Position numbers and translations under genes: made by a program. Below the pieces are notes generated by a model. It made no database searches. It was not told where the DNA came from and saw nothing but the letters and a program-made list of their open reading frames with translations. 64,000 bases of DNA, from contig CAZOUV010000004.1 of the NCBI GenBank assembly GCA_964583105.1, forward strand, positions 2,996 to 66,995, given 5' to 3'. Source of the DNA: an uncultured Gammaproteobacteria bacterium (GTDB lineage: Bacteria; Patescibacteriota; Microgenomatia; UBA8517). The first letter of the stretch is position 1; the number at the start of each line of letters is the position of its first letter. Shown here piece by piece: positions 1-64,000 of this stretch.

Positions 1-13
1 GCTTTTAAGTAAA

Positions 14-949
14 TTGATAATTCCAATGAAAAAAAGTTATTTTGTTGAGGAAACTGAAACTTTATTTAATCTTGCTTTTAAATTTCAACAAAATCTAAAT
101 ATAGAAAAAGAAATTAAAGAATATATTGACAAATTTGCCTGGTCATCATCAGTTGCTTATCTTGGTAAATTTCAAACCAGGGAAGATGTAATAAAAAAAC
201 TTCAGAATTTAATTAATGAAAACCTAAAAGATAAATTAAAAATAAATCGACTAACAAAAAAAGAAATAACTAACAACTACGTCAAGGCTTTAAAAATAAT
301 TGGGAAATCAAAAAAATTACTTAGTCTGGTAAAAATTTCACAGGAACTTCTATATTTACAAACTTATCGATTAGATATATTTTCCCTTTCTTATTTCAAG
401 GCATACTCATTATTTAAGGAAATTGCCAAAAGATTTAATTATCAGGTTGAGGAGCTGGTTTATTTAACAGGAAAAGAAATTATTGAACTTTTTGAAGACC
501 AAAGAGTTGAAAAAAATGAAATTCAAAAGAGGCAAAAAAACTATGCTCTTATTTTAAATAATAATCATTTTTCAATTTTTTCAGGGGATAGCATGCAAGA
601 AACTTCACAGCAAGCAGTTTATGGTCTTGAGGTTAAAGGAACGATAGCAAATAGGGGGAGGGCAAAAGGTGTGGCAAAACTCGTATTTGATATAAAAGAT
701 ATATCAAAAATCAATAAAGGGGATATTATAGTTTCTCCCATGACGAGACCAGAACTTGTGCCTGCAATTATCAAATCATCTGGAATTATTACAGATTTCG
801 GAGGAATTCTGTGCCACGCAGCCATAGTTTCTAGAGAATTCGGTGTGCCTTGTATTGTGGGGACTAAAAACGCAACCAAAATATTTAAAGATGGGGACAC
901 AGTTGAGTTAAATGCTTATGACGGTGTGGCCAGAAAAATTCTTATGTAA
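14..949 (+). CDS. PEP-utilizing-enzyme mobile (phosphohistidine swivel) domain protein; N-terminal ~200 aa unassigned
   Basis: C-terminal ~90 aa carry the swivel-domain signature GGILCHAAIVSREFGVPCIVGT with the catalytic His, as in the PEP synthase/PPDK family. The ORF starts with TTG at 14 (first ATG at 26) and the frame is open to the window edge, so the 5' end may be truncated. Confidence 0.55.
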   Translation: MIIPMKKSYFVEETETLFNLAFKFQQNLNIEKEIKEYIDKFAWSSSVAYLGKFQTREDVIKKLQNLINENLKDKLKINRLTKKEITNNYVKALKIIGKSKKLLSLVKISQELLYLQTYRLDIFSLSYFKAYSLFKEIAKRFNYQVEELVYLTGKEIIELFEDQRVEKNEIQKRQKNYALILNNNHFSIFSGDSMQETSQQAVYGLEVKGTIANRGRAKGVAKLVFDIKDISKINKGDIIVSPMTRPELVPAIIKSSGIITDFGGILCHAAIVSREFGVPCIVGTKNATKIFKDGDTVELNAYDGVARKILM

Positions 950-1105
950 ACTCATACCGATAAATAAACACGTTCCGCTTTATTAATACATATCCATTCC
1001 TTCACTGTTTTTATAAACTGGGTTTTAATATCTTTCGAACTTACAAAAATGTGGTCTAAGAATCACAGGCACAAACGAAGTTTTTATTTGCAGAGAGAAG
1101 AAAAG

Positions 1106-1387
1106 CTATCTAATTTTTACATTTTTAAGTAACTGATCCATTTGATTTGCCATTTCATCGCCAGCAGGTCCTTCGGGTAAATTGGATACAGCATTATCTA
1201 CCATATCCCCATATTTCCTACGGCCTTCTTCACCAGCATAACAATGAGGTATGGTCCCATCCTTGAGCCTTCTTGGACAGCCATCGGGGTTCTTTTTTGA
1301 TTGAGCCGGAGTGCATTTTTTACACAAACCTGCTATAGCAGTATTTATTATTTTTTCAGAGTTATCCACATACATATAATAGCGCAT
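1106..1387 (-). CDS. hypothetical small Cys-containing protein
   Basis: 93-aa ORF in an otherwise empty intergenic stretch; no recognisable motif. Confidence 0.25.
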   Translation of the reverse strand: MRYYMYVDNSEKIINTAIAGLCKKCTPAQSKKNPDGCPRRLKDGTIPHCYAGEEGRRKYGDMVDNAVSNLPEGPAGDEMANQMDQLLKNVKIR

Positions 1388-1573
1388 TTCTTGGTTTTGA
1401 CAAGATTAAAATTATTATCACTACCAATTTAAGTATTCATGCTAAGTTGTTATCGGATTGAGAAAGTATTTAATTTCTGGTGAGGGTATCACATATTTTT
1501 CTACTCATTCCTTCAATGTTTTGATAAATTGAGCTATAATATCGTTTGAGGCTATAAATATTGATGTTTGTTT

Positions 1574-1645
1574 GGGCCCATAGCTCAACGGTAGAGCAAT
1601 TCCCTCTTAAGGAAGAGGTTGATGGTTCGAATCCATCTGGGCTCA
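1574..1645 (+). tRNA. tRNA-Lys (anticodon CTT)
   Basis: Cloverleaf read by eye. Acceptor gggccca/tgggctc (one G-U), D-arm gctc-aacggta-gagc, anticodon loop cuCUUaa, T-arm gatgg-ttcgaat-ccatc. CCA is not encoded. Confidence 0.8.
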
Positions 1646-1723
1646 CACAGTTTATAAGCCTCTTCTGGTGTGTGTAGGTATACTGTTTTTCGCAGATTTT
1701 ATCGAAAATGATATAATCCGCGC

Positions 1724-2665
1724 ATGGCTCCCGAATACAAAATATCTTTACGGGTTGAGGCAGATTCCTTACCCAATATTATTAAAATTGTTGATCAAAT
1801 TAAAATTCTCGCAAAGCCTAGCGAATTATCTTTAAAAACTTCTCGTAAAGTGGCCAATGAAGAGAAAAGAAAACTATTTGAAAATAAAGGAATAGCCAGG
1901 ATATTTAAATGGCAGAAAATTGACAGTATAGTGAAGCCTTTGTATCTATCAGATGAGAGTAAAAAATTAACCTTGGCACAAATCGCTAAAGAACTTGGAA
2001 TTACAACTTATCAACTACAAATTTCTATTAGAAGACTAAAGGATAGTGGTGAAATTGAAAATATTAGAAAATATACTGCACGTAATTTTTCAATTAAACA
2101 AGAGCTTAAAAAGATAATTGAGGAAAATCCCGATAAGTACCGAACGCTTCAAGAATATGTTGACAAATTGGGAAATAAGGTAAGTTGTGAATATGTTAGA
2201 CAACTATTGAAAAAGTTTGATAAGGAAGGTTTAGTCTTTGTAAGTTTTAGAAATTATAGAAATCAGCAAAACTTAGATAAACTCGTGCAAGCAGCTGCCA
2301 AAAAGGAAAGACGTCAAGAAATAGTCGATGAGGTTAAAAAATTAATCTTAACTGGTAAAAGTATCACTGAAGTTGAAGAAATACTGGGGGAGAAGTCAAA
2401 GGGTATCATTAGAGTTAATACTGTAATTAATATGCTTCGTAATCGTGGAGAAATTCCTAGACAGAGAGAAATAAGAAGAGATAAAAATGAATTGATGGCT
2501 GCGGATAATATAATTAAGCAATTGTATAATGATGGTCTATCTTATTTAGAAATATCTAAAATAACCGGGCTTGATAAATATAGAATATATAACCATATTA
2601 TTAGACTAACCCGTAGAGGCGAAATTGTCAGAACACGAAAAAGAGGGAAAACTAAAACAAACTAA
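1724..2665 (+). CDS. hypothetical protein with several helix-turn-helix-like repeats (putative DNA-binding)
   Basis: 313 aa, lysine/arginine-rich. Segments such as LAQIAKELGITTYQLQISIRRLK and LSYLEISKITGLDKYRIYNHIIRL recur about 4 times and resemble winged-HTH units. No family assigned. Confidence 0.35.
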   Translation: MAPEYKISLRVEADSLPNIIKIVDQIKILAKPSELSLKTSRKVANEEKRKLFENKGIARIFKWQKIDSIVKPLYLSDESKKLTLAQIAKELGITTYQLQISIRRLKDSGEIENIRKYTARNFSIKQELKKIIEENPDKYRTLQEYVDKLGNKVSCEYVRQLLKKFDKEGLVFVSFRNYRNQQNLDKLVQAAAKKERRQEIVDEVKKLILTGKSITEVEEILGEKSKGIIRVNTVINMLRNRGEIPRQREIRRDKNELMAADNIIKQLYNDGLSYLEISKITGLDKYRIYNHIIRLTRRGEIVRTRKRGKTKTN

Positions 2666-2686
2666 ACTAAAGTTGTTTGTCTTTTG

Positions 2687-3112
2687 TCACAGTTTTTTAG
2701 AGAAGTAGGTCAATGAATTTCCTGAAGGAAAATCATCAAGTTTTCCGTAGGGTTTAAATCCTAGTTTTTCATAAAATCCTGGTGCCTGCCAAGAAAAAGT
2801 ATTTGTATAGATGATTGTACAGCCTCTTTTCTTTCCTTCTTTTTCCACAAGTTTAATTAGTTTTTTGCCGTAACCTTGTCCCCGTAGAGATTCTTCCACC
2901 CAAAGTGAATTTATTTCAATGCCGTTCCAAAGGACAGTAGCAATAGTACCTCCGTATACGTTTTTGTTTTTATCCTTCAGAAAAATATTTATAGTTTCAG
3001 AAGTTCTTTGATGGCCATGTTTTGTATGGTATGAAAGCATTCCATCAGCTAGGGTTTTATAATCTTTTGGTTTCGGTTTTCCTATTGTTATTTCAAAATT
3101 AGGATTGATCAT
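2687..3112 (-). CDS. GNAT family N-acetyltransferase
   Basis: 141 aa with the acetyl-CoA binding motif RGQGYGKKLIKLVE (Q/RxxGxG/A). Confidence 0.7.
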   Translation of the reverse strand: MINPNFEITIGKPKPKDYKTLADGMLSYHTKHGHQRTSETINIFLKDKNKNVYGGTIATVLWNGIEINSLWVEESLRGQGYGKKLIKLVEKEGKKRGCTIIYTNTFSWQAPGFYEKLGFKPYGKLDDFPSGNSLTYFSKKL

Positions 3113-3464
3113 ACAATAATTATAACAATTATATTGCCCGAAAAAGTATTACTATTTTCAAAAATGTTTTTAAGGGTTAATAAATATAGATTATATGTGT
3201 ATAATTTGTTTAAGTAGATTTAGTTACTATGACAAAAAGATACGGGACTCCAATAAAGACACTTGTCCAAGAAGGAAGTTCTGTCGCCCAAAATGTATTA
3301 GATCATGGGGTAGCTCCTGAAAACTACACATTGGGCCAAGCTTCTCATGAAGATGTGGCATATGGTCAAGCCGATCCTAGATCGGAAGCAGGTAACAGGT
3401 CTTTAGGTGCCAATACCGCGAGAGGGGGGAAGGGTCCGGATAAAAAAGGATAAAAATATTTTCG

Positions 3465-4538
3465 TTACAAAAATCTTACCTGCATTTTATCTTTTACTTT
3501 AATTGTTGTAGGAACTTCCTGACCAGGGAAATGTGCACTCTCTCCCCATATTTTTGCAAGCCTTTTTTCGCTGAAGTTTGTTCCCAGTTTAGTTGCAACA
3601 TCTGATAAGGAATCTCCTTCTCTCATTATAATAGGACTTTCGAAATTTGGTTCCTGGTCAGGTCCTACAAGATAGACACTTAAAAGTTTTAGTTTTTTCC
3701 ATATTTCTTGCCTCAGACTATCAAGATTTATATCTTTTTCGGCACTGATTAAAAGTAACTCGGGATTAATTTTAGTATTTTTTGGTATCATATCGATCTT
3801 GTTTACCACAAATAAACCAGGAATATAAACCCTGCTTGTAGAAAATACATCTATTAGAGAATCAATTGTTACCCTTTCTTTAATTGATATATCGGCGTTT
3901 TTAATTCCCATTTCAGCGGCGATTTCTTTGATGGTTTCCTGACTTAAATCCTGTTTAAGATTGGAGTGAATAGTAATTCCTCCTTCTGGTTTTTTGGCGA
4001 TTAATACATTTGGTTTAACCTTATTTATTCGTATTCCGGCTCCTTCAAGTTCCGAAACCATTTTATTTATATAATCTATTCTTTGGATGTCGGAAATTAT
4101 GATTAATAAATCCGAATTTCTGGCAACGGAAAGAACTTCTTTTCCTCTTCCTTTTCCTTTTGAGGCTCCTTCAATAAGTCCCGGAATATCAAAAATCTGG
4201 ATATATGCGTCTTTATAAAGCATCATGCCTGGGATAACAGATGTTGTGGTAAAAGCATATGCCGCAACTTTGCTTTCCGCGTTGGTAAGTTTATTTAAAA
4301 GTGTTGATTTTCCCGCAGAAGGAGGTCCTACTAAAACAACCGATGCATCCCCTGTTTTTTTTACTGCATATCCCCCTCCTCCACCCCCACCGCTTTTGGA
4401 CCCTGCTTCATATATCCTGTCTTCTATTCTTGCAAGTCTGGCTCTTAATTTTCCTATATGATGCTCCGTTCCTTTATGATAGGGAGTTTCCCTTATTTCT
4501 TTTTTGATTTCTTCTATTGTTTGGGTCAAATCAGTCAT
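3465..4538 (-). CDS. DRG-family (developmentally regulated GTP-binding protein-like) GTPase with C-terminal TGS domain
   Basis: Motifs: ...TEHHIGKLRARLARI...GGGGGGGYAVKKTGDASVVLVGPPSAGKSTLLN (G1), AFTTT (G2), DIPG (G3), NKID (G4), and a TGS-like C-terminus. This architecture matches eukaryotic/archaeal DRG rather than Obg. The track ORF extends to 4640, but that would overlap tRNA-Arg, so the start is taken at the internal Met (MTDLTQ...). Confidence 0.7.
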   Translation of the reverse strand: MTDLTQTIEEIKKEIRETPYHKGTEHHIGKLRARLARIEDRIYEAGSKSGGGGGGGYAVKKTGDASVVLVGPPSAGKSTLLNKLTNAESKVAAYAFTTTSVIPGMMLYKDAYIQIFDIPGLIEGASKGKGRGKEVLSVARNSDLLIIISDIQRIDYINKMVSELEGAGIRINKVKPNVLIAKKPEGGITIHSNLKQDLSQETIKEIAAEMGIKNADISIKERVTIDSLIDVFSTSRVYIPGLFVVNKIDMIPKNTKINPELLLISAEKDINLDSLRQEIWKKLKLLSVYLVGPDQEPNFESPIIMREGDSLSDVATKLGTNFSEKRLAKIWGESAHFPGQEVPTTIKVKDKMQVRFL

Positions 4539-4564
4539 ATAAGGTATAATTATAGCGTAAGAAT

Positions 4565-4639
4565 GCGCCTGTAGCTTAACGGATAAAGCAATGGTCTTCG
4601 GAACCATTGATGAGGGTTCAATTCCCCCCAGGCGCACCA
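4565..4639 (+). tRNA. tRNA-Arg (anticodon TCG)
   Basis: Acceptor gcgcctg/caggcgc, D-arm gctt-aacggata-aagc, anticodon stem atggt/accat with loop ctTCGga, T-loop ttcaatt (one A-C mismatch in the T-stem). CCA is encoded. Confidence 0.65.
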
Positions 4640-4728
4640 AGTTTTGCTATTAATTCAGATTTCGATACAATTTAACTATGGAAACATTATCGGATTTAAA
4701 AACACAACCTTCATAGCAAACAGAAGAT

Positions 4729-5241
4729 TTGATGGAAAAGATTGAAAATGGCAAATTTGACATATCTATTTTGGGAAAAGGATCTAACAAGGCTATGATA
4801 TTTAATAAGCCCCTTAATGTTGAAGAACCAGTACAGTTTGCCCAACCACAAGAATCAAAGATTGCTCGCTATATGGTCGTATCTCCTCAGTTCGGGTTAG
4901 GAAAAATTGATTTTGTAAAGGCAACACAACCAATAGAGGGTGGAGAGTGGGAAGAGAGTAATGTTGTTGCACCGGATCGAGAAGGATTATTTAAAGATTT
5001 ATTAACCAAATATAAAGATGATGATAGTGGATATACTAAATTAGGTGTCTATGCCAATGATGGGGGTGAATTCATTCTCCATATAGGGGGTGAGGGTTTT
5101 GAAATCGACCCAGATATATCTATCGAAGTATTTGCAAATGTTAAAGAATTAAACAAAATAAATCTAAATAGCAGTGAATTAAGTAGCCAAATATTGACAG
5201 CTAGAATAGCTACCGTCAGTGAAGCTTCGAGTTTAATATAA
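4729..5241 (+). CDS. hypothetical protein
   Basis: 170-aa ORF with good coding look; no motif recognised. Confidence 0.4.
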   Translation: MMEKIENGKFDISILGKGSNKAMIFNKPLNVEEPVQFAQPQESKIARYMVVSPQFGLGKIDFVKATQPIEGGEWEESNVVAPDREGLFKDLLTKYKDDDSGYTKLGVYANDGGEFILHIGGEGFEIDPDISIEVFANVKELNKINLNSSELSSQILTARIATVSEASSLI

Positions 5242-5342
5242 AAAGGAATCTATTTTTTTGTTTTTCAATATTTTTATTTGTTGTGTATATCTTGTTATTG
5301 ACACTCAACCTTCGTGTGATACATTGATACAAGTTTAAAATA

Positions 5343-6962
5343 ATGAAGTATATTTTTGTTTCGGGTGGAGTTGTAAGCGGCTTGGGAAAAGGAGTTACTT
5401 CAGCCTCCCTTGCCTTTCTTCTTAAATCAAGAGGTTACAAAGTTACCAACGTAAAGATAGATATGTATTTAAACGTTGATGCAGGAACTATACGTCCCCA
5501 AGAACACGGAGAAGTATTTGTAACTGATGACGGCATTGAAACCGATGAAGACCTAGGGCACTACGAGAGATTTGTTCATGAAAGTTTATCTAAAGAAAAT
5601 TACATAACTACCGGACAGATATATCAGGAAGTGATAAGAAAGGAAAGGGCTTTTGAATATCAAGGGGAGGACGTTGAAGCCATACCTCACGTTACAGATG
5701 AAATTACAAGAAGGATCAATTTAGCCGGTAATACTCATAATTCTGAAATTGTAATTGTTGAGTTAGGAGGAACCGTAGGAGAATATCAAAACGGTATTTT
5801 TTATGAAGCTTCCCGAATAATGAAACTTAAAAATCCCAAAGACGTAATTCACCTTCATGTAACCTACCTTCCCTATCTTGAAAATATAGGGGAGCTTAAA
5901 AGCAAACCGGCGCAAACATCAGTCAGAATATTAAACGGAATGGGAATACAACCTGACGCGATTGTTGCCAGAACCGATAGGCCCATTGATCAAAGGCGTC
6001 TTGAAAGACTTGCACTTTTTTGCAACATGAATCCCAAGGCAATATTTTCAGCACCCAATTTAAAATCGATTTATGAGGTACCACTTCTTTTTAGTAAACA
6101 AGGACACCATCTTGACACAACATGTTTAAGACTGTTGGGACTTAAAGTCAAGAAACATACAAAAATAGATAAATGGAGAGAAATGGTTAAGCGTGCTACC
6201 AAAAAGTGGCCAAAAACGCTTAAAGTGGCACTTGTGGGAAAGTATTTTGTTACAGGAAATTTCAGTTTAATAGATTCATATGTTTCTGTTATAGAAGCCT
6301 TAAAACACGCTTCTTGGAAATTGGGAGTAAACATTGTTTTTTCATGGATAGATAGTGAGCGGGTTGAAAAAGAGGGAACAGATATTCTTAAAGATCATGA
6401 TGGAATTGTTGTTCCTCAGGGTTGGGGAAAAAGAGGAACGGAAGGAAAAATTTCCGCAATCAAATACGCAAGGGAAAAAGATATTCCTTATTTGGGACTT
6501 TGTTTTGGTATGCAGATGGCGGTTATCGAATATGCAAGAAACGTACTTAAATTAAGTTCAGCAAATTCTATAGAGGCAGATCCGGAAACTAAATATCCGG
6601 TTATTCATATAATGCCCAACCAGAAAGAGTACCTTGCTAAGAAACAATACGGCGGAACGATACGTTTGGGTATGTGGCCTTGCAAACTTAAAAGTAATTC
6701 CAGACTTTCTAAAATATATGGCAATAAAAGATTAATTTTTGAAAGACACAGGCACAGATATGAATTTAATAATATCTATAAAGAAAGGTTTGAAAAAAGT
6801 GGTATGGTGTTTTCAGGTACTTCTCCAGATGGCAAGTTGGTTGAAGCTATTGAATTAAAAAACAACAAATTTTTCATTGGAACCCAATTTCACCCGGAAT
6901 ATCTAAGTAGACCTCTTACACCACACCCAATCTTTGTTTCGTTCCTTGCTTCAATGATATAA
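5343..6962 (+). CDS. pyrG: CTP synthase
   Basis: N-terminal synthetase domain starts MKYIFVSGGVVSGLGKG. C-terminal class-I glutamine amidotransferase with GLCFGMQ (Cys) and QFHPEY (His). 539 aa. Confidence 0.95.
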   Translation: MKYIFVSGGVVSGLGKGVTSASLAFLLKSRGYKVTNVKIDMYLNVDAGTIRPQEHGEVFVTDDGIETDEDLGHYERFVHESLSKENYITTGQIYQEVIRKERAFEYQGEDVEAIPHVTDEITRRINLAGNTHNSEIVIVELGGTVGEYQNGIFYEASRIMKLKNPKDVIHLHVTYLPYLENIGELKSKPAQTSVRILNGMGIQPDAIVARTDRPIDQRRLERLALFCNMNPKAIFSAPNLKSIYEVPLLFSKQGHHLDTTCLRLLGLKVKKHTKIDKWREMVKRATKKWPKTLKVALVGKYFVTGNFSLIDSYVSVIEALKHASWKLGVNIVFSWIDSERVEKEGTDILKDHDGIVVPQGWGKRGTEGKISAIKYAREKDIPYLGLCFGMQMAVIEYARNVLKLSSANSIEADPETKYPVIHIMPNQKEYLAKKQYGGTIRLGMWPCKLKSNSRLSKIYGNKRLIFERHRHRYEFNNIYKERFEKSGMVFSGTSPDGKLVEAIELKNNKFFIGTQFHPEYLSRPLTPHPIFVSFLASMI

Positions 6963-6974
6963 TATACCTTGTTT

Positions 6975-7059
6975 GCCGAGGTGGCGGAATGGTAGACGCG
7001 CCGGCCTTAAGAGCCTGTTCCATATTTGTGGAGTGGAGGTTCGAGTCCTCTCCTCGGCA
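6975..7059 (+). tRNA. tRNA-Leu (anticodon TAA)
   Basis: 85 nt. Acceptor gccgagg/cctcggc, anticodon loop ctTAAga, long variable arm (tcca...tgga hairpin) typical of type-II Leu tRNA, T-arm ggagg-ttcgagt-cctct. One C-U mismatch in the anticodon stem. Confidence 0.7.
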
Positions 7060-7079
7060 CAAAATGATAAAATAAATTT

Positions 7080-7646
7080 ATGGAAGGAAATAAAGATGTT
7101 GCCTTTAATCCAGTTTATGAGGCATCAATTTTAGATGATATATCTTCGTTGCGGCAAACGTTATCCCTGGCAGAAGTAAACAAGGCTTCATCGGTTGGGA
7201 GGTATGAGTTTGGTAGTGCGGTTACAGATGTAGGAAATAAAGTATGTGTTTTGAAGAACGATTCTGACGAGTTGGTGGTCATATTTGCTGTAGAATTTGT
7301 CAATGGAGGATCCAGGGACGTTGTTTCCATAGATTTTACCTCAACCAAAAAACCCACAGAGAATATTTTAGAAAAATATTCCTCAAAGCTTATGGGTATA
7401 AAATTACCCAATTCAAAGTATGAAATCCAAGAATCTTTAAGATTTAAAATAGCAGAAAAGCGATCGAAACCTGGCGCACCAATAATTCCCAGACTCGTTT
7501 ATTCTAAGGGAATGATTCGAATATATCCTGTAGGTGAACCGGGTGATAAAAGTACTCTTGCTACTTTTAAAATTAACAACAAAGAACAACAAAACGTTCT
7601 CAATACCGTCAAATCAAGTCTTATCGAGAAACCTACACAAACTTAG
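7080..7646 (+). CDS. hypothetical protein
   Basis: 188-aa ORF directly after tRNA-Leu; no motif recognised. Confidence 0.4.
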   Translation: MEGNKDVAFNPVYEASILDDISSLRQTLSLAEVNKASSVGRYEFGSAVTDVGNKVCVLKNDSDELVVIFAVEFVNGGSRDVVSIDFTSTKKPTENILEKYSSKLMGIKLPNSKYEIQESLRFKIAEKRSKPGAPIIPRLVYSKGMIRIYPVGEPGDKSTLATFKINNKEQQNVLNTVKSSLIEKPTQT

Positions 7647-7873
7647 ATTTTATTGACAACTCTAATTGTCCAGCCAGAATCACAACCTCGAGTGTTATCA
7701 TTGAAGTAGCTCATTGGGCCCGAGTATAGTACCGCGCTCGGCACAAGTACTTTAAAGGTTTTGTAATATAAAGATTATATATCTGAGCGAATCATAGGTA
7801 GTTGAAGATAAGAGTCTAGTAGTAAGTAGAAGCGTGAGGTAATTCTGTTAAAAAATAAAGAAAACTACCTTAA

Positions 7874-9199
7874 CTAGGTTTGGTCTACTACCAACGATAA
7901 TTTCTTTTGCATATCTTCTGGCGGGCAAATAATATTTTGGGGATTAAATCCCCCAGCAACCAATCTATCTTTTACTGATTTGTCCAAAACTATAGCAATG
8001 TCATCAGAATCGATATTCATTTCAGTTGGAATATCTGTAATGTTATAGAAAACTCTACTTGTCCCTTCTATAGCGGGATTTATTTTATAGTTAAGCTTTT
8101 TTAACTCACGATAAAATCTTTTTCCGTATCTCTCATCACTTTGTCGTGTGGCATGATACTCAACCTTTCGCCCCCCTGCAAGGTTTGCTACTTTTACCAT
8201 AGTATCTTCTGTCGGGTCTGCGGAAACAATTTCTATATCCATTCCCTGAGATTTCAGGTCACCTTTAACCTCTCTCAACAAATCCCTCAATGTTTTTATC
8301 TTTGTTTCTGCTTTTCTTTCGCCTGTTCTTTGTGAATATACCTCCTGATGATCAAGATCACCTACAACAACAATTCTTTTTTGATCAATGTTTCTAGTCT
8401 TACAATATTCAGCAGATATTTTTATTTTTGCAGCTATTTCATCTAGAGTCATATCATGTCCTTCGGGGCCAGGCAAAATCATATCTTCTGCTTTTACTGG
8501 AAGAATCAAAACCTCTCCCGCTTTTGCAAAATCAGCTCTATCTAATGCCTTAAATATCTCTTCCTGGCTTCCATTGGATTTAATCAGTTGCCAAACCTGC
8601 TCAGTTATAGGTACATCTGCATATTTCATAACCATTGATTCCCCTTTCTCTTTTTGTAAAGCATCCGCCAGTAGATCACCCTTACCAACAAATGCCGCTG
8701 TATGGCGATCTCCCATCTTGTATTTCATTTCTCCTGAAGAAACTTTCCCTTTTACCTTTTCCTGGGCGGAAGAAACTTTTCCAACAAATGAATCACCTCT
8801 TAACCACTTTGGCAAAGTATTCTTAAATCCCCAAGTTGTTCCCAGAACCAACGAAAGATATGGAAGATGATCTCTTAATGCGGGGGAAGCGGCAGCATAA
8901 TCTGCCATTGCATAAACTGCTTGTAAAAAATTATGCAGAAAAGGAGTTAATTCAGGTCCGGGAGAAGCAAAATGAGTATCAAAAGCGGCTTTTGTAAGCA
9001 AATGTGTCACAACGGTAGCACTTGGATAGATTATATCCATTTTGCTTAAGGGTCTGGCTGTTTCGGGGTCTAGCTTTAAAAACCTATCAACTTCGGATGG
9101 TTCAAGGCCTCGCTCTTTTGACACAGAGTTCAAGATAACATTTAGATCTTTACCCTTTAAGGGTTTAGGTAATTCGGGTAGGTTAATATGCTCTGGCAT
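7874..9199 (-). CDS. conserved hypothetical protein (441 aa), function not recognised
   Basis: Long, clean ORF of normal composition (e.g. ...IVVVGDLDHQEV...). Antisense ORFs 8141..8870 inside it are ignored. Confidence 0.5.
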   Translation of the reverse strand: MPEHINLPELPKPLKGKDLNVILNSVSKERGLEPSEVDRFLKLDPETARPLSKMDIIYPSATVVTHLLTKAAFDTHFASPGPELTPFLHNFLQAVYAMADYAAASPALRDHLPYLSLVLGTTWGFKNTLPKWLRGDSFVGKVSSAQEKVKGKVSSGEMKYKMGDRHTAAFVGKGDLLADALQKEKGESMVMKYADVPITEQVWQLIKSNGSQEEIFKALDRADFAKAGEVLILPVKAEDMILPGPEGHDMTLDEIAAKIKISAEYCKTRNIDQKRIVVVGDLDHQEVYSQRTGERKAETKIKTLRDLLREVKGDLKSQGMDIEIVSADPTEDTMVKVANLAGGRKVEYHATRQSDERYGKRFYRELKKLNYKINPAIEGTSRVFYNITDIPTEMNIDSDDIAIVLDKSVKDRLVAGGFNPQNIICPPEDMQKKLSLVVDQT

Positions 9200-9449
9200 A
9201 ATCTAAAATTATTTTTGATAAGTTTGGAATAAACTGGTTGAGAAAATCATAAAAAGTTGCTAGGTTTCCATTTTTAAAAAGTAGCTTCATTTCTTCAAGT
9301 TTATCTTCAGGGCAATACTTAATGGCAATGGTTTTTAAGTAAGTAGTAAGATCATTTGCAAGTTCCGGATTTTCTTCAACCTTCTTTAGTGTAATTTCCA
9401 AGATTTGTGAGGCGTTCATAATTACATCCAGAATTATGACATACAACAA
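9183..9449 (-). CDS. hypothetical small protein
   Basis: 88 aa; overlaps the start of the upstream gene by 17 nt, an operon-like arrangement. Confidence 0.3.
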   Translation of the reverse strand: MLYVIILDVIMNASQILEITLKKVEENPELANDLTTYLKTIAIKYCPEDKLEEMKLLFKNGNLATFYDFLNQFIPNLSKIILDYARAY

Positions 9450-9732
9450 TCAGTTATTCAATTAATCAATAGAAGTTTTACAAGGACAGGAGTGGGTCGC
9501 TGTTGCTGGTACAAAACATACTCGCAACGATATGACAAACCCTACTGCGATATACGCACACAACATGTTAAAAAATTCAGGAGACGAACAAATCAGAGAA
9601 GTAGCTGATGAGTTTGGCGAACCATGTCAGGATCCATTCTTACAAAGATCTATTAGTCAGTGATATAAGTTAACCTCTTTATGTTTGCTTATAAGTGATC
9701 GAGCTACGTATGTGATAAAATAGTAGTACGCA

Positions 9733-9805
9733 CGGAGTGTGGCTCAGTTGGTAGAGCGCCGCGTTTGGGACGCGGAGGTCCCCGGTTCGAGCCCGGGCAC
9801 TCCGA
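9733..9805 (+). tRNA. tRNA-Pro (anticodon TGG)
   Basis: Acceptor cggagtg/cactccg, D-arm gctc-agttggta-gagc, anticodon stem ccgcg/cgcgg with loop ttTGGga, T-arm cccgg-ttcgagc-ccggg. Confidence 0.8.
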
Positions 9806-9867
9806 CAGATTTTAGCTTCTTAAAATTCCTTTTGAATTGTTACTTTTTAATCGTGTAATATGTATAA

Positions 9868-10905
9868 ATGGCTAAATTTAAAAAATACTTGGCATTTTTG
9901 TATAACATAAGACATAATTATCCCGATCCTGACGACCCCCGTACTTTTTTGGAAGCCGATTTTGATGACCCCGAGACAATAACATCGTTCATAAAGCATC
10001 TGAAGGTCTGTGGTTATCGCGTACTCCCCATTGAAGCAAACATAAAATCATGGGAAGAGCTTGACAGAAACAAGGGGGATATTTTTATGGCGTTTAACTA
10101 TTCGGAAATTGTTTTGGGAGAAAAAGAAGGTGTTCAGATAACCAGATACCTTGAAGATCTTAAAATTCCGTTTACCGGTCCGGATGATGCCTCACAGGTC
10201 TTAATAAGAAATAAAATAAGGGCGAAAGAAATTTTGAGGGAAAATGGTATTCCGGTTTTACCGCATCAGGTTTTTAAAACAGGCGATGAGCCTTTTGACG
10301 AACAAATGAAATTTCCTCTGATAGTTAAACCTTCGAATCAGGGGTCTTCGGCAGGAATTACCAACAAAAGCGTTGTTGAAAACGTTTCAGATCTTTATAA
10401 GCAGGTAAAGGAAATTTTGGCAAGATTTAATGATGAGGTTTTAGTTGAACCATTTTTGGAAGGAAGGGAATTTTCTATTCCCCTTGTTGGAAGTAAGCCC
10501 GATATTTTACCTATCATAGAACCTGATTTTTCAAATTTGCCCAAAGATTACAAAAAACTTGATTCATACGAGGTTAAGTGGATTTATGAAGAAGGAAATG
10601 CGGGAAAAGATCATTTAATCTGTCCGGCTGAGATTGACGAAGATTTTAGACAAAAACTTGAAAATATTGCTTTGGATGTATGGAATGCTCTCAATATAAA
10701 GGATTTTTGTAGGATAGATATAAGATGTGACAACAATCTAAAACCCTACGTTTTGGAGATAAATTCCCCCGCTGGACTTATTCCGCCTGAAGTTTCCCAG
10801 TCAAGCTATTTACCGCTATCGGCAAGAAAAGCGGGTATTTCCTTTCCGGAATTACTTAAAAAAATAGTCGATTCGGCTTTGGAAAGATATAAAATTTTGG
10901 TATAA
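9868..10905 (+). CDS. ATP-grasp protein of the D-alanine--D-alanine ligase family
   Basis: Central and C-terminal ATP-grasp features (...IPFTGPDDASQVLIRNKIRAKEILRENGIPVLP...LIVKPSNQGSSAGI...). The N-terminus deviates from canonical Ddl. Confidence 0.6.
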   Translation: MAKFKKYLAFLYNIRHNYPDPDDPRTFLEADFDDPETITSFIKHLKVCGYRVLPIEANIKSWEELDRNKGDIFMAFNYSEIVLGEKEGVQITRYLEDLKIPFTGPDDASQVLIRNKIRAKEILRENGIPVLPHQVFKTGDEPFDEQMKFPLIVKPSNQGSSAGITNKSVVENVSDLYKQVKEILARFNDEVLVEPFLEGREFSIPLVGSKPDILPIIEPDFSNLPKDYKKLDSYEVKWIYEEGNAGKDHLICPAEIDEDFRQKLENIALDVWNALNIKDFCRIDIRCDNNLKPYVLEINSPAGLIPPEVSQSSYLPLSARKAGISFPELLKKIVDSALERYKILV

Positions 10906-10916
10906 TTACGGAAGTT

Positions 10917-10987
10917 GCGGGATTAGTTGATCGGTCCAACATTTGCTTTCCAAGCAAAGAAGAGGGGTTCGACTCCCCTATCCCGCT
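10917..10987 (+). tRNA. tRNA-Gly (anticodon TCC)
   Basis: Acceptor gcgggat/atcccgc, D-arm gttg/caac, anticodon stem tttgc/gcaaa with loop ttTCCaa, T-arm agggg-ttcgact-cccct. Starts 12 nt after the ddl-like stop. Confidence 0.8.
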
Positions 10988-11017
10988 CAGAAAGGTAGTC
11001 CCGCCCTTAGCACAAAT

Positions 11018-11233
11018 ATGATTGAAATATCTGAAAGATTAAAGGCAATTTTTCCTAAAGCTTTACCGACCGAAGTGGAAAACAGAGTAAGAATGGATTG
11101 TAAAAAGGGAATAATTTGTCAAGAAAACCCCGACATAAGTCTTAATGGACTAGTTATTAATCACTGGTTTGGTCAACCACAAGGTGGTTGCAATGAATGT
11201 TTTCGACAATACCCCCACAGACCATCTAGATAG
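11018..11233 (+). CDS. hypothetical small Cys-containing protein
   Basis: Track ORF 10943..11233 overlaps tRNA-Gly, so the start is moved to the internal Met (MIEISERLKAIF...). Confidence 0.2.
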   Translation: MIEISERLKAIFPKALPTEVENRVRMDCKKGIICQENPDISLNGLVINHWFGQPQGGCNECFRQYPHRPSR

Positions 11234-11323
11234 AGGCTTCCAACAATAACTTGTGTTGTGTATTGTTAGCTTCCAATAGTTTTAACCCATCAAGCAAACT
11301 TTTAGTTTTTTTTCATATCTTCT

Positions 11324-11352
11324 TTGAGGATATTAATAAGTTCGACTATAAT
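11324..11352 (+). promoter_or_regulatory. sigma70-like promoter module TTGAGG-17-TATAAT (copy A of a duplicated ~65-bp element)
   Basis: -35 TTGAGG at 11324, a 17-bp spacer, perfect -10 TATAAT at 11347. A near-identical copy sits at 12109..12137. Confidence 0.35.
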
Positions 11353-11481
11353 GTGGTTACCAGCTCCTAAAGGAAATTCAGAGGGTTAGTGTTGCTTTAT
11401 ACCCTATTTTTTCCTTTTTTGTGAGTTCGACCGCACCAAATTTTTATTATCTTTTTGTACTATACCCATTATAATCATCTC

Positions 11482-11510
11482 TTGACATTATGAACATATG
11501 TTCATATAAT
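11482..11510 (+). promoter_or_regulatory. perfect-consensus sigma70 promoter with an embedded 14-bp palindromic operator-like site
   Basis: TTGACA (11482-11487), 17-bp spacer, TATAAT (11505-11510), then ATG at 11519, only 8 nt downstream (leaderless-like). The spacer contains the perfect palindrome TGAACATATGTTCA (11491-11504), a GAAC-N4-GTTC Cheo-box-like dyad. Confidence 0.5.
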
Positions 11511-11518
11511 ACAGCTGT

Positions 11519-11995
11519 ATGTTTGGAAGGCCAAAAAGAATAAGAACTGTAAGATATAACCCTGAAATTACCTACTTCAAACCTCTTGGTATTCCATTTA
11601 GTCATCTTGCCGAAGAGAATCTCACTCTTGATGAAGTTGAGTCTGTTAGATTGCATGATTTGGAGGGATTGGAACAAGAAACAGCTTCTAAAAAGATGGA
11701 TGTTTCCAGAGTAACCTTTCTAAGGATATTGCACTCTGCTCATAAAAAGGTAGCAAAGGCTTTAATCTATGGAAGAGCTTTGAGTTTGAAAGGGGGTGAT
11801 TATGTTATGCCTAATAAAATAAAAAGAGGATTTGTGCCTGGAATAGGACGTGGGTTTAGTCCTCAAGGGGCAACTATGGAATGTGTTTGTCCTAACTGCA
11901 ATACAAAAGCCCCTCACACACGTGGGGTTCCTTGCTTCACAATCAAGTGTCCAAAATGTGGTTCTCAAATGGCAGGTACTTTCTGCAAACCTTAA
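11519..11995 (+). CDS. DUF134/UPF0251-family predicted DNA-binding protein fused to a C-terminal Gly/Arg-rich segment and zinc ribbon
   Basis: N-terminus MFGRPKRIRTVRYNPEITYFKP matches the DUF134 start (MPRPxKxRRV...YFKP). The C-terminus is GIGRGFSPQG...CVCPNCN...CPKCG (Cys4). Confidence 0.55.
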   Translation: MFGRPKRIRTVRYNPEITYFKPLGIPFSHLAEENLTLDEVESVRLHDLEGLEQETASKKMDVSRVTFLRILHSAHKKVAKALIYGRALSLKGGDYVMPNKIKRGFVPGIGRGFSPQGATMECVCPNCNTKAPHTRGVPCFTIKCPKCGSQMAGTFCKP

Positions 11996-12005
11996 TGTTT
12001 TTAAC

Positions 12006-12203
12006 CTAGACATTAAGTTCTGGTGAAAGATATTTGTGAGAAATACCAATTTTGTTTTTCAATAATCGCAGTCCATTAAAAAGGTTTTGTGTTTCCTCTT
12101 TATCTTCCTTGAGGATATTAAGAAGTTCGACTATAATCTGTTTATCAGATCCAAACATACTAGTGCCGTATAAAATATACATAAGGGTACTAGAAACTAA
12201 CAA
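12006..12203 (-). CDS. hypothetical small protein
   Basis: 65 aa. Its 3' end (...IIVELLNILKED) is duplicated in degenerate, non-coding form at ~11290-11360. Confidence 0.25.
   Translation of the reverse strand: MLVSSTLMYILYGTSMFGSDKQIIVELLNILKEDKEETQNLFNGLRLLKNKIGISHKYLSPELNV
12109..12137 (+). promoter_or_regulatory. sigma70-like promoter module TTGAGG-17-TATAAT (copy B)
   Basis: TTGAGG at 12109, 17-bp spacer, TATAAT at 12132, 68 bp upstream of the HD-domain gene. Copy of the 11324..11352 element. Confidence 0.4.
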
Positions 12204-12205
12204 TT

Positions 12206-12889
12206 ATGAAACCAAATTTTATAGATATATCACGGGTAACATCAAAATCGCTTAAAGATAAAGAATATTTCTCCTCATTTCCCGAATACTACCAATTGGC
12301 CTCTGTAACTGAAAACGGTCTATGGCATAAAAATCAAAATGTTTTAGATCACGTTATTGATGTTTACTCCGGACTTGAGACGTTATTAAAATTCAATGAT
12401 TTGAAGATTGAGCAGAGAGATAAATTAAAAATCTATCTATCGGAAGTCGTCGGAAATATAACAAGACAAAACGTTCTTAAGGTTGCAACTTTGCTTCATG
12501 ATATTGCCAAAACTGACGTACTAATTAAAAGTTCCGATGGTAAAACCCTGTGCCCAGGCCATGATTTAATTGCGGCTGCAAGAGTAAAAACCTTTGCAGA
12601 AAGATTTGATCTAGATAGCAAAGCAGAATCGAATGTAGAGCAAATAGTCAGATATCATGGTTTTACCTCAGACATCCTAAATTTAATGATTGCAAATCAA
12701 GACAAAGATAAATACCTTCGAATATTTAATGAGACGGTTAGCGATGTGGCTATTGAGTTGGTTCTTTTAATGCACGCTGATTTATTGGGCTGTGACTTAG
12801 AAAAAAGTGATAAAAATGGATACGACAAGAGAATTACTCTTTTAGGGTGGATGTTAACAAACTTACTTAATAAGGTTACAGTAAGTTAA
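12206..12889 (+). CDS. HD-domain phosphohydrolase
   Basis: Metal-ligand motifs H (LDHVIDV), HD (LLHDIAK), H (PGHDLI) and D (MHADLLG) in HD-superfamily order. Confidence 0.65.
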   Translation: MKPNFIDISRVTSKSLKDKEYFSSFPEYYQLASVTENGLWHKNQNVLDHVIDVYSGLETLLKFNDLKIEQRDKLKIYLSEVVGNITRQNVLKVATLLHDIAKTDVLIKSSDGKTLCPGHDLIAAARVKTFAERFDLDSKAESNVEQIVRYHGFTSDILNLMIANQDKDKYLRIFNETVSDVAIELVLLMHADLLGCDLEKSDKNGYDKRITLLGWMLTNLLNKVTVS

Positions 12890-13575
12890 TCTGCTTTGAG
12901 GTTTCCTACGATTACCGTTATGTCATTTGTTTGTGAAGAAACGGTTTTGGTGGCTTCTAATTGGTAATCTTTTTTCAAGGTTTTTTCCAAGGCAATGATA
13001 AAATCGCGATCGATTCCAGTTTTAACAGTTATTTCGGTTTTTGTATAGTCGTAGGTTAATGCGTTTCCGGTTGAAAGAACACTAAACCCGGCAGTTTCAA
13101 TTAAAGTCTGAACCTTTCCCGCTTCCCCTTTGATTCCACTTCCATTTAATATCTTTATTTTATACTGACTTAAACTCGCACTGGGACTTGCTGTAGGTTT
13201 TAGAGTAGGTGAGATTGAAGGTTCTGCGATGACTTCCTGAGTTTGGGAACTATCCGTTTTATTTGTATCTGCAATTTTCTGAATGCCAAAAACATAAGCA
13301 AAAATTCCCCCTATAAGAAGACCTAAAAGAAGCATTCCGGGAATTAATATCCAAAGAACATTAAACGATGATTCCTTATTTGTTTTTTCTTCCTTTTCAG
13401 GTTCCGTCTCTTCTTTGACTGTATCCGGTTTAATCTCCTCCTTTATTTCCGGAGAATATTCAATATTTTCTTTAAATGTGGGATTATCTTCTGCTTTATC
13501 AACAATTTCCGTTTTTTTAGATTCTCCGCTTTTTACTTCTTCTACAACCATCCTCATTTTTTTCTTTTCTTCCAT
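12886..13575 (-). CDS. membrane-anchored LytR_C (LytR cell-envelope-related attenuator C-terminal) domain protein
   Basis: Acidic N-terminus, one TM helix (ILIPGMLLLGLLIGGIFAYVFGI), Pro/Ser/Thr linker, and a C-terminal KIKILNGSGIKGEAGKVQTLIETAGFSV...TEITV LytR_C-like fold. Confidence 0.55.
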   Translation of the reverse strand: MEEKKKMRMVVEEVKSGESKKTEIVDKAEDNPTFKENIEYSPEIKEEIKPDTVKEETEPEKEEKTNKESSFNVLWILIPGMLLLGLLIGGIFAYVFGIQKIADTNKTDSSQTQEVIAEPSISPTLKPTASPSASLSQYKIKILNGSGIKGEAGKVQTLIETAGFSVLSTGNALTYDYTKTEITVKTGIDRDFIIALEKTLKKDYQLEATKTVSSQTNDITVIVGNLKAD

Positions 13576-13670
13576 ACTTTAATTATATATACATTTTACA
13601 GATTATATCAATAAAGCAATAGAGAAAAATTGGTCATTTTCGGTTAAAATGGTAAAATTAACAAGTATTT

Positions 13671-13746
13671 GGTGGGTGTAGCTCAGTTGGTTTAGAGCGC
13701 CACTTTGTGGAAGTGGAAGTCGCGAGTTCAAGTCTCGTCACCCACC
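13671..13746 (+). tRNA. tRNA-His (anticodon GTG) with encoded G-1
   Basis: Extra 5' G at 13671 opposite discriminator C. Acceptor gtgggtg/cacccac, anticodon stem ccact/agtgg with loop ttGTGga, T-arm gcgag-ttcaagt-ctcgt. Accessory DNA starts immediately 3'. Confidence 0.8.
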
Positions 13747-14136
13747 CAAGACTGAACTCATAAAAACGGGTGAGCTTGCTTTAGCCTCGAAGGAAGAGTT
13801 CGATATAGCTTTTTCAATATATTTAAATGGAGTCCTTGGTTTAATGGATAAAACTTTGTCTTTAATAGTTATTTCGCTTCCTGTAACCAACAAGATATTC
13901 TTTCTGTCTTCTGTCGTGCCATAATCCCATCTGTTTTTTAATGATATGGTGAAGTTAAACGTAGCAATCAAAGTATCAGTCCATTCGGATAGCTCATGAT
14001 CGGAGTTTTTCATTCTCCTATAAATGCTTTGTTTTTCAATCAAATACTTTTGTTTAAATCGTTTGTATTCTTCATTCGAAAGAAGTTCCTTGTCTTCATT
14101 TTCAACGGATAGCCACTTTTCGGTTAAGTTGTCCAT
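13738..14136 (-). CDS. C-terminal (coiled-coil) fragment of the large serine recombinase, in a different frame from the main ORF
   Basis: 132-aa ORF overlapping the stop of 14124..15293 by 13 nt. Together they total ~520 aa, the normal size of a large serine recombinase. Confidence 0.4.
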   Translation of the reverse strand: MDNLTEKWLSVENEDKELLSNEEYKRFKQKYLIEKQSIYRRMKNSDHELSEWTDTLIATFNFTISLKNRWDYGTTEDRKNILLVTGSEITIKDKVLSIKPRTPFKYIEKAISNSSFEAKASSPVFMSSVLGG

Positions 14137-15293
14137 CTTTGAAATGGCATTAGTATAGTCTGCCTTAAGTACGCCATGCTGTTTAAGTCTAACCGCCCGA
14201 TCCTGTCTTCCGCTTCTCTAAGCCATTTAATCATCCAATCAACATAACTTTTTTTAATAGTTAGGTTAGATAAGTATTTGCTGACTCGTTCCTTAAGTTC
14301 CGGGGCCGCTACCATAGGTTGATTACAGCCGATTCCCTTTTTACAACACTTGTAGTAATCAAAGACCTTACCGCTTTTTTTTGGATGAGTTTCCCCCGTC
14401 CAACGATAACCACATTCACCACACTTAATTGAACCTTGAAAATCAAAGGTATGAGTTTGGATTCGTGGATGACCTTTATTGACTAGAGCATCCTGAACAG
14501 CATCAAATTCAGAGTCGCTTACCATTGGAGTATGTTTACCTTGATAGGTAACACCATCGTAAATAAATCTGCCGGTATAAAAAGGATTTCGTAAGATATT
14601 GTATAACTGAGTTCTGCTTATTGATCTTCCCCTATTTGTTTTGATTCCCATTTGTATTGCTTTTCTGTAAAGCTCTTTAGTTGAAAACTTTCCTGTTATC
14701 GCCAGTTCAAAGATATGTTTTACTAATCTAAAGTAGAGAGGATGTGGAGATATTGTTCTTTCTCCTTGCCTTTTCTCTAAATCATTTTTGTATCCTGCCG
14801 GAGCCAGTCCTGGATAATCACCCAATTCAAGTTTTCTATCAACTCCCCGTTTAGTATCAATTCTTAAATCTCTGATAAACCTTTGTCCTTGGGAGCCTTC
14901 GATGGCCAAAGTAAAGTCTGAATCAGTTTCATCATAGGTTTTACTTGGCGTAACTATTTCAAGAATTCTTCCATCTGACAACCTTTGTCTGACAAGTCCT
15001 TCATCCTGAGGATTTCTAAAAAGTCTATTTGGTTTCCATGCAATAATGCCTTTGATATCTTGCCTTGTATCAATCATCTGAATTAGTTTGTTGAACTCTT
15101 CCCTTCCCGGTGCTTTTGCAGATTTACTTTCCGTATAAGTTGATAATATATTTAGTTTTCTCTCTTCCGCTAGTCGATAAAGTACTTCTAATTGATTCTC
15201 TATACTGACAACTTGTTGATCCTCACCTTCGGAGGATTTTCTAGCGTAGAGCAGATATTGGTCTTTCATAATTAATCTTTTGTCTAATTTCAT
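14124..15293 (-). CDS. large serine recombinase (resolvase/invertase catalytic domain + recombinase domain + zinc ribbon); probably frameshifted near its 3' end
   Basis: N-terminus LLYARKSSEGEDQQVVSIENQ (Y-x-R-x-S catalytic Ser motif), central recombinase domain, and a Cys cluster CGECGYRW...CCKKGIGC (zinc ribbon). Confidence 0.7.
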   Translation of the reverse strand: MKLDKRLIMKDQYLLYARKSSEGEDQQVVSIENQLEVLYRLAEERKLNILSTYTESKSAKAPGREEFNKLIQMIDTRQDIKGIIAWKPNRLFRNPQDEGLVRQRLSDGRILEIVTPSKTYDETDSDFTLAIEGSQGQRFIRDLRIDTKRGVDRKLELGDYPGLAPAGYKNDLEKRQGERTISPHPLYFRLVKHIFELAITGKFSTKELYRKAIQMGIKTNRGRSISRTQLYNILRNPFYTGRFIYDGVTYQGKHTPMVSDSEFDAVQDALVNKGHPRIQTHTFDFQGSIKCGECGYRWTGETHPKKSGKVFDYYKCCKKGIGCNQPMVAAPELKERVSKYLSNLTIKKSYVDWMIKWLREAEDRIGRLDLNSMAYLRQTILMPFQRWTT

Positions 15294-15298
15294 AGTAG

Positions 15299-15484
15299 TT
15301 AGTTAGAATATTTTGTCAATCCGACTGACTGGACTTTGTTCGAACTCTGAGGCTGTTTTATTAACATTTTGAATAAATTCATCATATTATTGGCCAAAGC
15401 GACTGCTTCTGAATCTGAAAGTATGGTGCTTTCTTCTTTAAAATAGATATTTTTAAACTCATCAATTGCTTTTTTTGGTAACAT
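15299..15484 (-). CDS. hypothetical protein (mobile-element cargo)
   Basis: 61-aa ORF co-oriented with the island genes. Confidence 0.25.
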   Translation of the reverse strand: MLPKKAIDEFKNIYFKEESTILSDSEAVALANNMMNLFKMLIKQPQSSNKVQSVGLTKYSN

Positions 15485-15490
15485 AAATTT

Positions 15491-15856
15491 TTATTTCTTC
15501 TCTTCAATTTCCTTTTCCAGTTTATCCAACCTGACTTCAACATCTGCTTTATCGTAAGCATCCAGGAAGCATCTAATTAGGAAACCCAGTGTATTTGCTA
15601 TTGGAGTAGCGGGAATATCCCCTCTCCAAACTCCATTTATTATCTTGGCAAGAAATATCTTTGCATCTTGGGCATTGTTCAAGCAGATTTCTTCTTCATA
15701 ATTTAATAGTGTTTTCTTTGGTGCCAAACCACCCTTTTTAACAGCCAGAGCTCTTTCTTCTTTTTTATGCGGATCATGAGTAAAACAAAAGGTACTATCA
15801 GATTGAGCATTGGCCTTACACTGAGAATTATTTTCTTTAATAAAAATGCATTTCAT
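15491..15856 (-). CDS. hypothetical protein, Cys/His-containing N-terminus
   Basis: 121 aa; CKANAQSDSTFCFTHDPH could be a small zinc-binding motif. Confidence 0.35.
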   Translation of the reverse strand: MKCIFIKENNSQCKANAQSDSTFCFTHDPHKKEERALAVKKGGLAPKKTLLNYEEEICLNNAQDAKIFLAKIINGVWRGDIPATPIANTLGFLIRCFLDAYDKADVEVRLDKLEKEIEEKK

Positions 15857-15857
15857 A

Positions 15858-16079
15858 CTAATTGTCAGTCTTTATTCCATACTTCTTCGTTAATTCCTCA
15901 GGAATGAACAAAACGTTGTCAAACTCATTAACCGGATAATTTTTCACCAAAACTTTTATTGTGTCGCTAGGCATTAATTTCCTAAACTTTCTTGCAAGAA
16001 TTTTTATTGTGTGTTTAGTAGACATGTCCCAATACCCTTCCATCTGAACTATAGAAAATAAGTTCCATAAAGCCGTCAT
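15858..16079 (-). CDS. hypothetical protein
   Basis: 73-aa ORF, tightly packed with its neighbours. Confidence 0.3.
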   Translation of the reverse strand: MTALWNLFSIVQMEGYWDMSTKHTIKILARKFRKLMPSDTIKVLVKNYPVNEFDNVLFIPEELTKKYGIKTDN

Positions 16080-16311
16080 TTAAACGGATCTTTTGTTCCA
16101 GTTCATTTAGATCTTTAGTTGTTTTTTCAATATCCGAAGACTTACTCAACTCTCTTTCCTTGTAGGCTTTCCATTCAGGAATACTAATTAAATCCTTTGG
16201 TCCCAAATCAAATAGCCATCTTTCAATTTTAAGCATGGAACTATAGTCAAAACCTTGCATATTAGTAATCGTTTTTTCTATCGTTTCAATCCTGTTTAGT
16301 ATTGTTTTCAT
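16015..16311 (-). CDS. hypothetical protein
   Basis: 98-aa ORF overlapping neighbours in operon-like fashion. Confidence 0.3.
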   Translation of the reverse strand: MKTILNRIETIEKTITNMQGFDYSSMLKIERWLFDLGPKDLISIPEWKAYKERELSKSSDIEKTTKDLNELEQKIRLNDGFMELIFYSSDGRVLGHVY

Positions 16312-16495
16312 AAGCTTTACTTGTAGGGGTATCCCCTTCAGACAAAGATGTTCCTCCCAAAATTGGAGGTGGCATTCTTTTACCGTTTATGTAAAACGGT
16401 TCTTTCATCGATACAATAGGTATGTACTTATCAAAGTCTTCCTCTTTCGGATTTAACTTTTTCTCTATATTTTTTAGTCTTGTTGATGTATTCAT
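16286..16495 (-). CDS. hypothetical protein
   Basis: 69-aa ORF. Confidence 0.25.
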   Translation of the reverse strand: MNTSTRLKNIEKKLNPKEEDFDKYIPIVSMKEPFYINGKRMPPPILGGTSLSEGDTPTSKAYENNTKQD

Positions 16496-16579
16496 ATTTT
16501 CTTAGTGTTATTATTAGTTAGTTATTTTTGCCTCCTAGCTTAAAAGTTCAGTTCGCAGGAAAACTAGGAGGCAATAAAA

Positions 16580-17122
16580 CTATCCTTTCGGTGTGATGAA
16601 AGGACTCTCTCCTTCAAAGACAAGTTCTAGATCGATATTTTCTAACTTCTCATCGACTAGTTTTTTAACCTCCTTTGACAATTCTTCCTTTGGCTTTGGA
16701 AAGAGATCATACTTAACGTCCATTGGGGTTTTGCCATTCTTGCGGGCTATTATCATGTCATATCCTCGTAAATCTCCCCAAGCTTCAATCTCCTCGTAAC
16801 CTTTTAAAGAATCCTGTATTCCTCTTTGAGTTATTTCGAGAATTTGAACATCTCCAGCTTCTCGGTTTAGTACCGCAAACATCCAGAAATGCTTTGCTCT
16901 ATTTCTAGGATCCGTTTGGTTTTTAACATTAGCAGGTACTTCTTCTTCTGTTCTTACCCGAACAGCAGTTTTTTTATCGTCTTTCTCTATCCAATATTTC
17001 CAGCCAACAACTACTGGAGATAAAATGCGAAAAGAATTGTCGCCTTCCTCTAGTGTCATATAGGCTGTTTTTGTCTTAGGTATTTCGTAGCCTTTGGGTA
17101 AAACGCTCATAAATTTATTCAC
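16580..17122 (-). CDS. hypothetical protein (possible phage-type DNA-binding/recombination accessory protein)
   Basis: 180 aa, acidic C-terminus, located just upstream of the replication genes. No motif recognised. Confidence 0.35.
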   Translation of the reverse strand: MNKFMSVLPKGYEIPKTKTAYMTLEEGDNSFRILSPVVVGWKYWIEKDDKKTAVRVRTEEEVPANVKNQTDPRNRAKHFWMFAVLNREAGDVQILEITQRGIQDSLKGYEEIEAWGDLRGYDMIIARKNGKTPMDVKYDLFPKPKEELSKEVKKLVDEKLENIDLELVFEGESPFITPKG

Positions 17123-17483
17123 CTCCTTTCTGTTTTCTGCTATATAAGTAGCAGTACTTGTTAACTTGAACTGAACTTTCTAATTTGAGTTGGGTTTGTA
17201 GTGTTAGCGGTTCCGCTTTTACCCCAAATAATGCTTCTGCATATTCCAAAATGGGAAATTCAACATTTGCTCGATAAAAAGAAAGTGCTGGTTTTTTGCT
17301 TCTTATATAAGGAAGAACATGTTCACAGAAATTTTTATACCTTTTAAGATTAAGAATTACTTTTGGTTTTATGTAAAGTTTTGTAAACTCTTTATCCTTA
17401 ACCACTAAAGCTTCCGCGTTTCTTTGACAGTAAGAACTTAGCACTTCTTCGCAGTTTTCAAATTTGGTTACTATATATTTCAT
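17115..17483 (-). CDS. hypothetical protein
   Basis: 122-aa ORF overlapping neighbours by a few nt. Confidence 0.3.
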   Translation of the reverse strand: MKYIVTKFENCEEVLSSYCQRNAEALVVKDKEFTKLYIKPKVILNLKRYKNFCEHVLPYIRSKKPALSFYRANVEFPILEYAEALFGVKAEPLTLQTQLKLESSVQVNKYCYLYSRKQKGGE

Positions 17484-18907
17484 ACTTTTTCTACCTCCGT
17501 TTCGGTTATTTCTTTGATTTCCTTAGGCTCTTCGGACACTAGGGACGCTTTTACAATCGTCTGTCGGTTCTTGTTAGGATTTGTGTATTCCAATCCATAT
17601 TGTTCTGCTAAGGATTCAATTAAGTCCGGATCAAATTCAATTCCCCTTTTACTTCTATCGGCATTTCTAATCATCTTGAAACCAAGTCCCCTTAGCTCTG
17701 ATCCAATTTTGTCTAGGCCATACCAAAACTTTTCTGCTCTTTCTAAATTTATTTGTGTTGTTATGTCTTGAGTCGATAAAAAGTTAGTATTTGCAATAAC
17801 ACTTCCTTGTAATGCAACAACCGCATTTAATAGTTTTGACTCAAGGGTTGATCCAGCTTCGTCTTTCTTTTGCGTTCTCGCATAGGCTCTAAAGTTAATA
17901 AAGTTCTTTTCATAATCAGGGAATAGTGTTCTTATCATCTGGTGGTATCCTCTTAAGTAGTTTTCGAGTTTTCCTGCTCTATCTTTGGTTAAGCCTATAA
18001 AGGAAGTATTAAAGTGAGCCATTCTAAAAGCGGTAAGCTTTTCTTTATAAGGAAGCCCTAATTCTGGTGTCGCTTCTACGTTAAATACTTTCTTGCTAAA
18101 GGGCATATTGAAAACAATGCATCTTGCTTCTGTTATTGCATCAACCATTACATTTGAAGTAGCTGCGGTAAGTCCAAATACTGAAAAATCCACCATATCC
18201 TTAAAAGCTCCTCTTTCCGGGTAAAGTACTCTCGAAGAGACAACTCCTCTTTCTGCTCGTCCAAAGATGAGATCTTCTGAATTACTTTTTTCTACCTTTA
18301 GTGGAAAGTTTCTAACATCAAAGAATAGCGAAGCTTCGTAATCACTTGCCCACCTAATAATATTTGGTTCTCTAAAGGTTTCTGTAAAGACTCCTCTTCT
18401 ACTTATGTACGCTAAAGCTTTAAGTGTTGGAGTTTTACCCCGGTCTTTTGTCGCAACCAAGAAAAGAATCGGAGAAAAGTTAAACTTCTCTATTAAGTGG
18501 GAATGAAAAGCAGTCCAAACCAAATAGTCATAATGAAGTTCTGTTGGCAAATCACTAAATTGCTTAAAGTAAGCTATTAACTCCGGATAAAGAGTTTTAT
18601 TGCAATATTGACAGACGGTAGTAGACGCGTCCTTAGTGTCCGTAGTGGTATGCTTTTCAAGTTCTTCAAGCACATTTTCAACCCTTGGTGTAAGCCAGGA
18701 TACTTTTTCTGGAGAGAAGTACTCTTTTCCACCAACAACAACTTTTGTAGTCAATTCTTTGTCAAAAGTTAGAAACTTAATGACTCCCTTTTCGTCAACT
18801 AAATCTACCAAGCCCTTAAAGTTGCCAAGATAAAAGACTCTATCTCTTTTCTCTTGAGTTACATCTTTAGCTGCTTTTGTTAATATCTCTTTATCCTTTT
18901 TCTTCAT
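17480..18907 (-). CDS. P-loop NTPase, putative replication protein (helicase/primase-associated)
   Basis: 475 aa. Walker-A-like LVATKDRGKT and a downstream hhhhD (LFFDV) Walker-B-like motif. Translationally coupled to the primase-zinc-finger gene. Confidence 0.45.
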   Translation of the reverse strand: MKKKDKEILTKAAKDVTQEKRDRVFYLGNFKGLVDLVDEKGVIKFLTFDKELTTKVVVGGKEYFSPEKVSWLTPRVENVLEELEKHTTTDTKDASTTVCQYCNKTLYPELIAYFKQFSDLPTELHYDYLVWTAFHSHLIEKFNFSPILFLVATKDRGKTPTLKALAYISRRGVFTETFREPNIIRWASDYEASLFFDVRNFPLKVEKSNSEDLIFGRAERGVVSSRVLYPERGAFKDMVDFSVFGLTAATSNVMVDAITEARCIVFNMPFSKKVFNVEATPELGLPYKEKLTAFRMAHFNTSFIGLTKDRAGKLENYLRGYHQMIRTLFPDYEKNFINFRAYARTQKKDEAGSTLESKLLNAVVALQGSVIANTNFLSTQDITTQINLERAEKFWYGLDKIGSELRGLGFKMIRNADRSKRGIEFDPDLIESLAEQYGLEYTNPNKNRQTIVKASLVSEEPKEIKEITETEVEKV

Positions 18908-19536
18908 ATCTGCAGTTTTCTAACTATTTCCATAAAACTCATATCTGGATTCAGTTTTTGCATATAGTCAATGCTGTTAAATCCGTGTTGGCCGCAACCA
19001 AAACAGTGAAAACTATTATCTTCATAGATATAGAAGCTGGGATTTTTCTCTCCGTGGAAGGGGCAGGGCGCTCTAAACTTATTGCCACACTGTTTCGCAT
19101 CCTCTAATAAGTACTGAATAGGATATTCTCTTGCCTGTTGTACTAATTTATCATTAAGGTGTTTTACTTCTGGCTCATAACCCGACAATCTTAACCAATA
19201 CTTTAACCAGTTTTTGAAGTTATTTTCGTACTCTTGAAGAGAATATGCTAAAACCTTTTTGTGTAGATCACTAGTTAGATTACTATTCTTAAACTCCTTT
19301 AAGTATTTCTCCTTGTTTTTATACAATTCCTTTATTTTGGTAACAGCAACATCTTCAACGCATTTTTTGAACTCTGGCTCAACTTCAGAACTGTATGGGG
19401 GATTTGTTTGATTGAATTTGCAACTCTTGTTTAGTGGATAGTTAGTGTAATCGATAGCATTTGAAGGTTGGTTTTTAATAAACTTTTCAAATTTTAAATT
19501 ATCTTTTTCTGTCCAACAGTTTCTTAAATTATTCAT
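18904..19536 (-). CDS. protein with C-terminal DnaG-type CHC2 primase zinc finger
   Basis: CPFHGEKNPSFYIYEDNSFHCFGCGQHGFNSIDYM matches the DnaG zinc-binding domain (CPFHxEKTPSF...FHCFGCG). Confidence 0.55.
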   Translation of the reverse strand: MNNLRNCWTEKDNLKFEKFIKNQPSNAIDYTNYPLNKSCKFNQTNPPYSSEVEPEFKKCVEDVAVTKIKELYKNKEKYLKEFKNSNLTSDLHKKVLAYSLQEYENNFKNWLKYWLRLSGYEPEVKHLNDKLVQQAREYPIQYLLEDAKQCGNKFRAPCPFHGEKNPSFYIYEDNSFHCFGCGQHGFNSIDYMQKLNPDMSFMEIVRKLQI

Positions 19537-19547
19537 GTAAATCTTTC

Positions 19548-19805
19548 TTATTTATTCTTTATTTCAAAAACCTTATTTCGGAATGTTTCCACGGCATCTA
19601 GTAAATCTTTTGGTTGAACTAGAGGAGCCTTTCTGCTCATGAAGTCATTAACTAATTGTTGACACGTATCAAAGGGGGAGAATCTGAAATATACCGTTTG
19701 TTCAACAGTTTTCGTACCAAGATATTCGATTCCTGGTTGGGTTAAAAGGAACGGGGCGACTTGTTTATCTTTACTTTCGTATATATTTTCCATTTTGTTT
19801 TCCAT
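19548..19805 (-). CDS. hypothetical protein
   Basis: 85-aa ORF. Confidence 0.25.
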   Translation of the reverse strand: MENKMENIYESKDKQVAPFLLTQPGIEYLGTKTVEQTVYFRFSPFDTCQQLVNDFMSRKAPLVQPKDLLDAVETFRNKVFEIKNK

Positions 19806-19999
19806 CTTTTATTTGTTCCATAAACTCCTTAATTTTCATTTGTTTGACACGATCAAACATCCTTTCGATTGCATCTGGCAATAAATCGGCGACCTTCTGA
19901 AAATCTGAGTTTGATTTCATGCTCCAATTGTCTTACCCAATGTGGGGAGCTGTAAAGATACCTAATGGGGATAAGACCTATCTGAAATGGGGACTTCCA

Positions 20000-20776
20000 C
20001 TATGGATTTTGGGGAAATGAGGAATATATTTGGTTATCTATAAAAATTCCAAACCCTTTTCGTTGAATACAAACCAGACCATTTGCCAAAAAACTATTTA
20101 ATTCAATTTTTTCTCTTATTTCTTTAAAAAGTTTTTTGGACGCCTCTTTTTGGGGCGCAGTTCCTTTAAAGTTTTTAAGGTCTCTCGGTAGATTGTAAAA
20201 ATCTTCATTTGTAACCCTGCTGTTTAGATTTTTTATCAGTAGATCCGCAGCTTTTAGTTGATATTCTCCTTCAAATTTAACCGAACTACCTAAAAAATTT
20301 AAAATTCCATTTTTAATGTCAAATTTCGGTAGGTAAAAGTTGAACCAATTTATAAAATCTACAAGCCTTTTTACATCAACCAGGCAGGCATAAAGTCCTC
20401 CTGGTTGTGGGCCAAAATCCCAATAATCCCTGTTGTACTTAATATAATAATTTGCTGTTTCGTCAGGTTCAAAATATGTTAATTGAATCGCCCTATTTGT
20501 TATTTGATCGTGCTTCGCATCCTTTGTTGTGCATGAGGTGCGTTTTGTAAACCACCGATTTTCTATTTTTTCAACAATTACTCCATTTTCAGAAAGTAAT
20601 CTCGGAACATTATCGTAGGAGTACCCAAAAGACCACGGAATTTCTTTAATGCTCGGATAATTAAAAGTTTTAATATCGCTTTTCGCTATATTTGCTATTG
20701 TATATTTATCCCCCCTTAAGATTGATTGGAAAATATTTTGAGCCACCAAGTAGGCGTCGTATTCAACGTTTTTCAT
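20000..20776 (-). CDS. hypothetical protein
   Basis: 258 aa, aromatic-rich; no motif recognised. Last minus-strand gene of the island block. Confidence 0.4.
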   Translation of the reverse strand: MKNVEYDAYLVAQNIFQSILRGDKYTIANIAKSDIKTFNYPSIKEIPWSFGYSYDNVPRLLSENGVIVEKIENRWFTKRTSCTTKDAKHDQITNRAIQLTYFEPDETANYYIKYNRDYWDFGPQPGGLYACLVDVKRLVDFINWFNFYLPKFDIKNGILNFLGSSVKFEGEYQLKAADLLIKNLNSRVTNEDFYNLPRDLKNFKGTAPQKEASKKLFKEIREKIELNSFLANGLVCIQRKGFGIFIDNQIYSSFPQNP

Positions 20777-20892
20777 ATTCCATTTAAATACCCGTTTATC
20801 ACGGGCATTTTATACCTGTATTTTACCACTAATGATTTCAAATTTCTTAGATTTTTCCGATAAAGTGGAGTAAAATCGGCTTACTAGCTCAA

Positions 20893-21213
20893 ATGGAAGA
20901 CGAAAACAACGATTCGATTAAGGCAATTCTCTGGATCGCAGGAATTATATTTTTTGTGTGGCTTATTTTCTCTTCTGACAACAGTTCTAAACCCGAACGA
21001 ATAACTGAAGATTTTGAAAATGGTAATTCAATTGATATGGAGGTTGACCGTTCAATAACAAGCGATAATTGGGAATGTACAAGTAATTGCTCTGGGCATG
21101 ATGCAGGTTATGAATGGGCAGAAGAAAACGGAATTACTGATGCAAGTGATTGTGGCGGAAAATCAGAGTCCTTTATTGAGGGTTGTGAAGCTTACGCTAA
21201 CGAGAATTATTAA
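20893..21213 (+). CDS. membrane-anchored small Cys-rich protein
   Basis: N-terminal TM helix (ILWIAGIIFFVWLIF) then a Cys-rich ectodomain (CTSNCSGHDAGYEWAEENGITDASDCGG...GCEAY). Confidence 0.4.
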   Translation: MEDENNDSIKAILWIAGIIFFVWLIFSSDNSSKPERITEDFENGNSIDMEVDRSITSDNWECTSNCSGHDAGYEWAEENGITDASDCGGKSESFIEGCEAYANENY

Positions 21214-21216
21214 AGA

Positions 21217-21453
21217 TTATCTCCACCAGTTAATTGTACCCGTTCTTCCTGTATATGGGTTGTAGTTTCCTTTTGAACTATAATTATCAAACTTATATCT
21301 ATTTGGGCTAGTTCTATAATAGGAATTAACGTAAGTTCCACTCCTTGTGGTATATCCTCTTACACGAATAGTCCTTGCTTCAATAAATGAGGTTGATGCT
21401 GTAAGTAAAGTTATAGCTATTGCCAAAGAAAGAAGAAATTTCTTTATCATCAA
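21217..21453 (-). CDS. secreted Tyr/Arg-rich small protein
   Basis: Signal peptide (MMIKKFLLSLAIAITLLTASTSFIEA) then Y/R/T/N-rich repeats. Confidence 0.4.
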   Translation of the reverse strand: MMIKKFLLSLAIAITLLTASTSFIEARTIRVRGYTTRSGTYVNSYYRTSPNRYKFDNYSSKGNYNPYTGRTGTINWWR

Positions 21454-21544
21454 TTAAGTATAACAGCTCCTGTCAATAATTTCTTAGATTTTTCTGGAAA
21501 AAGGGTGTAAAATTTGGCTAGTAAGTTGTTTATAAATATGTAAT

Positions 21545-21847
21545 ATGAATATTAAATGGCCTTCAATTATTTCTGGGGTCCTTCTGCTCTTAGGAATATT
21601 GAATATTTGGCCATACGACTATTACACAATCCTCAGATGGGTTGTTTGCGGAGTAGCCATTTTCAACGCAATTGGGTTCTCAAAATCACAATTAACAGGT
21701 TGGGTGCTCGTTTTTGTAGCTTTAGCTTTTCTCTTTAATCCCCTTTTCCCTGTTTACTTAAATAAAAGTTCGTGGGTGGGAATAGATCTAATCTCAGCAT
21801 TTGTTTTCTTTTTATCCGCTTATTCAATTAGACAAAAAGCGAAATGA
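21545..21847 (+). CDS. small integral membrane protein (3 predicted TM helices)
   Basis: 100 aa, almost entirely hydrophobic helices. Confidence 0.4.
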   Translation: MNIKWPSIISGVLLLLGILNIWPYDYYTILRWVVCGVAIFNAIGFSKSQLTGWVLVFVALAFLFNPLFPVYLNKSSWVGIDLISAFVFFLSAYSIRQKAK

Positions 21848-23223
21848 AAAAGTTGTTTCTATTATTGCTTGAGATAAGCTTGTCATCGCTCTGGATTCTC
21901 AATTTTTTTGCAGGAATAGTTGGTGCAATTTGGCTGCTAGCTACTGGTGGATGGGGTTTGGTAGTAATCGGCTTGTTGTATAGCTTCCTAATGCCCTGGG
22001 TTTACACTGTTGCCTCGCTACCCACATGGTTGATCGTGCCGCTAGTCGTAAAATCCGCTGAAAAGGGAAAAAGACTTACGACCGCAATATTAGGCTTTAT
22101 TCTTTCGGGATATAACAATTTTATTTTATCTATTTGGGTTATCACTATATTTGTATGGGTAGTTTCAAACACACAGTATCCAATAATTGCTGTTTTACTT
22201 TGGGGGTATTCAGTTGTAATGGGGCCCGTAGGATATATGGCAGCGAAGGAAGGCCCTGAAGCAGGAACTGGCACAACATTAGGGGTTCTTTTTACACAAA
22301 TCGCCTATTTGGTTCTAGTTGTTAATTTACTATTCGGGAACTCTACTCTTGATGGAGACATTTGGTTATGGATTCTTATATTTCTCTTCACATTATTTAC
22401 ATCCTGGATGGGTTACATGTCTGTTTCAGGTAATACACAAGAAAAACTTGGTGAACTCATTCCAATAGAACCCGAGTTAGATTCAAATAAAACTGAAGAT
22501 GCTGTCCCACTTTCTGATGAAGATATTGTTTCAGAGAAAGCCAATCTCGATTCTTCAGCTTACGATTTGATAGATATACTGGATAGGGATCTTATCGACG
22601 GTAAATTTAAAGAAGCTATTGTTATTTGTAACAAGATACTTAAGAAGGACCCCAAGAACATTCATGCGACATTTAATTTAGGCTTTTGTTATCAAAGACT
22701 GAAGCAACACAAAAAAGCCATAGGCTATTTTAACAAAACATTAAAGCTAGATGAAAACCATTTAATAGCCATGTCAAACAAAGCCATATCTCTCGGAGAA
22801 TTGGGAGAACTTAAAGACGCTAATTTACTATATAAAAGCCTGCTCAAACGGGCTATTTCAAATGGCAATAAGTCGGTTGCGATGTTTGCCAGCTATAACC
22901 TTAATAATTTTGGACAAAGTCTAGATTTGGCTGATGATTTGTTATCCGAAAACTCAGACGATCTAGACGCCTTATTTTATAAGTCCTTAGCACTGAAAGA
23001 TTTGCAACGATACAAAGAATCAATGACAACAGCCTACCACTTGCTAACCCTACAACCAGAAAACATTTTTGCTATGGGTTTAATTGGAGATATTTACTAT
23101 CAAATCAAGAAATATCAAGAGTCTATAGATATATTTAATGAATTGCTAAAAATAAACCCGAATGATCCTAACGCCACGAGAGGTATAAAGCAAGCAGAAC
23201 TGGAATTATTAAAAACAAATTAA
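21844..23223 (+). CDS. polytopic membrane protein with C-terminal TPR repeats
   Basis: N-terminal ~200 aa with ~6 hydrophobic helices. C-terminal ~230 aa with TPR-like 34-residue repeats (e.g. ...FNLGFCYQRLKQHKKAIGYFNKTLKLDENH...). Confidence 0.5.
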   Translation: MKKLFLLLLEISLSSLWILNFFAGIVGAIWLLATGGWGLVVIGLLYSFLMPWVYTVASLPTWLIVPLVVKSAEKGKRLTTAILGFILSGYNNFILSIWVITIFVWVVSNTQYPIIAVLLWGYSVVMGPVGYMAAKEGPEAGTGTTLGVLFTQIAYLVLVVNLLFGNSTLDGDIWLWILIFLFTLFTSWMGYMSVSGNTQEKLGELIPIEPELDSNKTEDAVPLSDEDIVSEKANLDSSAYDLIDILDRDLIDGKFKEAIVICNKILKKDPKNIHATFNLGFCYQRLKQHKKAIGYFNKTLKLDENHLIAMSNKAISLGELGELKDANLLYKSLLKRAISNGNKSVAMFASYNLNNFGQSLDLADDLLSENSDDLDALFYKSLALKDLQRYKESMTTAYHLLTLQPENIFAMGLIGDIYYQIKKYQESIDIFNELLKINPNDPNATRGIKQAELELLKTN

Positions 23224-23231
23224 GGATTTTT

Positions 23232-23477
23232 ATGAAACTTAAATCAATGCTCTCAATTCTGGTTAGCTTAATAATTCTTTACTTTGTGATTAGTTTTTCT
23301 TGGAGTTTGTTAAATACACAGACTTGCAGTGTTGGTGATTTGCCAAAAAATGCAACTTGCCAACAAATTGCCGAAAATAATTCAAAATATTGCAAGTATG
23401 TAATACTAAAATGGAAGAAGGTTGACTACAATGCAGAACTAAAAAAATGTCAGCAGTGGGAAGCAAACAACAAATGA
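23232..23477 (+). CDS. secreted/membrane small Cys-containing protein
   Basis: 81 aa with an N-terminal hydrophobic segment and 4 Cys. Confidence 0.3.
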   Translation: MKLKSMLSILVSLIILYFVISFSWSLLNTQTCSVGDLPKNATCQQIAENNSKYCKYVILKWKKVDYNAELKKCQQWEANNK

Positions 23478-23959
23478 ACAATAAAAACATTTTAGTGGTA
23501 ATTGGGATAGTGATCATATTGATGTTAGGATATTTAATTTTCCAAGATGATATTTCTTGGTATTCAAAAAGAAATGAGATATTAAAAAAAGCTAATATAT
23601 ATAACATCCCCGATGTTGCAGTTAAATGTTACGACTTCATTACAGACAAAAGTGATGATCCCGTGCCAAGTCAAGACTGCACTAATGAATATAATAAATG
23701 GTTACCAAAAACAGAGGAGTGGAAAAATCTTATTAAAACAAAGAAAGATATTAACTGTGGAGACTTTTACGACCCAAAAGATGCAAAATATTTTTACCAT
23801 TATATAAGTGGAGAACTATCTAGTGATTTTTATAAATACAACACCACACCTTCTCCAAAAAGTTTTTCCTGGAGGTCATCGGGAGACTTACATTGTACAT
23901 ATGATTCCTACGGCCTAGATACTAATCACGATTGCAATGCCTGTGAGAACTATCAGTAA
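23447..23959 (+). CDS. membrane-anchored Cys-rich protein
   Basis: N-terminal TM helix (ILVVIGIVIILMLGYLIF), then a 140-aa domain with 8 Cys and Tyr/Asp-rich stretches. Confidence 0.4.
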   Translation: MSAVGSKQQMNNKNILVVIGIVIILMLGYLIFQDDISWYSKRNEILKKANIYNIPDVAVKCYDFITDKSDDPVPSQDCTNEYNKWLPKTEEWKNLIKTKKDINCGDFYDPKDAKYFYHYISGELSSDFYKYNTTPSPKSFSWRSSGDLHCTYDSYGLDTNHDCNACENYQ

Positions 23960-24019
23960 ACAGATAAACAATTTTGCAAAGACGCATATTAGTTTAATAG
24001 CTAAGAAAAAGAAAAGTAT

Positions 24020-24697
24020 ATGATTTTAATTAAAAACACATCACTAATTGAGTACGATGATTTACTTGAGAAAGCTATAAAAATCTGCGTCCAATATGAC
24101 GCAGTTTCTCCAAGTCTGTTTCAAAGGAGATTGGAAGTGGGTTATGCTCGTGCGTCTCGATTAATTGATCAGTTAGAATTTGCAGGAATATTAGAATCAT
24201 CAAGGGGCAATAATTTACCTAGAAAGGTTCTTACATTTAAGAATAACAAGACGACCAAAAAGTCACCATTTTTTAAAGAAGGATCGGAAGGGTATCTAAT
24301 GAGTTGCGCACAACTAATTAAATATACTCTTGAAGCTCATGGTATTTGGGTAAGGGTTAACTCAATTGAAATTACATCGCAAAACATATGCTTTTATATG
24401 GAAGTTGCTCTTGGAACAATAATTAATAAGATTTTGAAATTAAAGAAGGAACTAGCTCTATCTCTTGCCTCACCTACCGGAAATATAATTATTGCAGCCC
24501 CATTTAAAGGAACTTCTTTAGTAGCTCTATACTTGCCTACTAAAAATAATTTAAGAAAAGCAAGCTATCGTGTTATTAATGAAGAATTTGTAATAAAACC
24601 TCCACAATACCCATATTTATATGCAATAAAAACCTTTTTCCAAAGATTCTTCTTACGAATATCAAATTATTTTTACGATCTTGCATATAAGATATAG
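24020..24697 (+). CDS. orphan FtsK-like protein: FtsK gamma (winged-helix) domain followed by an FtsK alpha-like domain, no ATPase
   Basis: Residues ~25-70 VSPSLFQRRLEVGYARASRLIDQLEFAGILESSRGNNLPRKVL match the FtsK/SpoIIIE gamma-domain consensus (SLLQRRLRIGYNRAARLIDQLE..GIV...GSKPREVL). The C-terminal LEAHGIWVRVNSIEI...FYMEVALGT...LAL.LA...IIAAPFKGTSLVALYLP resembles the FtsK alpha domain. Confidence 0.5.
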   Translation: MILIKNTSLIEYDDLLEKAIKICVQYDAVSPSLFQRRLEVGYARASRLIDQLEFAGILESSRGNNLPRKVLTFKNNKTTKKSPFFKEGSEGYLMSCAQLIKYTLEAHGIWVRVNSIEITSQNICFYMEVALGTIINKILKLKKELALSLASPTGNIIIAAPFKGTSLVALYLPTKNNLRKASYRVINEEFVIKPPQYPYLYAIKTFFQRFFLRISNYFYDLAYKI

Positions 24698-24905
24698 CTT
24701 TAAAAGTGTCCATGATTTCTCCTAAACTTATTCAAGAGTTTAAACAAATATATAAAGAAGAAATGAATGAAGACTTAACTGATCAAGAAGCATTTGAATC
24801 GGCACAAAATCTTCTTAACTTCTTTGAGTTGCTAATTAAAATTGATTTAAGAAACAGGATAAAATAGTATACTGGTTGTGCGAGGTTCATAACTCTGGAT
24901 ATAAC

Positions 24906-25334
24906 TTATTGACTTATTACCTTTCCTTCTATTGGGTCAATTGTTAGTTCGTATGTTGGTAAATACCCTGCGTGATCATGTTGATTATTCGAAATAACCA
25001 CAAGCATTTTTTCATCTTTCTGCCCCTTTTTTACTGTTGCCGATATAAAACTTGAATTTGCCGTTCCTTGTTCAAACATTTTTGGATATTCGTTTCTTGA
25101 GATGCTGAAAGAAGAAAATGGAACAGTTACATTTTCAAAAGGTTCAATATAAATTTCATCATTTAGAACAAGAATATCCAAGATACCTTGGTTCGTGTCA
25201 AGTGAAATCAAGGTATCTAATTGGGTATTCGAAATTAGGTTGGTATCTATGGCGAAATGTGATTTAGCTACACCAAAGCCCAACAAAGCTCCTATAAACA
25301 GTATTAATATTCCGAAGATAACTTTTTTCAGCAT
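24906..25334 (-). CDS. membrane-anchored extracytoplasmic protein
   Basis: N-terminal TM/signal anchor (VIFGILILFIGALLGFGVA), 142 aa. Confidence 0.35.
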   Translation of the reverse strand: MLKKVIFGILILFIGALLGFGVAKSHFAIDTNLISNTQLDTLISLDTNQGILDILVLNDEIYIEPFENVTVPFSSFSISRNEYPKMFEQGTANSSFISATVKKGQKDEKMLVVISNNQHDHAGYLPTYELTIDPIEGKVISQ

Positions 25335-25383
25335 AATGTTATTTTACACCTAAAATTGATAGTGGATTGCAATGGTGGGAGCA

Positions 25384-26112
25384 CTATTTATTTAAAGGGT
25401 AGCTCAATGTCACTAAATTGTGATCACAGGCATGACAGTTATCGTCAGCGTAAAAAATAAGATCAATATTATTTGTTACACTACTGTAAGACGCTCCCTG
25501 GGAAAGAATTGATTTTGTTGTTTCATTGCTGTTTAATTTATTGCAAATATTAATATCTTGTTCGATTGAGCTCATATAAACGTTTATTTTAGGATTATCT
25601 GCAACATTGCCATCGTAAAAATTAGTTAATAAAAAGCCATTTTTTGTATCGTATTTAATATAAATAGGATAACTTCCCCAATAATTTGCTCCTATTTTGG
25701 TAAGTGAAATAAAAATACCTGATAAATCTGATGTGTAATTATCCCCTACTAATATTGGTATAACATCCATACTAAAATAAAATCCTTCAGAGTCTGGAAT
25801 ATCTGGAACAAAACTGTAAACTTTTTTATATAAATTACCTACATCTTTATAAATATCAAGGCGAGGTAATGTAAGATGATCACCATCTAAAACAACGATT
25901 GTAACATTTGAATATATCCCATTCTTTTCAGCGACCTCAAAGGTTTTTGTATAACTAATCTTTAGGTTTGTACCTGTATCAATAATCAATTGTTTTGTTT
26001 TTGAAAATTGAATTTTTTCTAGGACGAAGTGAAAAACCAAATAACCAAACATAATCAAGGCGATTATTATTAAAAATAATATGAATTTTCTTTTTATAAT
26101 GGTCTTAAACAC
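25384..26112 (-). CDS. membrane-anchored extracytoplasmic protein
   Basis: N-terminal TM helix (FILFLIIIALIMFGYLVFHFV); 242 aa, Tyr/Asn-rich, C-terminal CHACDHN. Confidence 0.4.
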   Translation of the reverse strand: MFKTIIKRKFILFLIIIALIMFGYLVFHFVLEKIQFSKTKQLIIDTGTNLKISYTKTFEVAEKNGIYSNVTIVVLDGDHLTLPRLDIYKDVGNLYKKVYSFVPDIPDSEGFYFSMDVIPILVGDNYTSDLSGIFISLTKIGANYWGSYPIYIKYDTKNGFLLTNFYDGNVADNPKINVYMSSIEQDINICNKLNSNETTKSILSQGASYSSVTNNIDLIFYADDNCHACDHNLVTLSYPLNK

Positions 26113-26218
26113 CTTTACAATTAAATTGATTATACACCGAACATTTTTCTAAGGTGCCTATAATGAGTTATTTTCTTTCTTGTTGTATGGTGAGTTGAAG
26201 TGAGGGTATAATGAACGC

Positions 26219-26458
26219 ATGAATGATAGACAGGCGCAAAAAGTAGGATTTTGGAAATGGATGTCTTCTAAAAAATTAGGTATTATTTTATTTTGGATTT
26301 TCGTCTTAATAACATCCACACTTAACCAGACAGACGTATTTTCAACAAATCCTTTAAGTTTAATAATAAATGCAATGTATGGAACATTGGGTTATATTAT
26401 TTTTATTCTCCTGACATTCACAGCATGGTTTTATTTGGTAACGAATAGACGACCCTAA
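26219..26458 (+). CDS. small membrane protein (2 TM)
   Basis: 79 aa with two hydrophobic helices. Confidence 0.3.
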   Translation: MNDRQAQKVGFWKWMSSKKLGIILFWIFVLITSTLNQTDVFSTNPLSLIINAMYGTLGYIIFILLTFTAWFYLVTNRRP

Positions 26459-26577
26459 GGTCGAAAGAGTCGTTTAAATACCCCACCTTCTTACTTTCGT
26501 TTTGTTTATTGTATGCCATTCTGTGGCAATTTCTACAAGCCAAAATAGTAGAATTTGGTGGAAAATATAATAGGCAT

Positions 26578-27123
26578 CTACACTTCTAACACTTTTCTCA
26601 AATCATCCTGAGTGAAGTGATAATAGAGAGACGTCGACGAAAGGGACGTATGGCCTACAAACTTCTGAACTTGTGGCAAGGGTACCCCCTTGTCCAGTTT
26701 AGTTGTAATCCAATGGTGCCTAAAGGTATGAGGCCGAATGTTTTTATTAATTCCCGATGCTTTTACTCTTCTTTTTAAGGCTAAATAGGCTGATAACCTA
26801 CTCATGGCGTTATCATCTCTACCTCTGAAGATATAGCCCTCTCTACGGCCTCCTATGAGCTTACGGAGGCTTCCGGTCATGTTATCGGTAATAGGAATAA
26901 TCCGATCTTGGTGGTTCTTGGTATTTCTTAGAGTAAGAAATCTTTGTGCTGGATCAAAATCTTGAATCTTTAAGCTGGTTATTTCGCTAATTCTTGCTCC
27001 TGAATCCCAAAGCAGTTGGATAATTGTATTCATAATAAACTTCTGAGATGGGTAGCAATTAATGGGAGCATTCAGAATTTTTTGGAGGTCTACTTCTGTC
27101 AAAAAAGGTTGAGACTTTAGCAT
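26578..27123 (-). CDS. minimal tyrosine recombinase (catalytic domain only, 181 aa; no N-terminal core-binding domain)
   Basis: Complete catalytic set in order: R (DSGARISEI), K (RNTKNHQDRIIPI), H-x-x-R-H (HTFRHHWIT), Y (GHTSLSSTSLYYH). The upstream coding space is occupied by the terminator and 3' end of the next gene, so it is either truncated or naturally minimal. Confidence 0.7.
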   Translation of the reverse strand: MLKSQPFLTEVDLQKILNAPINCYPSQKFIMNTIIQLLWDSGARISEITSLKIQDFDPAQRFLTLRNTKNHQDRIIPITDNMTGSLRKLIGGRREGYIFRGRDDNAMSRLSAYLALKRRVKASGINKNIRPHTFRHHWITTKLDKGVPLPQVQKFVGHTSLSSTSLYYHFTQDDLRKVLEV

Positions 27124-27230
27124 TTTTAGTAACCTATAACTGTTAAAAAATTAGTTTTGAAGCTAATCTATATTAACATTATATCTATAAAGTATATATT
27201 AGGCTACCAGTACTTTAATGTCAATAAGTT

Positions 27231-27272
27231 ATAAAAAAAACAAAAAAGCAGGGGTTGCTTTCACTCCCCTGC
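27231..27272 (-). terminator. rho-independent terminator for the 27325..28557 gene
   Basis: On the minus strand: GCAGGGGAGUGAAAGCAACCCCUGC hairpin followed by UUUUUUGUUUUUUUU. Confidence 0.6.
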
Positions 27273-27324
27273 TAATTTATTTTCGTAACAATCTATCCTT
27301 TTTATTAAGACAAATGTTTTCTAG

Positions 27325-28557
27325 TTAAAGATTGGCAATAATATCAACATAAAGATTTCCAGCATCATTGCTGTAAGAACCAGTAATGTCATATATACCA
27401 AAATTTACCTTATCTCCTACCCCTACAGACGGTAATTCGTAAGTATGCAATGGGTTATATGTTCCCCAATCTACATAGTCTCCATTAACCCTTAAATCTA
27501 AAAGATCTGTACCATAGGAAGTATAAGGTGCTGCTACTCCATCAACCCAAGTTAAGAAACTCGGATAATCTGAAGTACTGTACTCAGCATCAAAGGTAAT
27601 GTGGCACCCTGATTGCCAACAAGCTGTGGCTGTACCCCTAGCATTAAATAGGTAATTTACACCATTTAATAATGGGTATAAAGAATCTTTGGGTGTTGAT
27701 TGGTTAGCTGGAACCGTAACGGTTTCTATATACCATCTGCCACTTACATTTCCATCACTCAGATTAGTATGGAATTCTTCAAGAACACTAGAACTCAAAC
27801 CAAATTTACGATGACCATTCATTGCATCACCTAAATCTATTTGAAGGATATCCAAAATCTGATGCCCGTTACAACCATAGGTATATGATAAATCATATGC
27901 ATATGTAGCTTCAGTTTCACCTTTTCCGATTGGTTTATTCTGATACCATCCCAAAACTTCTTCAACTTCCATAACTTGCCATCTATTTGTTCCCCAATCT
28001 CTTTCCCAATTGCCAGTATCTACTTCAGTATCTGGACAAAGATCCATTCCATTACCAACCCCATCACCATCCGTATCTCCAAACCATCCATAGGCTACAA
28101 AAGAATAAAACCTATCTGTTGTTCCTGCTTCTGAAAGAGTAGAGCCTTTGGCTGGTTCACCATTATTGTTTGGGGTATAGTACGCAGGGTCTGCGGTTCC
28201 ATCGTAATTAAAAGGGATAGTTCCCGAATTCTGGAACCAAAAACCTACATTCCATCCTGTTTCAACAGGGACAGCTGTTGCAAGATTGTAAATGTTAACA
28301 CCTGTTGATGTGGGAGTAATCAATTCACTTTTCCACATAACCATTTTACCTGCATCTAAAACAAGAAACTTAAATGGATTTGTATTAGAAGCCCAGTATT
28401 CAAACTGAACTAATACTCCATCAGATGCTGCAGGATTATTTGTATCAACAATGGAAAAGTTTTGGTAAGAATCAACAACGGAACGAGATATCGCATCGTT
28501 TCCAATAGTTATGTCGTATGCAAAAGCTGTTGAAACAAATACCAAAGTTAAAACCAA
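27325..28557 (-). CDS. secreted protein with Asp-rich calcium-binding-like (DxDxDG / thrombospondin-type-3-like) motif
   Basis: Hydrophobic N-terminus VLTLVFVSTAFA (signal peptide); DTDGDGVGNGMDLCPDTEVDTG; Gly/Tyr/Asn-rich. The annotated start is TTG. The in-frame upstream KIKKLLSVLGG plus a strong SD (GGAGGTGA at ~28585) suggest the true start lies a few codons upstream, possibly at a rare start codon. Confidence 0.5.
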   Translation of the reverse strand: MVLTLVFVSTAFAYDITIGNDAISRSVVDSYQNFSIVDTNNPAASDGVLVQFEYWASNTNPFKFLVLDAGKMVMWKSELITPTSTGVNIYNLATAVPVETGWNVGFWFQNSGTIPFNYDGTADPAYYTPNNNGEPAKGSTLSEAGTTDRFYSFVAYGWFGDTDGDGVGNGMDLCPDTEVDTGNWERDWGTNRWQVMEVEEVLGWYQNKPIGKGETEATYAYDLSYTYGCNGHQILDILQIDLGDAMNGHRKFGLSSSVLEEFHTNLSDGNVSGRWYIETVTVPANQSTPKDSLYPLLNGVNYLFNARGTATACWQSGCHITFDAEYSTSDYPSFLTWVDGVAAPYTSYGTDLLDLRVNGDYVDWGTYNPLHTYELPSVGVGDKVNFGIYDITGSYSNDAGNLYVDIIANL

Positions 28558-28930
28558 TCCCCCTAAAACTGATAATAATTTTTTAATTTTAATTCACCTC
28601 CCCCTAACACCTTTCTTTAAGCACTTTATGGTGTAAGTGCGAAAGCAAAAAAATAGACCACCAATGACGGCGGTCAATCAACTAACCAACTCAATAAACA
28701 ATCAGTGAAATTCACTACCCCATATTGTTCTAATTAAATCAATTTGTCAAGAAAATTTCTAACCGATTAATTGGGATATATTAATCTCACTGATTCTACA
28801 AAACATCATATTTTTAATAATAAATTCTGAATAAGATAGATACAAAAAGGGAGCCATTTCTGACTCCCTCCTTGCTTTTTATTGCTCTCGCAAAACCCTT
28901 TTTGGGGATTTTGTGAAGCAATACATTATA

Positions 28931-28979
28931 ACAATAGTTTACTAACCCTGTAAAATAGCTTCAGGTGATATAATAAGCC
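28931..28979 (+). repeat. duplicated leader/promoter-like element (copy 1) containing motif TAGTTTACTAACCCTG and an extended -10 TGaTATAAT
   Basis: acaaTAGTTTACTAACCCTGTAAAATAGCTTCAGgTGaTATAATaagccg immediately precedes the GTG start of 28980..29468. It is ~90% identical to 29471..29529. Confidence 0.5.
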
Positions 28980-29468
28980 GTGTCGGAAAAAACAGATAAT
29001 CTACTTACAGAGGGACTGATTGAAGGTTATGCAGGTGTTAAAAAACCAGTGAGAATTCAAAGGTCAGAATTTCTTGGAAAGGCAAATGACTTTGTGGGTT
29101 CGGATGGGGGTCACTATCATGACGAATGGTTTGCTGATGATAACGGTGGTGGACAGGAATTAGTAAAAGAAGGAGAGGAACAATTTACCAGATTATATGG
29201 TGGTGGTGTAATTCCTGTTGAGGAACTTCAAAAACTTGGTTTAAACACTAAAGACGTAATCTCTCGTTTAATAACAAGCGTGAGGCAACTTAAGGAAAAA
29301 ACTAGGTTACATGAACCATGTGCTTTAGAACTTCCAGGCGGTTGGAGTTATAAATATGAAATTATCAAAAAGAGTAAGGAAGTTCCACTGACTGTTGGTT
29401 ATGAGTCAATTGAACTTAACGGCAGAGAACTTTTTGCCCACGCCCATATACTTTCACCCGTAAAATAG
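28980..29468 (+). CDS. hypothetical protein (GTG start)
   Basis: 162 aa, acidic and Gly-rich (DGGHYHDEWFADDNGGGQ). Confidence 0.35.
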   Translation: MSEKTDNLLTEGLIEGYAGVKKPVRIQRSEFLGKANDFVGSDGGHYHDEWFADDNGGGQELVKEGEEQFTRLYGGGVIPVEELQKLGLNTKDVISRLITSVRQLKEKTRLHEPCALELPGGWSYKYEIIKKSKEVPLTVGYESIELNGRELFAHAHILSPVK

Positions 29469-29470
29469 AA

Positions 29471-29529
29471 GTTCCGTACATAGTTTACTAACCCTGTAAA
29501 ATAGCTTCAGATGCTATATAATCCGCTCC
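29471..29529 (+). repeat. duplicated leader/promoter-like element (copy 2)
   Basis: aGTTCCgtACATAGTTTACTAACCCTGTAAAATAGCTTCAGaTGcTATATAATccg precedes 29530..29817. Its 5' part is also related to the 29818 and 30738 elements. Confidence 0.5.
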
Positions 29530-29817
29530 ATGACTGAAAAAGCTGTCGTTGTAACCATTAAGCCCGAAGATATGCATTGTTCAAATTGTTTTTATGGTCA
29601 CCAAATTGTAGCTGGCATGGGCGGAGGCAATATCGAAGATGACGGAACAAAAACCAGTTGGGTGCTATTAAGAAGAATTCCTGTCGGCCAAACAAGAAAT
29701 TGTTTTGGATTGGTTGAAAAAGTTTTATCTCAACTAGATTTCATCAAACTCAATCATTTTATTTATCCGAACGAGGATGACACATGCATCAACCCCAAAA
29801 AATTTATGGCGAAGTAG
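29530..29817 (+). CDS. hypothetical small protein with CxxC and Gly-rich loop
   Basis: 95 aa: HCSNCFYGHQIVAGMGGGN... Confidence 0.35.
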   Translation: MTEKAVVVTIKPEDMHCSNCFYGHQIVAGMGGGNIEDDGTKTSWVLLRRIPVGQTRNCFGLVEKVLSQLDFIKLNHFIYPNEDDTCINPKKFMAK

Positions 29818-29970
29818 TTCCTGACATATTTCACTAGCCCCTGCCTATACATAGTTAAATTGATAGTTATAGTCAGTCATTAGAAGACTCTTTAACATCT
29901 GATAATCAGTGGAATTAAGATCAAAATTAGTTCGAACATCGTTCACTAGCTCACCCTGGGTTTTTAGCCT
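29818..29970 (+). repeat. array repeat copy 1, long form (secondary element 29818-29889 + 81-bp core 29890-29970)
   Basis: Core cTTTAAcATCTGATAATCAGTgGAATTAaGATCAAAATtAGTTCGAACATCGTTCACTAGCTCACCCTGgGTTTTTaGCCT. It is preceded by TTCCTGACATATTTCACTAGCCCCTGCCTATACATAGTTA, which recurs at 30738. Confidence 0.85.
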
Positions 29971-29984
29971 TAAGAAAGTTCTCT

Positions 29985-30296
29985 ATGTGGTTGCAACTAA
30001 GTTTTGGATTGATATTCTCTTCCTCTTTTATTATAATCGCTTCCATGACTGAATCACCCAATTTCCCTTGGTGCAAGGGATGTCCCCTACCTGAGATTTT
30101 GGGAAAAATTACTCAAGCCAGAAATGGAGTACTTGCTGCCAATGCTAATATTCGTCTTTCAGAATCACCCACACAAGCTCATCCTTACCGGATAGAAGCA
30201 CTGTGGAGAATGAAAAAATTCCGAAATGAAAGGGCTAGGCTTGATGAATTCAAAATAAGTTTGGGTGATAATTGTCCTTCTTGCACTCTTCTATAA
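29985..30296 (+). CDS. hypothetical small membrane-anchored Cys-containing protein (cassette)
   Basis: 103 aa. N-terminal hydrophobic helix; CKGCPLP...CPSC. Starts 15 bp after repeat copy 1. Confidence 0.35.
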   Translation: MWLQLSFGLIFSSSFIIIASMTESPNFPWCKGCPLPEILGKITQARNGVLAANANIRLSESPTQAHPYRIEALWRMKKFRNERARLDEFKISLGDNCPSCTLL

Positions 30297-30401
30297 GTAT
30301 ATACAAACCACTCGGACAGTTTATTAAAATAATTAAGCGTAAAAAGTTCGAATACTTTCCATCTAAAGCTGCAAAATAGATTCAAAAAAAACAAGACTGA
30401 A

Positions 30402-30725
30402 TTATTTACTGTTTTCCTCTATTTCTTTCCTAATATCTAAAATATCCTTCGTACTTTTTATAACAGCTTGCGTTAGGTTTTTGGGTAAATGGTGTTGATG
30501 TTTCTTTGGGTCTTTTCTCCCGCCAAGCATATCCCCCAATTCACCCAAAAACTGCGAATGCATAGCAATACACCCGGCCATATCATTTTGCTGGTTCTTT
30601 GTCCCTTTTTTGAGAGAAGCCTCTAAATTCTTCCTTTTAAATTTGTCGGCGAAAGGGTATTTTTTATCTTCCATTATTTGTACCATTATACTCCAAAGAT
30701 ATTGAAATTCTCCACCTATCCCCAC
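30402..30725 (-). CDS. hypothetical protein (cassette)
   Basis: 107 aa, basic/His-rich (KKHQHHLPK). Convergent with 29985..30296. Confidence 0.35.
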   Translation of the reverse strand: MGIGGEFQYLWSIMVQIMEDKKYPFADKFKRKNLEASLKKGTKNQQNDMAGCIAMHSQFLGELGDMLGGRKDPKKHQHHLPKNLTQAVIKSTKDILDIRKEIEENSK

Positions 30726-30737
30726 ACAGCAAAGAAG

Positions 30738-30894
30738 TTCCTGACATAGTTTACTCGTCCCTGCCTATACATAGTTATATTTATGGTTCTATTCAGTTGA
30801 TAAAAGTAAGGACTTTAATATCTGATAATCTGTCGAATTAGGTACAAAATGAGTTCGAACATCGTTCACTAGCTCACCCTGAGATTTTGAGGCT
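30738..30894 (+). repeat. array repeat copy 2, long form (secondary element 30738-30812 + core 30813-30894)
   Basis: TTCCTGACATAGTTTACTCGTCCCTGCCTATACATAGTTA...cTTTAATATCTGATAATCtGTCGAATTAGGtaCAAAATGAGTTCGAACATCGTTCACTAGCTCACCCTGAGaTTTTGAGGCT. Confidence 0.85.
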
Positions 30895-30927
30895 ATGAGC
30901 TCGCCTACAATGACTTTATCGGAACTT

Positions 30928-31794
30928 CTAAGCTAATAGTGATAAAGAAATTATCCCAACCAAAGTTACAACCATGCCTAGTATTTGTTGTTTGGTTAAC
31001 CGGTCTTTGAAAACAAAGTAAGCCAATAAGGCAAACAGGGCCGGATAAGAGCTGGCAATCGGAGCAATAATTGAACTCTGGCCTTTTGTGACCGCCAAAT
31101 TGAAAGAGAAAAGAGCCATGATGGAGACTAATGAGTTGAGAATTACAAAGATAATGTGTTTTTTGTCTTTGGGAACAGAGATTTTAATTGACTTTTTTCG
31201 TAAGTATAAAAGAACAATCGGAAAACCCCACCAGGAAATATATGCTGGCCAAAACCAACCGACTTGCTTAATTGGAATTTTAACAAAAGTAAAATAAATC
31301 CCCCAAGCTACCAGCGATATTAATGCAAAAGGCAAACCTTTATCGCTCAATAGTTGATGAACATTAATATTTTTTAGGTTGATTGAAGACAGAATTAGCC
31401 CAACCAAAACAATCACAATACAAAATACCTGAGACATATTTAGGCTTTCTCCCAAAAACAAAACGGAAAGAATAGAAACCAAAGCGCCAAATGAACCAGC
31501 GACAGTACCAACTAAAGAGGCATTTCCCCGACTGATACCTTCATATAAAGTTACTAAAGGAATAATACCAATAGGTAGTAAAGCAATCAGCCAAAGACTT
31601 GTTCCTAAAGTCATATTTCTCAGTTCTGGCCATGCAAAAGGGATATAAAGCGAAGCAAAAACAATACAAAAAACATAGTTTAAAACTGCAGAAGAATAGC
31701 CATTAGTTTTGCGGGCAACTAGACCACCAAAAATATCGCCAACCCCCCAACCGATAAAGGCAATGAGAGCAAATATGATAGCTTGCATCTGCAT
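30928..31794 (-). CDS. DMT-superfamily (EamA-like) transporter (cassette)
   Basis: 288 aa, ~10 TM helices, two EamA-like halves. Stop codon 34 bp from repeat copy 2. Confidence 0.6.
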   Translation of the reverse strand: MQMQAIIFALIAFIGWGVGDIFGGLVARKTNGYSSAVLNYVFCIVFASLYIPFAWPELRNMTLGTSLWLIALLPIGIIPLVTLYEGISRGNASLVGTVAGSFGALVSILSVLFLGESLNMSQVFCIVIVLVGLILSSINLKNINVHQLLSDKGLPFALISLVAWGIYFTFVKIPIKQVGWFWPAYISWWGFPIVLLYLRKKSIKISVPKDKKHIIFVILNSLVSIMALFSFNLAVTKGQSSIIAPIASSYPALFALLAYFVFKDRLTKQQILGMVVTLVGIISLSLLA

Positions 31795-31949
31795 CTAGTA
31801 TATCAAAATTTTATATGGAGTAGTTTTTAGGACAGTATTAGAACCTGAGCTCGCTTTTAAGGATTCGAACTGTCAACTATGGATAATTGCGTGTTAGTAG
31901 GTGACATAGGGAATGGGGTAAGTATTGTTAATTGCCAAAAACCAAAAGG

Positions 31950-32034
31950 CTTTTTAATATCTGATAATCAGTCGAATTAGAATCAAAATTAGTTCGAACA
32001 TCGTTCACTAGCTCACCCTGAGTTTTTGAGGCCT
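31950..32034 (+). repeat. array repeat copy 3 (core)
   Basis: CTTTTTAATATCTGATAATCAGTCGAATTAGaATCAAAATtAGTTCGAACATCGTTCACTAGCTCACCCTGAGTTTTTGAGGCCT. Confidence 0.85.
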
Positions 32035-32068
32035 AATATTTATAGAGGAGATATTGTATAGAAACTAA

Positions 32069-32251
32069 CTAATTAGGTGTAAACTTTTCTTCATGAGACA
32101 CCCAACGATATATTTTTGTTTTCTGCCCTGTCTTAGGATCTGTTAATGTTTCCTCACCTGGAACTTTTGCTGGGGTAAACCAACCCTTCCCTTTTTCTAC
32201 CCAACCACCAAACATGCTATCGCTAGTTGTTTCTGCAACTATATCTTTCAT
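32069..32251 (-). CDS. hypothetical small protein (cassette)
   Basis: 60 aa. Stop 35 bp from repeat copy 3; start ~75 bp from copy 4. Confidence 0.3.
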   Translation of the reverse strand: MKDIVAETTSDSMFGGWVEKGKGWFTPAKVPGEETLTDPKTGQKTKIYRWVSHEEKFTPN

Positions 32252-32325
32252 AAATTATCTGGATACTATATCTAATATTTATTATTGTCAATATAATCTG
32301 TAACAGGTTTTGTTATTAGTAAAGT

Positions 32326-32406
32326 CTTTAATATCTGATAATTGGTAGAATTAGGCACAAAATGAGTTCGAACATCGTTCACTAGCTCACCCTGAGATTT
32401 TAGCCT
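32326..32406 (+). repeat. array repeat copy 4 (core), followed by a TAGTTTACTAGCCCTTG motif at 32424-32440
   Basis: CTTTAATATCTGATAATtgGTaGAATTAGGcaCAAAATGAGTTCGAACATCGTTCACTAGCTCACCCTGAGaTTTTaGCCT. Confidence 0.85.
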
Positions 32407-32464
32407 CCAAGAATTTCTTTATATAGTTTACTAGCCCTTGCTAATTTTTATTATTTCCGAACTG

Positions 32465-33064
32465 CTAATTTACGAAACTCATTCTTGAAGATATGGTTAG
32501 CATCCAGCCGGGCTCTTCACCTTGAATTTCCCAACGTTTTTGTAAATGATCCCAAGTCATAACTCGAACCCCCACCCCGTACGGGGTTTCGTTTTCACCG
32601 ATAATCAGGGGATCCATAAGCCACATAAACTTCTTGCCGTCAGCTACTTTATCTATTTTATAAATTACTGAATAGTGCCCATGTTTTTTACTATTACCGG
32701 GAGTTGGATTTTTTATTAACCACAAAAAATCATGACCATAGTCATAATTCGGTGCCTGATACTCAACCAAGCAAAAATTACCTTCAGATAAAGCGTTTTC
32801 CATATCTTTCATATTAGCCTGTTCGTATTCCTTAATCTTTATATTATGTTTATTAAATACCTCGCTAATTTTGGATGTATCAGCAGTTCCCTGCTTATTG
32901 GTACCTAGTTGAAGATACAATTCATCATAAGACGTTTCAACTCCGAGGGTAGACAAAATGGAGAATACTGATGCAGGGCAACAATCTTCTTGTCTAATTT
33001 GAGTTTTAGGTATTATTTTTCCTGGTCCAATTGATTCTTCCGGTTCTAGCCTTACCCTTTCCAT
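32465..33064 (-). CDS. stand-alone C39-like (papain-fold, bacteriocin-processing-type) cysteine peptidase domain protein (cassette)
   Basis: Cys motif QEDCCPASVFSILSTLG, His motif HGHYSVIYKID, and a downstream WLMDP (Asp). These match the C39 order and spacing (Q..C-G/P-A...HY-VV...DP). There is no ABC-transporter domain. Confidence 0.55.
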   Translation of the reverse strand: MERVRLEPEESIGPGKIIPKTQIRQEDCCPASVFSILSTLGVETSYDELYLQLGTNKQGTADTSKISEVFNKHNIKIKEYEQANMKDMENALSEGNFCLVEYQAPNYDYGHDFLWLIKNPTPGNSKKHGHYSVIYKIDKVADGKKFMWLMDPLIIGENETPYGVGVRVMTWDHLQKRWEIQGEEPGWMLTISSRMSFVN

Positions 33065-33179
33065 ATAGTTAGAATTATATCAGCTTAATATTAAAGCAAA
33101 ATAAGTTTATGGCACAGTTTATGAAACCTGTTTATATATAGCTAGGATGATGATTACAGTTAGTTATTAGAAGTAGGGT

Positions 33180-33260
33180 CTTCAATATCTGATAATCAGT
33201 TGAATTAGGATCAAAATGAGTTCGAACATCGTTCACTAGCCCACCCTGTGTTTTTGGCCT
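33180..33260 (+). repeat. array repeat copy 5 (core)
   Basis: CTTcAATATCTGATAATCAGTtGAATTAGGATCAAAATGAGTTCGAACATCGTTCACTAGCcCACCCTGtGTTTTTGGCCT. Confidence 0.85.
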
Positions 33261-33271
33261 CAAATTTTTTT

Positions 33272-34456
33272 CTAAAGTATAGATCCTGCCCATGCGTAGT
33301 TAGAAAACTTTGGAGATTGATGTCTGCCAACTAGTTTAAGATTCGGAATTTGAGTGTCTGTGGCTATACGAGTTAGGTGTGCCAAATCTCCCTCAAGTGG
33401 AGTTTCTTTGGCTTCAATAGCTAAATTTTCATTTAAAATGAAGTCTATTTCATGTCCAGTTTTAAGAGCGAAATATTGGATTTGACCAACTCTTGAAAGC
33501 TGGTTAAATAGAGTGTTTTCAAATTGAGCTCCACTAGAAAGTTCTGCTAAAGTATTGGCAAGACCCGTATCACAAAAGTAAAGTTTTCTGGACTTTACTA
33601 CTTCTCTGTCAACACTTTTTGTAAAGACAGGAATAGTGCTTATTAAGTAAGTTTTTTCAAAAAAAGAAATATAGTTGGTTACGGTCGGACGGGATATTCC
33701 AGTGAGTCTTGATAATTTGGAATATTCTACCCTGCTACCTACTCTCCCAGCCAGAAGTTTGGCAAGAGAATACAAGTTCCGCTCATCAGAAAAATCAGCG
33801 AGAGAACGGATATCTATATTTACATACGAAGACATAATATCTGATAAAAGATCACGTTTATCAGACTCCGATTCAGCAAGCACTACTTGAGGGAAGCCAC
33901 CAAAGCGGATATATTCTTCATAATAAGAAGACAGACGGTTAAATTCCGAAACATTGAACGTTCCCTTTTGCCAGTTTGTTTGTGAGAAAGAAATGTTTTT
34001 AAAAGTGAGAAATTCTCCAAAGTCTAATGGAAATAACTCAAAAAGTTTTTTTCGTCCGGATAAAGATTCAGAAAATAGATTCTTAAGGTAATATGAGCTT
34101 GATCCGGTGACAATAAATTTGATTTTATGATGGTCAGACAAATACTTAATTGCACTGGGGCTATCCGGAGCCAGTTGGATTTCATCAAGGGCGATTACCA
34201 TTGGCTTATCAGATTGTAATCCTCGGGCAATAAATGCCTCATTAATGGATTCATAGTTTTTTTCATCAAAAAGCTCACGGTTATCTGGTCTCTGCAAATC
34301 CAGGTAAAGTGAGTTTTTATTAGAAATATTCAAAAGTAACTGTTGAATAAGAGTAGTTTTACCCGTTCTTCTCATGCCTGTGAGTACTGTAACTAACGGA
34401 GTTTGGACGTGAGAAAGAAGTTCTGTATAAATTTTGCGGTTGTAGAACATATGCAA
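33272..34456 (-). CDS. AAA+ ATPase of the DUF4143/archaeal-ATPase type (cassette)
   Basis: Walker A LTGMRRTGKTTL, Walker B VIALDEIQ, and a conserved C-terminal DUF4143-like segment. 394 aa. Stop 12 bp from repeat copy 5. Confidence 0.6.
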   Translation of the reverse strand: MHMFYNRKIYTELLSHVQTPLVTVLTGMRRTGKTTLIQQLLLNISNKNSLYLDLQRPDNRELFDEKNYESINEAFIARGLQSDKPMVIALDEIQLAPDSPSAIKYLSDHHKIKFIVTGSSSYYLKNLFSESLSGRKKLFELFPLDFGEFLTFKNISFSQTNWQKGTFNVSEFNRLSSYYEEYIRFGGFPQVVLAESESDKRDLLSDIMSSYVNIDIRSLADFSDERNLYSLAKLLAGRVGSRVEYSKLSRLTGISRPTVTNYISFFEKTYLISTIPVFTKSVDREVVKSRKLYFCDTGLANTLAELSSGAQFENTLFNQLSRVGQIQYFALKTGHEIDFILNENLAIEAKETPLEGDLAHLTRIATDTQIPNLKLVGRHQSPKFSNYAWAGSIL

Positions 34457-34534
34457 TCGTCACTTTACAGAAAGTGACACTATTTGTCAAGTGTCACTTT
34501 TACGTACGTTGTCTAAGGGGTGTCAACATGAGAG

Positions 34535-34605
34535 CTTTTAATATCTGATTATCAATGGAATTAAGATCAAAATGAGTTCGAAGATCGTTCACTAGCTCAC
34601 CCTGA
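34535..34605 (+). repeat. array repeat copy 6 (distal, 3'-degenerate)
   Basis: CTTTTAATATCTGATtATCAaTgGAATTAaGATCAAAATGAGTTCGAAgATCGTTCACTAGCTCACCCTG, then diverges (no GAGTTTTTGAGGCC). Confidence 0.8.
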
Positions 34606-34991
34606 TTAGCTCCTCAAGAGTCTAATCTTTATGTGATATATTAATACCGGTATATATCGTAAAGAAGATATGAAAGTATAGTTAATTGATTCTCGAGCCA
34701 TTTGCGTAGTTTTATGTAATACTTGTAAAACAGTTGTTGCTCAGGATATGGGAACCCCAATTGATGTTGCAATCGTTATTAATCAAACAAGAGGTCATTT
34801 ATCCTGTCCATCGGTAGGTGCTAGCGTAGGTATGGTACACGAGATATTAACAGTTGATATGCAAACAGCCTATTCACAATCTGGTTTGCATTTAGAAAAG
34901 AAATTTACTGATTATAAGTAAAAGATTTAAAATCTTGTATATTCAGTAAGATGTTATCTAAAAGGCAAGGTTAATATATACTTGAAGTTAA

Positions 34992-35306
34992 TTATTTTGA
35001 AGAATGTTCCTTAGTCAGTATATATGGATAAAGATTTTTGTTTACGGTTAAAGTAAGTCCTCTTGGACACAATCCTGCACTTCTTTGATGTTCACAAGCA
35101 CAGAGTAATTTGCCTGAAAGCATGACCATAGATTTGGGTATTTCAACTTCTGTAATACCGGTGCAAGGTAAAGAAGAATCAAAAATACCCCTGGAAAAAG
35201 TTTGAGGAACTGTGCCTGATCCTTCAGTGGTCAAAAATCTGCAAGTACTATAAGTTATTATTTCTTCTTCCTGGTCATCAGAAATGGTTTGACGATCTGT
35301 TTCCAT
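34992..35306 (-). CDS. hypothetical Cys-rich small protein
   Basis: 104 aa with 7 Cys (CRF...PCTG...CACEH...GLCPRG), acidic N-terminus. Lies between the last repeat and the second C39-like gene. Confidence 0.35.
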   Translation of the reverse strand: METDRQTISDDQEEEIITYSTCRFLTTEGSGTVPQTFSRGIFDSSLPCTGITEVEIPKSMVMLSGKLLCACEHQRSAGLCPRGLTLTVNKNLYPYILTKEHSSK

Positions 35307-35451
35307 ATGTTCGAATTATACACATTTAATAGCATTTTTAAATAGGCATTTTTTATGAGTAAAATAATCAACAATATGTTAATGTAAACGATTAATTCAA
35401 TAACAGTTATAATAAATAGACACGCGTAATTGAAAAGATTAGAATTAAAAT

Positions 35452-35547
35452 ATGGAATCTACACTACTTGTAATTTTATTAATTGTAATTTTCCGTTCAG
35501 CCAGATCCATAATGAAGAATCTCAAAAGATCTTCAGGACATTTTTAA
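35452..35547 (+). CDS. possible 31-aa hydrophobic micro-protein (below ORF-track cutoff)
   Basis: MESTLLVILLIVIFRSARSIMKNLKRSSGHF: one TM helix plus a basic tail, ~55 bp upstream of the C39-like gene. No clear SD was seen. Confidence 0.15.
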   Translation: MESTLLVILLIVIFRSARSIMKNLKRSSGHF

Positions 35548-35603
35548 AAATAATAATTTTTTTATACTTGTAAGCAATTTTTTTCACAGATATAATTTTA
35601 TGT

Positions 35604-36110
35604 ATGAAGAAGGTATCTTCTTGGAAAAAATATCATAGATTCCAAAAAAGACCGGGGTGGTGCGGTCCTGCAGTTATTCAAATGCTACTGGCTAAATGCG
35701 GAAGGCGAATTCCTCAGGCTGAAATTGCCAAAGATGTCTATAAAGACTGGTGGGGAACTTCACAACAAATGATTCTTGCTTATTTAAGCAGGTTTTTTAA
35801 GCTTGTAAATTTTAAGGAAAATGCAACGTTTTCGGATATTACTGATCATCTAACTAAAGGTAACTTAATTATTGTTAACTGGTGGGATGATTTTGATGAA
35901 AATGATCCGGGGGGGCACTACTCAGTTGTTGCTGATTATGACAGTAAGCTTGCGGCACTTACCCTTGCAGATCCTTCAAATGAAAGACCTGGTATTTGGA
36001 CAATCTCTGAAACTGAATTTCGATCCAAATGGTACGACAGTTTGGATGTGCGTGACAAAAAATGGATTACAGGCTGGATGCTCTGGGTTGATCCCAAAAC
36101 TTTAATTTAA
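35604..36110 (+). CDS. stand-alone C39-like cysteine peptidase domain protein (paralogue of 32465..33064)
   Basis: RPGWCGPAVIQMLL (Q/C-G-x-A), GGHYSVVADYD (His) and LADPS (Asp) are the three C39 signature blocks. 168 aa, no signal peptide, no transporter domain. Confidence 0.6.
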   Translation: MKKVSSWKKYHRFQKRPGWCGPAVIQMLLAKCGRRIPQAEIAKDVYKDWWGTSQQMILAYLSRFFKLVNFKENATFSDITDHLTKGNLIIVNWWDDFDENDPGGHYSVVADYDSKLAALTLADPSNERPGIWTISETEFRSKWYDSLDVRDKKWITGWMLWVDPKTLI

Positions 36111-36112
36111 TT

Positions 36113-37438
36113 TTATTTTCTTGTAATTGTGTAGCTTGCGGGGTGAAAAAGAAAAGCAACCGGTGAATCTTCAAGTAAAAATCTTTGAAAATCCAAATAA
36201 ATCTTTTTTCTTTCACTTTGGTTTGTTACGGTTCTTCCATCTTCCAATAATTTATCTATTCTTGCATCTTTATAATTTGCCAAATTAGAAGCTATTTGGC
36301 TTGAATGCCACAATGAATACTGGTCTGGGTCGGTGGGAATGTCGACTATTGCAAGAAAAGCATCAAAATCTTCAGGAATATTCGATATTACCTGAACATT
36401 TACTGAAATTCCCAAATCTCTCCAGTTTTTTGCAATTATTTCAGCTTCCGTTAATAGAACAGGAGTTGTGGCTATATTTAAAGACAGATCTTTGGTTACT
36501 TCTTTTGATAAATCCTTCATTAGTTCCTTGGCTCTAGTCAAGTCATAATCATATGGCTTTACTTGAGGATTATATGCCCATGAATTGGGAGAAATCGGAC
36601 TCACTGCCCTAACCTGTTCAAAAGATTTTTTATCAATAGCGTAAGTTAAGGCTTGTCTTAAATTTTTATCCGAGGTCTTTTTTTCTTTGGCGTTATTGAA
36701 AAACACGGCAGTAAATCTTTCATAATCAACTTTCTTTTCGACATTAAGGGTTTTCCAATCGTAAAAAGGGAAGGGATTAAATATATCCACAAGCTGATCA
36801 ACATTTCCAAGTTTTAGAGCCAGCTTAGCTCTTTCTTCAGTGGGGTAAAATTTGTAGATAACATCTTTACCCATATTTCTAGAAAGTTTTATTTGTTCAA
36901 CAAAGCTACCTACAACGGTCACTTTCTTTACTTTCCACTCCCCCGTTCCCAGAAAACCTTTTTTAAATATCGGTTTGGAAAGTACTACAGGAAAAGGTGC
37001 AAAAGGAGTTTCTAAATTAAAAATTATTGTTTTTGAATCAGGTCTTTCAATTTCTACGTCAGAGTAACTTATTTTAATATCTTCACTTGTGATTTTTTTA
37101 CCATCCTGCCATTTTTTCCCCTGGTCAATATGAAAAATCCATTTTTTTCCACCATCCTGACTTTCCAATGATGATGCAATTCCCGGTTTGATTTCACCTT
37201 TTTCGTTTACTTTGGTTAATCCTTCGCCCACAATTAAAAGAATTTGATCAGGAATGTTGTCAAGTCTGTATCTGCCCACTAAAGCAATACGTTTATTTTG
37301 AGTTTGAAAAAAATTAGGGCCTAAAAATCTTAAACTTAAAAAAAACAAAATTCCTGATAATATGCTTAGTAGAATTACCCACTTAAATCGTATAATAAAA
37401 GCAGATATCAGGCTGAATATATACCTGAAATTTTTCAT
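36113..37438 (-). CDS. extracellular solute-binding protein family 5 (Opp/Dpp-type) homologue, N-terminally membrane anchored
   Basis: Family-5 SBP N-terminal pattern LVGRYRLDNIPDQILLIVGEGLTKVNEKGEIKPGIASSLESQDGGKKWIFHIDQGKKWQDGKKITSEDI. 441 aa, shorter than typical OppA. Confidence 0.55.
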   Translation of the reverse strand: MKNFRYIFSLISAFIIRFKWVILLSILSGILFFLSLRFLGPNFFQTQNKRIALVGRYRLDNIPDQILLIVGEGLTKVNEKGEIKPGIASSLESQDGGKKWIFHIDQGKKWQDGKKITSEDIKISYSDVEIERPDSKTIIFNLETPFAPFPVVLSKPIFKKGFLGTGEWKVKKVTVVGSFVEQIKLSRNMGKDVIYKFYPTEERAKLALKLGNVDQLVDIFNPFPFYDWKTLNVEKKVDYERFTAVFFNNAKEKKTSDKNLRQALTYAIDKKSFEQVRAVSPISPNSWAYNPQVKPYDYDLTRAKELMKDLSKEVTKDLSLNIATTPVLLTEAEIIAKNWRDLGISVNVQVISNIPEDFDAFLAIVDIPTDPDQYSLWHSSQIASNLANYKDARIDKLLEDGRTVTNQSERKKIYLDFQRFLLEDSPVAFLFHPASYTITRK

Positions 37439-37444
37439 CTTTAT

Positions 37445-37654
37445 TTATATGGCAAGAGAAATTATCGAAATCAGAACAAATAAACCAGCGGTAATAAAGG
37501 TTAGTTTATAGAGAAGTTTTTCTATACCTCGTCTTGAAAAAGATGTTCCTCCCCCGAAACTTCTACCCAAACCCGATCCTTTTGATTGAATTAAAATCAA
37601 AACGACAAGGAATATAGAAATAATTATCTGTATTACAAGAATTATATTTTTCAT
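37445..37654 (-). CDS. secG: preprotein translocase subunit SecG
   Basis: 69 aa, two TM helices flanking the Gly-rich loop LIQSKGSGLGRSFGGGTSFSRRG, as in SecG. Confidence 0.7.
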   Translation of the reverse strand: MKNIILVIQIIISIFLVVLILIQSKGSGLGRSFGGGTSFSRRGIEKLLYKLTFITAGLFVLISIISLAI

Positions 37655-38055
37655 CTAGATATGAGCCAGTGAAGTATAGAGGAAATTACTGAAATAACCA
37701 AAGAAAATGCAATTATTGCCAATATACCCGTTAAATTAACGCTTGGAATATCGATCCATTTAGAAGCAATTCCCGAAAATGAAAAGTTTAATATTTTAAA
37801 ACCAGGAACCAAAAGTGTAACTAAATATAAAGCTATGGCAGATGAAACCCATCTGAAAAGACCAAATGTAATTAAATTCAAAGGAAGAAGAAGTATGTTT
37901 ATTACCGGTTTAACCAAAAGTGAAAGGATGGAAAGTCCTATACCGGCTATTAAAATACTATTGATTCCATTTGCGAGGTTCATTCCTCCAAAGATAACCG
38001 ATGCTAAATAAAGTGAAAGCGTATTGGTGATATATATTTTCAAAATAGATTTCAT
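37651..38055 (-). CDS. DUF360 / phage-holin-family-4-like 4-TM membrane protein
   Basis: ILLLPLNLITFGLFRWVSSAIALYLVTLLVPGFKI matches the conserved core of the DUF360 family (...LTLPLTILTLGLF..V.NAL.L.L...LVPGF.V). Confidence 0.5.
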   Translation of the reverse strand: MKSILKIYITNTLSLYLASVIFGGMNLANGINSILIAGIGLSILSLLVKPVINILLLPLNLITFGLFRWVSSAIALYLVTLLVPGFKILNFSFSGIASKWIDIPSVNLTGILAIIAFSLVISVISSILHWLISR

Positions 38056-38057
38056 AA

Positions 38058-39311
38058 TTAAACTTTAATTAAATTCTTTTTAAATAGCAAGTTATGATAT
38101 TTTTTTGCAAATCTGTGAGACTCGTCCCTGATCCTAGTTATCAGATTCAGTGCATTATTATCAGGAAAGTCAATGTATTCTCTTCCTTTAGTTACAGCAA
38201 AAACGGGAATTGAGTATTTTATAAAGATGCTTTCAAATACTTTTTTTTGAGCTTTTCCTCCGTCAACTAATATTAAATTTGGTCTACCCCATTTTTTAAG
38301 ATTTCTCTCCCTTCTTAATGCAATTTCTTTCATTGCATCAATATCGTTATTTTTGGATAAATGTATTTTGAATCTTCTGTATAAAGATTTATCTGCATTT
38401 CCATTAATAAAAGTGACCATTGATGCTGTTGCAAAATATCCAGATATATGAGATACATCAAAACATTCAATTCTGTTTATATTATTAACATTAAGCACCT
38501 TTTCTAAAGACCTAAGCTCCATTAATCTTATATCTTCACTCATGTTGGGGTTTTCTAAAAATAGATCTTCTGAAGCAAATTTCTGGGTTATGTATTTTAT
38601 ATTATCAATTTGATTTCTTATAACAATCGCGTCTTCATATTTACCGTTTTTAGAATAACTTTCCATTTCTTTACTAAGGTTTTTTATAACGTTTTTGATG
38701 TTTCCATCAAGAATATCTTTAATGTGTTTTATGTTATTTAAATATCTTTGTTGAAGTTGTTTTTTTATTTTAAAATCTTTTATCTTTTCAATAACATTTG
38801 GGCAAGGGTTGCATAATTTTATTTGACTATAAATGCAAGGTTTTTTCCCAATTTTATGATCAGAATAGGGAAATATTTTTCTTAAAAATTTAAGTACCGA
38901 ATATACTTTTTGAGATGAAGGAAATGGTCCATATACATATAAAGAATCGGATTCATCATTTTTTCTGACAGCCTTGATAGTTGGATATTTAGTATTAGTT
39001 ATTTTGATATATAAAGCGTGTTTGTCGTCTTTGGCAATAAAATTATACATAGGTTGAAGTTTTTTAATAAGTTTAGATTCTAATAAAAGTGCCTCTAGCT
39101 CACTGGTAACCTGAAGATAGGAAATACTGGTAGCTTCCTTAACCATTAAGTCTGTTTTTGGAGCGAGATTTATTTGAAAATAGCTTTCTACTCTTTTTTT
39201 AATATTTACGGCCTTACCAACATAGATAACCTTCCCGTTTCTCAGGAATTTATATATTCCTGGGTTTTCTGGTAAAAACTTTTTTAATATTTGGTATTTT
39301 GATTTTTCCAA
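38058..39311 (-). CDS. uvrC: excinuclease ABC subunit C (short form without C-terminal HhH region)
   Basis: N-terminal GIY-YIG (PGIYKFLRNGKVIYVGKA...R...E), central UvrBC-interaction Cys region, and an RNase-H-like endonuclease domain (RIECFDVSHISG). 417 aa. It lies in the uvrA/uvrB neighbourhood. Confidence 0.75.
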   Translation of the reverse strand: MEKSKYQILKKFLPENPGIYKFLRNGKVIYVGKAVNIKKRVESYFQINLAPKTDLMVKEATSISYLQVTSELEALLLESKLIKKLQPMYNFIAKDDKHALYIKITNTKYPTIKAVRKNDESDSLYVYGPFPSSQKVYSVLKFLRKIFPYSDHKIGKKPCIYSQIKLCNPCPNVIEKIKDFKIKKQLQQRYLNNIKHIKDILDGNIKNVIKNLSKEMESYSKNGKYEDAIVIRNQIDNIKYITQKFASEDLFLENPNMSEDIRLMELRSLEKVLNVNNINRIECFDVSHISGYFATASMVTFINGNADKSLYRRFKIHLSKNNDIDAMKEIALRRERNLKKWGRPNLILVDGGKAQKKVFESIFIKYSIPVFAVTKGREYIDFPDNNALNLITRIRDESHRFAKKYHNLLFKKNLIKV

Positions 39312-41103
39312 GTTTTATTAATATTCCTAATGTAAAAATTAAAGTTATTAAAAATATTGAAGCTAAATTATAAATTATTACTTCTGTTTTTGCACCTTTA
39401 ATTTCAAGACTTTCTCCACCTGCCTCAATTTTAATAATATGAGGTGTTTTTCGACCCAAAAAGCTAAAGGGGATTTTAATGTCATATTCGCTTTTTGCGT
39501 AAGGAGTGATAACACTAATATTTTCACTATTTGCTTCCTTAAAATCAAAAAACACTTTTGAAATAAGGTTATAATCTGCGGTTGTTCCAATATTTTCCAA
39601 TTTTATGTGCATTTTTTGTGAAACAAAAGGAATAAATTTTTCTATTTTGGCTGATATTTTAATTTTGGGGGTTCTTTCCTTGGGAAGCTGACCAAAGTTT
39701 ACATAAACATCTTTTTGTGGATTTGGGCCAAGTTTATATGAACCGGGGGGATATGGTTTTTGAGGATCTTCACCGTGTATAACAAAAGTAAAATGTCTTA
39801 GATCAAGTTTATTAAAAAAATCTATTCCTCCGGTTGTTGATCCCCAAGTAGGGTCAATTGCAACCCAAGTTTTTTTATTTTTATCCCAATATTCAGGCCA
39901 AGAATGTAAAACATCTGAAACAAGTGAAAGAGGTTGAATTTTAGGATTTTCAGTATATGCAAAGCCATTTATTTCCCTGGCCGGTATATTGGCGGCTCTT
40001 GCTATAGCTATAAATAAATCGGTATACTCCATGCAGATTGCACTATCGGGATTTTTAAGAGCTTGAAGCGCACCAAAACGATCCAGGTTCGGTTTAACCC
40101 TAGTAATATCGTAATTCAGGTAATTAACCACAAAGTCGTAGATTTCTTTAGGTGTATTGTATTTATTTGCTAATTCGATAATGGCATAATCGTCTTTTTG
40201 CCAAAACTCGCTAGATTTTAAGTTTCTTGAAAGAACTTCATCGGAGGGAACAAAAAACTGTCTTGGGAATGAAAATATCTGAACAGATCCTTCCAATTTA
40301 ATATCTACTCTTTGTCTGGGAGTAAGTGTATATCTGGCCAACCAATTTCCATCCAAATCAACCTTAATATTGTCCGGCTTAGGATCAAGAGAGGAGTAAT
40401 ACACTTTCTGTAAAGAGGTATCTGGTGGTAAAGCGATATCAATTGTTGCAAATTTAATTAAAGGATTTTCCAGATGATAGGTCATATTGAAGGAAAAAAC
40501 CTGAAATTCTCCAAAACCGGCCATTATTCCCGTTTTGGAAATAATGTTTTTGTTAAAACTATAAATTTTATAGTCATCTTTTAATTCTTTTCTTCCAGGA
40601 TTCGGTGAAATATAGGCTTCTTCACCAAACGAATTTGGAACAACTAATGAAATGTCATAAGAATAAAAATCTGAATCTGAAGATAAACGTGGGATAGAAA
40701 TTTCCCAGACTTCTCCTGTCCTTTGTGCAATAGAAAAATCGTCATATGTAATATTAAATGTTCGTTTATTGCCACGGCCAACAACAGAATTAGTAAAAGT
40801 AATAACTATATTTGTTTTTGTGTCATTGATAGTTGTTTCAACAGGAAGCTTTTTACCTTCTTCGTAGGCATTAATATTACCGGCTTTAATATTATCAAGG
40901 CTTAGTGTATAGGCTGTTGCGTAAAAATCAGTATAGAGATTTTCAAGAGTTACCCGATTTGTTATTGTTGTTATTCCCGATTCATTTACTTTATATGTAA
41001 CTTCAATGGATGTTTTAAATTTATCTTCTGCAAATACACTATTACTAGAAAGAAAAAATACAATAATCAAACAAAAAAGTATATTTACTATTTTTTGAAA
41101 CAT
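39250..41103 (-). CDS. secreted, C-terminally membrane-anchored transglutaminase-like cysteine protease domain protein
   Basis: Signal peptide, then a transglutaminase-core Cys/His/Asp arrangement: PDSAICMEYTDLFIAIARAANIPAREINGFAY...VLHSWPEYWD...WVAIDPT. C-terminal TM helix. The 3' end overlaps the uvrC start by ~60 bp. Confidence 0.55.
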   Translation of the reverse strand: MFQKIVNILFCLIIVFFLSSNSVFAEDKFKTSIEVTYKVNESGITTITNRVTLENLYTDFYATAYTLSLDNIKAGNINAYEEGKKLPVETTINDTKTNIVITFTNSVVGRGNKRTFNITYDDFSIAQRTGEVWEISIPRLSSDSDFYSYDISLVVPNSFGEEAYISPNPGRKELKDDYKIYSFNKNIISKTGIMAGFGEFQVFSFNMTYHLENPLIKFATIDIALPPDTSLQKVYYSSLDPKPDNIKVDLDGNWLARYTLTPRQRVDIKLEGSVQIFSFPRQFFVPSDEVLSRNLKSSEFWQKDDYAIIELANKYNTPKEIYDFVVNYLNYDITRVKPNLDRFGALQALKNPDSAICMEYTDLFIAIARAANIPAREINGFAYTENPKIQPLSLVSDVLHSWPEYWDKNKKTWVAIDPTWGSTTGGIDFFNKLDLRHFTFVIHGEDPQKPYPPGSYKLGPNPQKDVYVNFGQLPKERTPKIKISAKIEKFIPFVSQKMHIKLENIGTTADYNLISKVFFDFKEANSENISVITPYAKSEYDIKIPFSFLGRKTPHIIKIEAGGESLEIKGAKTEVIIYNLASIFLITLIFTLGILIKLGKIKIPNIKKVFTRKPRNI

Positions 41104-41120
41104 ATGTTACAAAGTATAGA

Positions 41121-44048
41121 TTAAAGGTATTTGGCTGTATATGAGTTTTTGGATTTTATAAGATCTTTAACACTTCCTTTTGCAACAATTTGACCCCCAC
41201 CTTCTCCTCCGTCAGGACCTAAATCAATTACATAATCCGCATTTTTAATTACATCGGTATTATGTTCAATCAAAAAAACACTGTTTCCCCGGTCAACCAA
41301 AAGCCTTAATACTTTTAATAATTTTTCAATATCTGCAAAATGAAGACCCGTGGTAGGTTCATCAAGTATATAAACGGTTTTTCCTGTTGCTTTTTTGCTA
41401 AGTTCTGAAGCAAGTTTTACTCTTTGAGCTTCTCCTCCGGAAAGAGTTGTTGCGGGCTGTCCCAGTTTAATATAACCCAAACCAACTTCTTTTAATGTTG
41501 CAAGTTTAGAAAGTATCATCGGATATCCATCAAAAAAATCGTATGCGTCATTTACGGTCATCTTAAGAATATCGGCAATATTTTTATTTCTAAATAAGAT
41601 ATCCAAAGTTTGAGAATTATATCTTTTGCCATGACATATATCGCAGGTAATCCAGATATCACTCATAAACTGCATTTCAATTTTTGTTTGACCCTGTCCT
41701 TCACAAGCCTCACACCTTCCCCCTTTTAAATTAAAGGAAAACCTGCTTTTTTTAAATCCTTGTGCTTTTGATTCTCTGAGATTAGCATAGACGTCCCTTA
41801 TGGGATCAAATACACCCGTATATGTTGCAGGGTTGGATCTTGGAGTTCTTCCAATCGGAGATTGATCAATAAGTATAACTTTATCTATTTCTTCTTTACC
41901 TTCCAAACGTTCAAATTTTCCGACACTTCCTCTATAGTCAGGGTTTAAATAACTAAAAAGAGCCGGATAAAGGGTTTCTACAAGAAGTGTCGATTTTCCG
42001 CTTCCAGAAACACCCGTAACCACAACAAGATTAGCCAAAGGAAATTCTACATCAATTTTTTTAAGGTTGTATTGGCAACAACCGTATAGTTTAATTTTTT
42101 GGGTTATTTCAGCATTTTTAAATGTTTTTGGGATTATTATTTTTCTTTTGTTGGAAAGAAATTGGCCCGTTATGGATTTTCTATTTTTTGATATTTCGGA
42201 AGGATTACCCTCAAAAACAATTTTTCCTCCGTTATCTCCAGCACCAGGGCCAAAATCAAAGACGTAATCGGCCTGCTTGATCATTTCTCTATCATGCTCA
42301 ACAACAATAACAGTGTTTCCCAAATCCCTTAATTTTTTAAGAGTATTTATAAGTTTTTGATTATCTTTTTGATGCAACCCGATTGTGGGTTCGTCTAAGA
42401 CATATAAAACTCCGGTTAATCCGGAACCTATTTGAGAAGCAAGCCTTATTCGTTGGGCTTCTCCTCCAGAAAGACTTCCTGCTTCTCTTGCAAGTGTAAT
42501 ATACTCAAGACCGACAGAAGAAAGAAAATTAAGTCTCGAAATAATTTCGTTTAATATTAAATTTGCTATCTCTTTTTCTTTAAGATTAAGTTTTTTTTCT
42601 TTAATTAAACTGACAGACCACTTAGTAATTTTTAAGATTGACAAATTTGTAACATCGGAAATTGATAATCCGTCAATTGTTACAGCTAAAGATTCCTTTT
42701 TTAATCTTTTACCTCCACATTGTTCGCAGACAATTTCTCTCATAAATTTTTCAATTTCCCCCTTTACGTAATCCGAAGTCGATTCTTTATATCTTCTATC
42801 CAAGTCTGCAATTATTCCAATAAACGGTTCTTGGATTCTTGTATACCTTCCCCATCTATTTTCTCCCTCAACCGTATACAAATGATTTCCGGTACCGTAA
42901 AGAAGAAGGTCGATTTCGTTTTTGGAAAGGTTTTTTATAGGAATTTTTGGGTTAATAGCATTATCTTTACAAACAGTTAAAAACGTTCTTGAATACCATG
43001 TTTCATGTTCAAACATTGAGGCAAACGGTAAGATCCCTCCTTCGGTTATAGATAATTCTTCTGCAAACAATAACTCCTTTTCTACTCTAAGAATTTTACC
43101 GAGCCCTGAACATTTGGGACAGGCTCCATGAGGAGAATTAAAAGAAAAATTTCTTGGTTCAATTTCTGCTATTTGAATATTATCTACGGGACATGCAAAT
43201 TTTTCAGAAAAAGTGTGATTTATAAATTTTTTAGGATACTCGGGAATACTAAAACCGGTGTCTTTAACGGCTGCAAAAATAGCATTTCCTTCTGAAAGAT
43301 TAAGCGCCTGCTGAAATGATTCCGAGAGCCTTACTTTTAAATTATCTAAAAAAATACTATCTTTAATATTTGTTTTGGTTAAGGATATTTTATCTATAAC
43401 TACTTCAATTGTGTGTCTGTTGGTTTTAATTAAAACAAAATCTTCGGATAAATCTTTAATAATTCCATCAAGTCTTATTTGCTTATATCCTTTAGCCTTA
43501 AGGTTATCAAAAAGAGATGAGAATTCTCCCTTTCTGTCTGCTACAACGGGTGAAAGAATTAAAAACCAACCTTTATGATTTGTTTTAACCTCTTCAAAAA
43601 CAATTTCCAATGATTTTCCTACAATTTGATCAAGTGTTTGATGAGAAATTTCCCTGCCGCATGTTGGACAATGAGGATGTCCGATACGGGCATAAAGGAG
43701 CCTTAAATAATCATAAATTTCAGTTACTGTCCCAACCGTACTTCTTGGATTTCGGGATGTGGTTTTTTGATCGATTGATATTGCTGGAGAAAGTCCTTCT
43801 ATATGATCACAATCGGGTTTTTCCATAATACCAAGAAACTGTCTAGCATATGTTGAAAGTGACTCAACATATCTTCTTTGGCCTTCGGCATATATGGTGT
43901 CAAAAGCCAGAGAACTTTTACCGCTTCCTGATACACCTGTAAAAACAACAAGTTTGTTTTTGGGAATATCAAGATCTACGTTTTTAAGATTATGCTGTCT
44001 TGCTCCTCTTATTTTAATATAATCCTGCATAATAAAATCCCGCCGCAT
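41121..44048 (-). CDS. uvrA: excinuclease ABC subunit A
   Basis: Two ABC ATPase modules (FTGVSGSGKSSLAFDT... and VTGVSGSGKSTLLVE...), two LSGGEAQR signature motifs, and zinc-finger Cys clusters. 975 aa. Confidence 0.95.
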   Translation of the reverse strand: MRRDFIMQDYIKIRGARQHNLKNVDLDIPKNKLVVFTGVSGSGKSSLAFDTIYAEGQRRYVESLSTYARQFLGIMEKPDCDHIEGLSPAISIDQKTTSRNPRSTVGTVTEIYDYLRLLYARIGHPHCPTCGREISHQTLDQIVGKSLEIVFEEVKTNHKGWFLILSPVVADRKGEFSSLFDNLKAKGYKQIRLDGIIKDLSEDFVLIKTNRHTIEVVIDKISLTKTNIKDSIFLDNLKVRLSESFQQALNLSEGNAIFAAVKDTGFSIPEYPKKFINHTFSEKFACPVDNIQIAEIEPRNFSFNSPHGACPKCSGLGKILRVEKELLFAEELSITEGGILPFASMFEHETWYSRTFLTVCKDNAINPKIPIKNLSKNEIDLLLYGTGNHLYTVEGENRWGRYTRIQEPFIGIIADLDRRYKESTSDYVKGEIEKFMREIVCEQCGGKRLKKESLAVTIDGLSISDVTNLSILKITKWSVSLIKEKKLNLKEKEIANLILNEIISRLNFLSSVGLEYITLAREAGSLSGGEAQRIRLASQIGSGLTGVLYVLDEPTIGLHQKDNQKLINTLKKLRDLGNTVIVVEHDREMIKQADYVFDFGPGAGDNGGKIVFEGNPSEISKNRKSITGQFLSNKRKIIIPKTFKNAEITQKIKLYGCCQYNLKKIDVEFPLANLVVVTGVSGSGKSTLLVETLYPALFSYLNPDYRGSVGKFERLEGKEEIDKVILIDQSPIGRTPRSNPATYTGVFDPIRDVYANLRESKAQGFKKSRFSFNLKGGRCEACEGQGQTKIEMQFMSDIWITCDICHGKRYNSQTLDILFRNKNIADILKMTVNDAYDFFDGYPMILSKLATLKEVGLGYIKLGQPATTLSGGEAQRVKLASELSKKATGKTVYILDEPTTGLHFADIEKLLKVLRLLVDRGNSVFLIEHNTDVIKNADYVIDLGPDGGEGGGQIVAKGSVKDLIKSKNSYTAKYL

Positions 44049-44167
44049 TTCTCGGTGGTAGAAGCATTATAATCCAAAACTTAGATTACTTAAAGATTGA
44101 CGTTTTTAGGATATAAGTTTTCAAATAATTTACTTCTACAATTTTATAGAGTAAAATCTCAGTTAAT

Positions 44168-44383
44168 ATGGAACATAGAGCCACATATGTACCCGATTTA
44201 CGTTCAATTCCTTTAAGTTCTGTAGATAAAGAAAAACAAATACCTGGCTATATAATAGCGGATATGGGTAAAGTTATTGACATTTCCAGTATTTTTAATA
44301 ATCTGGCATATTGTAAACTACCAAAAAGCGAACAATGTAAACGCTGTGTTGCTAGAGAAAACTGTCCCGAATTAGTACATTAA
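44168..44383 (+). CDS. hypothetical small Cys-containing protein
   Basis: 71-aa ORF between uvrA and uvrB; C-terminal CKRCVARENC. Confidence 0.25.
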   Translation: MEHRATYVPDLRSIPLSSVDKEKQIPGYIIADMGKVIDISSIFNNLAYCKLPKSEQCKRCVARENCPELVH

Positions 44384-46389
44384 CCTGAAATTTCTTTTAT
44401 CTTGTCCCTTATTTCCGCAGCAAGTTCGAAATTTAGATCCTGTGCAGCAAGTACCATTTCTTTTTTTAATCTTACTATTAACCTTTTTTTATCCATCGGC
44501 GTTAATCCTTCCAGATCGACATGGGGAAGTTTTTCAAACGTACTTTCTTTTTTTCCGAATATTTTCTCCATAGTTTGCTCTTCGTCTTCTTCTATGAGTT
44601 TTTCCCTTATCGGTTTTTGAATTGATTTTGGAGTAATACCATGTTTTTTGTTATAACTGACTTGATATTTCCTTCTTCTTGTGACCTCGTCAAGTGCCCT
44701 CTGCATGCTTCCTGTAACTTTATCCGCATACATGATCACCCTGCCTTCAACGTGTCTTGCCGCTCTTCCCATTGTTTGAATAAGAGTTACGTCAGAACGC
44801 AAAAATCCTTCTTTATCTGCATCAAGAATGGCAACTAACGAAACTTCCGGAAGATCCAAACCCTCCCTTAATAAATTGATTCCTACAAGAACATCGTATT
44901 TTCCTTTTCTTAAGGAATCTAAGATGTCTCCTCTATCCAATGTTTTAACATCAGAGTGAAGATAGTGAACCTTAAAACCCTTTTCTTCCAAATAAGATGA
45001 GAGGTCTTCTGCTGTTTTTTTGGTAAGGGTTGTAACCAGTGTCCTTTGTTTTTTTGCTACCTGTTTTTTTATTTCCTCCATACAATCAGCAACCTGGTTA
45101 GTTACTGGTCTTATATCAACTTGAGGATCGGGAATCCCCGTTGGTCTTACAAGTTGTTCCACAACGTTTTTACCCGACATTGAAAGTTCCCATTCGGAGG
45201 GAGTTGCCGAAAGTGCAACAAAATTAGGAATTCTTCTTATAAATTCTTCAAATTTTAAAGGTCTGTTATCAATTGCCGCTGGTAACCTAAAGCCATAATC
45301 GATTAAAGTTTTTTTTCTGGAATAATCTCCTGCATACATTCCTCTTACTTGAGGAAAAGTCATGTGGGATTCATCAACTATTACAAGCCAGTCTTTTCCA
45401 TATGGCTGATTAAAATAATCAAGCAAAGAATATGGTGCTTCCCCTGGTTTTCTTCCGTCAAAATATCTTGAGTAGTTTTCTATACCTTTGACGTATCCTA
45501 ACTCCTGTATCATTTCCAAATCGTATGTTACTTTTTGTTTTATCCTTTGTGCTTCTAAAAGCTTACCTTTTGATTTAAAGAACTTAAATCTATCCTGCAT
45601 ATCTTTCTTTATTTGATCAACGGTTTCTTTGTTTTTGGTAGGATCGGTCATAAAATGCTTTGCTGGATAAAGAATGAAGTTACCGTTAGTATTTTTAATG
45701 TTTTGACCTGTAACGGGATTTATTATTTCCACATTTTTAATTTTGTCTTCTAAAATTTCTATTCTTACTGCTTCGTCCTGATAAGAAGGATATATATCTA
45801 TTCGTTCGCCTCTTATCCTAAAGGTTCCTCTATGAAATCCAAATTCGCTTCGTTCGTATTGTAAGTCCAGAAGTCTGTCTATTATCTGTTTTCTTGTTAT
45901 TTTCATTCCCAGACTAAATTCAAACACGAAATGACCATATTCTCTGGGAGAACCTATGTTGTAAATACAAGAAACAGAGGCAACAACAATCGTATCTTTT
46001 CTTGTAAGAAGGTTTGTTGTTGCTGCAAGTCTTAATTTATCAATAAGTTCATTTATATCCGAGTCTTTTTCGATGTAGGTATCAGTTGAAGGTATATATG
46101 ATTCTGGCTGATAGTAGTCATAGTAAGAAACAAAATAGGAAACAGCATTTTGGGGAAACAAATCCCTCATTTCCTGATATAACTGTCCCGCAAGAGTTTT
46201 ATTATGGGAAATGATTAATGTTGGTTTTTGCAGTTTTTCAATTACATTAGCTATGGTAAAAGTTTTACCGCTTCCTGTTACTCCAAGTAAAGTCTGATAT
46301 TTTTGATTTTTTTTAATATTTGCGACTATTTTACCGACCGCATTTTTTTGGTCAGGTATCAATGAATATTTGGATAAAAGTTTAAACAT
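44380..46389 (-). CDS. uvrB: excinuclease ABC subunit B
   Basis: SF2 helicase motifs (GVTGSGKT; VDESH), a UvrB beta-hairpin region, and a C-terminal UvrB/UvrC-interaction coiled coil. 669 aa. Confidence 0.95.
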   Translation of the reverse strand: MFKLLSKYSLIPDQKNAVGKIVANIKKNQKYQTLLGVTGSGKTFTIANVIEKLQKPTLIISHNKTLAGQLYQEMRDLFPQNAVSYFVSYYDYYQPESYIPSTDTYIEKDSDINELIDKLRLAATTNLLTRKDTIVVASVSCIYNIGSPREYGHFVFEFSLGMKITRKQIIDRLLDLQYERSEFGFHRGTFRIRGERIDIYPSYQDEAVRIEILEDKIKNVEIINPVTGQNIKNTNGNFILYPAKHFMTDPTKNKETVDQIKKDMQDRFKFFKSKGKLLEAQRIKQKVTYDLEMIQELGYVKGIENYSRYFDGRKPGEAPYSLLDYFNQPYGKDWLVIVDESHMTFPQVRGMYAGDYSRKKTLIDYGFRLPAAIDNRPLKFEEFIRRIPNFVALSATPSEWELSMSGKNVVEQLVRPTGIPDPQVDIRPVTNQVADCMEEIKKQVAKKQRTLVTTLTKKTAEDLSSYLEEKGFKVHYLHSDVKTLDRGDILDSLRKGKYDVLVGINLLREGLDLPEVSLVAILDADKEGFLRSDVTLIQTMGRAARHVEGRVIMYADKVTGSMQRALDEVTRRRKYQVSYNKKHGITPKSIQKPIREKLIEEDEEQTMEKIFGKKESTFEKLPHVDLEGLTPMDKKRLIVRLKKEMVLAAQDLNFELAAEIRDKIKEISG

Positions 46390-46473
46390 GAGAACTAAAT
46401 TTTATCATGAAATATAAAAAATTATATTCGGATATTGTTTGGCTTTGATATGGTAAGTTCCAGTTGACGAATC

Positions 46474-47127
46474 ATGGAAATGTTTCGTAATATTTATGTA
46501 TTAAATATGGCATTAGTTGTTTACAAAAGACAAGCTCAAATACTGGATTTTATTAAGCAGCATATTCAGTCTAAAGGTTCTGCTCCAACATTGAGAGAAA
46601 TTGCTGATTCTATTGGTGTTTCATCCTTGGCTACTGTTCATGAACATCTTCAGTCTCTTGTTACCAAAGGACTTATCAAAAGAAAAGGAGGAAAGGTAAG
46701 AAGTATCGAACTTAAAAACATTGATCTGAATTTTAATCCTCAGGGTGTAAGTGTGCCCATACTGGGTTTTATAGCAGCCGGAGCTCCTATTGAACCATAT
46801 ACCGACCCCAACGCAACGATGTCTATTCCTCCTAACTTTTATTCTCAGAAGAAAAGAGTTTATGTATTACAAGTTCGTGGAGAGTCAATGATTGATGAAC
46901 AAATAAGGGATGGCGATTATGTTGTAGTTGAACAGGAAGAAAGCGCAAATAACGGTGATATTGTGGTAGCACTTCTAGATAACGGTATGGCAACTTTAAA
47001 GCGATTTTTTAAAGAAGCAACCAGAATCAGACTTGAACCGGCCAACGCAAAGATGTCCCCTATTTTTGTCAAAAACGTAAGAATTCAAGGAAAAGTCGTG
47101 GGACTTGTAAGAAGATACACAAACTAA
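46474..47127 (+). CDS. lexA: LexA repressor (likely true start at ATG 46507)
   Basis: N-terminal winged HTH (QILDFIKQHIQSKGSAPTLREIADSIGVSSLATVHEHLQSLVTKGLIKR), Ala-Gly cleavage site (IAAGAP), and an S24 peptidase Ser/Lys dyad (GESM ... LKRF). Confidence 0.85.
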   Translation: MEMFRNIYVLNMALVVYKRQAQILDFIKQHIQSKGSAPTLREIADSIGVSSLATVHEHLQSLVTKGLIKRKGGKVRSIELKNIDLNFNPQGVSVPILGFIAAGAPIEPYTDPNATMSIPPNFYSQKKRVYVLQVRGESMIDEQIRDGDYVVVEQEESANNGDIVVALLDNGMATLKRFFKEATRIRLEPANAKMSPIFVKNVRIQGKVVGLVRRYTN

Positions 47128-47363
47128 GTCTTTATACTGTCTGCCAAAGCTTGTAATTTATCGCTGTAAAAACCTCTTTCGTTCATTATAAGCGCGGCAA
47201 TTTTTTCCAAAAGAGTAGAATTAGGATTCTGACAAGTATTAGAATAATTTTTTCTTGCTATTGTAATGGCTTTTGAGTCACCCTCCTCAGTCATTATTGA
47301 AATAGATTCAGCTTCATAAGATGTGATATTTGGTATAATTCCAACAATTTCTTGAATTCCCAT
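47124..47363 (-). CDS. hypothetical small protein
   Basis: 79-aa ORF overlapping the lexA stop by 4 nt. Confidence 0.25.
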   Translation of the reverse strand: MGIQEIVGIIPNITSYEAESISIMTEEGDSKAITIARKNYSNTCQNPNSTLLEKIAALIMNERGFYSDKLQALADSIKT

Positions 47364-47470
47364 ACGTTATATATACCACATACATTATAGTTGTCAAAAT
47401 TTCAATATATATCTATGAACTTTAAGTTGATCCTCTTTAATATTAGATAAATAAATTATAAAATTACTTT

Positions 47471-48118
47471 ATGTCATTTTTTAATACTATTGTGGATATA
47501 TTTCTTCATTTAGATAAAAACCTTGCATCAGTAATAAGTCAATACGGATTTTTGACTCACGGTCTTCTTTTTTTGATTATTTTTATGGAGACTGGTTTTG
47601 TAGTAACTCCGTTTTTGCCCGGAGATTCCCTTCTTTTTGCAGCTGGAGCACTATCTGTCACAAGCTCTCTTAATATCTGGTTTCTTTATTTACTCATGCT
47701 TATCGCAGCAATTTTAGGAGATACAGTTAATTACTGGATAGGTCATTATATAGGGCCCAAAATATTTGAAAAAGAAACGAGATTTATTAAAAAAGAATAT
47801 TTAATTAAAGCTCACAAATTTTATGAAAAATACGGAGGAGCCGCAATCTTTTTAGCAAGATTTGTCCCCATTGTCAGGACTTTTGCTCCTTTTGTTGCAG
47901 GAATTGCCAAAATGACATATAGACACTTTATTGCCTATAACATAATAGGTGGTATCACATGGGTTTCATTATTTTTATGGACAGGATATTTTTTCGGTAA
48001 TTTACCATTTGTTAAAGAAAACTTTCATTATGTTGTTGTGGTAATAATCTTAATATCTATAACTCCGATTATTTACGAATTTATCAAATCAAAAACCAAG
48101 AGATATATCAAAGATTAG
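47471..48118 (+). CDS. DedA/VTT-family membrane protein
   Basis: FLIIFMETGFVVTPFLPGDSLLFAAGAL matches the DedA signature (...PGDSLLF...). 215 aa with multiple TM helices. Confidence 0.7.
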   Translation: MSFFNTIVDIFLHLDKNLASVISQYGFLTHGLLFLIIFMETGFVVTPFLPGDSLLFAAGALSVTSSLNIWFLYLLMLIAAILGDTVNYWIGHYIGPKIFEKETRFIKKEYLIKAHKFYEKYGGAAIFLARFVPIVRTFAPFVAGIAKMTYRHFIAYNIIGGITWVSLFLWTGYFFGNLPFVKENFHYVVVVIILISITPIIYEFIKSKTKRYIKD

Positions 48119-49769
48119 ATAAAAGGTTTCTTCCTGTCATTGCAGAAGGTTTTTCAATACCCTTAAGAGAAAGGATTGTCGGAGCAATATCCGCTAGAAT
48201 CCCGGCAGGCAGTGTTTGAGCTCTACCCATTAATTCTTTTGAAACTGCGATAAAAGGAACAGGATTACCATTATGTTCGGTGTCTATTTGTCCTGTGTGC
48301 GGATCTATCATTTCCTCAGCGTTTCCATGATCGCCTGTAATAATTAAAGTACCATTCAATGTAAGAACCGTATTGGCAATTCTTCCCAAGCATTCGTCGA
48401 GTATCGTGCAAGCCTTAACTGCAGGACCAATACTTCCGGTGTGTCCTACCATATCCGGGTTAGCAAAATTTACTAATATAAAACCATAGTCAAAAGGTTC
48501 TTTCAGTTTTGAAATTAAGGCTTCTGTTATTTCATAAGCCGACATTTCAGGTTTAAGGTCGTATGTGGCAATTTTTTGAGAAGGAATAATCAATCTTTCT
48601 TCTCCAGAAAAGGGCTCTTCTCTTAGGCCGTTAAAATAATAAGTTACAAATCTTTCTTTTTCACTTTCAGCAATTCTTAATTGTTTAAGGTTGTTATCAG
48701 AAATAATTTTACCTAAGGGAATATCTACATGTTCGGGTAAAAAAGCCGGATGAGTTCCCGCATCTATAAGCGATTTACTATATTCAGTCATGGTTACAAA
48801 ATAGAGATTTTTTAATTTATTTCCTCGATTAAAAACACTATCCCTTTTTTCAACCTTTTCTACCAAATGAGTTTTTTCGTATTTTTCCAAATAAGGATCA
48901 AAATCCAAAAAGATGCTTTGGTTTGAAAAGTCATCAACCACAAATGCGGCTGTCAATTGCCGTGGTCGGTCTATTCTAAAATTGAAAAAGATTACGGCAT
49001 CATTATCTTTAATAGTTGTAAGCGGTACGCCACTTGAATCTGTGATTATTGAAGGAGTGATAAATTCATCAGTTTTACCCTCTTTATAAGACATTTCTAT
49101 AGCCTCTTCAGGTGTTTTAACCAACTGGCCAATACCTTTTGTTAATGCCATATATGCCTTTTCGGTTCTTTCCCAACGCCTGTCTCTATCCATAGCCCAA
49201 TACCTTCCCATAACGGAAGCTATTGTTCCCACTTTTTCTCTCTGAATATCCTCTCTGACCTTTTTGATATATTCACTTGCTGATGTTGGAGGCGAGTCTC
49301 TTCCATCGGTAAATAAATGAAAAAAGACCTTATTTTGTAATGCAGACTTACCCATTAAATCGATAATTGCTGTCAAATGTTCCATATCCGAATGAATTCC
49401 TGAAGCTCCGACCAAACCCATGATATGAAGATTTGAAGAATTATTTTTGACATGTTCTATGGCACCCAAAAAAGCGGAATTTTGAAAAAATAAACCATTT
49501 GCAATAGACATACTTATTCTTTTTAAGTCCTGATAAACAATTCTTCCTGCTCCAATATTTAAATGCCCTGTTTCGGTATTGCCAGCTTCACTTCTTGGTA
49601 GGCCGACCGACTCTCCTGAAGCCGTAAGATGTGTGTGAGGGTATGACGCCCAAAATCTGTTCATGTTAATTGTATTTGCCTGCGATATGGCATTACCAGG
49701 TCCCGGAGGGGCAATTCCCCATCCATCTAAAATTACAAGACAAACAAATTTTGAATTAGTGAGTTTCAT
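48108..49769 (-). CDS. gpmI: 2,3-bisphosphoglycerate-independent phosphoglycerate mutase
   Basis: N-terminus MKLTNSKFVCLVILDGWGIAPPGPGNAISQANT... is the iPGM start; 553 aa; glycolytic neighbourhood with eno. Confidence 0.85.
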   Translation of the reverse strand: MKLTNSKFVCLVILDGWGIAPPGPGNAISQANTINMNRFWASYPHTHLTASGESVGLPRSEAGNTETGHLNIGAGRIVYQDLKRISMSIANGLFFQNSAFLGAIEHVKNNSSNLHIMGLVGASGIHSDMEHLTAIIDLMGKSALQNKVFFHLFTDGRDSPPTSASEYIKKVREDIQREKVGTIASVMGRYWAMDRDRRWERTEKAYMALTKGIGQLVKTPEEAIEMSYKEGKTDEFITPSIITDSSGVPLTTIKDNDAVIFFNFRIDRPRQLTAAFVVDDFSNQSIFLDFDPYLEKYEKTHLVEKVEKRDSVFNRGNKLKNLYFVTMTEYSKSLIDAGTHPAFLPEHVDIPLGKIISDNNLKQLRIAESEKERFVTYYFNGLREEPFSGEERLIIPSQKIATYDLKPEMSAYEITEALISKLKEPFDYGFILVNFANPDMVGHTGSIGPAVKACTILDECLGRIANTVLTLNGTLIITGDHGNAEEMIDPHTGQIDTEHNGNPVPFIAVSKELMGRAQTLPAGILADIAPTILSLKGIEKPSAMTGRNLLSNL

Positions 49770-51015
49770 TTTCTATGGAAGAAAGTCTATTATATTTTGC
49801 CACTCTTTCGCCCCTTGCCGGTGCTCCAAACTTTACATAATCGGCCCCAACTCCTACAGAAAAATCAGCTATAAAGGAGTCATTTGTCTCACCCGATCTA
49901 TGTGAAACAACTATTTTCCAATTAGCTTCTTTAGCTAATTTAATAACTGACAATGTTTCTGAAATGGTACCTATTTGGTTTGGTTTTACCAAAATTGCAT
50001 TACAGGATTTTTCATTAATTGCCTTCTGAACTCTTTTTGGGTTAGTGACTAAAAGGTCGTCTCCAACAATTGAGACTTGCCCCCCAAGTTCTGATGTAAT
50101 TTTACCCCAACTTTCCCAACCGTCTTCGTAGAAGGGATCTTCGATTAATGCAAGGTGATACTGATTATTAATTGCCTTGTAGTATTCTAAAAGACCGTAA
50201 TCATCAAGTGGAGAAGATTTATCCTTAATTAGATATTCTCCGTCCTTGTAAAAAGAAGATGCTGCAACATCAAGTCCCAGAAATACATCTCTCCCCATCT
50301 GATATTCGGTTTCTTTTATTGATTCGACAAAAAGCTCTAGAGCATCTGCATTTGTAAAAAGATTGGGGGCAAAACCACCCTCATCTCCAACAGAATGAAT
50401 GGCCCCCTTTCTTTGCAAATTCGCTTTTATCGAGTGATATATTTCTACACCAGACTGTAGTCCCTGTGAATATGTTTTTGAAGACGTTGGAATAATAAAA
50501 AACTCCTGAAAATCTAGATTACCGGCTCCATGCTTGCCTCCATTTATCATATTAAATAGAGGAATTGGAATTTTAATATCTGTCTTGATACCTGTTTTTT
50601 TGGCCAGTTCAAAAATATAAGAATAAAGCGTCAGTTTAGAATCACTGGCTCCCAATTTTGTTATAACCTCAGAAATAGCTAGTAGAGCATTTGCTCCAAA
50701 TTTTGACTTGTTTTCAGTTCCATCCAATTCAATAAGTTTTTTGTCAATAGAAAATATGTCAATTGTGTCCATTCCAACTATTTGCGGTGCTAATGTATTA
50801 TTTATATTCTGAACGGCCTTTAAAACACCAAGACCAAAATATCTTTCCCTATCATTATCTCTAAGCTCTATTGCCTCATGAATACCGGTAGAGGCTCCCG
50901 ATGGTACCGATGAAACAGCCACATACCCGCTTTCCGCCTGAGCCATTATTTCTATTGTGGGGTTTGCCCTCGAATCAAGTATTTCCCTTGCCCAAATTTT
51001 ATTAATTTTACTCAT
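49756..51015 (-). CDS. eno: enolase
   Basis: N-terminus KINKIWAREILDSRANPTIE and the enolase signature IVVSHRSGETND. 419 aa. Confidence 0.95.
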   Translation of the reverse strand: MSKINKIWAREILDSRANPTIEIMAQAESGYVAVSSVPSGASTGIHEAIELRDNDRERYFGLGVLKAVQNINNTLAPQIVGMDTIDIFSIDKKLIELDGTENKSKFGANALLAISEVITKLGASDSKLTLYSYIFELAKKTGIKTDIKIPIPLFNMINGGKHGAGNLDFQEFFIIPTSSKTYSQGLQSGVEIYHSIKANLQRKGAIHSVGDEGGFAPNLFTNADALELFVESIKETEYQMGRDVFLGLDVAASSFYKDGEYLIKDKSSPLDDYGLLEYYKAINNQYHLALIEDPFYEDGWESWGKITSELGGQVSIVGDDLLVTNPKRVQKAINEKSCNAILVKPNQIGTISETLSVIKLAKEANWKIVVSHRSGETNDSFIADFSVGVGADYVKFGAPARGERVAKYNRLSSIENETH

Positions 51016-51024
51016 TTTTAATTT

Positions 51025-53283
51025 TTACAACTCCCTCTCACTACCTACTATAACATCCTTAACCCGATAAATTGCGTCGGGATTTACCGATATACTTGTT
51101 ATTCCCATTTTTACAAGATTTGCTACAAAATCATCATATTGACTGGGGGCTTGTCCGCATATTGAGACGGTTTTTCCGTATTTGGAACATATCTTTATAA
51201 CTCTTTTTATAGACCAGATGACAGCCTCGCTTCTTTCATCGAAGGCTTTTGAAACTTCTGAATTATCCCTGTCTGTTCCTAAAACCAGCATTGTCAGATC
51301 GTTTGAACCGATTGATACACCATCAATTCCGATTTTAATAAACTCTTCTAACATAATTACATTGACGGGAAGTTCAACCATCATCCAAAACTTAAAAGTG
51401 GATTTTTCAAAAAGTCCGCTTAAGCCAACAAGGCTTCTGACCTTCTTAAGTTCAATGGGTGAACGTACATAGGGAATCATTATATGTAAATTTTCATATT
51501 TCTCTCTCACTTTTTTAACTGCCTCAAGTTCAAGATTGAAAACATCGGGATTCGAAATATACCGAAATGCTCCGCGAAATCCCATAAGAGGATTGGGCTC
51601 TTTGGGCTCCCAGTATTTTCCCCCTTTTAAACTTCTGTATTCGTTTGTTTTAAAATCGGTGGTCCTATATATCACAGGCCGAGGATAAAAGGCTTTAGCA
51701 AAAACCAGAATTTCTTTTGTAAGTTTTTTTATATAAACATCTTGTTTTTTTTGTTTTATTGCCTCTTTAGGATGAATTCCAATACCACCTATCATAAATT
51801 CGGCCCTCAAAAGTCCTACACCGTCAACCGGAAGTTTTGCAATTTTTTCAACATTATCGGATTCAGCAAGATTAATATACAATTTCGTAGCAGTCTTTTT
51901 CTCAAGTAAGCTTAGTGAAGGTGGGGTTTCAGTTTTAGATATGGTTTTTTTTAAACTACCTAAATAAACTTCACCTATTTCTCCGTCGACAGTAACTACC
52001 GTTTTTTCTTTAAGTTTTTGGGTCGCATCTTTGGTTCCCACCACACAAGGAATACCAAGCTCTCGGGAAACTATGGCTGCATGCGATGTAAGACCCCCTT
52101 CATCAGTGATAATTGCGGAAGCCTTTTTCATGGCGGGGACATAATCTGGGGACGTCATTTTAGCTACAAGAACATCACCCTGGGATATTTTATTAATTTC
52201 TTTATTTTTTCTTACAATTTTAACCTCACCGGTACCTATTCCGGGAGATGCTGGTGCACCAATTAATATCGGTGTAACCCCCGTCATTTTGTAGTTTAAC
52301 GGTACTTTGGAAATTAATTTAAGTGTGGTTACAGGTCTTGTTTGTACAATATACAATTTATTCTTCTCTTTAGCCCATTCAATATCCTGCGGGAAATAAT
52401 AGTGTTTTTGCATACTGTCAGCATATTTTGCCAATTTTATAATCTCTTCATCAGATATCTTCTGAACACCCATAAGATTTTGGGGAACTTTTACTTCTTT
52501 AGTTTCAGAGTTCTGCTTAATTAATTGAACGGATTGGTCGGAAACTTCTTTAGAAAGAATCTTAAAAGTATCTTTTTGTACAACGTACCTATCTGGTGTA
52601 ACTGACCCTTGAACAATAAGTTCTCCTAAGCCGTAAACCGATTCAATAATTATTTTATCCTTTTCATTATTTGTGGGATCTATTGAAAACATAACTCCTG
52701 AAACAGTTGATTGAATCATTTTTTGAACAACTACTGAAATTTTTACTTTTTCATGCGGAATTTTATTTTCAACTCTATAAAAAATTGATCTTGCGGTAAA
52801 AAGTGATGCCCAACATCTTTTAATTGCTTCAAAAAGGTTTGCTTCACCCTTAACGTTTAGTATTGTTTCCCCCATTCCCGCAAATGACGTCTTGGGCATA
52901 TCTTCAGCCGTTGCCGAAGTTCGTACGGCAACCAAAGAATATTTTATGAAACCAGACATTTTTTTATAAAGAGAAATTGTTTCCATAATTATTTCCCTAG
53001 GTATTGGTTTAGTTTTAATGATTTTTTGAATTTTTATGGCTACATCAGTTAACCTATCTGAATCAGAAACATTAAGACCCTTAAGAAGTGAGTATATTTC
53101 CGAGGAGATTCTGTTTTCTAACAAAAACATGTCATATGCATGCACTGTTAAGGCAAAACCGTTTGGTACGGGAAAGCCTGAGGAAATCATTTCACCCAAA
53201 TTAGCGCCTTTTCCTCCCACAACAGCCGTATCATCTTTACGAATTTTTGAAAGTGGAAGGACAAGTGGATGAGCAGAATTCAT
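51025..53283 (-). CDS. PEP synthase / pyruvate-phosphate dikinase family enzyme (pyruvate, water dikinase-like)
   Basis: N-terminal PPDK_N ATP-grasp (VVGGKGANLGEM), central swivel His domain (GGLTSHAAIVSRELGIPCVVGT), and C-terminal PEP-utilizers TIM-barrel domain. 752 aa. Confidence 0.8.
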   Translation of the reverse strand: MNSAHPLVLPLSKIRKDDTAVVGGKGANLGEMISSGFPVPNGFALTVHAYDMFLLENRISSEIYSLLKGLNVSDSDRLTDVAIKIQKIIKTKPIPREIIMETISLYKKMSGFIKYSLVAVRTSATAEDMPKTSFAGMGETILNVKGEANLFEAIKRCWASLFTARSIFYRVENKIPHEKVKISVVVQKMIQSTVSGVMFSIDPTNNEKDKIIIESVYGLGELIVQGSVTPDRYVVQKDTFKILSKEVSDQSVQLIKQNSETKEVKVPQNLMGVQKISDEEIIKLAKYADSMQKHYYFPQDIEWAKEKNKLYIVQTRPVTTLKLISKVPLNYKMTGVTPILIGAPASPGIGTGEVKIVRKNKEINKISQGDVLVAKMTSPDYVPAMKKASAIITDEGGLTSHAAIVSRELGIPCVVGTKDATQKLKEKTVVTVDGEIGEVYLGSLKKTISKTETPPSLSLLEKKTATKLYINLAESDNVEKIAKLPVDGVGLLRAEFMIGGIGIHPKEAIKQKKQDVYIKKLTKEILVFAKAFYPRPVIYRTTDFKTNEYRSLKGGKYWEPKEPNPLMGFRGAFRYISNPDVFNLELEAVKKVREKYENLHIMIPYVRSPIELKKVRSLVGLSGLFEKSTFKFWMMVELPVNVIMLEEFIKIGIDGVSIGSNDLTMLVLGTDRDNSEVSKAFDERSEAVIWSIKRVIKICSKYGKTVSICGQAPSQYDDFVANLVKMGITSISVNPDAIYRVKDVIVGSEREL

Positions 53284-53310
53284 ACTTTAATAATAACATA
53301 GAAGCCCAGA

Positions 53311-54342
53311 TCAATGAACTGGCTGGGAAAGAAGGTTTTTAAGTTCATTTATCCACGGTTCCGGTCCGGGATCGACTCCGTCCTGAAAAGATAAATATAA
53401 CCCCAGCCATGCACAAAAGTGGGGTATTTCCAAAACTTGGGTAAGACAAGTCTTTCCCTTAAGCGTGTAAGACGAGTAGCTAAGTTTCTGTTTATCAAAT
53501 ATTTTTTTAGTTATTTCGTATCTTAACTTTATGCGTTCATGGTCAAACTCGCTTTCAAAAAACAAATATTTAATTTTATCTTTAATATAATCAGGTTTTT
53601 GTGTAGCCTCAATTAGAACATGGTTCACTTCTGGAAAATCAAAAAATAACGTAAAAGTTCTTCCTATCTCACAAATCGCGTTTCTTCCTGCGTTTAGCGG
53701 TCCGATAAAAGATTTGGAGGAAAAGAGAACGGGGACTCTTTTCTCAAATTCCTTGGCTAGGTTTTCCATATTCCAGGATTTTCGAATTTCGGCAAGTTCA
53801 TTAAGAGAATCTAATAAATAATCTTTTGTAAAATCCAATACACCCGCCTTGATAAGGGATCCTAATAAGGCTCCAAATGAAAGTCCTAATCCGCTTTTGG
53901 GATAACCGGAAGGATTTGTTTCATTTGCATTGACAATCGCCCCTTTTATTTCACCGCTTTTTATAAGTTCCGCAATTTTTCCTCCTGTAGTAACTCCAAT
54001 TACTTTTGCATTAACTTTTTTTGCCGCCTCATATGCAGAAAGTGTTTCTTCGGTATTGCCAGAATAGCTGTTTAGCACCACAAGGGTATTTTGATTAACC
54101 CAAGAGGGAAGATTGTAATCGTTAAAAACAACAAAGGGCTTATCAAAACTATCTAAAATAAGACTTTCAATAATTTTACCCGCGTTTGAACTTCCACCCA
54201 TTCCGTTTATAACAACTGAATCAAAATCAATCTTTTTAATATTGCTCTGGAGTGCCTGATCAAATGTGGTTTTAATTTGTTCAAAAAAAAGCTCAAGTGA
54301 TTTTTCAATGCCCAAAGAATCAATATTTTGCATATTAATCAT
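53311..54342 (-). CDS. bifunctional phosphoglucose/phosphomannose isomerase (archaeal-type SIS-domain PGI/PMI)
   Basis: Two SIS-like halves. VVINGMGGSSNAGKII resembles the PGI/PMI family phospho-sugar binding loop. 343 aa; adjacent to the phosphohexomutase gene. Confidence 0.65.
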   Translation of the reverse strand: MINMQNIDSLGIEKSLELFFEQIKTTFDQALQSNIKKIDFDSVVINGMGGSSNAGKIIESLILDSFDKPFVVFNDYNLPSWVNQNTLVVLNSYSGNTEETLSAYEAAKKVNAKVIGVTTGGKIAELIKSGEIKGAIVNANETNPSGYPKSGLGLSFGALLGSLIKAGVLDFTKDYLLDSLNELAEIRKSWNMENLAKEFEKRVPVLFSSKSFIGPLNAGRNAICEIGRTFTLFFDFPEVNHVLIEATQKPDYIKDKIKYLFFESEFDHERIKLRYEITKKIFDKQKLSYSSYTLKGKTCLTQVLEIPHFCAWLGLYLSFQDGVDPGPEPWINELKNLLSQPVH

Positions 54343-54343
54343 A

Positions 54344-55774
54344 TCAATTAAAGGAATCCGTATTTACACCCGTTGTCCAATCAATTTCCTTATGAGTTTT
54401 TAATAAATCTCCCACTTGTTTTTTAAGTTCGTCATACTCCTCCTGGGTCTTACCCTCGAACTTTATTGTAACGTATGGTCCATTTTGGCTTGCTCTAATA
54501 ATTGCCATTTTATTTGGAGTGTCCATTCTTACTCCATCAATTTCTACATATTTAGCATCGGGATATATTTTTTTTAATTCAACTCCCAAAGTGTTTTTAA
54601 CGAAATCAAATTTAATATTATCTGCTAAACCGAGTTTAATTTCTGGGCTGGAATAGTATCTGGGAAGTTCAGAAACAACTTGTTTAAGGGTTTTTCCCAC
54701 TCGTTTAAGATAATTTAATAATCGTAAACTTGCATAAGCACAATCATCGTGCCCGTAGAAATTGTCCATAAAGAAAAAGTGTCCTGATAGCTCTCCTCCA
54801 AAAAGTCCTCTTTCTTCCTTCAATTTGGATTTAATAAACGAGTGGCCTGTCAACCACATTACCGGAATTCCACTATTTTGTTTAATAACATCAATTACCT
54901 GTTTTGAGCAGAGAGTGTTAAATATAATTTTTGAATTTGGTACAAAATCCAAAACGTCTTTGGCAAAAATTGAAACCAAAACGTCATTCCAAATAAAATT
55001 TCCTTCTTCGTCGACAATTCCAATTCTGTCTCCGTCAGGATCATAGCAAAACCCTAAATCTGCTTTTTCTTTTTTAACACCTTCTGCCAGTCTTTTAAGA
55101 TATTCTTTTTCTGTAGGATCGGGAGTACCTAAAGGAAAGTTGCCATCTAAATTTGTATTCTGCTCGACAACTTCACAGCCTGCCTCTCTTAAAATGTCTG
55201 GAAGAAATTTTCCTGATGTACAATTTCCTCCATCTACTACAATTTTAAAATTTAGTTTATCCGGCAACCTTTTAAAAAGATCCTTTTTATAATAGTCGAA
55301 AATTTCTTCTCTCTTAAGTAAACCTTTTGTTGTGGGCTTAACAAACTCACCACTTTTGGCAATACTTTTAAGTTCTTCAATTTCTTCTGTAACCATTGTG
55401 TCGGAAAAACCAACCGCTAATTTAAAACCGTTATATTCTTTGGGGTTATGTGAAGCACTTACATTGACCCCCCCTTTTGATTGATAATGGTATTGTGCAA
55501 AATACATAAAAAATACAAGTCCCAAACCATTATCCATAACATTAATTCCAGAGTCCAACAAGCCTTCCGTAATTGCTTTCTTTATGGAATCCGAGGATAT
55601 TCTATTGTCGCAAGTGACAACGGCTTCATTTATTCTTCTTTGACTTAAAAATGTACCGTAGGCTCGACCTATCACGTAAGCCCCTTCTTCATTAAGTTCA
55701 TCGGGTACTTTTCCTCTAATATCATAGCCTCTAAAGATGTTGTCCGAAAACTTTGCGTTTTTAATATCGTACAT
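54344..55774 (-). CDS. phosphoglucomutase/phosphomannomutase (alpha-D-phosphohexomutase)
   Basis: Active-site loop SASHNP (phospho-Ser), Mg loop CYDPDGDRIGIVD, sugar-binding GGELSGH. 476 aa. Confidence 0.85.
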   Translation of the reverse strand: MYDIKNAKFSDNIFRGYDIRGKVPDELNEEGAYVIGRAYGTFLSQRRINEAVVTCDNRISSDSIKKAITEGLLDSGINVMDNGLGLVFFMYFAQYHYQSKGGVNVSASHNPKEYNGFKLAVGFSDTMVTEEIEELKSIAKSGEFVKPTTKGLLKREEIFDYYKKDLFKRLPDKLNFKIVVDGGNCTSGKFLPDILREAGCEVVEQNTNLDGNFPLGTPDPTEKEYLKRLAEGVKKEKADLGFCYDPDGDRIGIVDEEGNFIWNDVLVSIFAKDVLDFVPNSKIIFNTLCSKQVIDVIKQNSGIPVMWLTGHSFIKSKLKEERGLFGGELSGHFFFMDNFYGHDDCAYASLRLLNYLKRVGKTLKQVVSELPRYYSSPEIKLGLADNIKFDFVKNTLGVELKKIYPDAKYVEIDGVRMDTPNKMAIIRASQNGPYVTIKFEGKTQEEYDELKKQVGDLLKTHKEIDWTTGVNTDSFN

Positions 55775-55782
55775 CGTTATGT

Positions 55783-56400
55783 TTATTCTAACTTTGAAAT
55801 AAGTAGTAAATCAAGCTCCGAAATCAAATCCGACTTAGAAGTTTTTACTTTTATGTCAATTTCTGCAAGTTTACTTATTATTTCTTTTAAACTTTCCCGA
55901 GAATATTCCTGCGCTTGTCTTTTTAACCTTGCTATCTGCCAGGGTTGATAAGGTAAGGTATTTTCCGAAATTTTTACCCAATAAAGGTCTCTAAAGCGTT
56001 TGCAGAGAACGGAAAAAACAAATTCAATGGGCTCTGACTTAATTACTTCATGGAGATATTTAACGGAGATGTTATCCAAAAAGTTCCAGATTATTTTAGG
56101 TAACTTAAATTCCTCGATTTTTGTGTCTTTGGGAAGTTCTATTAAAAACATTTGAGGAATATTTCCTTCGTTATAGATGACCATTGTCCCCGGAACTTTT
56201 GAAATATTGGAAATATCTTTTTTGGAAAGCAAATTATATTTCCTTATTATTGTCAGCCTTTGAATATTAAATAAAGATGGTGTTTGGGAAATTTCATCGT
56301 TTGATATTTCCCAGCCTCTTTTTTTTGCTATTTCAATAAATTTATTAAGCCTTTCGTATAATTTTGTAGTGTAATCGCCATGTAAAACTATTATTTTCAT
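55783..56400 (-). CDS. DNA polymerase III delta-subunit-like (HolA-like) protein, short
   Basis: 205 aa. N-terminal MKIIVLHGD...(clamp-loader delta N-domain-like) and a C-terminal helical region. Weak, composition-level similarity only. Confidence 0.3.
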   Translation of the reverse strand: MKIIVLHGDYTTKLYERLNKFIEIAKKRGWEISNDEISQTPSLFNIQRLTIIRKYNLLSKKDISNISKVPGTMVIYNEGNIPQMFLIELPKDTKIEEFKLPKIIWNFLDNISVKYLHEVIKSEPIEFVFSVLCKRFRDLYWVKISENTLPYQPWQIARLKRQAQEYSRESLKEIISKLAEIDIKVKTSKSDLISELDLLLISKLE

Positions 56401-56402
56401 TT

Positions 56403-56819
56403 TTAATTGTTATTTAACTTTTTTATAAGATTGTTTACTTTTGTATAAAAATTTCTTTTTCCCCGTCTGATATGTGGAACCAAACTTCCGGAAAAATTTT
56501 TAGGTATGTGGGTTACTTCATGAAGAAGAACCTTGCTTTTTTCATGCTCGGAAAGTCTGTCGTATCTTTCCGAAATTACTTCTAAAATATATGCAGGATC
56601 CTCTTTTAGCACCTGTTGCCATATTCTTGAAAGTCCCCATATTCTTGCATATGCCCTGGTTTTTGCGTTTATAGAGCGAAGGGTGAATATTCTTGGAGTT
56701 TTAATCCAATCAACATCAGCTTCTTTTATCACTTTTTTGAGGAGTTTGTTTAATTTTGGATCGTATGACCAAGCAACGGCTTCAGCTCTTTTCATCTTTA
56801 GTATCTTATCACGGAACAC
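56403..56819 (-). CDS. DUF45/YgjP-like predicted zinc metallopeptidase (HExxH)
   Basis: LLHEVTHIPKNFSGSLVPH contains the HExxH...H arrangement of YgjP/WLM-like hydrolases. 138 aa. Confidence 0.45.
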   Translation of the reverse strand: MFRDKILKMKRAEAVAWSYDPKLNKLLKKVIKEADVDWIKTPRIFTLRSINAKTRAYARIWGLSRIWQQVLKEDPAYILEVISERYDRLSEHEKSKVLLHEVTHIPKNFSGSLVPHIRRGKRNFYTKVNNLIKKLNNN

Positions 56820-56845
56820 GCTTTTCTATCCTACTTTTGAAATAA

Positions 56846-57115
56846 TTAGAGCTTAAACAACTCCGTTCCTTCCTTAATCGCTTTTTCTACCTTTAAACCC
56901 ACCACCTCTCCTTTCGATGCTGATTCCTTCTTTTCGTGTTCTATTTGAATCGAATCAACGTTTTGCTCAAATACATCTTCTCCTCCCCTTACGAATTTAA
57001 TTTTATCCCCCACCGCAAGATCGGCGGCAAGCTCCACAATTGCCACCTGAATTTTGTCGTAGTAGTGTATCACTTTTCCAATTTTAAACATTTTTCTCAC
57101 CTTCTTTCTTTGCAT
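56846..57115 (-). CDS. hypothetical small beta-barrel-like protein
   Basis: 89 aa (...GKVIHYYDKIQVAIVEL...GDKIKF...GEVVGLKV...). No confident family. Confidence 0.3.
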   Translation of the reverse strand: MQRKKVRKMFKIGKVIHYYDKIQVAIVELAADLAVGDKIKFVRGGEDVFEQNVDSIQIEHEKKESASKGEVVGLKVEKAIKEGTELFKL

Positions 57116-57584
57116 GTGTCAAGGCTATGGCCAAAGCATCAGCCGCATTGTCAAAATGCGTTTTTTTATGTGCCTTACTCTTAACTTGATTTCCCAATAT
57201 CTTTCGTATTGCTTGTTGAACGGCCTTTTTGTTTGACTTACCACTGCCTGTAATAATCTTTTTAATTGTTCCGGGAGCATAACTTTCAATTTTAATTTTA
57301 TACCTTGATGCTGCCAATAACATTACACCTTGAGCCTGTCCCACGGAAATAACTGTTTTTGCATTTGTGGCAAAAAAAATCTTTTCGAAAACAAAAACGT
57401 CTGGAGACAATTTTTTTAACAGCTGTGATGTTTCTTTAAATATTTTATTTAACCTGTCCTCCGTCTTGGAATCTTTGGCCGTTTCAATAAGACCCCATTC
57501 AATAACTTTATTATCGCTACCTATTGATTCAATAAACCCATAACCCGTTGTTGCCGTTCCCGGATCAATTCCCAATATCCTCAT
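57084..57584 (-). CDS. ruvC: crossover junction endodeoxyribonuclease RuvC
   Basis: MRILGIDPGTATTGYGFIE (catalytic Asp in an RNase-H fold) and conserved downstream acidic residues. 166 aa. Confidence 0.85.
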   Translation of the reverse strand: MRILGIDPGTATTGYGFIESIGSDNKVIEWGLIETAKDSKTEDRLNKIFKETSQLLKKLSPDVFVFEKIFFATNAKTVISVGQAQGVMLLAASRYKIKIESYAPGTIKKIITGSGKSNKKAVQQAIRKILGNQVKSKAHKKTHFDNAADALAIALTHAKKEGEKNV

Positions 57585-57599
57585 TAACTTAAGTATAGC

Positions 57600-58235
57600 T
57601 TAGAGCTTTATGAAGTAAAGAATTTTTGCTTTTGTTTTAAGATCGGAGATCCATTCAGTATATTCCTGAGAAAGTTTTTGTTGAAAAAGTTGTTCTTTAA
57701 CCTCACTTTTTACCTTATCGAATATGGGATTTGTACCAAATAAAGATTTATTTGAAGTAAAGTAATCTTTTAATTCCTGATCAGTAATTGTTATTTTAGG
57801 ACCAAGTACTTTTTCAACGATTATCTGTATTTTTATTTGCTCAACAAGATTTTTCCTGGTTTGATTTCTAAAAGAAAGTGCCTCATCCAAGGTAAGTCCT
57901 TGTGCTTTAATCAGCTCTTCGATACGAGCGATTTCCACATCAATATCTGCCTGTGTAACCTTAATCTTGTTTGTAGAAGCCTCTTCGTATATCAGACTTT
58001 TTTCGATAAGGCTATCCAAAATCTGCTGACCTCCCTGTTTTTCCAATTCTTTAGTAAGGGAACGTCTGAAAACCGGTTTACCGTTTACCCAAGCGGCAAA
58101 AATCTGAGAGCGTAAAAGAAAAAGTATTAATATTACGGTTAAGGGAAGAAAAATGCTTAATATAATTTTTCTAGTAAATATTTTCTTACTAATTTTCTTT
58201 AAACTTATCAGAATCTTATTTATTTTTTTCTTCAT
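57600..58235 (-). CDS. membrane-anchored SurA-N-terminal-domain (PpiD/PrsA-like chaperone) protein
   Basis: N-terminal TM helix then AAWVNGKPVFRRSLTKELEKQ...; helical chaperone-domain pattern without a PPIase domain. Confidence 0.45.
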   Translation of the reverse strand: MKKKINKILISLKKISKKIFTRKIILSIFLPLTVILILFLLRSQIFAAWVNGKPVFRRSLTKELEKQGGQQILDSLIEKSLIYEEASTNKIKVTQADIDVEIARIEELIKAQGLTLDEALSFRNQTRKNLVEQIKIQIIVEKVLGPKITITDQELKDYFTSNKSLFGTNPIFDKVKSEVKEQLFQQKLSQEYTEWISDLKTKAKILYFIKL

Positions 58236-58584
58236 GTTTATTTATAACACGTCTAGATGCTCTTGAATAGATCTTTTCAATCTCTCTGGGGTTTTTGGTT
58301 CTTAAATAAAATAGTTTGCCGTGTTTAACACCAGAAGTTCCATGTTTAATTACCTTAATGTCATCTAAGGTGGGAAGGTTTAAGGGGAAAATCCTTTCTA
58401 TGCCAATTTTCTGTTCACCAATTCTCCTTACAATAAACGAAGGATTTTGCCCGGATTTGATCGATATCACAATACCTTCAAAAATTGCTGATCGGTTTTT
58501 GCCAGATTCAACAATTTTTTGAGTTACCCGGACACGGTCTCCTACACCAAAGGTGATATCTTTATGTTGGGTAAATAGTGGCAT
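58216..58584 (-). CDS. rplS: 50S ribosomal protein L19
   Basis: GDRVRVTQKIVESGKNRSAIFEGIVISIK...FIVRRIGEQKIGIERIFPLNLP...KLFYLR matches the L19 pattern. Confidence 0.85.
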   Translation of the reverse strand: MPLFTQHKDITFGVGDRVRVTQKIVESGKNRSAIFEGIVISIKSGQNPSFIVRRIGEQKIGIERIFPLNLPTLDDIKVIKHGTSGVKHGKLFYLRTKNPREIEKIYSRASRRVINKHEEKNK

Positions 58585-58614
58585 AACTTGGTTATTTTAC
58601 ACAGAATTACTCTT

Positions 58615-61600
58615 TTATTCAAGAATCTCCGAAATAGTGTCTCTCAATGACTTGTTTAAATTAACCTTCAGAAAAAGGGGTATTTTTTTATTGTTACCGT
58701 CAAAACAAAGGACAACATTCTTGTTTCCGGGATTTTTCATAAGAAACTCTCTTAAACTTTTTAGCTTTTCCGGAGTTGTTGATCTGGGAATTTTAATAGA
58801 AAAGGTATCTTCTAAACTCTCTGTGCTTTTAACATCAACAGATTCAACAATCAAAGTGGGAGTATCTCCCCTTGTCCCAAGTTTGGCACTTATTAGTACC
58901 GGCTTATTATCAAGCCAGAGGTTTTTGGTAAGTTTGTAGATTTTTGGGAAAACCACCAGTTCAATCTGACCTGTGGGATCTTCTATTTTAACAAAAGCCA
59001 TCTCAGAACCGTTTTTGGTAATTATTGTTCTTACTTCTCTTACAACACCTGCAACTTTAATATTATCGGAGTGCAATATTTCAAAAGATATTTCGTTAAT
59101 TTTGTGAGTAGCCTTTAAATCCAAAGAGCCAATAATTTCGGATACGGGTTTTCCTGAAAGGCTAAATCCCAATAACTCTCTTTCAAAAGTTTCGATTTCT
59201 TCGTCAGAAAATTCATTTAAAATTGAAATAAAACCTGAAATTTTTTTAAGATTTTCATCATTTTTGGTTGGGCCAAAAAGGTCTTGTTGCCCCTTTAAAC
59301 CAATATTTTTGGATATTTTTGAACGTATTTCCTCCATTTTTGAAAGTAGGGATGCACGATTTCCAAACATTGAGAAAGCGCCAACTTTAATCAGACTTTC
59401 AAGAACTTTTTTGTTTACTTTCCTTCCATCTACTTTAAAAATAAAATCTGAAAAAGATGTAAAAATTCCTTTGTTTCTTGCCTCTAATATGGCCTCTATT
59501 GCAGCTTTACCAACATTTTTGACTCCACCGAGACCAAATCTTATAGCCCTTCCAGTTAATGAGTTATTTTCACTTACAATAGTAAAACCAAAATCCGATT
59601 CATTTATATCGGGAGCTAATACCTTTATTTTCATACGTCTGCATTCCGATACAGCCTGTGAAATTTTATCAGTATCTCCTTCTTCTGCACTAAAAAGTGC
59701 TGTCATATATTCAACAGGATAATTAGCTTTCATAAATGCGGTTTGATAAGCGACTATGCCATAAGAAGCTGCATGGGCCTTATTAAATCCATATGACTGA
59801 AATGGTTCAAATAGCCGCCAAAGGTTTTCTGCAAACCCTTCAGTCTGTCCGTTTTTAACGATACCATCAACAAACTTTTGTTTTTGTGCAGCCATCTCTT
59901 CTGGTATCTTTTTACCAACGGCTTTTCTGAACTTATCAGCTTCTTCCCAAGAGTAACCTGCTAAATCCAAGGCACAAAATAATAAATCGTCCTGATAAAC
60001 CATTAACCCGAAAGAGGCTCCTAAAAATTTTTCCATTCTCGGATCCAAGTATTTGACTAATTTTGTGTTATGTTTTCTCCTTATATATTCCGGTATCTGA
60101 GAGATGGGACCAGGCCTATAGAGAGCAACCATTGCCATCAGATCTTCAACTCTAGTCGGTTTAAGTTCTTTAAGGTATTTTGTCATTCCGCTTCCTCCTA
60201 ATTGAAAAACACCCATCGTTTCACCTCTTGCAAGCATGGAGAATGTTTTTTTATCGTCAAAAGGAATATTTCTTAAATCAACTCTTTTACCTGTAAGTTT
60301 CTCTACAATATCTACGGAAGAACCTAAAATTGATAAGTTTCTAATTCCTAAAATATCGAATTTTATAAGTCCGACGTCCTCACAAGCATGCATTTCGTAT
60401 TGAGTAATTACCTTTTCACCAGAAGGCTCCTTTTGTATTGGTGTAAAATCTGTAAGTTTTCCTGGAGAAACCACAACACCTGCTGCATGAACGGAAATAT
60501 GACGCACATTTCCTTCAACCTGTTTGGCTAAATCAATAATAATTTTTGTATCCTGATCAGAATCATAGAGTGTTTTTAGTTCAGGTGTTTCAGATAGGGC
60601 CTTTTCTATGGTCATTGGAAAACCCTGCGAACCCATTGGAATTATTTTTGAAATTTTATCTCCTACTGAATAAGGGTATCCCAAAACCCTAGCAATATCC
60701 CTTACCGATCCTCTTGCTAACATTCTTCCAAAAGTACATATTTGAGCAACACTATCATGCCCGTATTTTTGCGATATATAAGTTATAATTTCCTCTCTCC
60801 TATTATCTGCAACATCCAGATCAATATCTGGAGGAGACGGTCTAAACGGATTTAAAAATCTTTCGAAAGGAAGATAATACGTTAGGGGATTAACCGTTGT
60901 TATTCCCAATACGAATGAAACAAGACTTCCTGCGGCAGAACCTCGGGTATTTGTAATAATACCTTTTTCGTTAGCCCAATTCACCATATCCATAACAATC
61001 AAAAAATAAGGTGCGTATCCTTTTTGACAAATAATTTCAAGTTCATGTTCTAGTCTCTGAGAAACCTCTTTTGAAATATTAGGAACTTTTTCTTTGAGTT
61101 TTTGGTGTGATAAATCTCTTAGAAAAACATCGGGGGTTTTACCGCTTGGTAAATCAAACGTGGGGAAAAACCATTTTCCTAAAGAAATTTCTATGGCACA
61201 CTTGCCTGCAATTTTCAAAGTATTTTCCAAAGAATCCGGAAGATCTTTAAAGGTTTCGTACATTTCATCAGGGGTTTTAATATAAAAATCGGGTGTGTCA
61301 ATATAACGCATTCTGTTTGTATCTGAAATGGTTTTTCCTGTAGATATACAAACAAGGGCGTCCTGTGCTTTAGCATCTTCTTTACGTATATAATGAGCGT
61401 CATTTGTTGCTACAAGAGGAATTCCTAAATCTCTGCTTAATTTAATAATCCCTTTTTCAGCCTTTATTAATCCTTCGTTGACAGCAACTAACGATCTTCT
61501 TATTTCATTATTATCCGTTTCATCGATCCATTTTTTATAATTGTGGCGTTGAATTTCAAGATAATAATCGTCAGAAAATATCTTAATAAACCACTCTGCG

Positions 61601-62073
61601 GTTTTTTTAGCTCCTTTATAATCGTCCGCTATGAAATATTGACCTATCTCTCCCAAGGGACATGCGGATAAGCAAATAAGACCTTTGGAATATTGTTCCA
61701 AAGTTTCTCTATCAAATCTAGGTTTATAATAATAACCCTCTAAATGTGCAAGTGAGGTTAACTTCATCAAATTTTTATAACCTTCATTGTTTTTAGCCAA
61801 AAGAACAAGATGGAAATTTTGAGTTTTACCCTTTTCACTTTTTTCCCGCATACTACCTGAGGTCATATATCCTTCAAGTCCAATAATCGGTTTAATATCC
61901 TGTTTTTTTGCTTCTTTGTAAAAATCTATAACCCCATACATTGCACCGTGATCTGTTATCGAAACGGCGTCCATGCCGTTTTCTTTAACAAATGAAATTA
62001 ATGAGGGTGTGTTCGATAATCCATCTAAAAGAGAATACTCTGTGTGAACATGAAGGTGAACAAACTTATTCAT
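58615..62073 (-). CDS. dnaE: DNA polymerase III alpha subunit
   Basis: N-terminal PHP domain ([15 protein letters not shown]), polymerase palm/fingers core, and a C-terminal OB region. 1152 aa. Confidence 0.95.
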
Positions 62074-63382
62074 TTTTATTCTCTCTGTTTAGTAAAGATG
62101 TAATAATACCAATATTTCCTTTGCCGTTTAATTTTTTCTGAATAACTCCTACTAAATATCCAAATATTTGTGTTTTCCCGTTTTTATACTCCTCATAAAC
62201 CGCTGAATTTTCAGCCAGAACCTCTTTAAACGCTTTTTGTGTCTCCTCCTCTGAGGAATAGGAGATATTTAATGTTTTTAATATTTTTGCTGCAAGACCT
62301 TGTGGTTCTTCATAATCTTTATCCATCTTTTTATTTATGATTAAATCGGCAACTATTTTGGGACTAACGTCTTTTGATAATTCAACCACCTTTTCAAAAT
62401 ACTCCGCCCTTTTACTGTCTGTCACTAGAATTTCTACATAATCGACGGGTAATTGATAGCTATTTTTAAACCGCAATCTTTTTTCTTGAGGTAATTCGGG
62501 AATATTTTTACTTAAAGTTTCTATTTTATTTTGATCAATTCTTATAGGAGGAATATCCGGTTCAGGAAAATATCGATAATCTTTGGCCTCTTCTTTTATT
62601 CTTTGACTAAAAGTTTTAGCGGAACTTTCATCATAACCTCTTGTTTCCTGAATTATTTTCTTACCTTCTGATAAAATTTCTTTTTGTCTCTCAATTTCTG
62701 AATTTATTGCCTTACTCAAAAATTTAAATGAGTTAATGTTTTTAAGTTCGACTTTATATTCCGGTAATCTTTCATCGGAAGATAATGATATATTAGCTTC
62801 CAGTCTCATCGAACCCTTTTCCATATCAGCATTTGAAATATTTAAATACCTTGCAATCAGCTGAACTTCCTTTAAAAAATTAACAACAGATTCGGAATCA
62901 TGAAAATCCGGTTCCGTAACAAGTTCCATCAATGCAACACCAGATCGGTTAAAATCTATAAGGGTTTTTCCTGATTGATGAACTAGCTTGGCAGTATCTT
63001 CTTCCAAATGAATTCTACGTATTGAAATTTTATTACTACCTTTTTTTGCTTTATAAAATCCATTAATACAGAGTGGAAGATCATACTGGGATATTTGATA
63101 ACCCTTAGGTAAATCAGGATAAAAATAATGTTTTCTATCAAATTTTGAAAAATTATTTATTTGGCAATTAAAAGAAAGTCCAAACATAATTACATATTCA
63201 ATTGCTTTTTCATTTGCGTAAGGCAAAGCTCCCGGAAGCCCGAGGCATACTGGACAAGTAAGAGTGTTGGGGGGCTTTCCAAAATGATCGGATGAACAAC
63301 TGCAAAACATTTTAGATTTAGTTTTAAGTTCAATATGGACTTCCAAACCAATGATCGGAATATATTTATTTTGATCAATCAT
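62066..63382 (-). CDS. gatB: Asp/Glu-tRNA(Asn/Gln) amidotransferase subunit B (short form)
   Basis: N-terminus [23 protein letters not shown] and central GatB catalytic region. 438 aa. Overlaps dnaE by 8 nt. Confidence 0.85.
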
Positions 63383-63384
63383 TT

Positions 63385-64000
63385 TTAATTCCCTGATAAA
63401 AATCTGTCCCCGTATCTTTTGGAAAAAAAGTAAATTGAAATAGAAACTGCCGAAATAACAAACAAGAAAAATTTGACTCCTAGAATTTCAACAATACTTC
63501 CGGAAAATAATACGGGTAATACCGAAGCAACAGTGACCAAAAACCAAAAATTCCCAAATACTCTCCCCCTTAAGTCTGTTGGAGTTTTTTCTTGAATAAA
63601 GGTTTGTGAAGGCACAACCACACCAATAAAGGTAAAACCAAGCATGAGTAAGGATATGAAAGATAATATTACTTTAAGATAATAAGGTAGTAAAGGAATC
63701 AAAAATGTAAAAGTAAAAATTATAGTCCCTATACTAATTAGTGAATTTTCAATAACTTTCTTCTTTCTCCAACCTTTACTAAGTAATTTAGGAAGATTAA
63801 GTGCTCCGATAATTGCCCCCATTCCTGCAGGAACCAAAAGATATAACCCTGCCGCATTTAACGGAATAGATAGTAAATCTTTTGCAATTATTGGAACCTC
63901 TACTACCGAAACCTGTAAAGCTACATGAAAACCTATAAGAAGAAGAACCGGAGTTAAAACCTTTCTTTCATTTTTGATAAATTTATAACCTCCGAAAACA
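63385..64000 (-). CDS. MFS-type transporter, 3' part (gene continues beyond window end)
   Basis: Hydrophobic helices throughout. The frame stays open upstream of the annotated TTG (63837) to position 64000 with further TM segments (...[10 protein letters not shown]). Confidence 0.5.

What the first reader, a model, noticed from the sequence alone, without database searches (positions are those of the whole stretch)
29818..34605. Six direct copies of a conserved ~81-bp repeat punctuate a 4.8-kb array of single-gene cassettes (integron-like, unassigned system)
Seen directly in the sequence. Copies lie at 29890-29970, 30813-30894, 31950-32034, 32326-32406, 33180-33260 and 34535-34605, all in the same orientation and spaced 376-1355 bp apart. 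The consensus is cTTTAATATCTGATAATCAGTcGAATTAGgATCAAAATGAGTTCGAACATCGTTCACTAGCTCACCCTGaGtTTTTgaGGCCt. Copies 1-5 are roughly 85-90% identical by eye. The distal sixth loses its 3' end. I found no copy elsewhere in the 64 kb. Each inter-repeat interval holds one ORF (once a convergent pair) of unrelated function: a DMT transporter, a C39-like peptidase, a DUF4143 ATPase, and 60-107-aa hypotheticals. For the minus-strand genes, the stop codon lies only 12-55 bp from the repeat on one side and the start 70-150 bp from the next repeat. Each unit is therefore 'gene then repeat', like integron cassettes with a 3' attC. The repeat contains three short dyads: TCTGATaATCAG, GAACatcGTTC (within GAGTTCGAAC) and CTCAcccTGAG. 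These are candidate recombinase or regulator binding sites. A tyrosine recombinase gene (26578..27123) sits 2.8 kb away and the last repeat is degenerate, as expected at an array end. Inference: this is a homogeneous-repeat cassette array comparable to sedentary chromosomal integrons (Vibrio VCR-type), or an undescribed recombination-based cassette system. The geometry is not canonical (no IntI-type integrase, no identified attI, cassettes on both strands).
Basis: partly seen in the sequence, partly recalled or inferred. Interest (0 to 1): 0.85.

Follow-up and report, generated by a model that had tools for sequence, protein, structure and literature searches.

The report
tRNA-anchored single-gene cassette array
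In this tiny uncultured bacterium (Woesebacteria), a run of unrelated single genes is separated by repeats that resemble the end of a tRNA gene; related genomes show such genes moving as precise units, so it looks like an integron-like gene-collecting site built on tRNA-type attachment sites.

Summary
The six direct repeats are real. Over a 69-nt core they are 86-94% identical, and none is expected by chance.

It is not an integron. The sites form no attC-like hairpin, there is no IntI, and the cassettes carry their own promoters on either strand. Each site is a conserved ~21-nt scaffold (AGTTCGAACATCGTTCACTAG-like, resembling a tRNA T-arm) followed by 7-9 nt like a tRNA 3' end.

In relatives, such sites lie downstream of, and co-oriented with, tRNA-His, tRNA-Trp or tRNA-Asn, and their last bases copy that tRNA's end (clearly for Trp and Asn, weakly for His). 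One cassette gene of the window has a 99.8%-identical 613-nt copy at two positions in two tRNA-Asn arrays, cut exactly at the tRNA-like ends.

The array lies in a 21.8-kb island downstream of tRNA-His. A newer element carrying a serine recombinase separates it from the tRNA. The nearby 181-aa tyrosine recombinase belongs to that element.

Best reading: serial site-specific integration of recombinase-less cassettes, with the recombinase unidentified. This is a new variant of tRNA-anchored islands.

The parts
13672..13747 (+). tRNA-His(GTG), the presumed anchor of the island. The cassette sites are co-oriented with it and lie downstream.
   Evidence: ARAGORN and Rfam. Relatives L017/L018 have tRNA-His directly followed by the C39-like gene that sits at 35604 in the window, so 13.75-35.6 kb is an insertion.
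13738..27300 (-). Integrative element carrying a large serine recombinase, inserted between tRNA-His and the cassette array. Recombinase: 14124-15293 plus a C-terminal piece at 13738-14136 that overlaps the tRNA end. Also a CHC2 primase (18904-19536), further replication-like genes, and the 181-aa tyrosine recombinase (26578-27123). The right-hand boundary is approximate.
   Evidence: Pfam Resolvase/Recombinase/Zn_ribbon_recom and Zn_ribbon_DnaG. NCBIfam. The same gene order, tyrosine recombinase ... primase ... serine recombinase next to the target, is seen in L041 (inside comM) and L044 (at tRNA-Pro).
28921..28975 (+). Site A0: only the 3' half of an A-type site (ATAGTTTACTAACCCTG) plus a TGnTATAAT promoter. 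This is the left end of the array.
   Evidence: Homology to the L033 cassette starts exactly at 28934.
28980..29468 (+). Cassette gene p162: a conserved 162-aa protein of unknown function, mobile in other genomes.
   Evidence: 228 homologues, up to 88% identical. Found in different arrays flanked by att-like sites.
29467..29520 (+). Site A1 (overlaps the TAG stop of p162) plus a promoter.
29530..29817 (+). Cassette gene p95 (hypothetical).
29813..29844 (+). Site A2 (overlaps the TAG stop of p95).
29890..29970 (+). B repeat copy 1.
29985..30725 (.). Cassette with a convergent pair. One ORF runs 29985-30296 (+); its likely true start is 30047, behind a TTGATA-N17-TATAAT promoter. The other is p107, 30402-30725 (-).
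   Evidence: family D15 repeats the promoter/start motif TATAATC..CCATGACTGAA.
30733..30764 (+). Site A3.
30813..30894 (+). B repeat copy 2.
30928..31794 (-). Cassette gene: EamA/DMT transporter.
   Evidence: Pfam PF00892.
31950..32034 (+). B repeat copy 3.
32069..32251 (-). Cassette gene p60, with its own TTGACA-N17-TAGTAT promoter at 32291-32263.
32326..32406 (+). B repeat copy 4.
32410..32441 (+). Site A4, 3 nt after B4.
32465..33064 (-). Cassette gene: C39-like peptidase.
   Evidence: Pfam PF03412.
33180..33260 (+). B repeat copy 5, preceded by a degenerate A-like stretch at about 33100-33140. Its terminal segment is GCCCACCC.
33272..34456 (-). Cassette gene: AAA_14/DUF4143 ATPase, with its own TTGACA-N17-TAAAGT promoter at 34490-34462.
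34535..34605 (+). B repeat copy 6, the right end of the array. It keeps the left arm and core and diverges after CACCCTG.

Best explanation
The region is a tRNA-anchored array of mobile cassettes that carry no recombinase. Most cassettes hold one gene with its own promoter.

Each repeat is an attachment (att) site. It consists of a conserved ~21-nt scaffold (AGTTCGAACATCGTTCACTAG in the 81-nt 'B' repeats, AGTTCCTGACATAGTTTACTAG in the shorter 'A' sites) that resembles a tRNA T-arm. This is followed by 7-9 nt that mimic the 3' acceptor end of a tRNA: GCTCACCC/GCCCACCC, His-like, in B; GCCCCTGC(A), Trp-like, in A.

Inferred mechanism: a circular cassette carrying one such site recombines with the 3' end of the tRNA gene, or with a resident site. 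This leaves a site on each side. Repeated events stack cassettes in one orientation downstream of the tRNA, and later arrivals push older ones outward. Here the latest arrival is a 13.5-kb element with a serine recombinase. Recombination between direct sites can excise cassettes again.

The internal B copies look like complete cassette sites (left arm + core + right arm AGTTTTTGAGGCC). The last copy has the cassette's left arm joined to chromosomal sequence.

Shown: the anatomy of the sites, their tRNA association in relatives, and cassette mobility with exact boundaries at tRNA-like ends. Inferred: that a site-specific recombinase acting in trans does this. Its identity is unknown.
For: 1. 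Eleven co-oriented sites lie in 5.7 kb and none elsewhere in 64 kb.

2. All sites face the same way although genes lie on either strand, and in L006 and L013 the genes are co-oriented with the site. This points to a DNA-level, direction-dependent role rather than an RNA or promoter role.

3. Sites in relatives lie downstream of tRNA-His. L001, L005, L006, L007 and L008 carry the same core downstream of, and co-oriented with, tRNA-His; L001, L007 and L008 also show the window's tRNA order Arg-Leu-Pro-Gly-His. L008 has a single copy after one gene. L001 and L006 share only the tRNA and the 116-nt repeat unit (99%), with different genes between them.

4. L017/L018 have no island: tRNA-His abuts the C39-like gene.

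5. In L033, at least 6 A-type sites follow tRNA-Trp. They repeat its last 9 nt, GCCCCTGCA, plus about 15 nt of its downstream flank.

6. In L028 and L037, partial tRNA-Asn 3' ends follow successive single genes.

7. The p162 cassette is 99.8% identical over 613 nt in L037 and L038. It starts in the last 5 nt of tRNA-Asn in L037 but lies 2 kb downstream of tRNA-Asn in L038. It ends 29 nt after the stop codon, in a tRNA-like end.

8. L031 and L028 are identical from 7 nt before the tRNA-Asn 3' end and unrelated upstream.

9. The window's p162 unit matches L033 over 589 nt, bounded by A sites.

10. The B repeat is 81-87% identical between the window and L008, although the flanking substrate-binding protein is only 54% identical in amino acids. 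This implies selection or recent transfer.
Against: - No recombinase could be tied to the sites. None was called within 7 kb of the arrays in L027-L040. The window's tyrosine recombinase occurs elsewhere without such sites.
- The similarity of the B core to the tRNA-His 3' end is weak (local alignment p of about 0.03-0.5 against shuffles). It rests on GAGTTCGA plus (C/T)CACCC.
- No mobile copy of any B-flanked cassette of the window was found; mobility was shown for the A/Asn-type p162 cassette only.
- In L047, A-type sites occur after ftsZ with no tRNA in 8.4 kb.
- A sites carry a promoter, so part of their conservation may be regulatory.
- The array lies 15 kb from tRNA-His, and A (Trp-like) and B (His-like) sites are intermixed. 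That needs a more complex history.
Confidence: 0.6

Rival explanations
1. The repeats are portable regulatory or insulator modules (promoter, operator or terminator). They spread with local gene duplication and are kept by selection on expression. They are not recombination sites.
For: A-type units contain a TGnTATAAT promoter that reads into the next gene. B ends with a weak hairpin plus a T-run on the + strand. Every site lies just downstream of a stop codon of some gene.
Against: B sites face away from, or converge on, the genes they adjoin, and those genes have their own promoters. The hairpin and T-run are absent from copy 6 and from L008 and L006. Neither strand folds better than shuffles. 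A regulatory role does not explain cassette boundaries falling exactly at tRNA-like ends, or the same cassette at different array positions.
Confidence: 0.12
2. Cassettes are exchanged by ordinary homologous recombination, with the 30-165-nt repeats acting as homology anchors after DNA uptake. No dedicated site-specific recombinase is involved.
For: No recombinase is linked to the arrays. The repeats are long enough (69-165 nt at about 90% identity) for inefficient RecA-dependent exchange.
Against: For Asn-type sites the shared sequence is only about 20-30 nt, and the boundary falls within the last 5-7 nt of the tRNA. That is typical of site-specific crossover. The invariant 21-nt scaffold across cassettes and genomes suggests protein recognition. 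Strict co-orientation with the tRNA in five independent locus families also fits better with att sites.
Confidence: 0.15
3. It is a true (sedentary) integron or a CALIN, with the repeats as attC sites.
For: The array-like layout of small, unrelated, mostly single-gene units with a homogeneous repeat. The stop codon often overlaps the start of a site.
Against: There is no attC-like hairpin (z-scores -2.1 to +0.2, minimum free energies -5.6 to -10.1 kcal/mol). The only tyrosine recombinase is a 181-aa protein with a catalytic domain alone. It scores 79 bits against a 265-bit cut-off for integron integrase and belongs to another element. Cassettes have promoters and lie on both strands.
Confidence: 0.02
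4. The repeat is a chromosome dimer-resolution (dif-like) site at the replication terminus, and the cassettes are elements that exploit the host Xer recombinase (IMEX or dif modules).
For: Gene orientation and GC skew switch within 13-36 kb, as at a terminus. L008 has a single copy where genes converge. A Xer-like recombinase and an FtsK gamma-domain fragment lie in the island.
Against: The motif is absent from the syntenic region of closer relatives L016-L021. A-type sites lie at other loci, after tRNA-Trp and after ftsZ. There are no two-arm dyads around a 6-8-bp centre. Only 2 of 185,579 species genomes hold the 20-mer.
Confidence: 0.04
5. The repeat is a small non-autonomous dispersed element (MITE- or REP-like).
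For: It is a short, conserved, non-coding repeat between genes.
Against: There are no terminal inverted repeats and no target duplications. All copies share one orientation in one 5.7-kb cluster and none lies elsewhere in 64 kb. In metagenomes the repeat is tied to the flank of tRNA-His.
Confidence: 0.03

Closest known systems
tRNA-anchored genomic islands built by tandem integration (Islander-type tDNA islands; Prochlorococcus tycheposon islands, bioRxiv 10.1101/2020.12.28.424599)
   Same: The island lies downstream of a tRNA gene. Partial tRNA 3'-end copies, co-oriented with the tRNA, separate successive insertions. New arrivals push older ones outward. An element with a serine recombinase and a primase sits next to the tRNA.
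   Different: The units here are single genes of 0.4-1.4 kb with no integrase and no replication module. Site density is integron-like (11 sites in 5.7 kb). The sites are not plain tRNA fragments: they have a conserved scaffold with a TCACTAG box and 5-6 extra nt relative to the tRNA.
Cis-mobilizable elements (CIMEs) and tandem islands at the tmRNA gene ssrA in Dehalococcoides (PMC3146451)
   Same: DNA segments bounded by att sites but lacking their own recombination genes, accumulated in tandem at one tRNA- or tmRNA-type target site. This comparison rests on general knowledge and the paper's abstract; the paper itself was not read.
   Different: CIMEs are decayed ICEs or IMEs of several kb, and the ssrA islands carry their own serine recombinases. 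Here the units are minimal promoter-gene cassettes that recur intact in different arrays.
Integrons and CALINs
   Same: Functionally similar: an array of small, unrelated, individually mobile gene cassettes, each bounded by a recombination site, presumably mobilised in trans.
   Different: No IntI, no attI/Pc, and no folded attC. Cassettes carry their own promoters and lie on either strand. The sites resemble tRNA 3' ends.
Large serine integrase attP/attB pairs (PMC3783163)
   Same: In the cassette sites the shared motif GAGTTCGA lies 5-6 bp further from the terminal identity segment than it does in the tRNA. This matches the 5-bp outward shift of the zinc-ribbon-domain motif in attP relative to attB. 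A large serine recombinase abuts tRNA-His in the window and tRNA-Pro in L044.
   Different: Serine integrases recombine only attP with attB, which does not readily produce arrays whose internal sites look like complete attP. No dyad symmetry around a central dinucleotide was found. This is a lead only.

Membership tests
Integron / CALIN | attC sites: an imperfect bulged hairpin (R''-L''/L'-R') formed by single-stranded DNA | tested here: not met
   ssDNA folds of three copies on both strands gave minimum free energies of -5.6 to -10.1 kcal/mol and z-scores of -2.1 to +0.2 against shuffles, with no end-to-end pairing. The attC covariance model itself was not available.
Integron / CALIN | IntI-type integrase next to the array (needed for an integron, not for a CALIN) | tested here: not met
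   The only tyrosine recombinase (26578-27123) is 181 aa with a catalytic domain alone. Its best matches are XerA/XerD. It scores 79 bits on integron integrase TIGR02249 against a 265-bit cut-off. It belongs to another element.
Integron / CALIN | Mostly promoterless cassettes, co-oriented and expressed from Pc | tested here: not met
   Genes lie on both strands. Sigma-70-like or extended -10 promoters precede individual genes.
tDNA-anchored island formed by tandem site-specific integration | Direct repeats that copy the 3' end of the anchoring tRNA, downstream of it and co-oriented with it | tested here: inconclusive
   Met clearly in the relatives: tRNA-Trp in L033 (9 nt plus about 15 nt of flank) and tRNA-Asn in L028, L037 and L038. 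For the window's B sites versus tRNA-His, only GAGTTCGA and (C/T)CACCC match, with alignment p of about 0.03-0.5. Orientation and the position downstream of tRNA-His are met.
tDNA-anchored island formed by tandem site-specific integration | Variable content between conserved flanks in related genomes | tested here: met
   L017/L018 have no island. L008 has one gene plus one site. L001 and L006 hold different genes between the same tRNA and repeat. The window has a 21.8-kb island.
tDNA-anchored island formed by tandem site-specific integration | An integrase that recognises the sites | not testable with these tools
   A large serine recombinase abuts tRNA-His, but nothing links it to the A or B sites. 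No recombinase was called within 7 kb of the arrays in L027-L040.
Cis-mobilizable element (CIME)-like cassette | A segment bounded by att sites, without recombination or transfer genes, that moves as a unit | tested here: met
   The p162 cassette of 613 nt is 99.8% identical at two array positions, with ends at tRNA-like sites. This was shown for one cassette type only.
dif / Xer-exploiting element (IMEX) | A single 28-30-bp site with two recombinase-binding arms at the terminus, conserved in relatives | tested here: not met
   Absent from the syntenic region in L016-L021. No canonical dif-like match above chance. A sites occur at other loci.
MITE / REP-type dispersed repeat | Terminal inverted repeats or a palindromic unit, with many dispersed copies in both orientations | tested here: not met
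   No inverted repeats at the ends and one orientation only. Only the 64-kb window could be checked for dispersion.
Known RNA families (Rfam 15) | A match to a covariance model | tested here: not met
   Nothing in the repeats reached even E<=10.

The most novel reading that the evidence does not exclude
Patescibacteria of the Microgenomates group, and possibly other phyla, have a dedicated gene-capture system analogous to integrons. The possible wider reach rests on Acidobacteriaceae contigs and other higher-GC contigs (about 48-56% GC where measured) that carry AAGTTCGAAAATCGTTCACTAG followed by a variable 7 nt and CCA after successive genes. In this system, promoter-bearing single-gene cassettes carry a modular site: a conserved recombinase-binding scaffold with a TCACTAG box, plus a short segment that is 'addressed' to the 3' end of a particular tRNA. 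An unidentified recombinase acting in trans, perhaps a large serine recombinase given the 5-6-bp attP/attB-like offset, inserts and excises them.
Probability: 0.25. Interest if true: 0.85.

Novelty: new variant of a known kind. Interest (0 to 1): 0.62.

Why it matters
CPR bacteria (Patescibacteria) have very small genomes, and how they acquire genes is poorly understood. This array suggests a compact way of collecting and shuffling single accessory genes at tRNA-type attachment sites, without each unit paying for its own integrase. The genes here include a transporter, a peptidase, an ATPase and a widespread 162-aa protein of unknown function.

If a dedicated recombinase is found, this would be a second, independent solution to the problem that integrons solve. 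Its modular site, a scaffold plus a tRNA-matching address, could also interest genome engineers. In addition, it flags a mobile, highly conserved protein family (p162) worth characterising.

Tried and rejected
- **attC/integron.** Folding both strands showed no hairpin.
- **Known RNAs.** Rfam gave nothing at gathering thresholds or at E<=10.
- **Exact-core scans.** My first pattern ended in C and found nothing in genome or viral collections. The relaxed pattern found only 2 species genomes. Viral hits to a degenerate pattern look like chance matches, some of them inside coding-like sequence.
- **dif site.** The terminus-like position was tempting, but the motif is missing from the syntenic region of closer relatives and there is no canonical dif-like match.
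- **LexA box.** The core contains CGAAC-N3-GTTC and GTTC-N7-GTTC. However, a canonical GAACATATGTTC box exists at 11492, and the N3 form occurs only in the repeats.
- **Small peptide.** A 15-codon ORF on the minus strand of B (MFELILILIRLIIRY) is kept in L008 but lost in copy 6 and in L006, so I judged it non-coding.
- **tRNA-His 3' end duplicated elsewhere in the window.** None found.
- **Tyrosine recombinase as the array's enzyme.** Its homologues sit in serine-recombinase elements or beside a defence island, with no A or B sites.
- **Other window cassettes in the fetched loci.** tblastn found none apart from p162.
- **Literature.** Searches found no description of the motif or of such arrays in CPR.

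Full report
**Observation**

The six direct repeats exist at the stated positions and in one orientation. Their 31-nt core, GAGTTCGAACATCGTTCACTAGCTCACCCTG, occurs six times with at most 1 mismatch and nowhere else in the 64 kb. Shuffled sequence gave no matches. Over the 69 nt common to all copies, identity is 86-94%, mean 90%. Copy 6 diverges straight after CACCCTG.

The gene content is as described.

A second, shorter site type ('A', consensus AGAAGTTCCTGACATAGTTTACTAGCCCCTGC) was missed. It occurs five times in the same orientation, at 28934, 29480, 29826, 30746 and 32423, where 0.09 matches are expected by chance. A and B share one scaffold, AGTTC..ACAT.GTT.ACTAG, and differ in the 7-9 nt that follow. 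The array therefore has 11 sites and 9 genes between 28.9 and 34.6 kb.

The two leftmost + strand genes end with a TAG that overlaps an A site. Each is preceded by a TGnTATAAT promoter that is part of the A unit. The minus-strand genes have their own promoter-like sites between gene start and the next repeat.

**What it is not**

- It is not attC-like: neither strand of the repeat folds better than shuffled sequence.
- It matches no Rfam family.
- It has no terminal inverted repeats.
- The tyrosine recombinase at 26578-27123 is a 181-aa protein with a catalytic domain only. It is closest to XerA/XerD and far below the integron-integrase cut-off.
- A LexA-box reading fails, because a canonical GAACATATGTTC box lies elsewhere and the N3 variant occurs only in the repeats.
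- A dif reading was attractive because gene orientation and GC skew switch inside 13-36 kb. But closer relatives lack the motif in the syntenic region, and no dif-like site stands out.

**Context**

The flanking substrate-binding protein gene identifies the organism as a relative of Candidatus Woesebacteria.

The window carries tRNA genes in the order Arg, Leu, Pro, Gly, His. In relatives L017 and L018, tRNA-His is directly followed by the C39-like gene that lies at 35604 in the window. So 13.75-35.6 kb is a 21.8-kb island inserted downstream of tRNA-His.

The tRNA-proximal 13.5 kb is an integrative element with these parts:
- a large serine recombinase abutting the tRNA;
- a CHC2 primase;
- the 181-aa tyrosine recombinase at the far end.

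The same recombinase family, always 181 aa long, lies in comparable serine-recombinase elements in L041 (inserted in comM) and L044 (at tRNA-Pro). In L042 it lies beside a defence island. None of these loci has A or B sites.

**The repeat elsewhere**

A metagenome scan with the 20-nt core returned 13 loci. In L001, L005, L006, L007 and L008 the core lies downstream of, and co-oriented with, tRNA-His. L001, L007 and L008 also show the window's tRNA order.

- L008 has one gene and then a single B-type site, which starts at the stop codon.
- L006 has several cassettes and tandem sites.
- L001 and L006 share only the tRNA (94%) and a 116-nt repeat unit (99%). The homology stops 7 nt after the core, right after CCACCC, and different genes lie between.
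- The L008 copy is 81-87% identical to the window's copies, although the neighbouring orthologous protein is only 54% identical. The site is therefore under constraint or was recently transferred.

Only two species-representative genomes hold the 20-mer: one Gottesmanbacteria and one Acidobacteriaceae. It is therefore not a common dispersed repeat.

**The decisive comparison**

The first cassette gene, p162 (28980-29468), has 228 homologues in Microgenomates, up to 88% identical.

- *L033-L036.* The gene is flanked on both sides by A-type sites. L033 shows the origin of these sites. They follow tRNA-Trp, whose 3' end and flank (...CCGCCCCTGCA|AAATAGGCTCAAAAT) are repeated at the end of at least six co-oriented sites. 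Genes of either orientation lie between the sites.
- *L027-L032 and L037-L040.* The same gene lies in arrays downstream of tRNA-Asn, where successive single genes are followed by partial tRNA-Asn 3' ends (...GAGTCCAAGACGGGGAGCCA).
- *L037 versus L038.* They share only the tRNA (95%) and a 613-nt cassette (99.8%). In L037 the cassette starts in the last 5 nt of the tRNA. In L038 it lies 2 kb further down the array. It ends 29 nt after the stop codon, in a tRNA-like end.
- *L031 versus L028.* They are identical from 7 nt before the tRNA 3' end and unrelated upstream.
- *The window versus L033.* The window's p162 unit matches L033 over 589 nt, bounded by A sites, with different neighbours. In L047 the neighbours differ again.

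**Interpretation**

The sites behave as attachment sites of tRNA-targeting integration, and the units between them as cassettes that move without carrying a recombinase.

The B repeat reads as a complete cassette site:
- a left arm of about 60 nt that includes the scaffold;
- a His-like terminal segment. GCTCACCC and GCCCACCC have the form of a tRNA-His acceptor 3' strand plus C73;
- a short right arm, AGTTTTTGAGGCC.

Copy 6 has the left arm joined to unique DNA, as expected at the distal end of an array.

The array's distance from tRNA-His is explained by later insertion of the serine-recombinase element at the tRNA. The same pattern is described for tycheposon islands.

**Weak points**

- The similarity of B to the tRNA-His end is statistically weak.
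- Mobility was shown only for the p162 cassette.
- A-type sites can occur without a nearby tRNA (L047).
- A and B sites are intermixed in the window.
- No recombinase is linked to the sites.

One lead: between GAGTTCGA and the terminal segment, cassette sites are 5 nt (B versus tRNA-His) or 6 nt (A versus tRNA-Trp) longer than the tRNA. This mirrors the 5-bp shift of the zinc-ribbon motif between attP and attB of large serine integrases (PMC3783163). But serine integrases do not readily explain arrays of attP-like sites.

**Wider family**

Contigs of higher GC content carry AAGTTCGAAAATCGTTCACTAG followed by a variable 7 nt and CCA, just after the stop codons of successive genes. They are L002, L004, L009, L013 and the Acidobacteriaceae contig L015; GC is about 48-56% where it was measured. 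In L015 the site is the left arm of a longer imperfect hairpin. These may be the same site family in other phyla, or a chance 20-mer match. I leave this open.

**Verdict**

The integron analogy holds for function but not for membership.

The best-supported reading is a tRNA-anchored array of recombinase-less single-gene cassettes. That is a new variant of tandem tDNA islands (tycheposon-, CIME- or ssrA-island-like) with integron-like density. The recombinase remains unidentified. I found no description of this in the searchable literature.

Noticed in passing
window 13738-15293 (-): The large serine recombinase is split into two overlapping ORFs: 14124-15293 (389 aa) and 13738-14136 (132 aa). 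Together they make about 521 aa, like the intact 523- and 516-aa homologues in L041 and L044. This points to a frameshift or a sequencing error. The C-terminal ORF ends inside the 3' end of tRNA-His.
   Followed up: partly
window 26578-27123 (-); L041-L046: A conserved family of 181-aa tyrosine recombinases with only the catalytic domain, closest to XerA/XerD. All near-full-length homologues at 64-92% identity are exactly 181 aa, apart from a few truncated entries. The gene sits inside serine-recombinase integrative elements or next to a GmrSD/MmeI defence island. Its role is unknown.
   Followed up: partly
window 24020-24697 (+): A stand-alone 225-aa ORF with FtsK gamma and FtsK alpha domains but no motor domain. 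It lies inside the island, 1.9 kb from the Xer-like mini-recombinase.
   Followed up: no
window about 13000-36000: Gene orientation (+ on the left, - on the right) and GC skew (positive to about 13 kb, negative beyond about 40 kb) switch here, as at a replication terminus. The hypervariable island downstream of tRNA-His sits in this switch region.
   Followed up: partly
window 11492-11503: A perfect Gram-positive-type SOS (Cheo) box, GAACATATGTTC, lies 16 nt upstream of ORF 11519-11995. It is the only such box in 64 kb. Relatives encode LexA near this region (L019, L020).
   Followed up: no
window 28640-28900 (-): Two strong terminator-like hairpins lie on the minus strand (28675-28656 and 28875-28842), in a 370-nt gene-free stretch upstream of the 410-aa gene. 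There are weak sRNA-like Rfam hits (STnc100, E=0.034). No minus-strand gene lies upstream for them to terminate. This might be a small RNA or the remnant of a cassette.
   Followed up: no
window 28980-29468; P0121-P0240: p162 is a 162-aa protein of unknown function with no Pfam match. It is unusually conserved (65-88% identity) across Woesebacteria, Gottesmanbacteria and Roizmanbacteria. That is more conserved than the housekeeping substrate-binding protein next to the island, and p162 is carried on a mobile cassette.
   Followed up: partly
B repeats, minus strand (e.g. window 33237-33190); L008: A 15-codon hydrophobic ORF (MFELILILIRLIIRY) with a GGTGA motif upstream lies inside the repeat. 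Copy 5 and L008 keep it with a TGA stop in place of TAA. Its ATG is lost in copy 6 and it is truncated in L006. It is probably not coding.
   Followed up: partly
L013 (1017 nt), L015 2256-4421, L002, L004, L009: Contigs of higher GC content (including an Acidobacteriaceae MAG) carry AAGTTCGAAAATCGTTCACTAG followed by a variable 7 nt and CCA, directly after the stop codons of successive genes. L013 has three small ORFs with 373-444-nt spacing. In L015 the site forms the left arm of a long imperfect hairpin (z -2.8 to -3.3). This may be a related cassette system in other phyla.
   Followed up: partly
L016 (end of a 191-kb contig); many 1-3 kb contigs: Assemblies tend to break at tRNA-His and at these cassette or recombinase loci. 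Such arrays are therefore probably under-represented in metagenome-assembled genomes.
   Followed up: no
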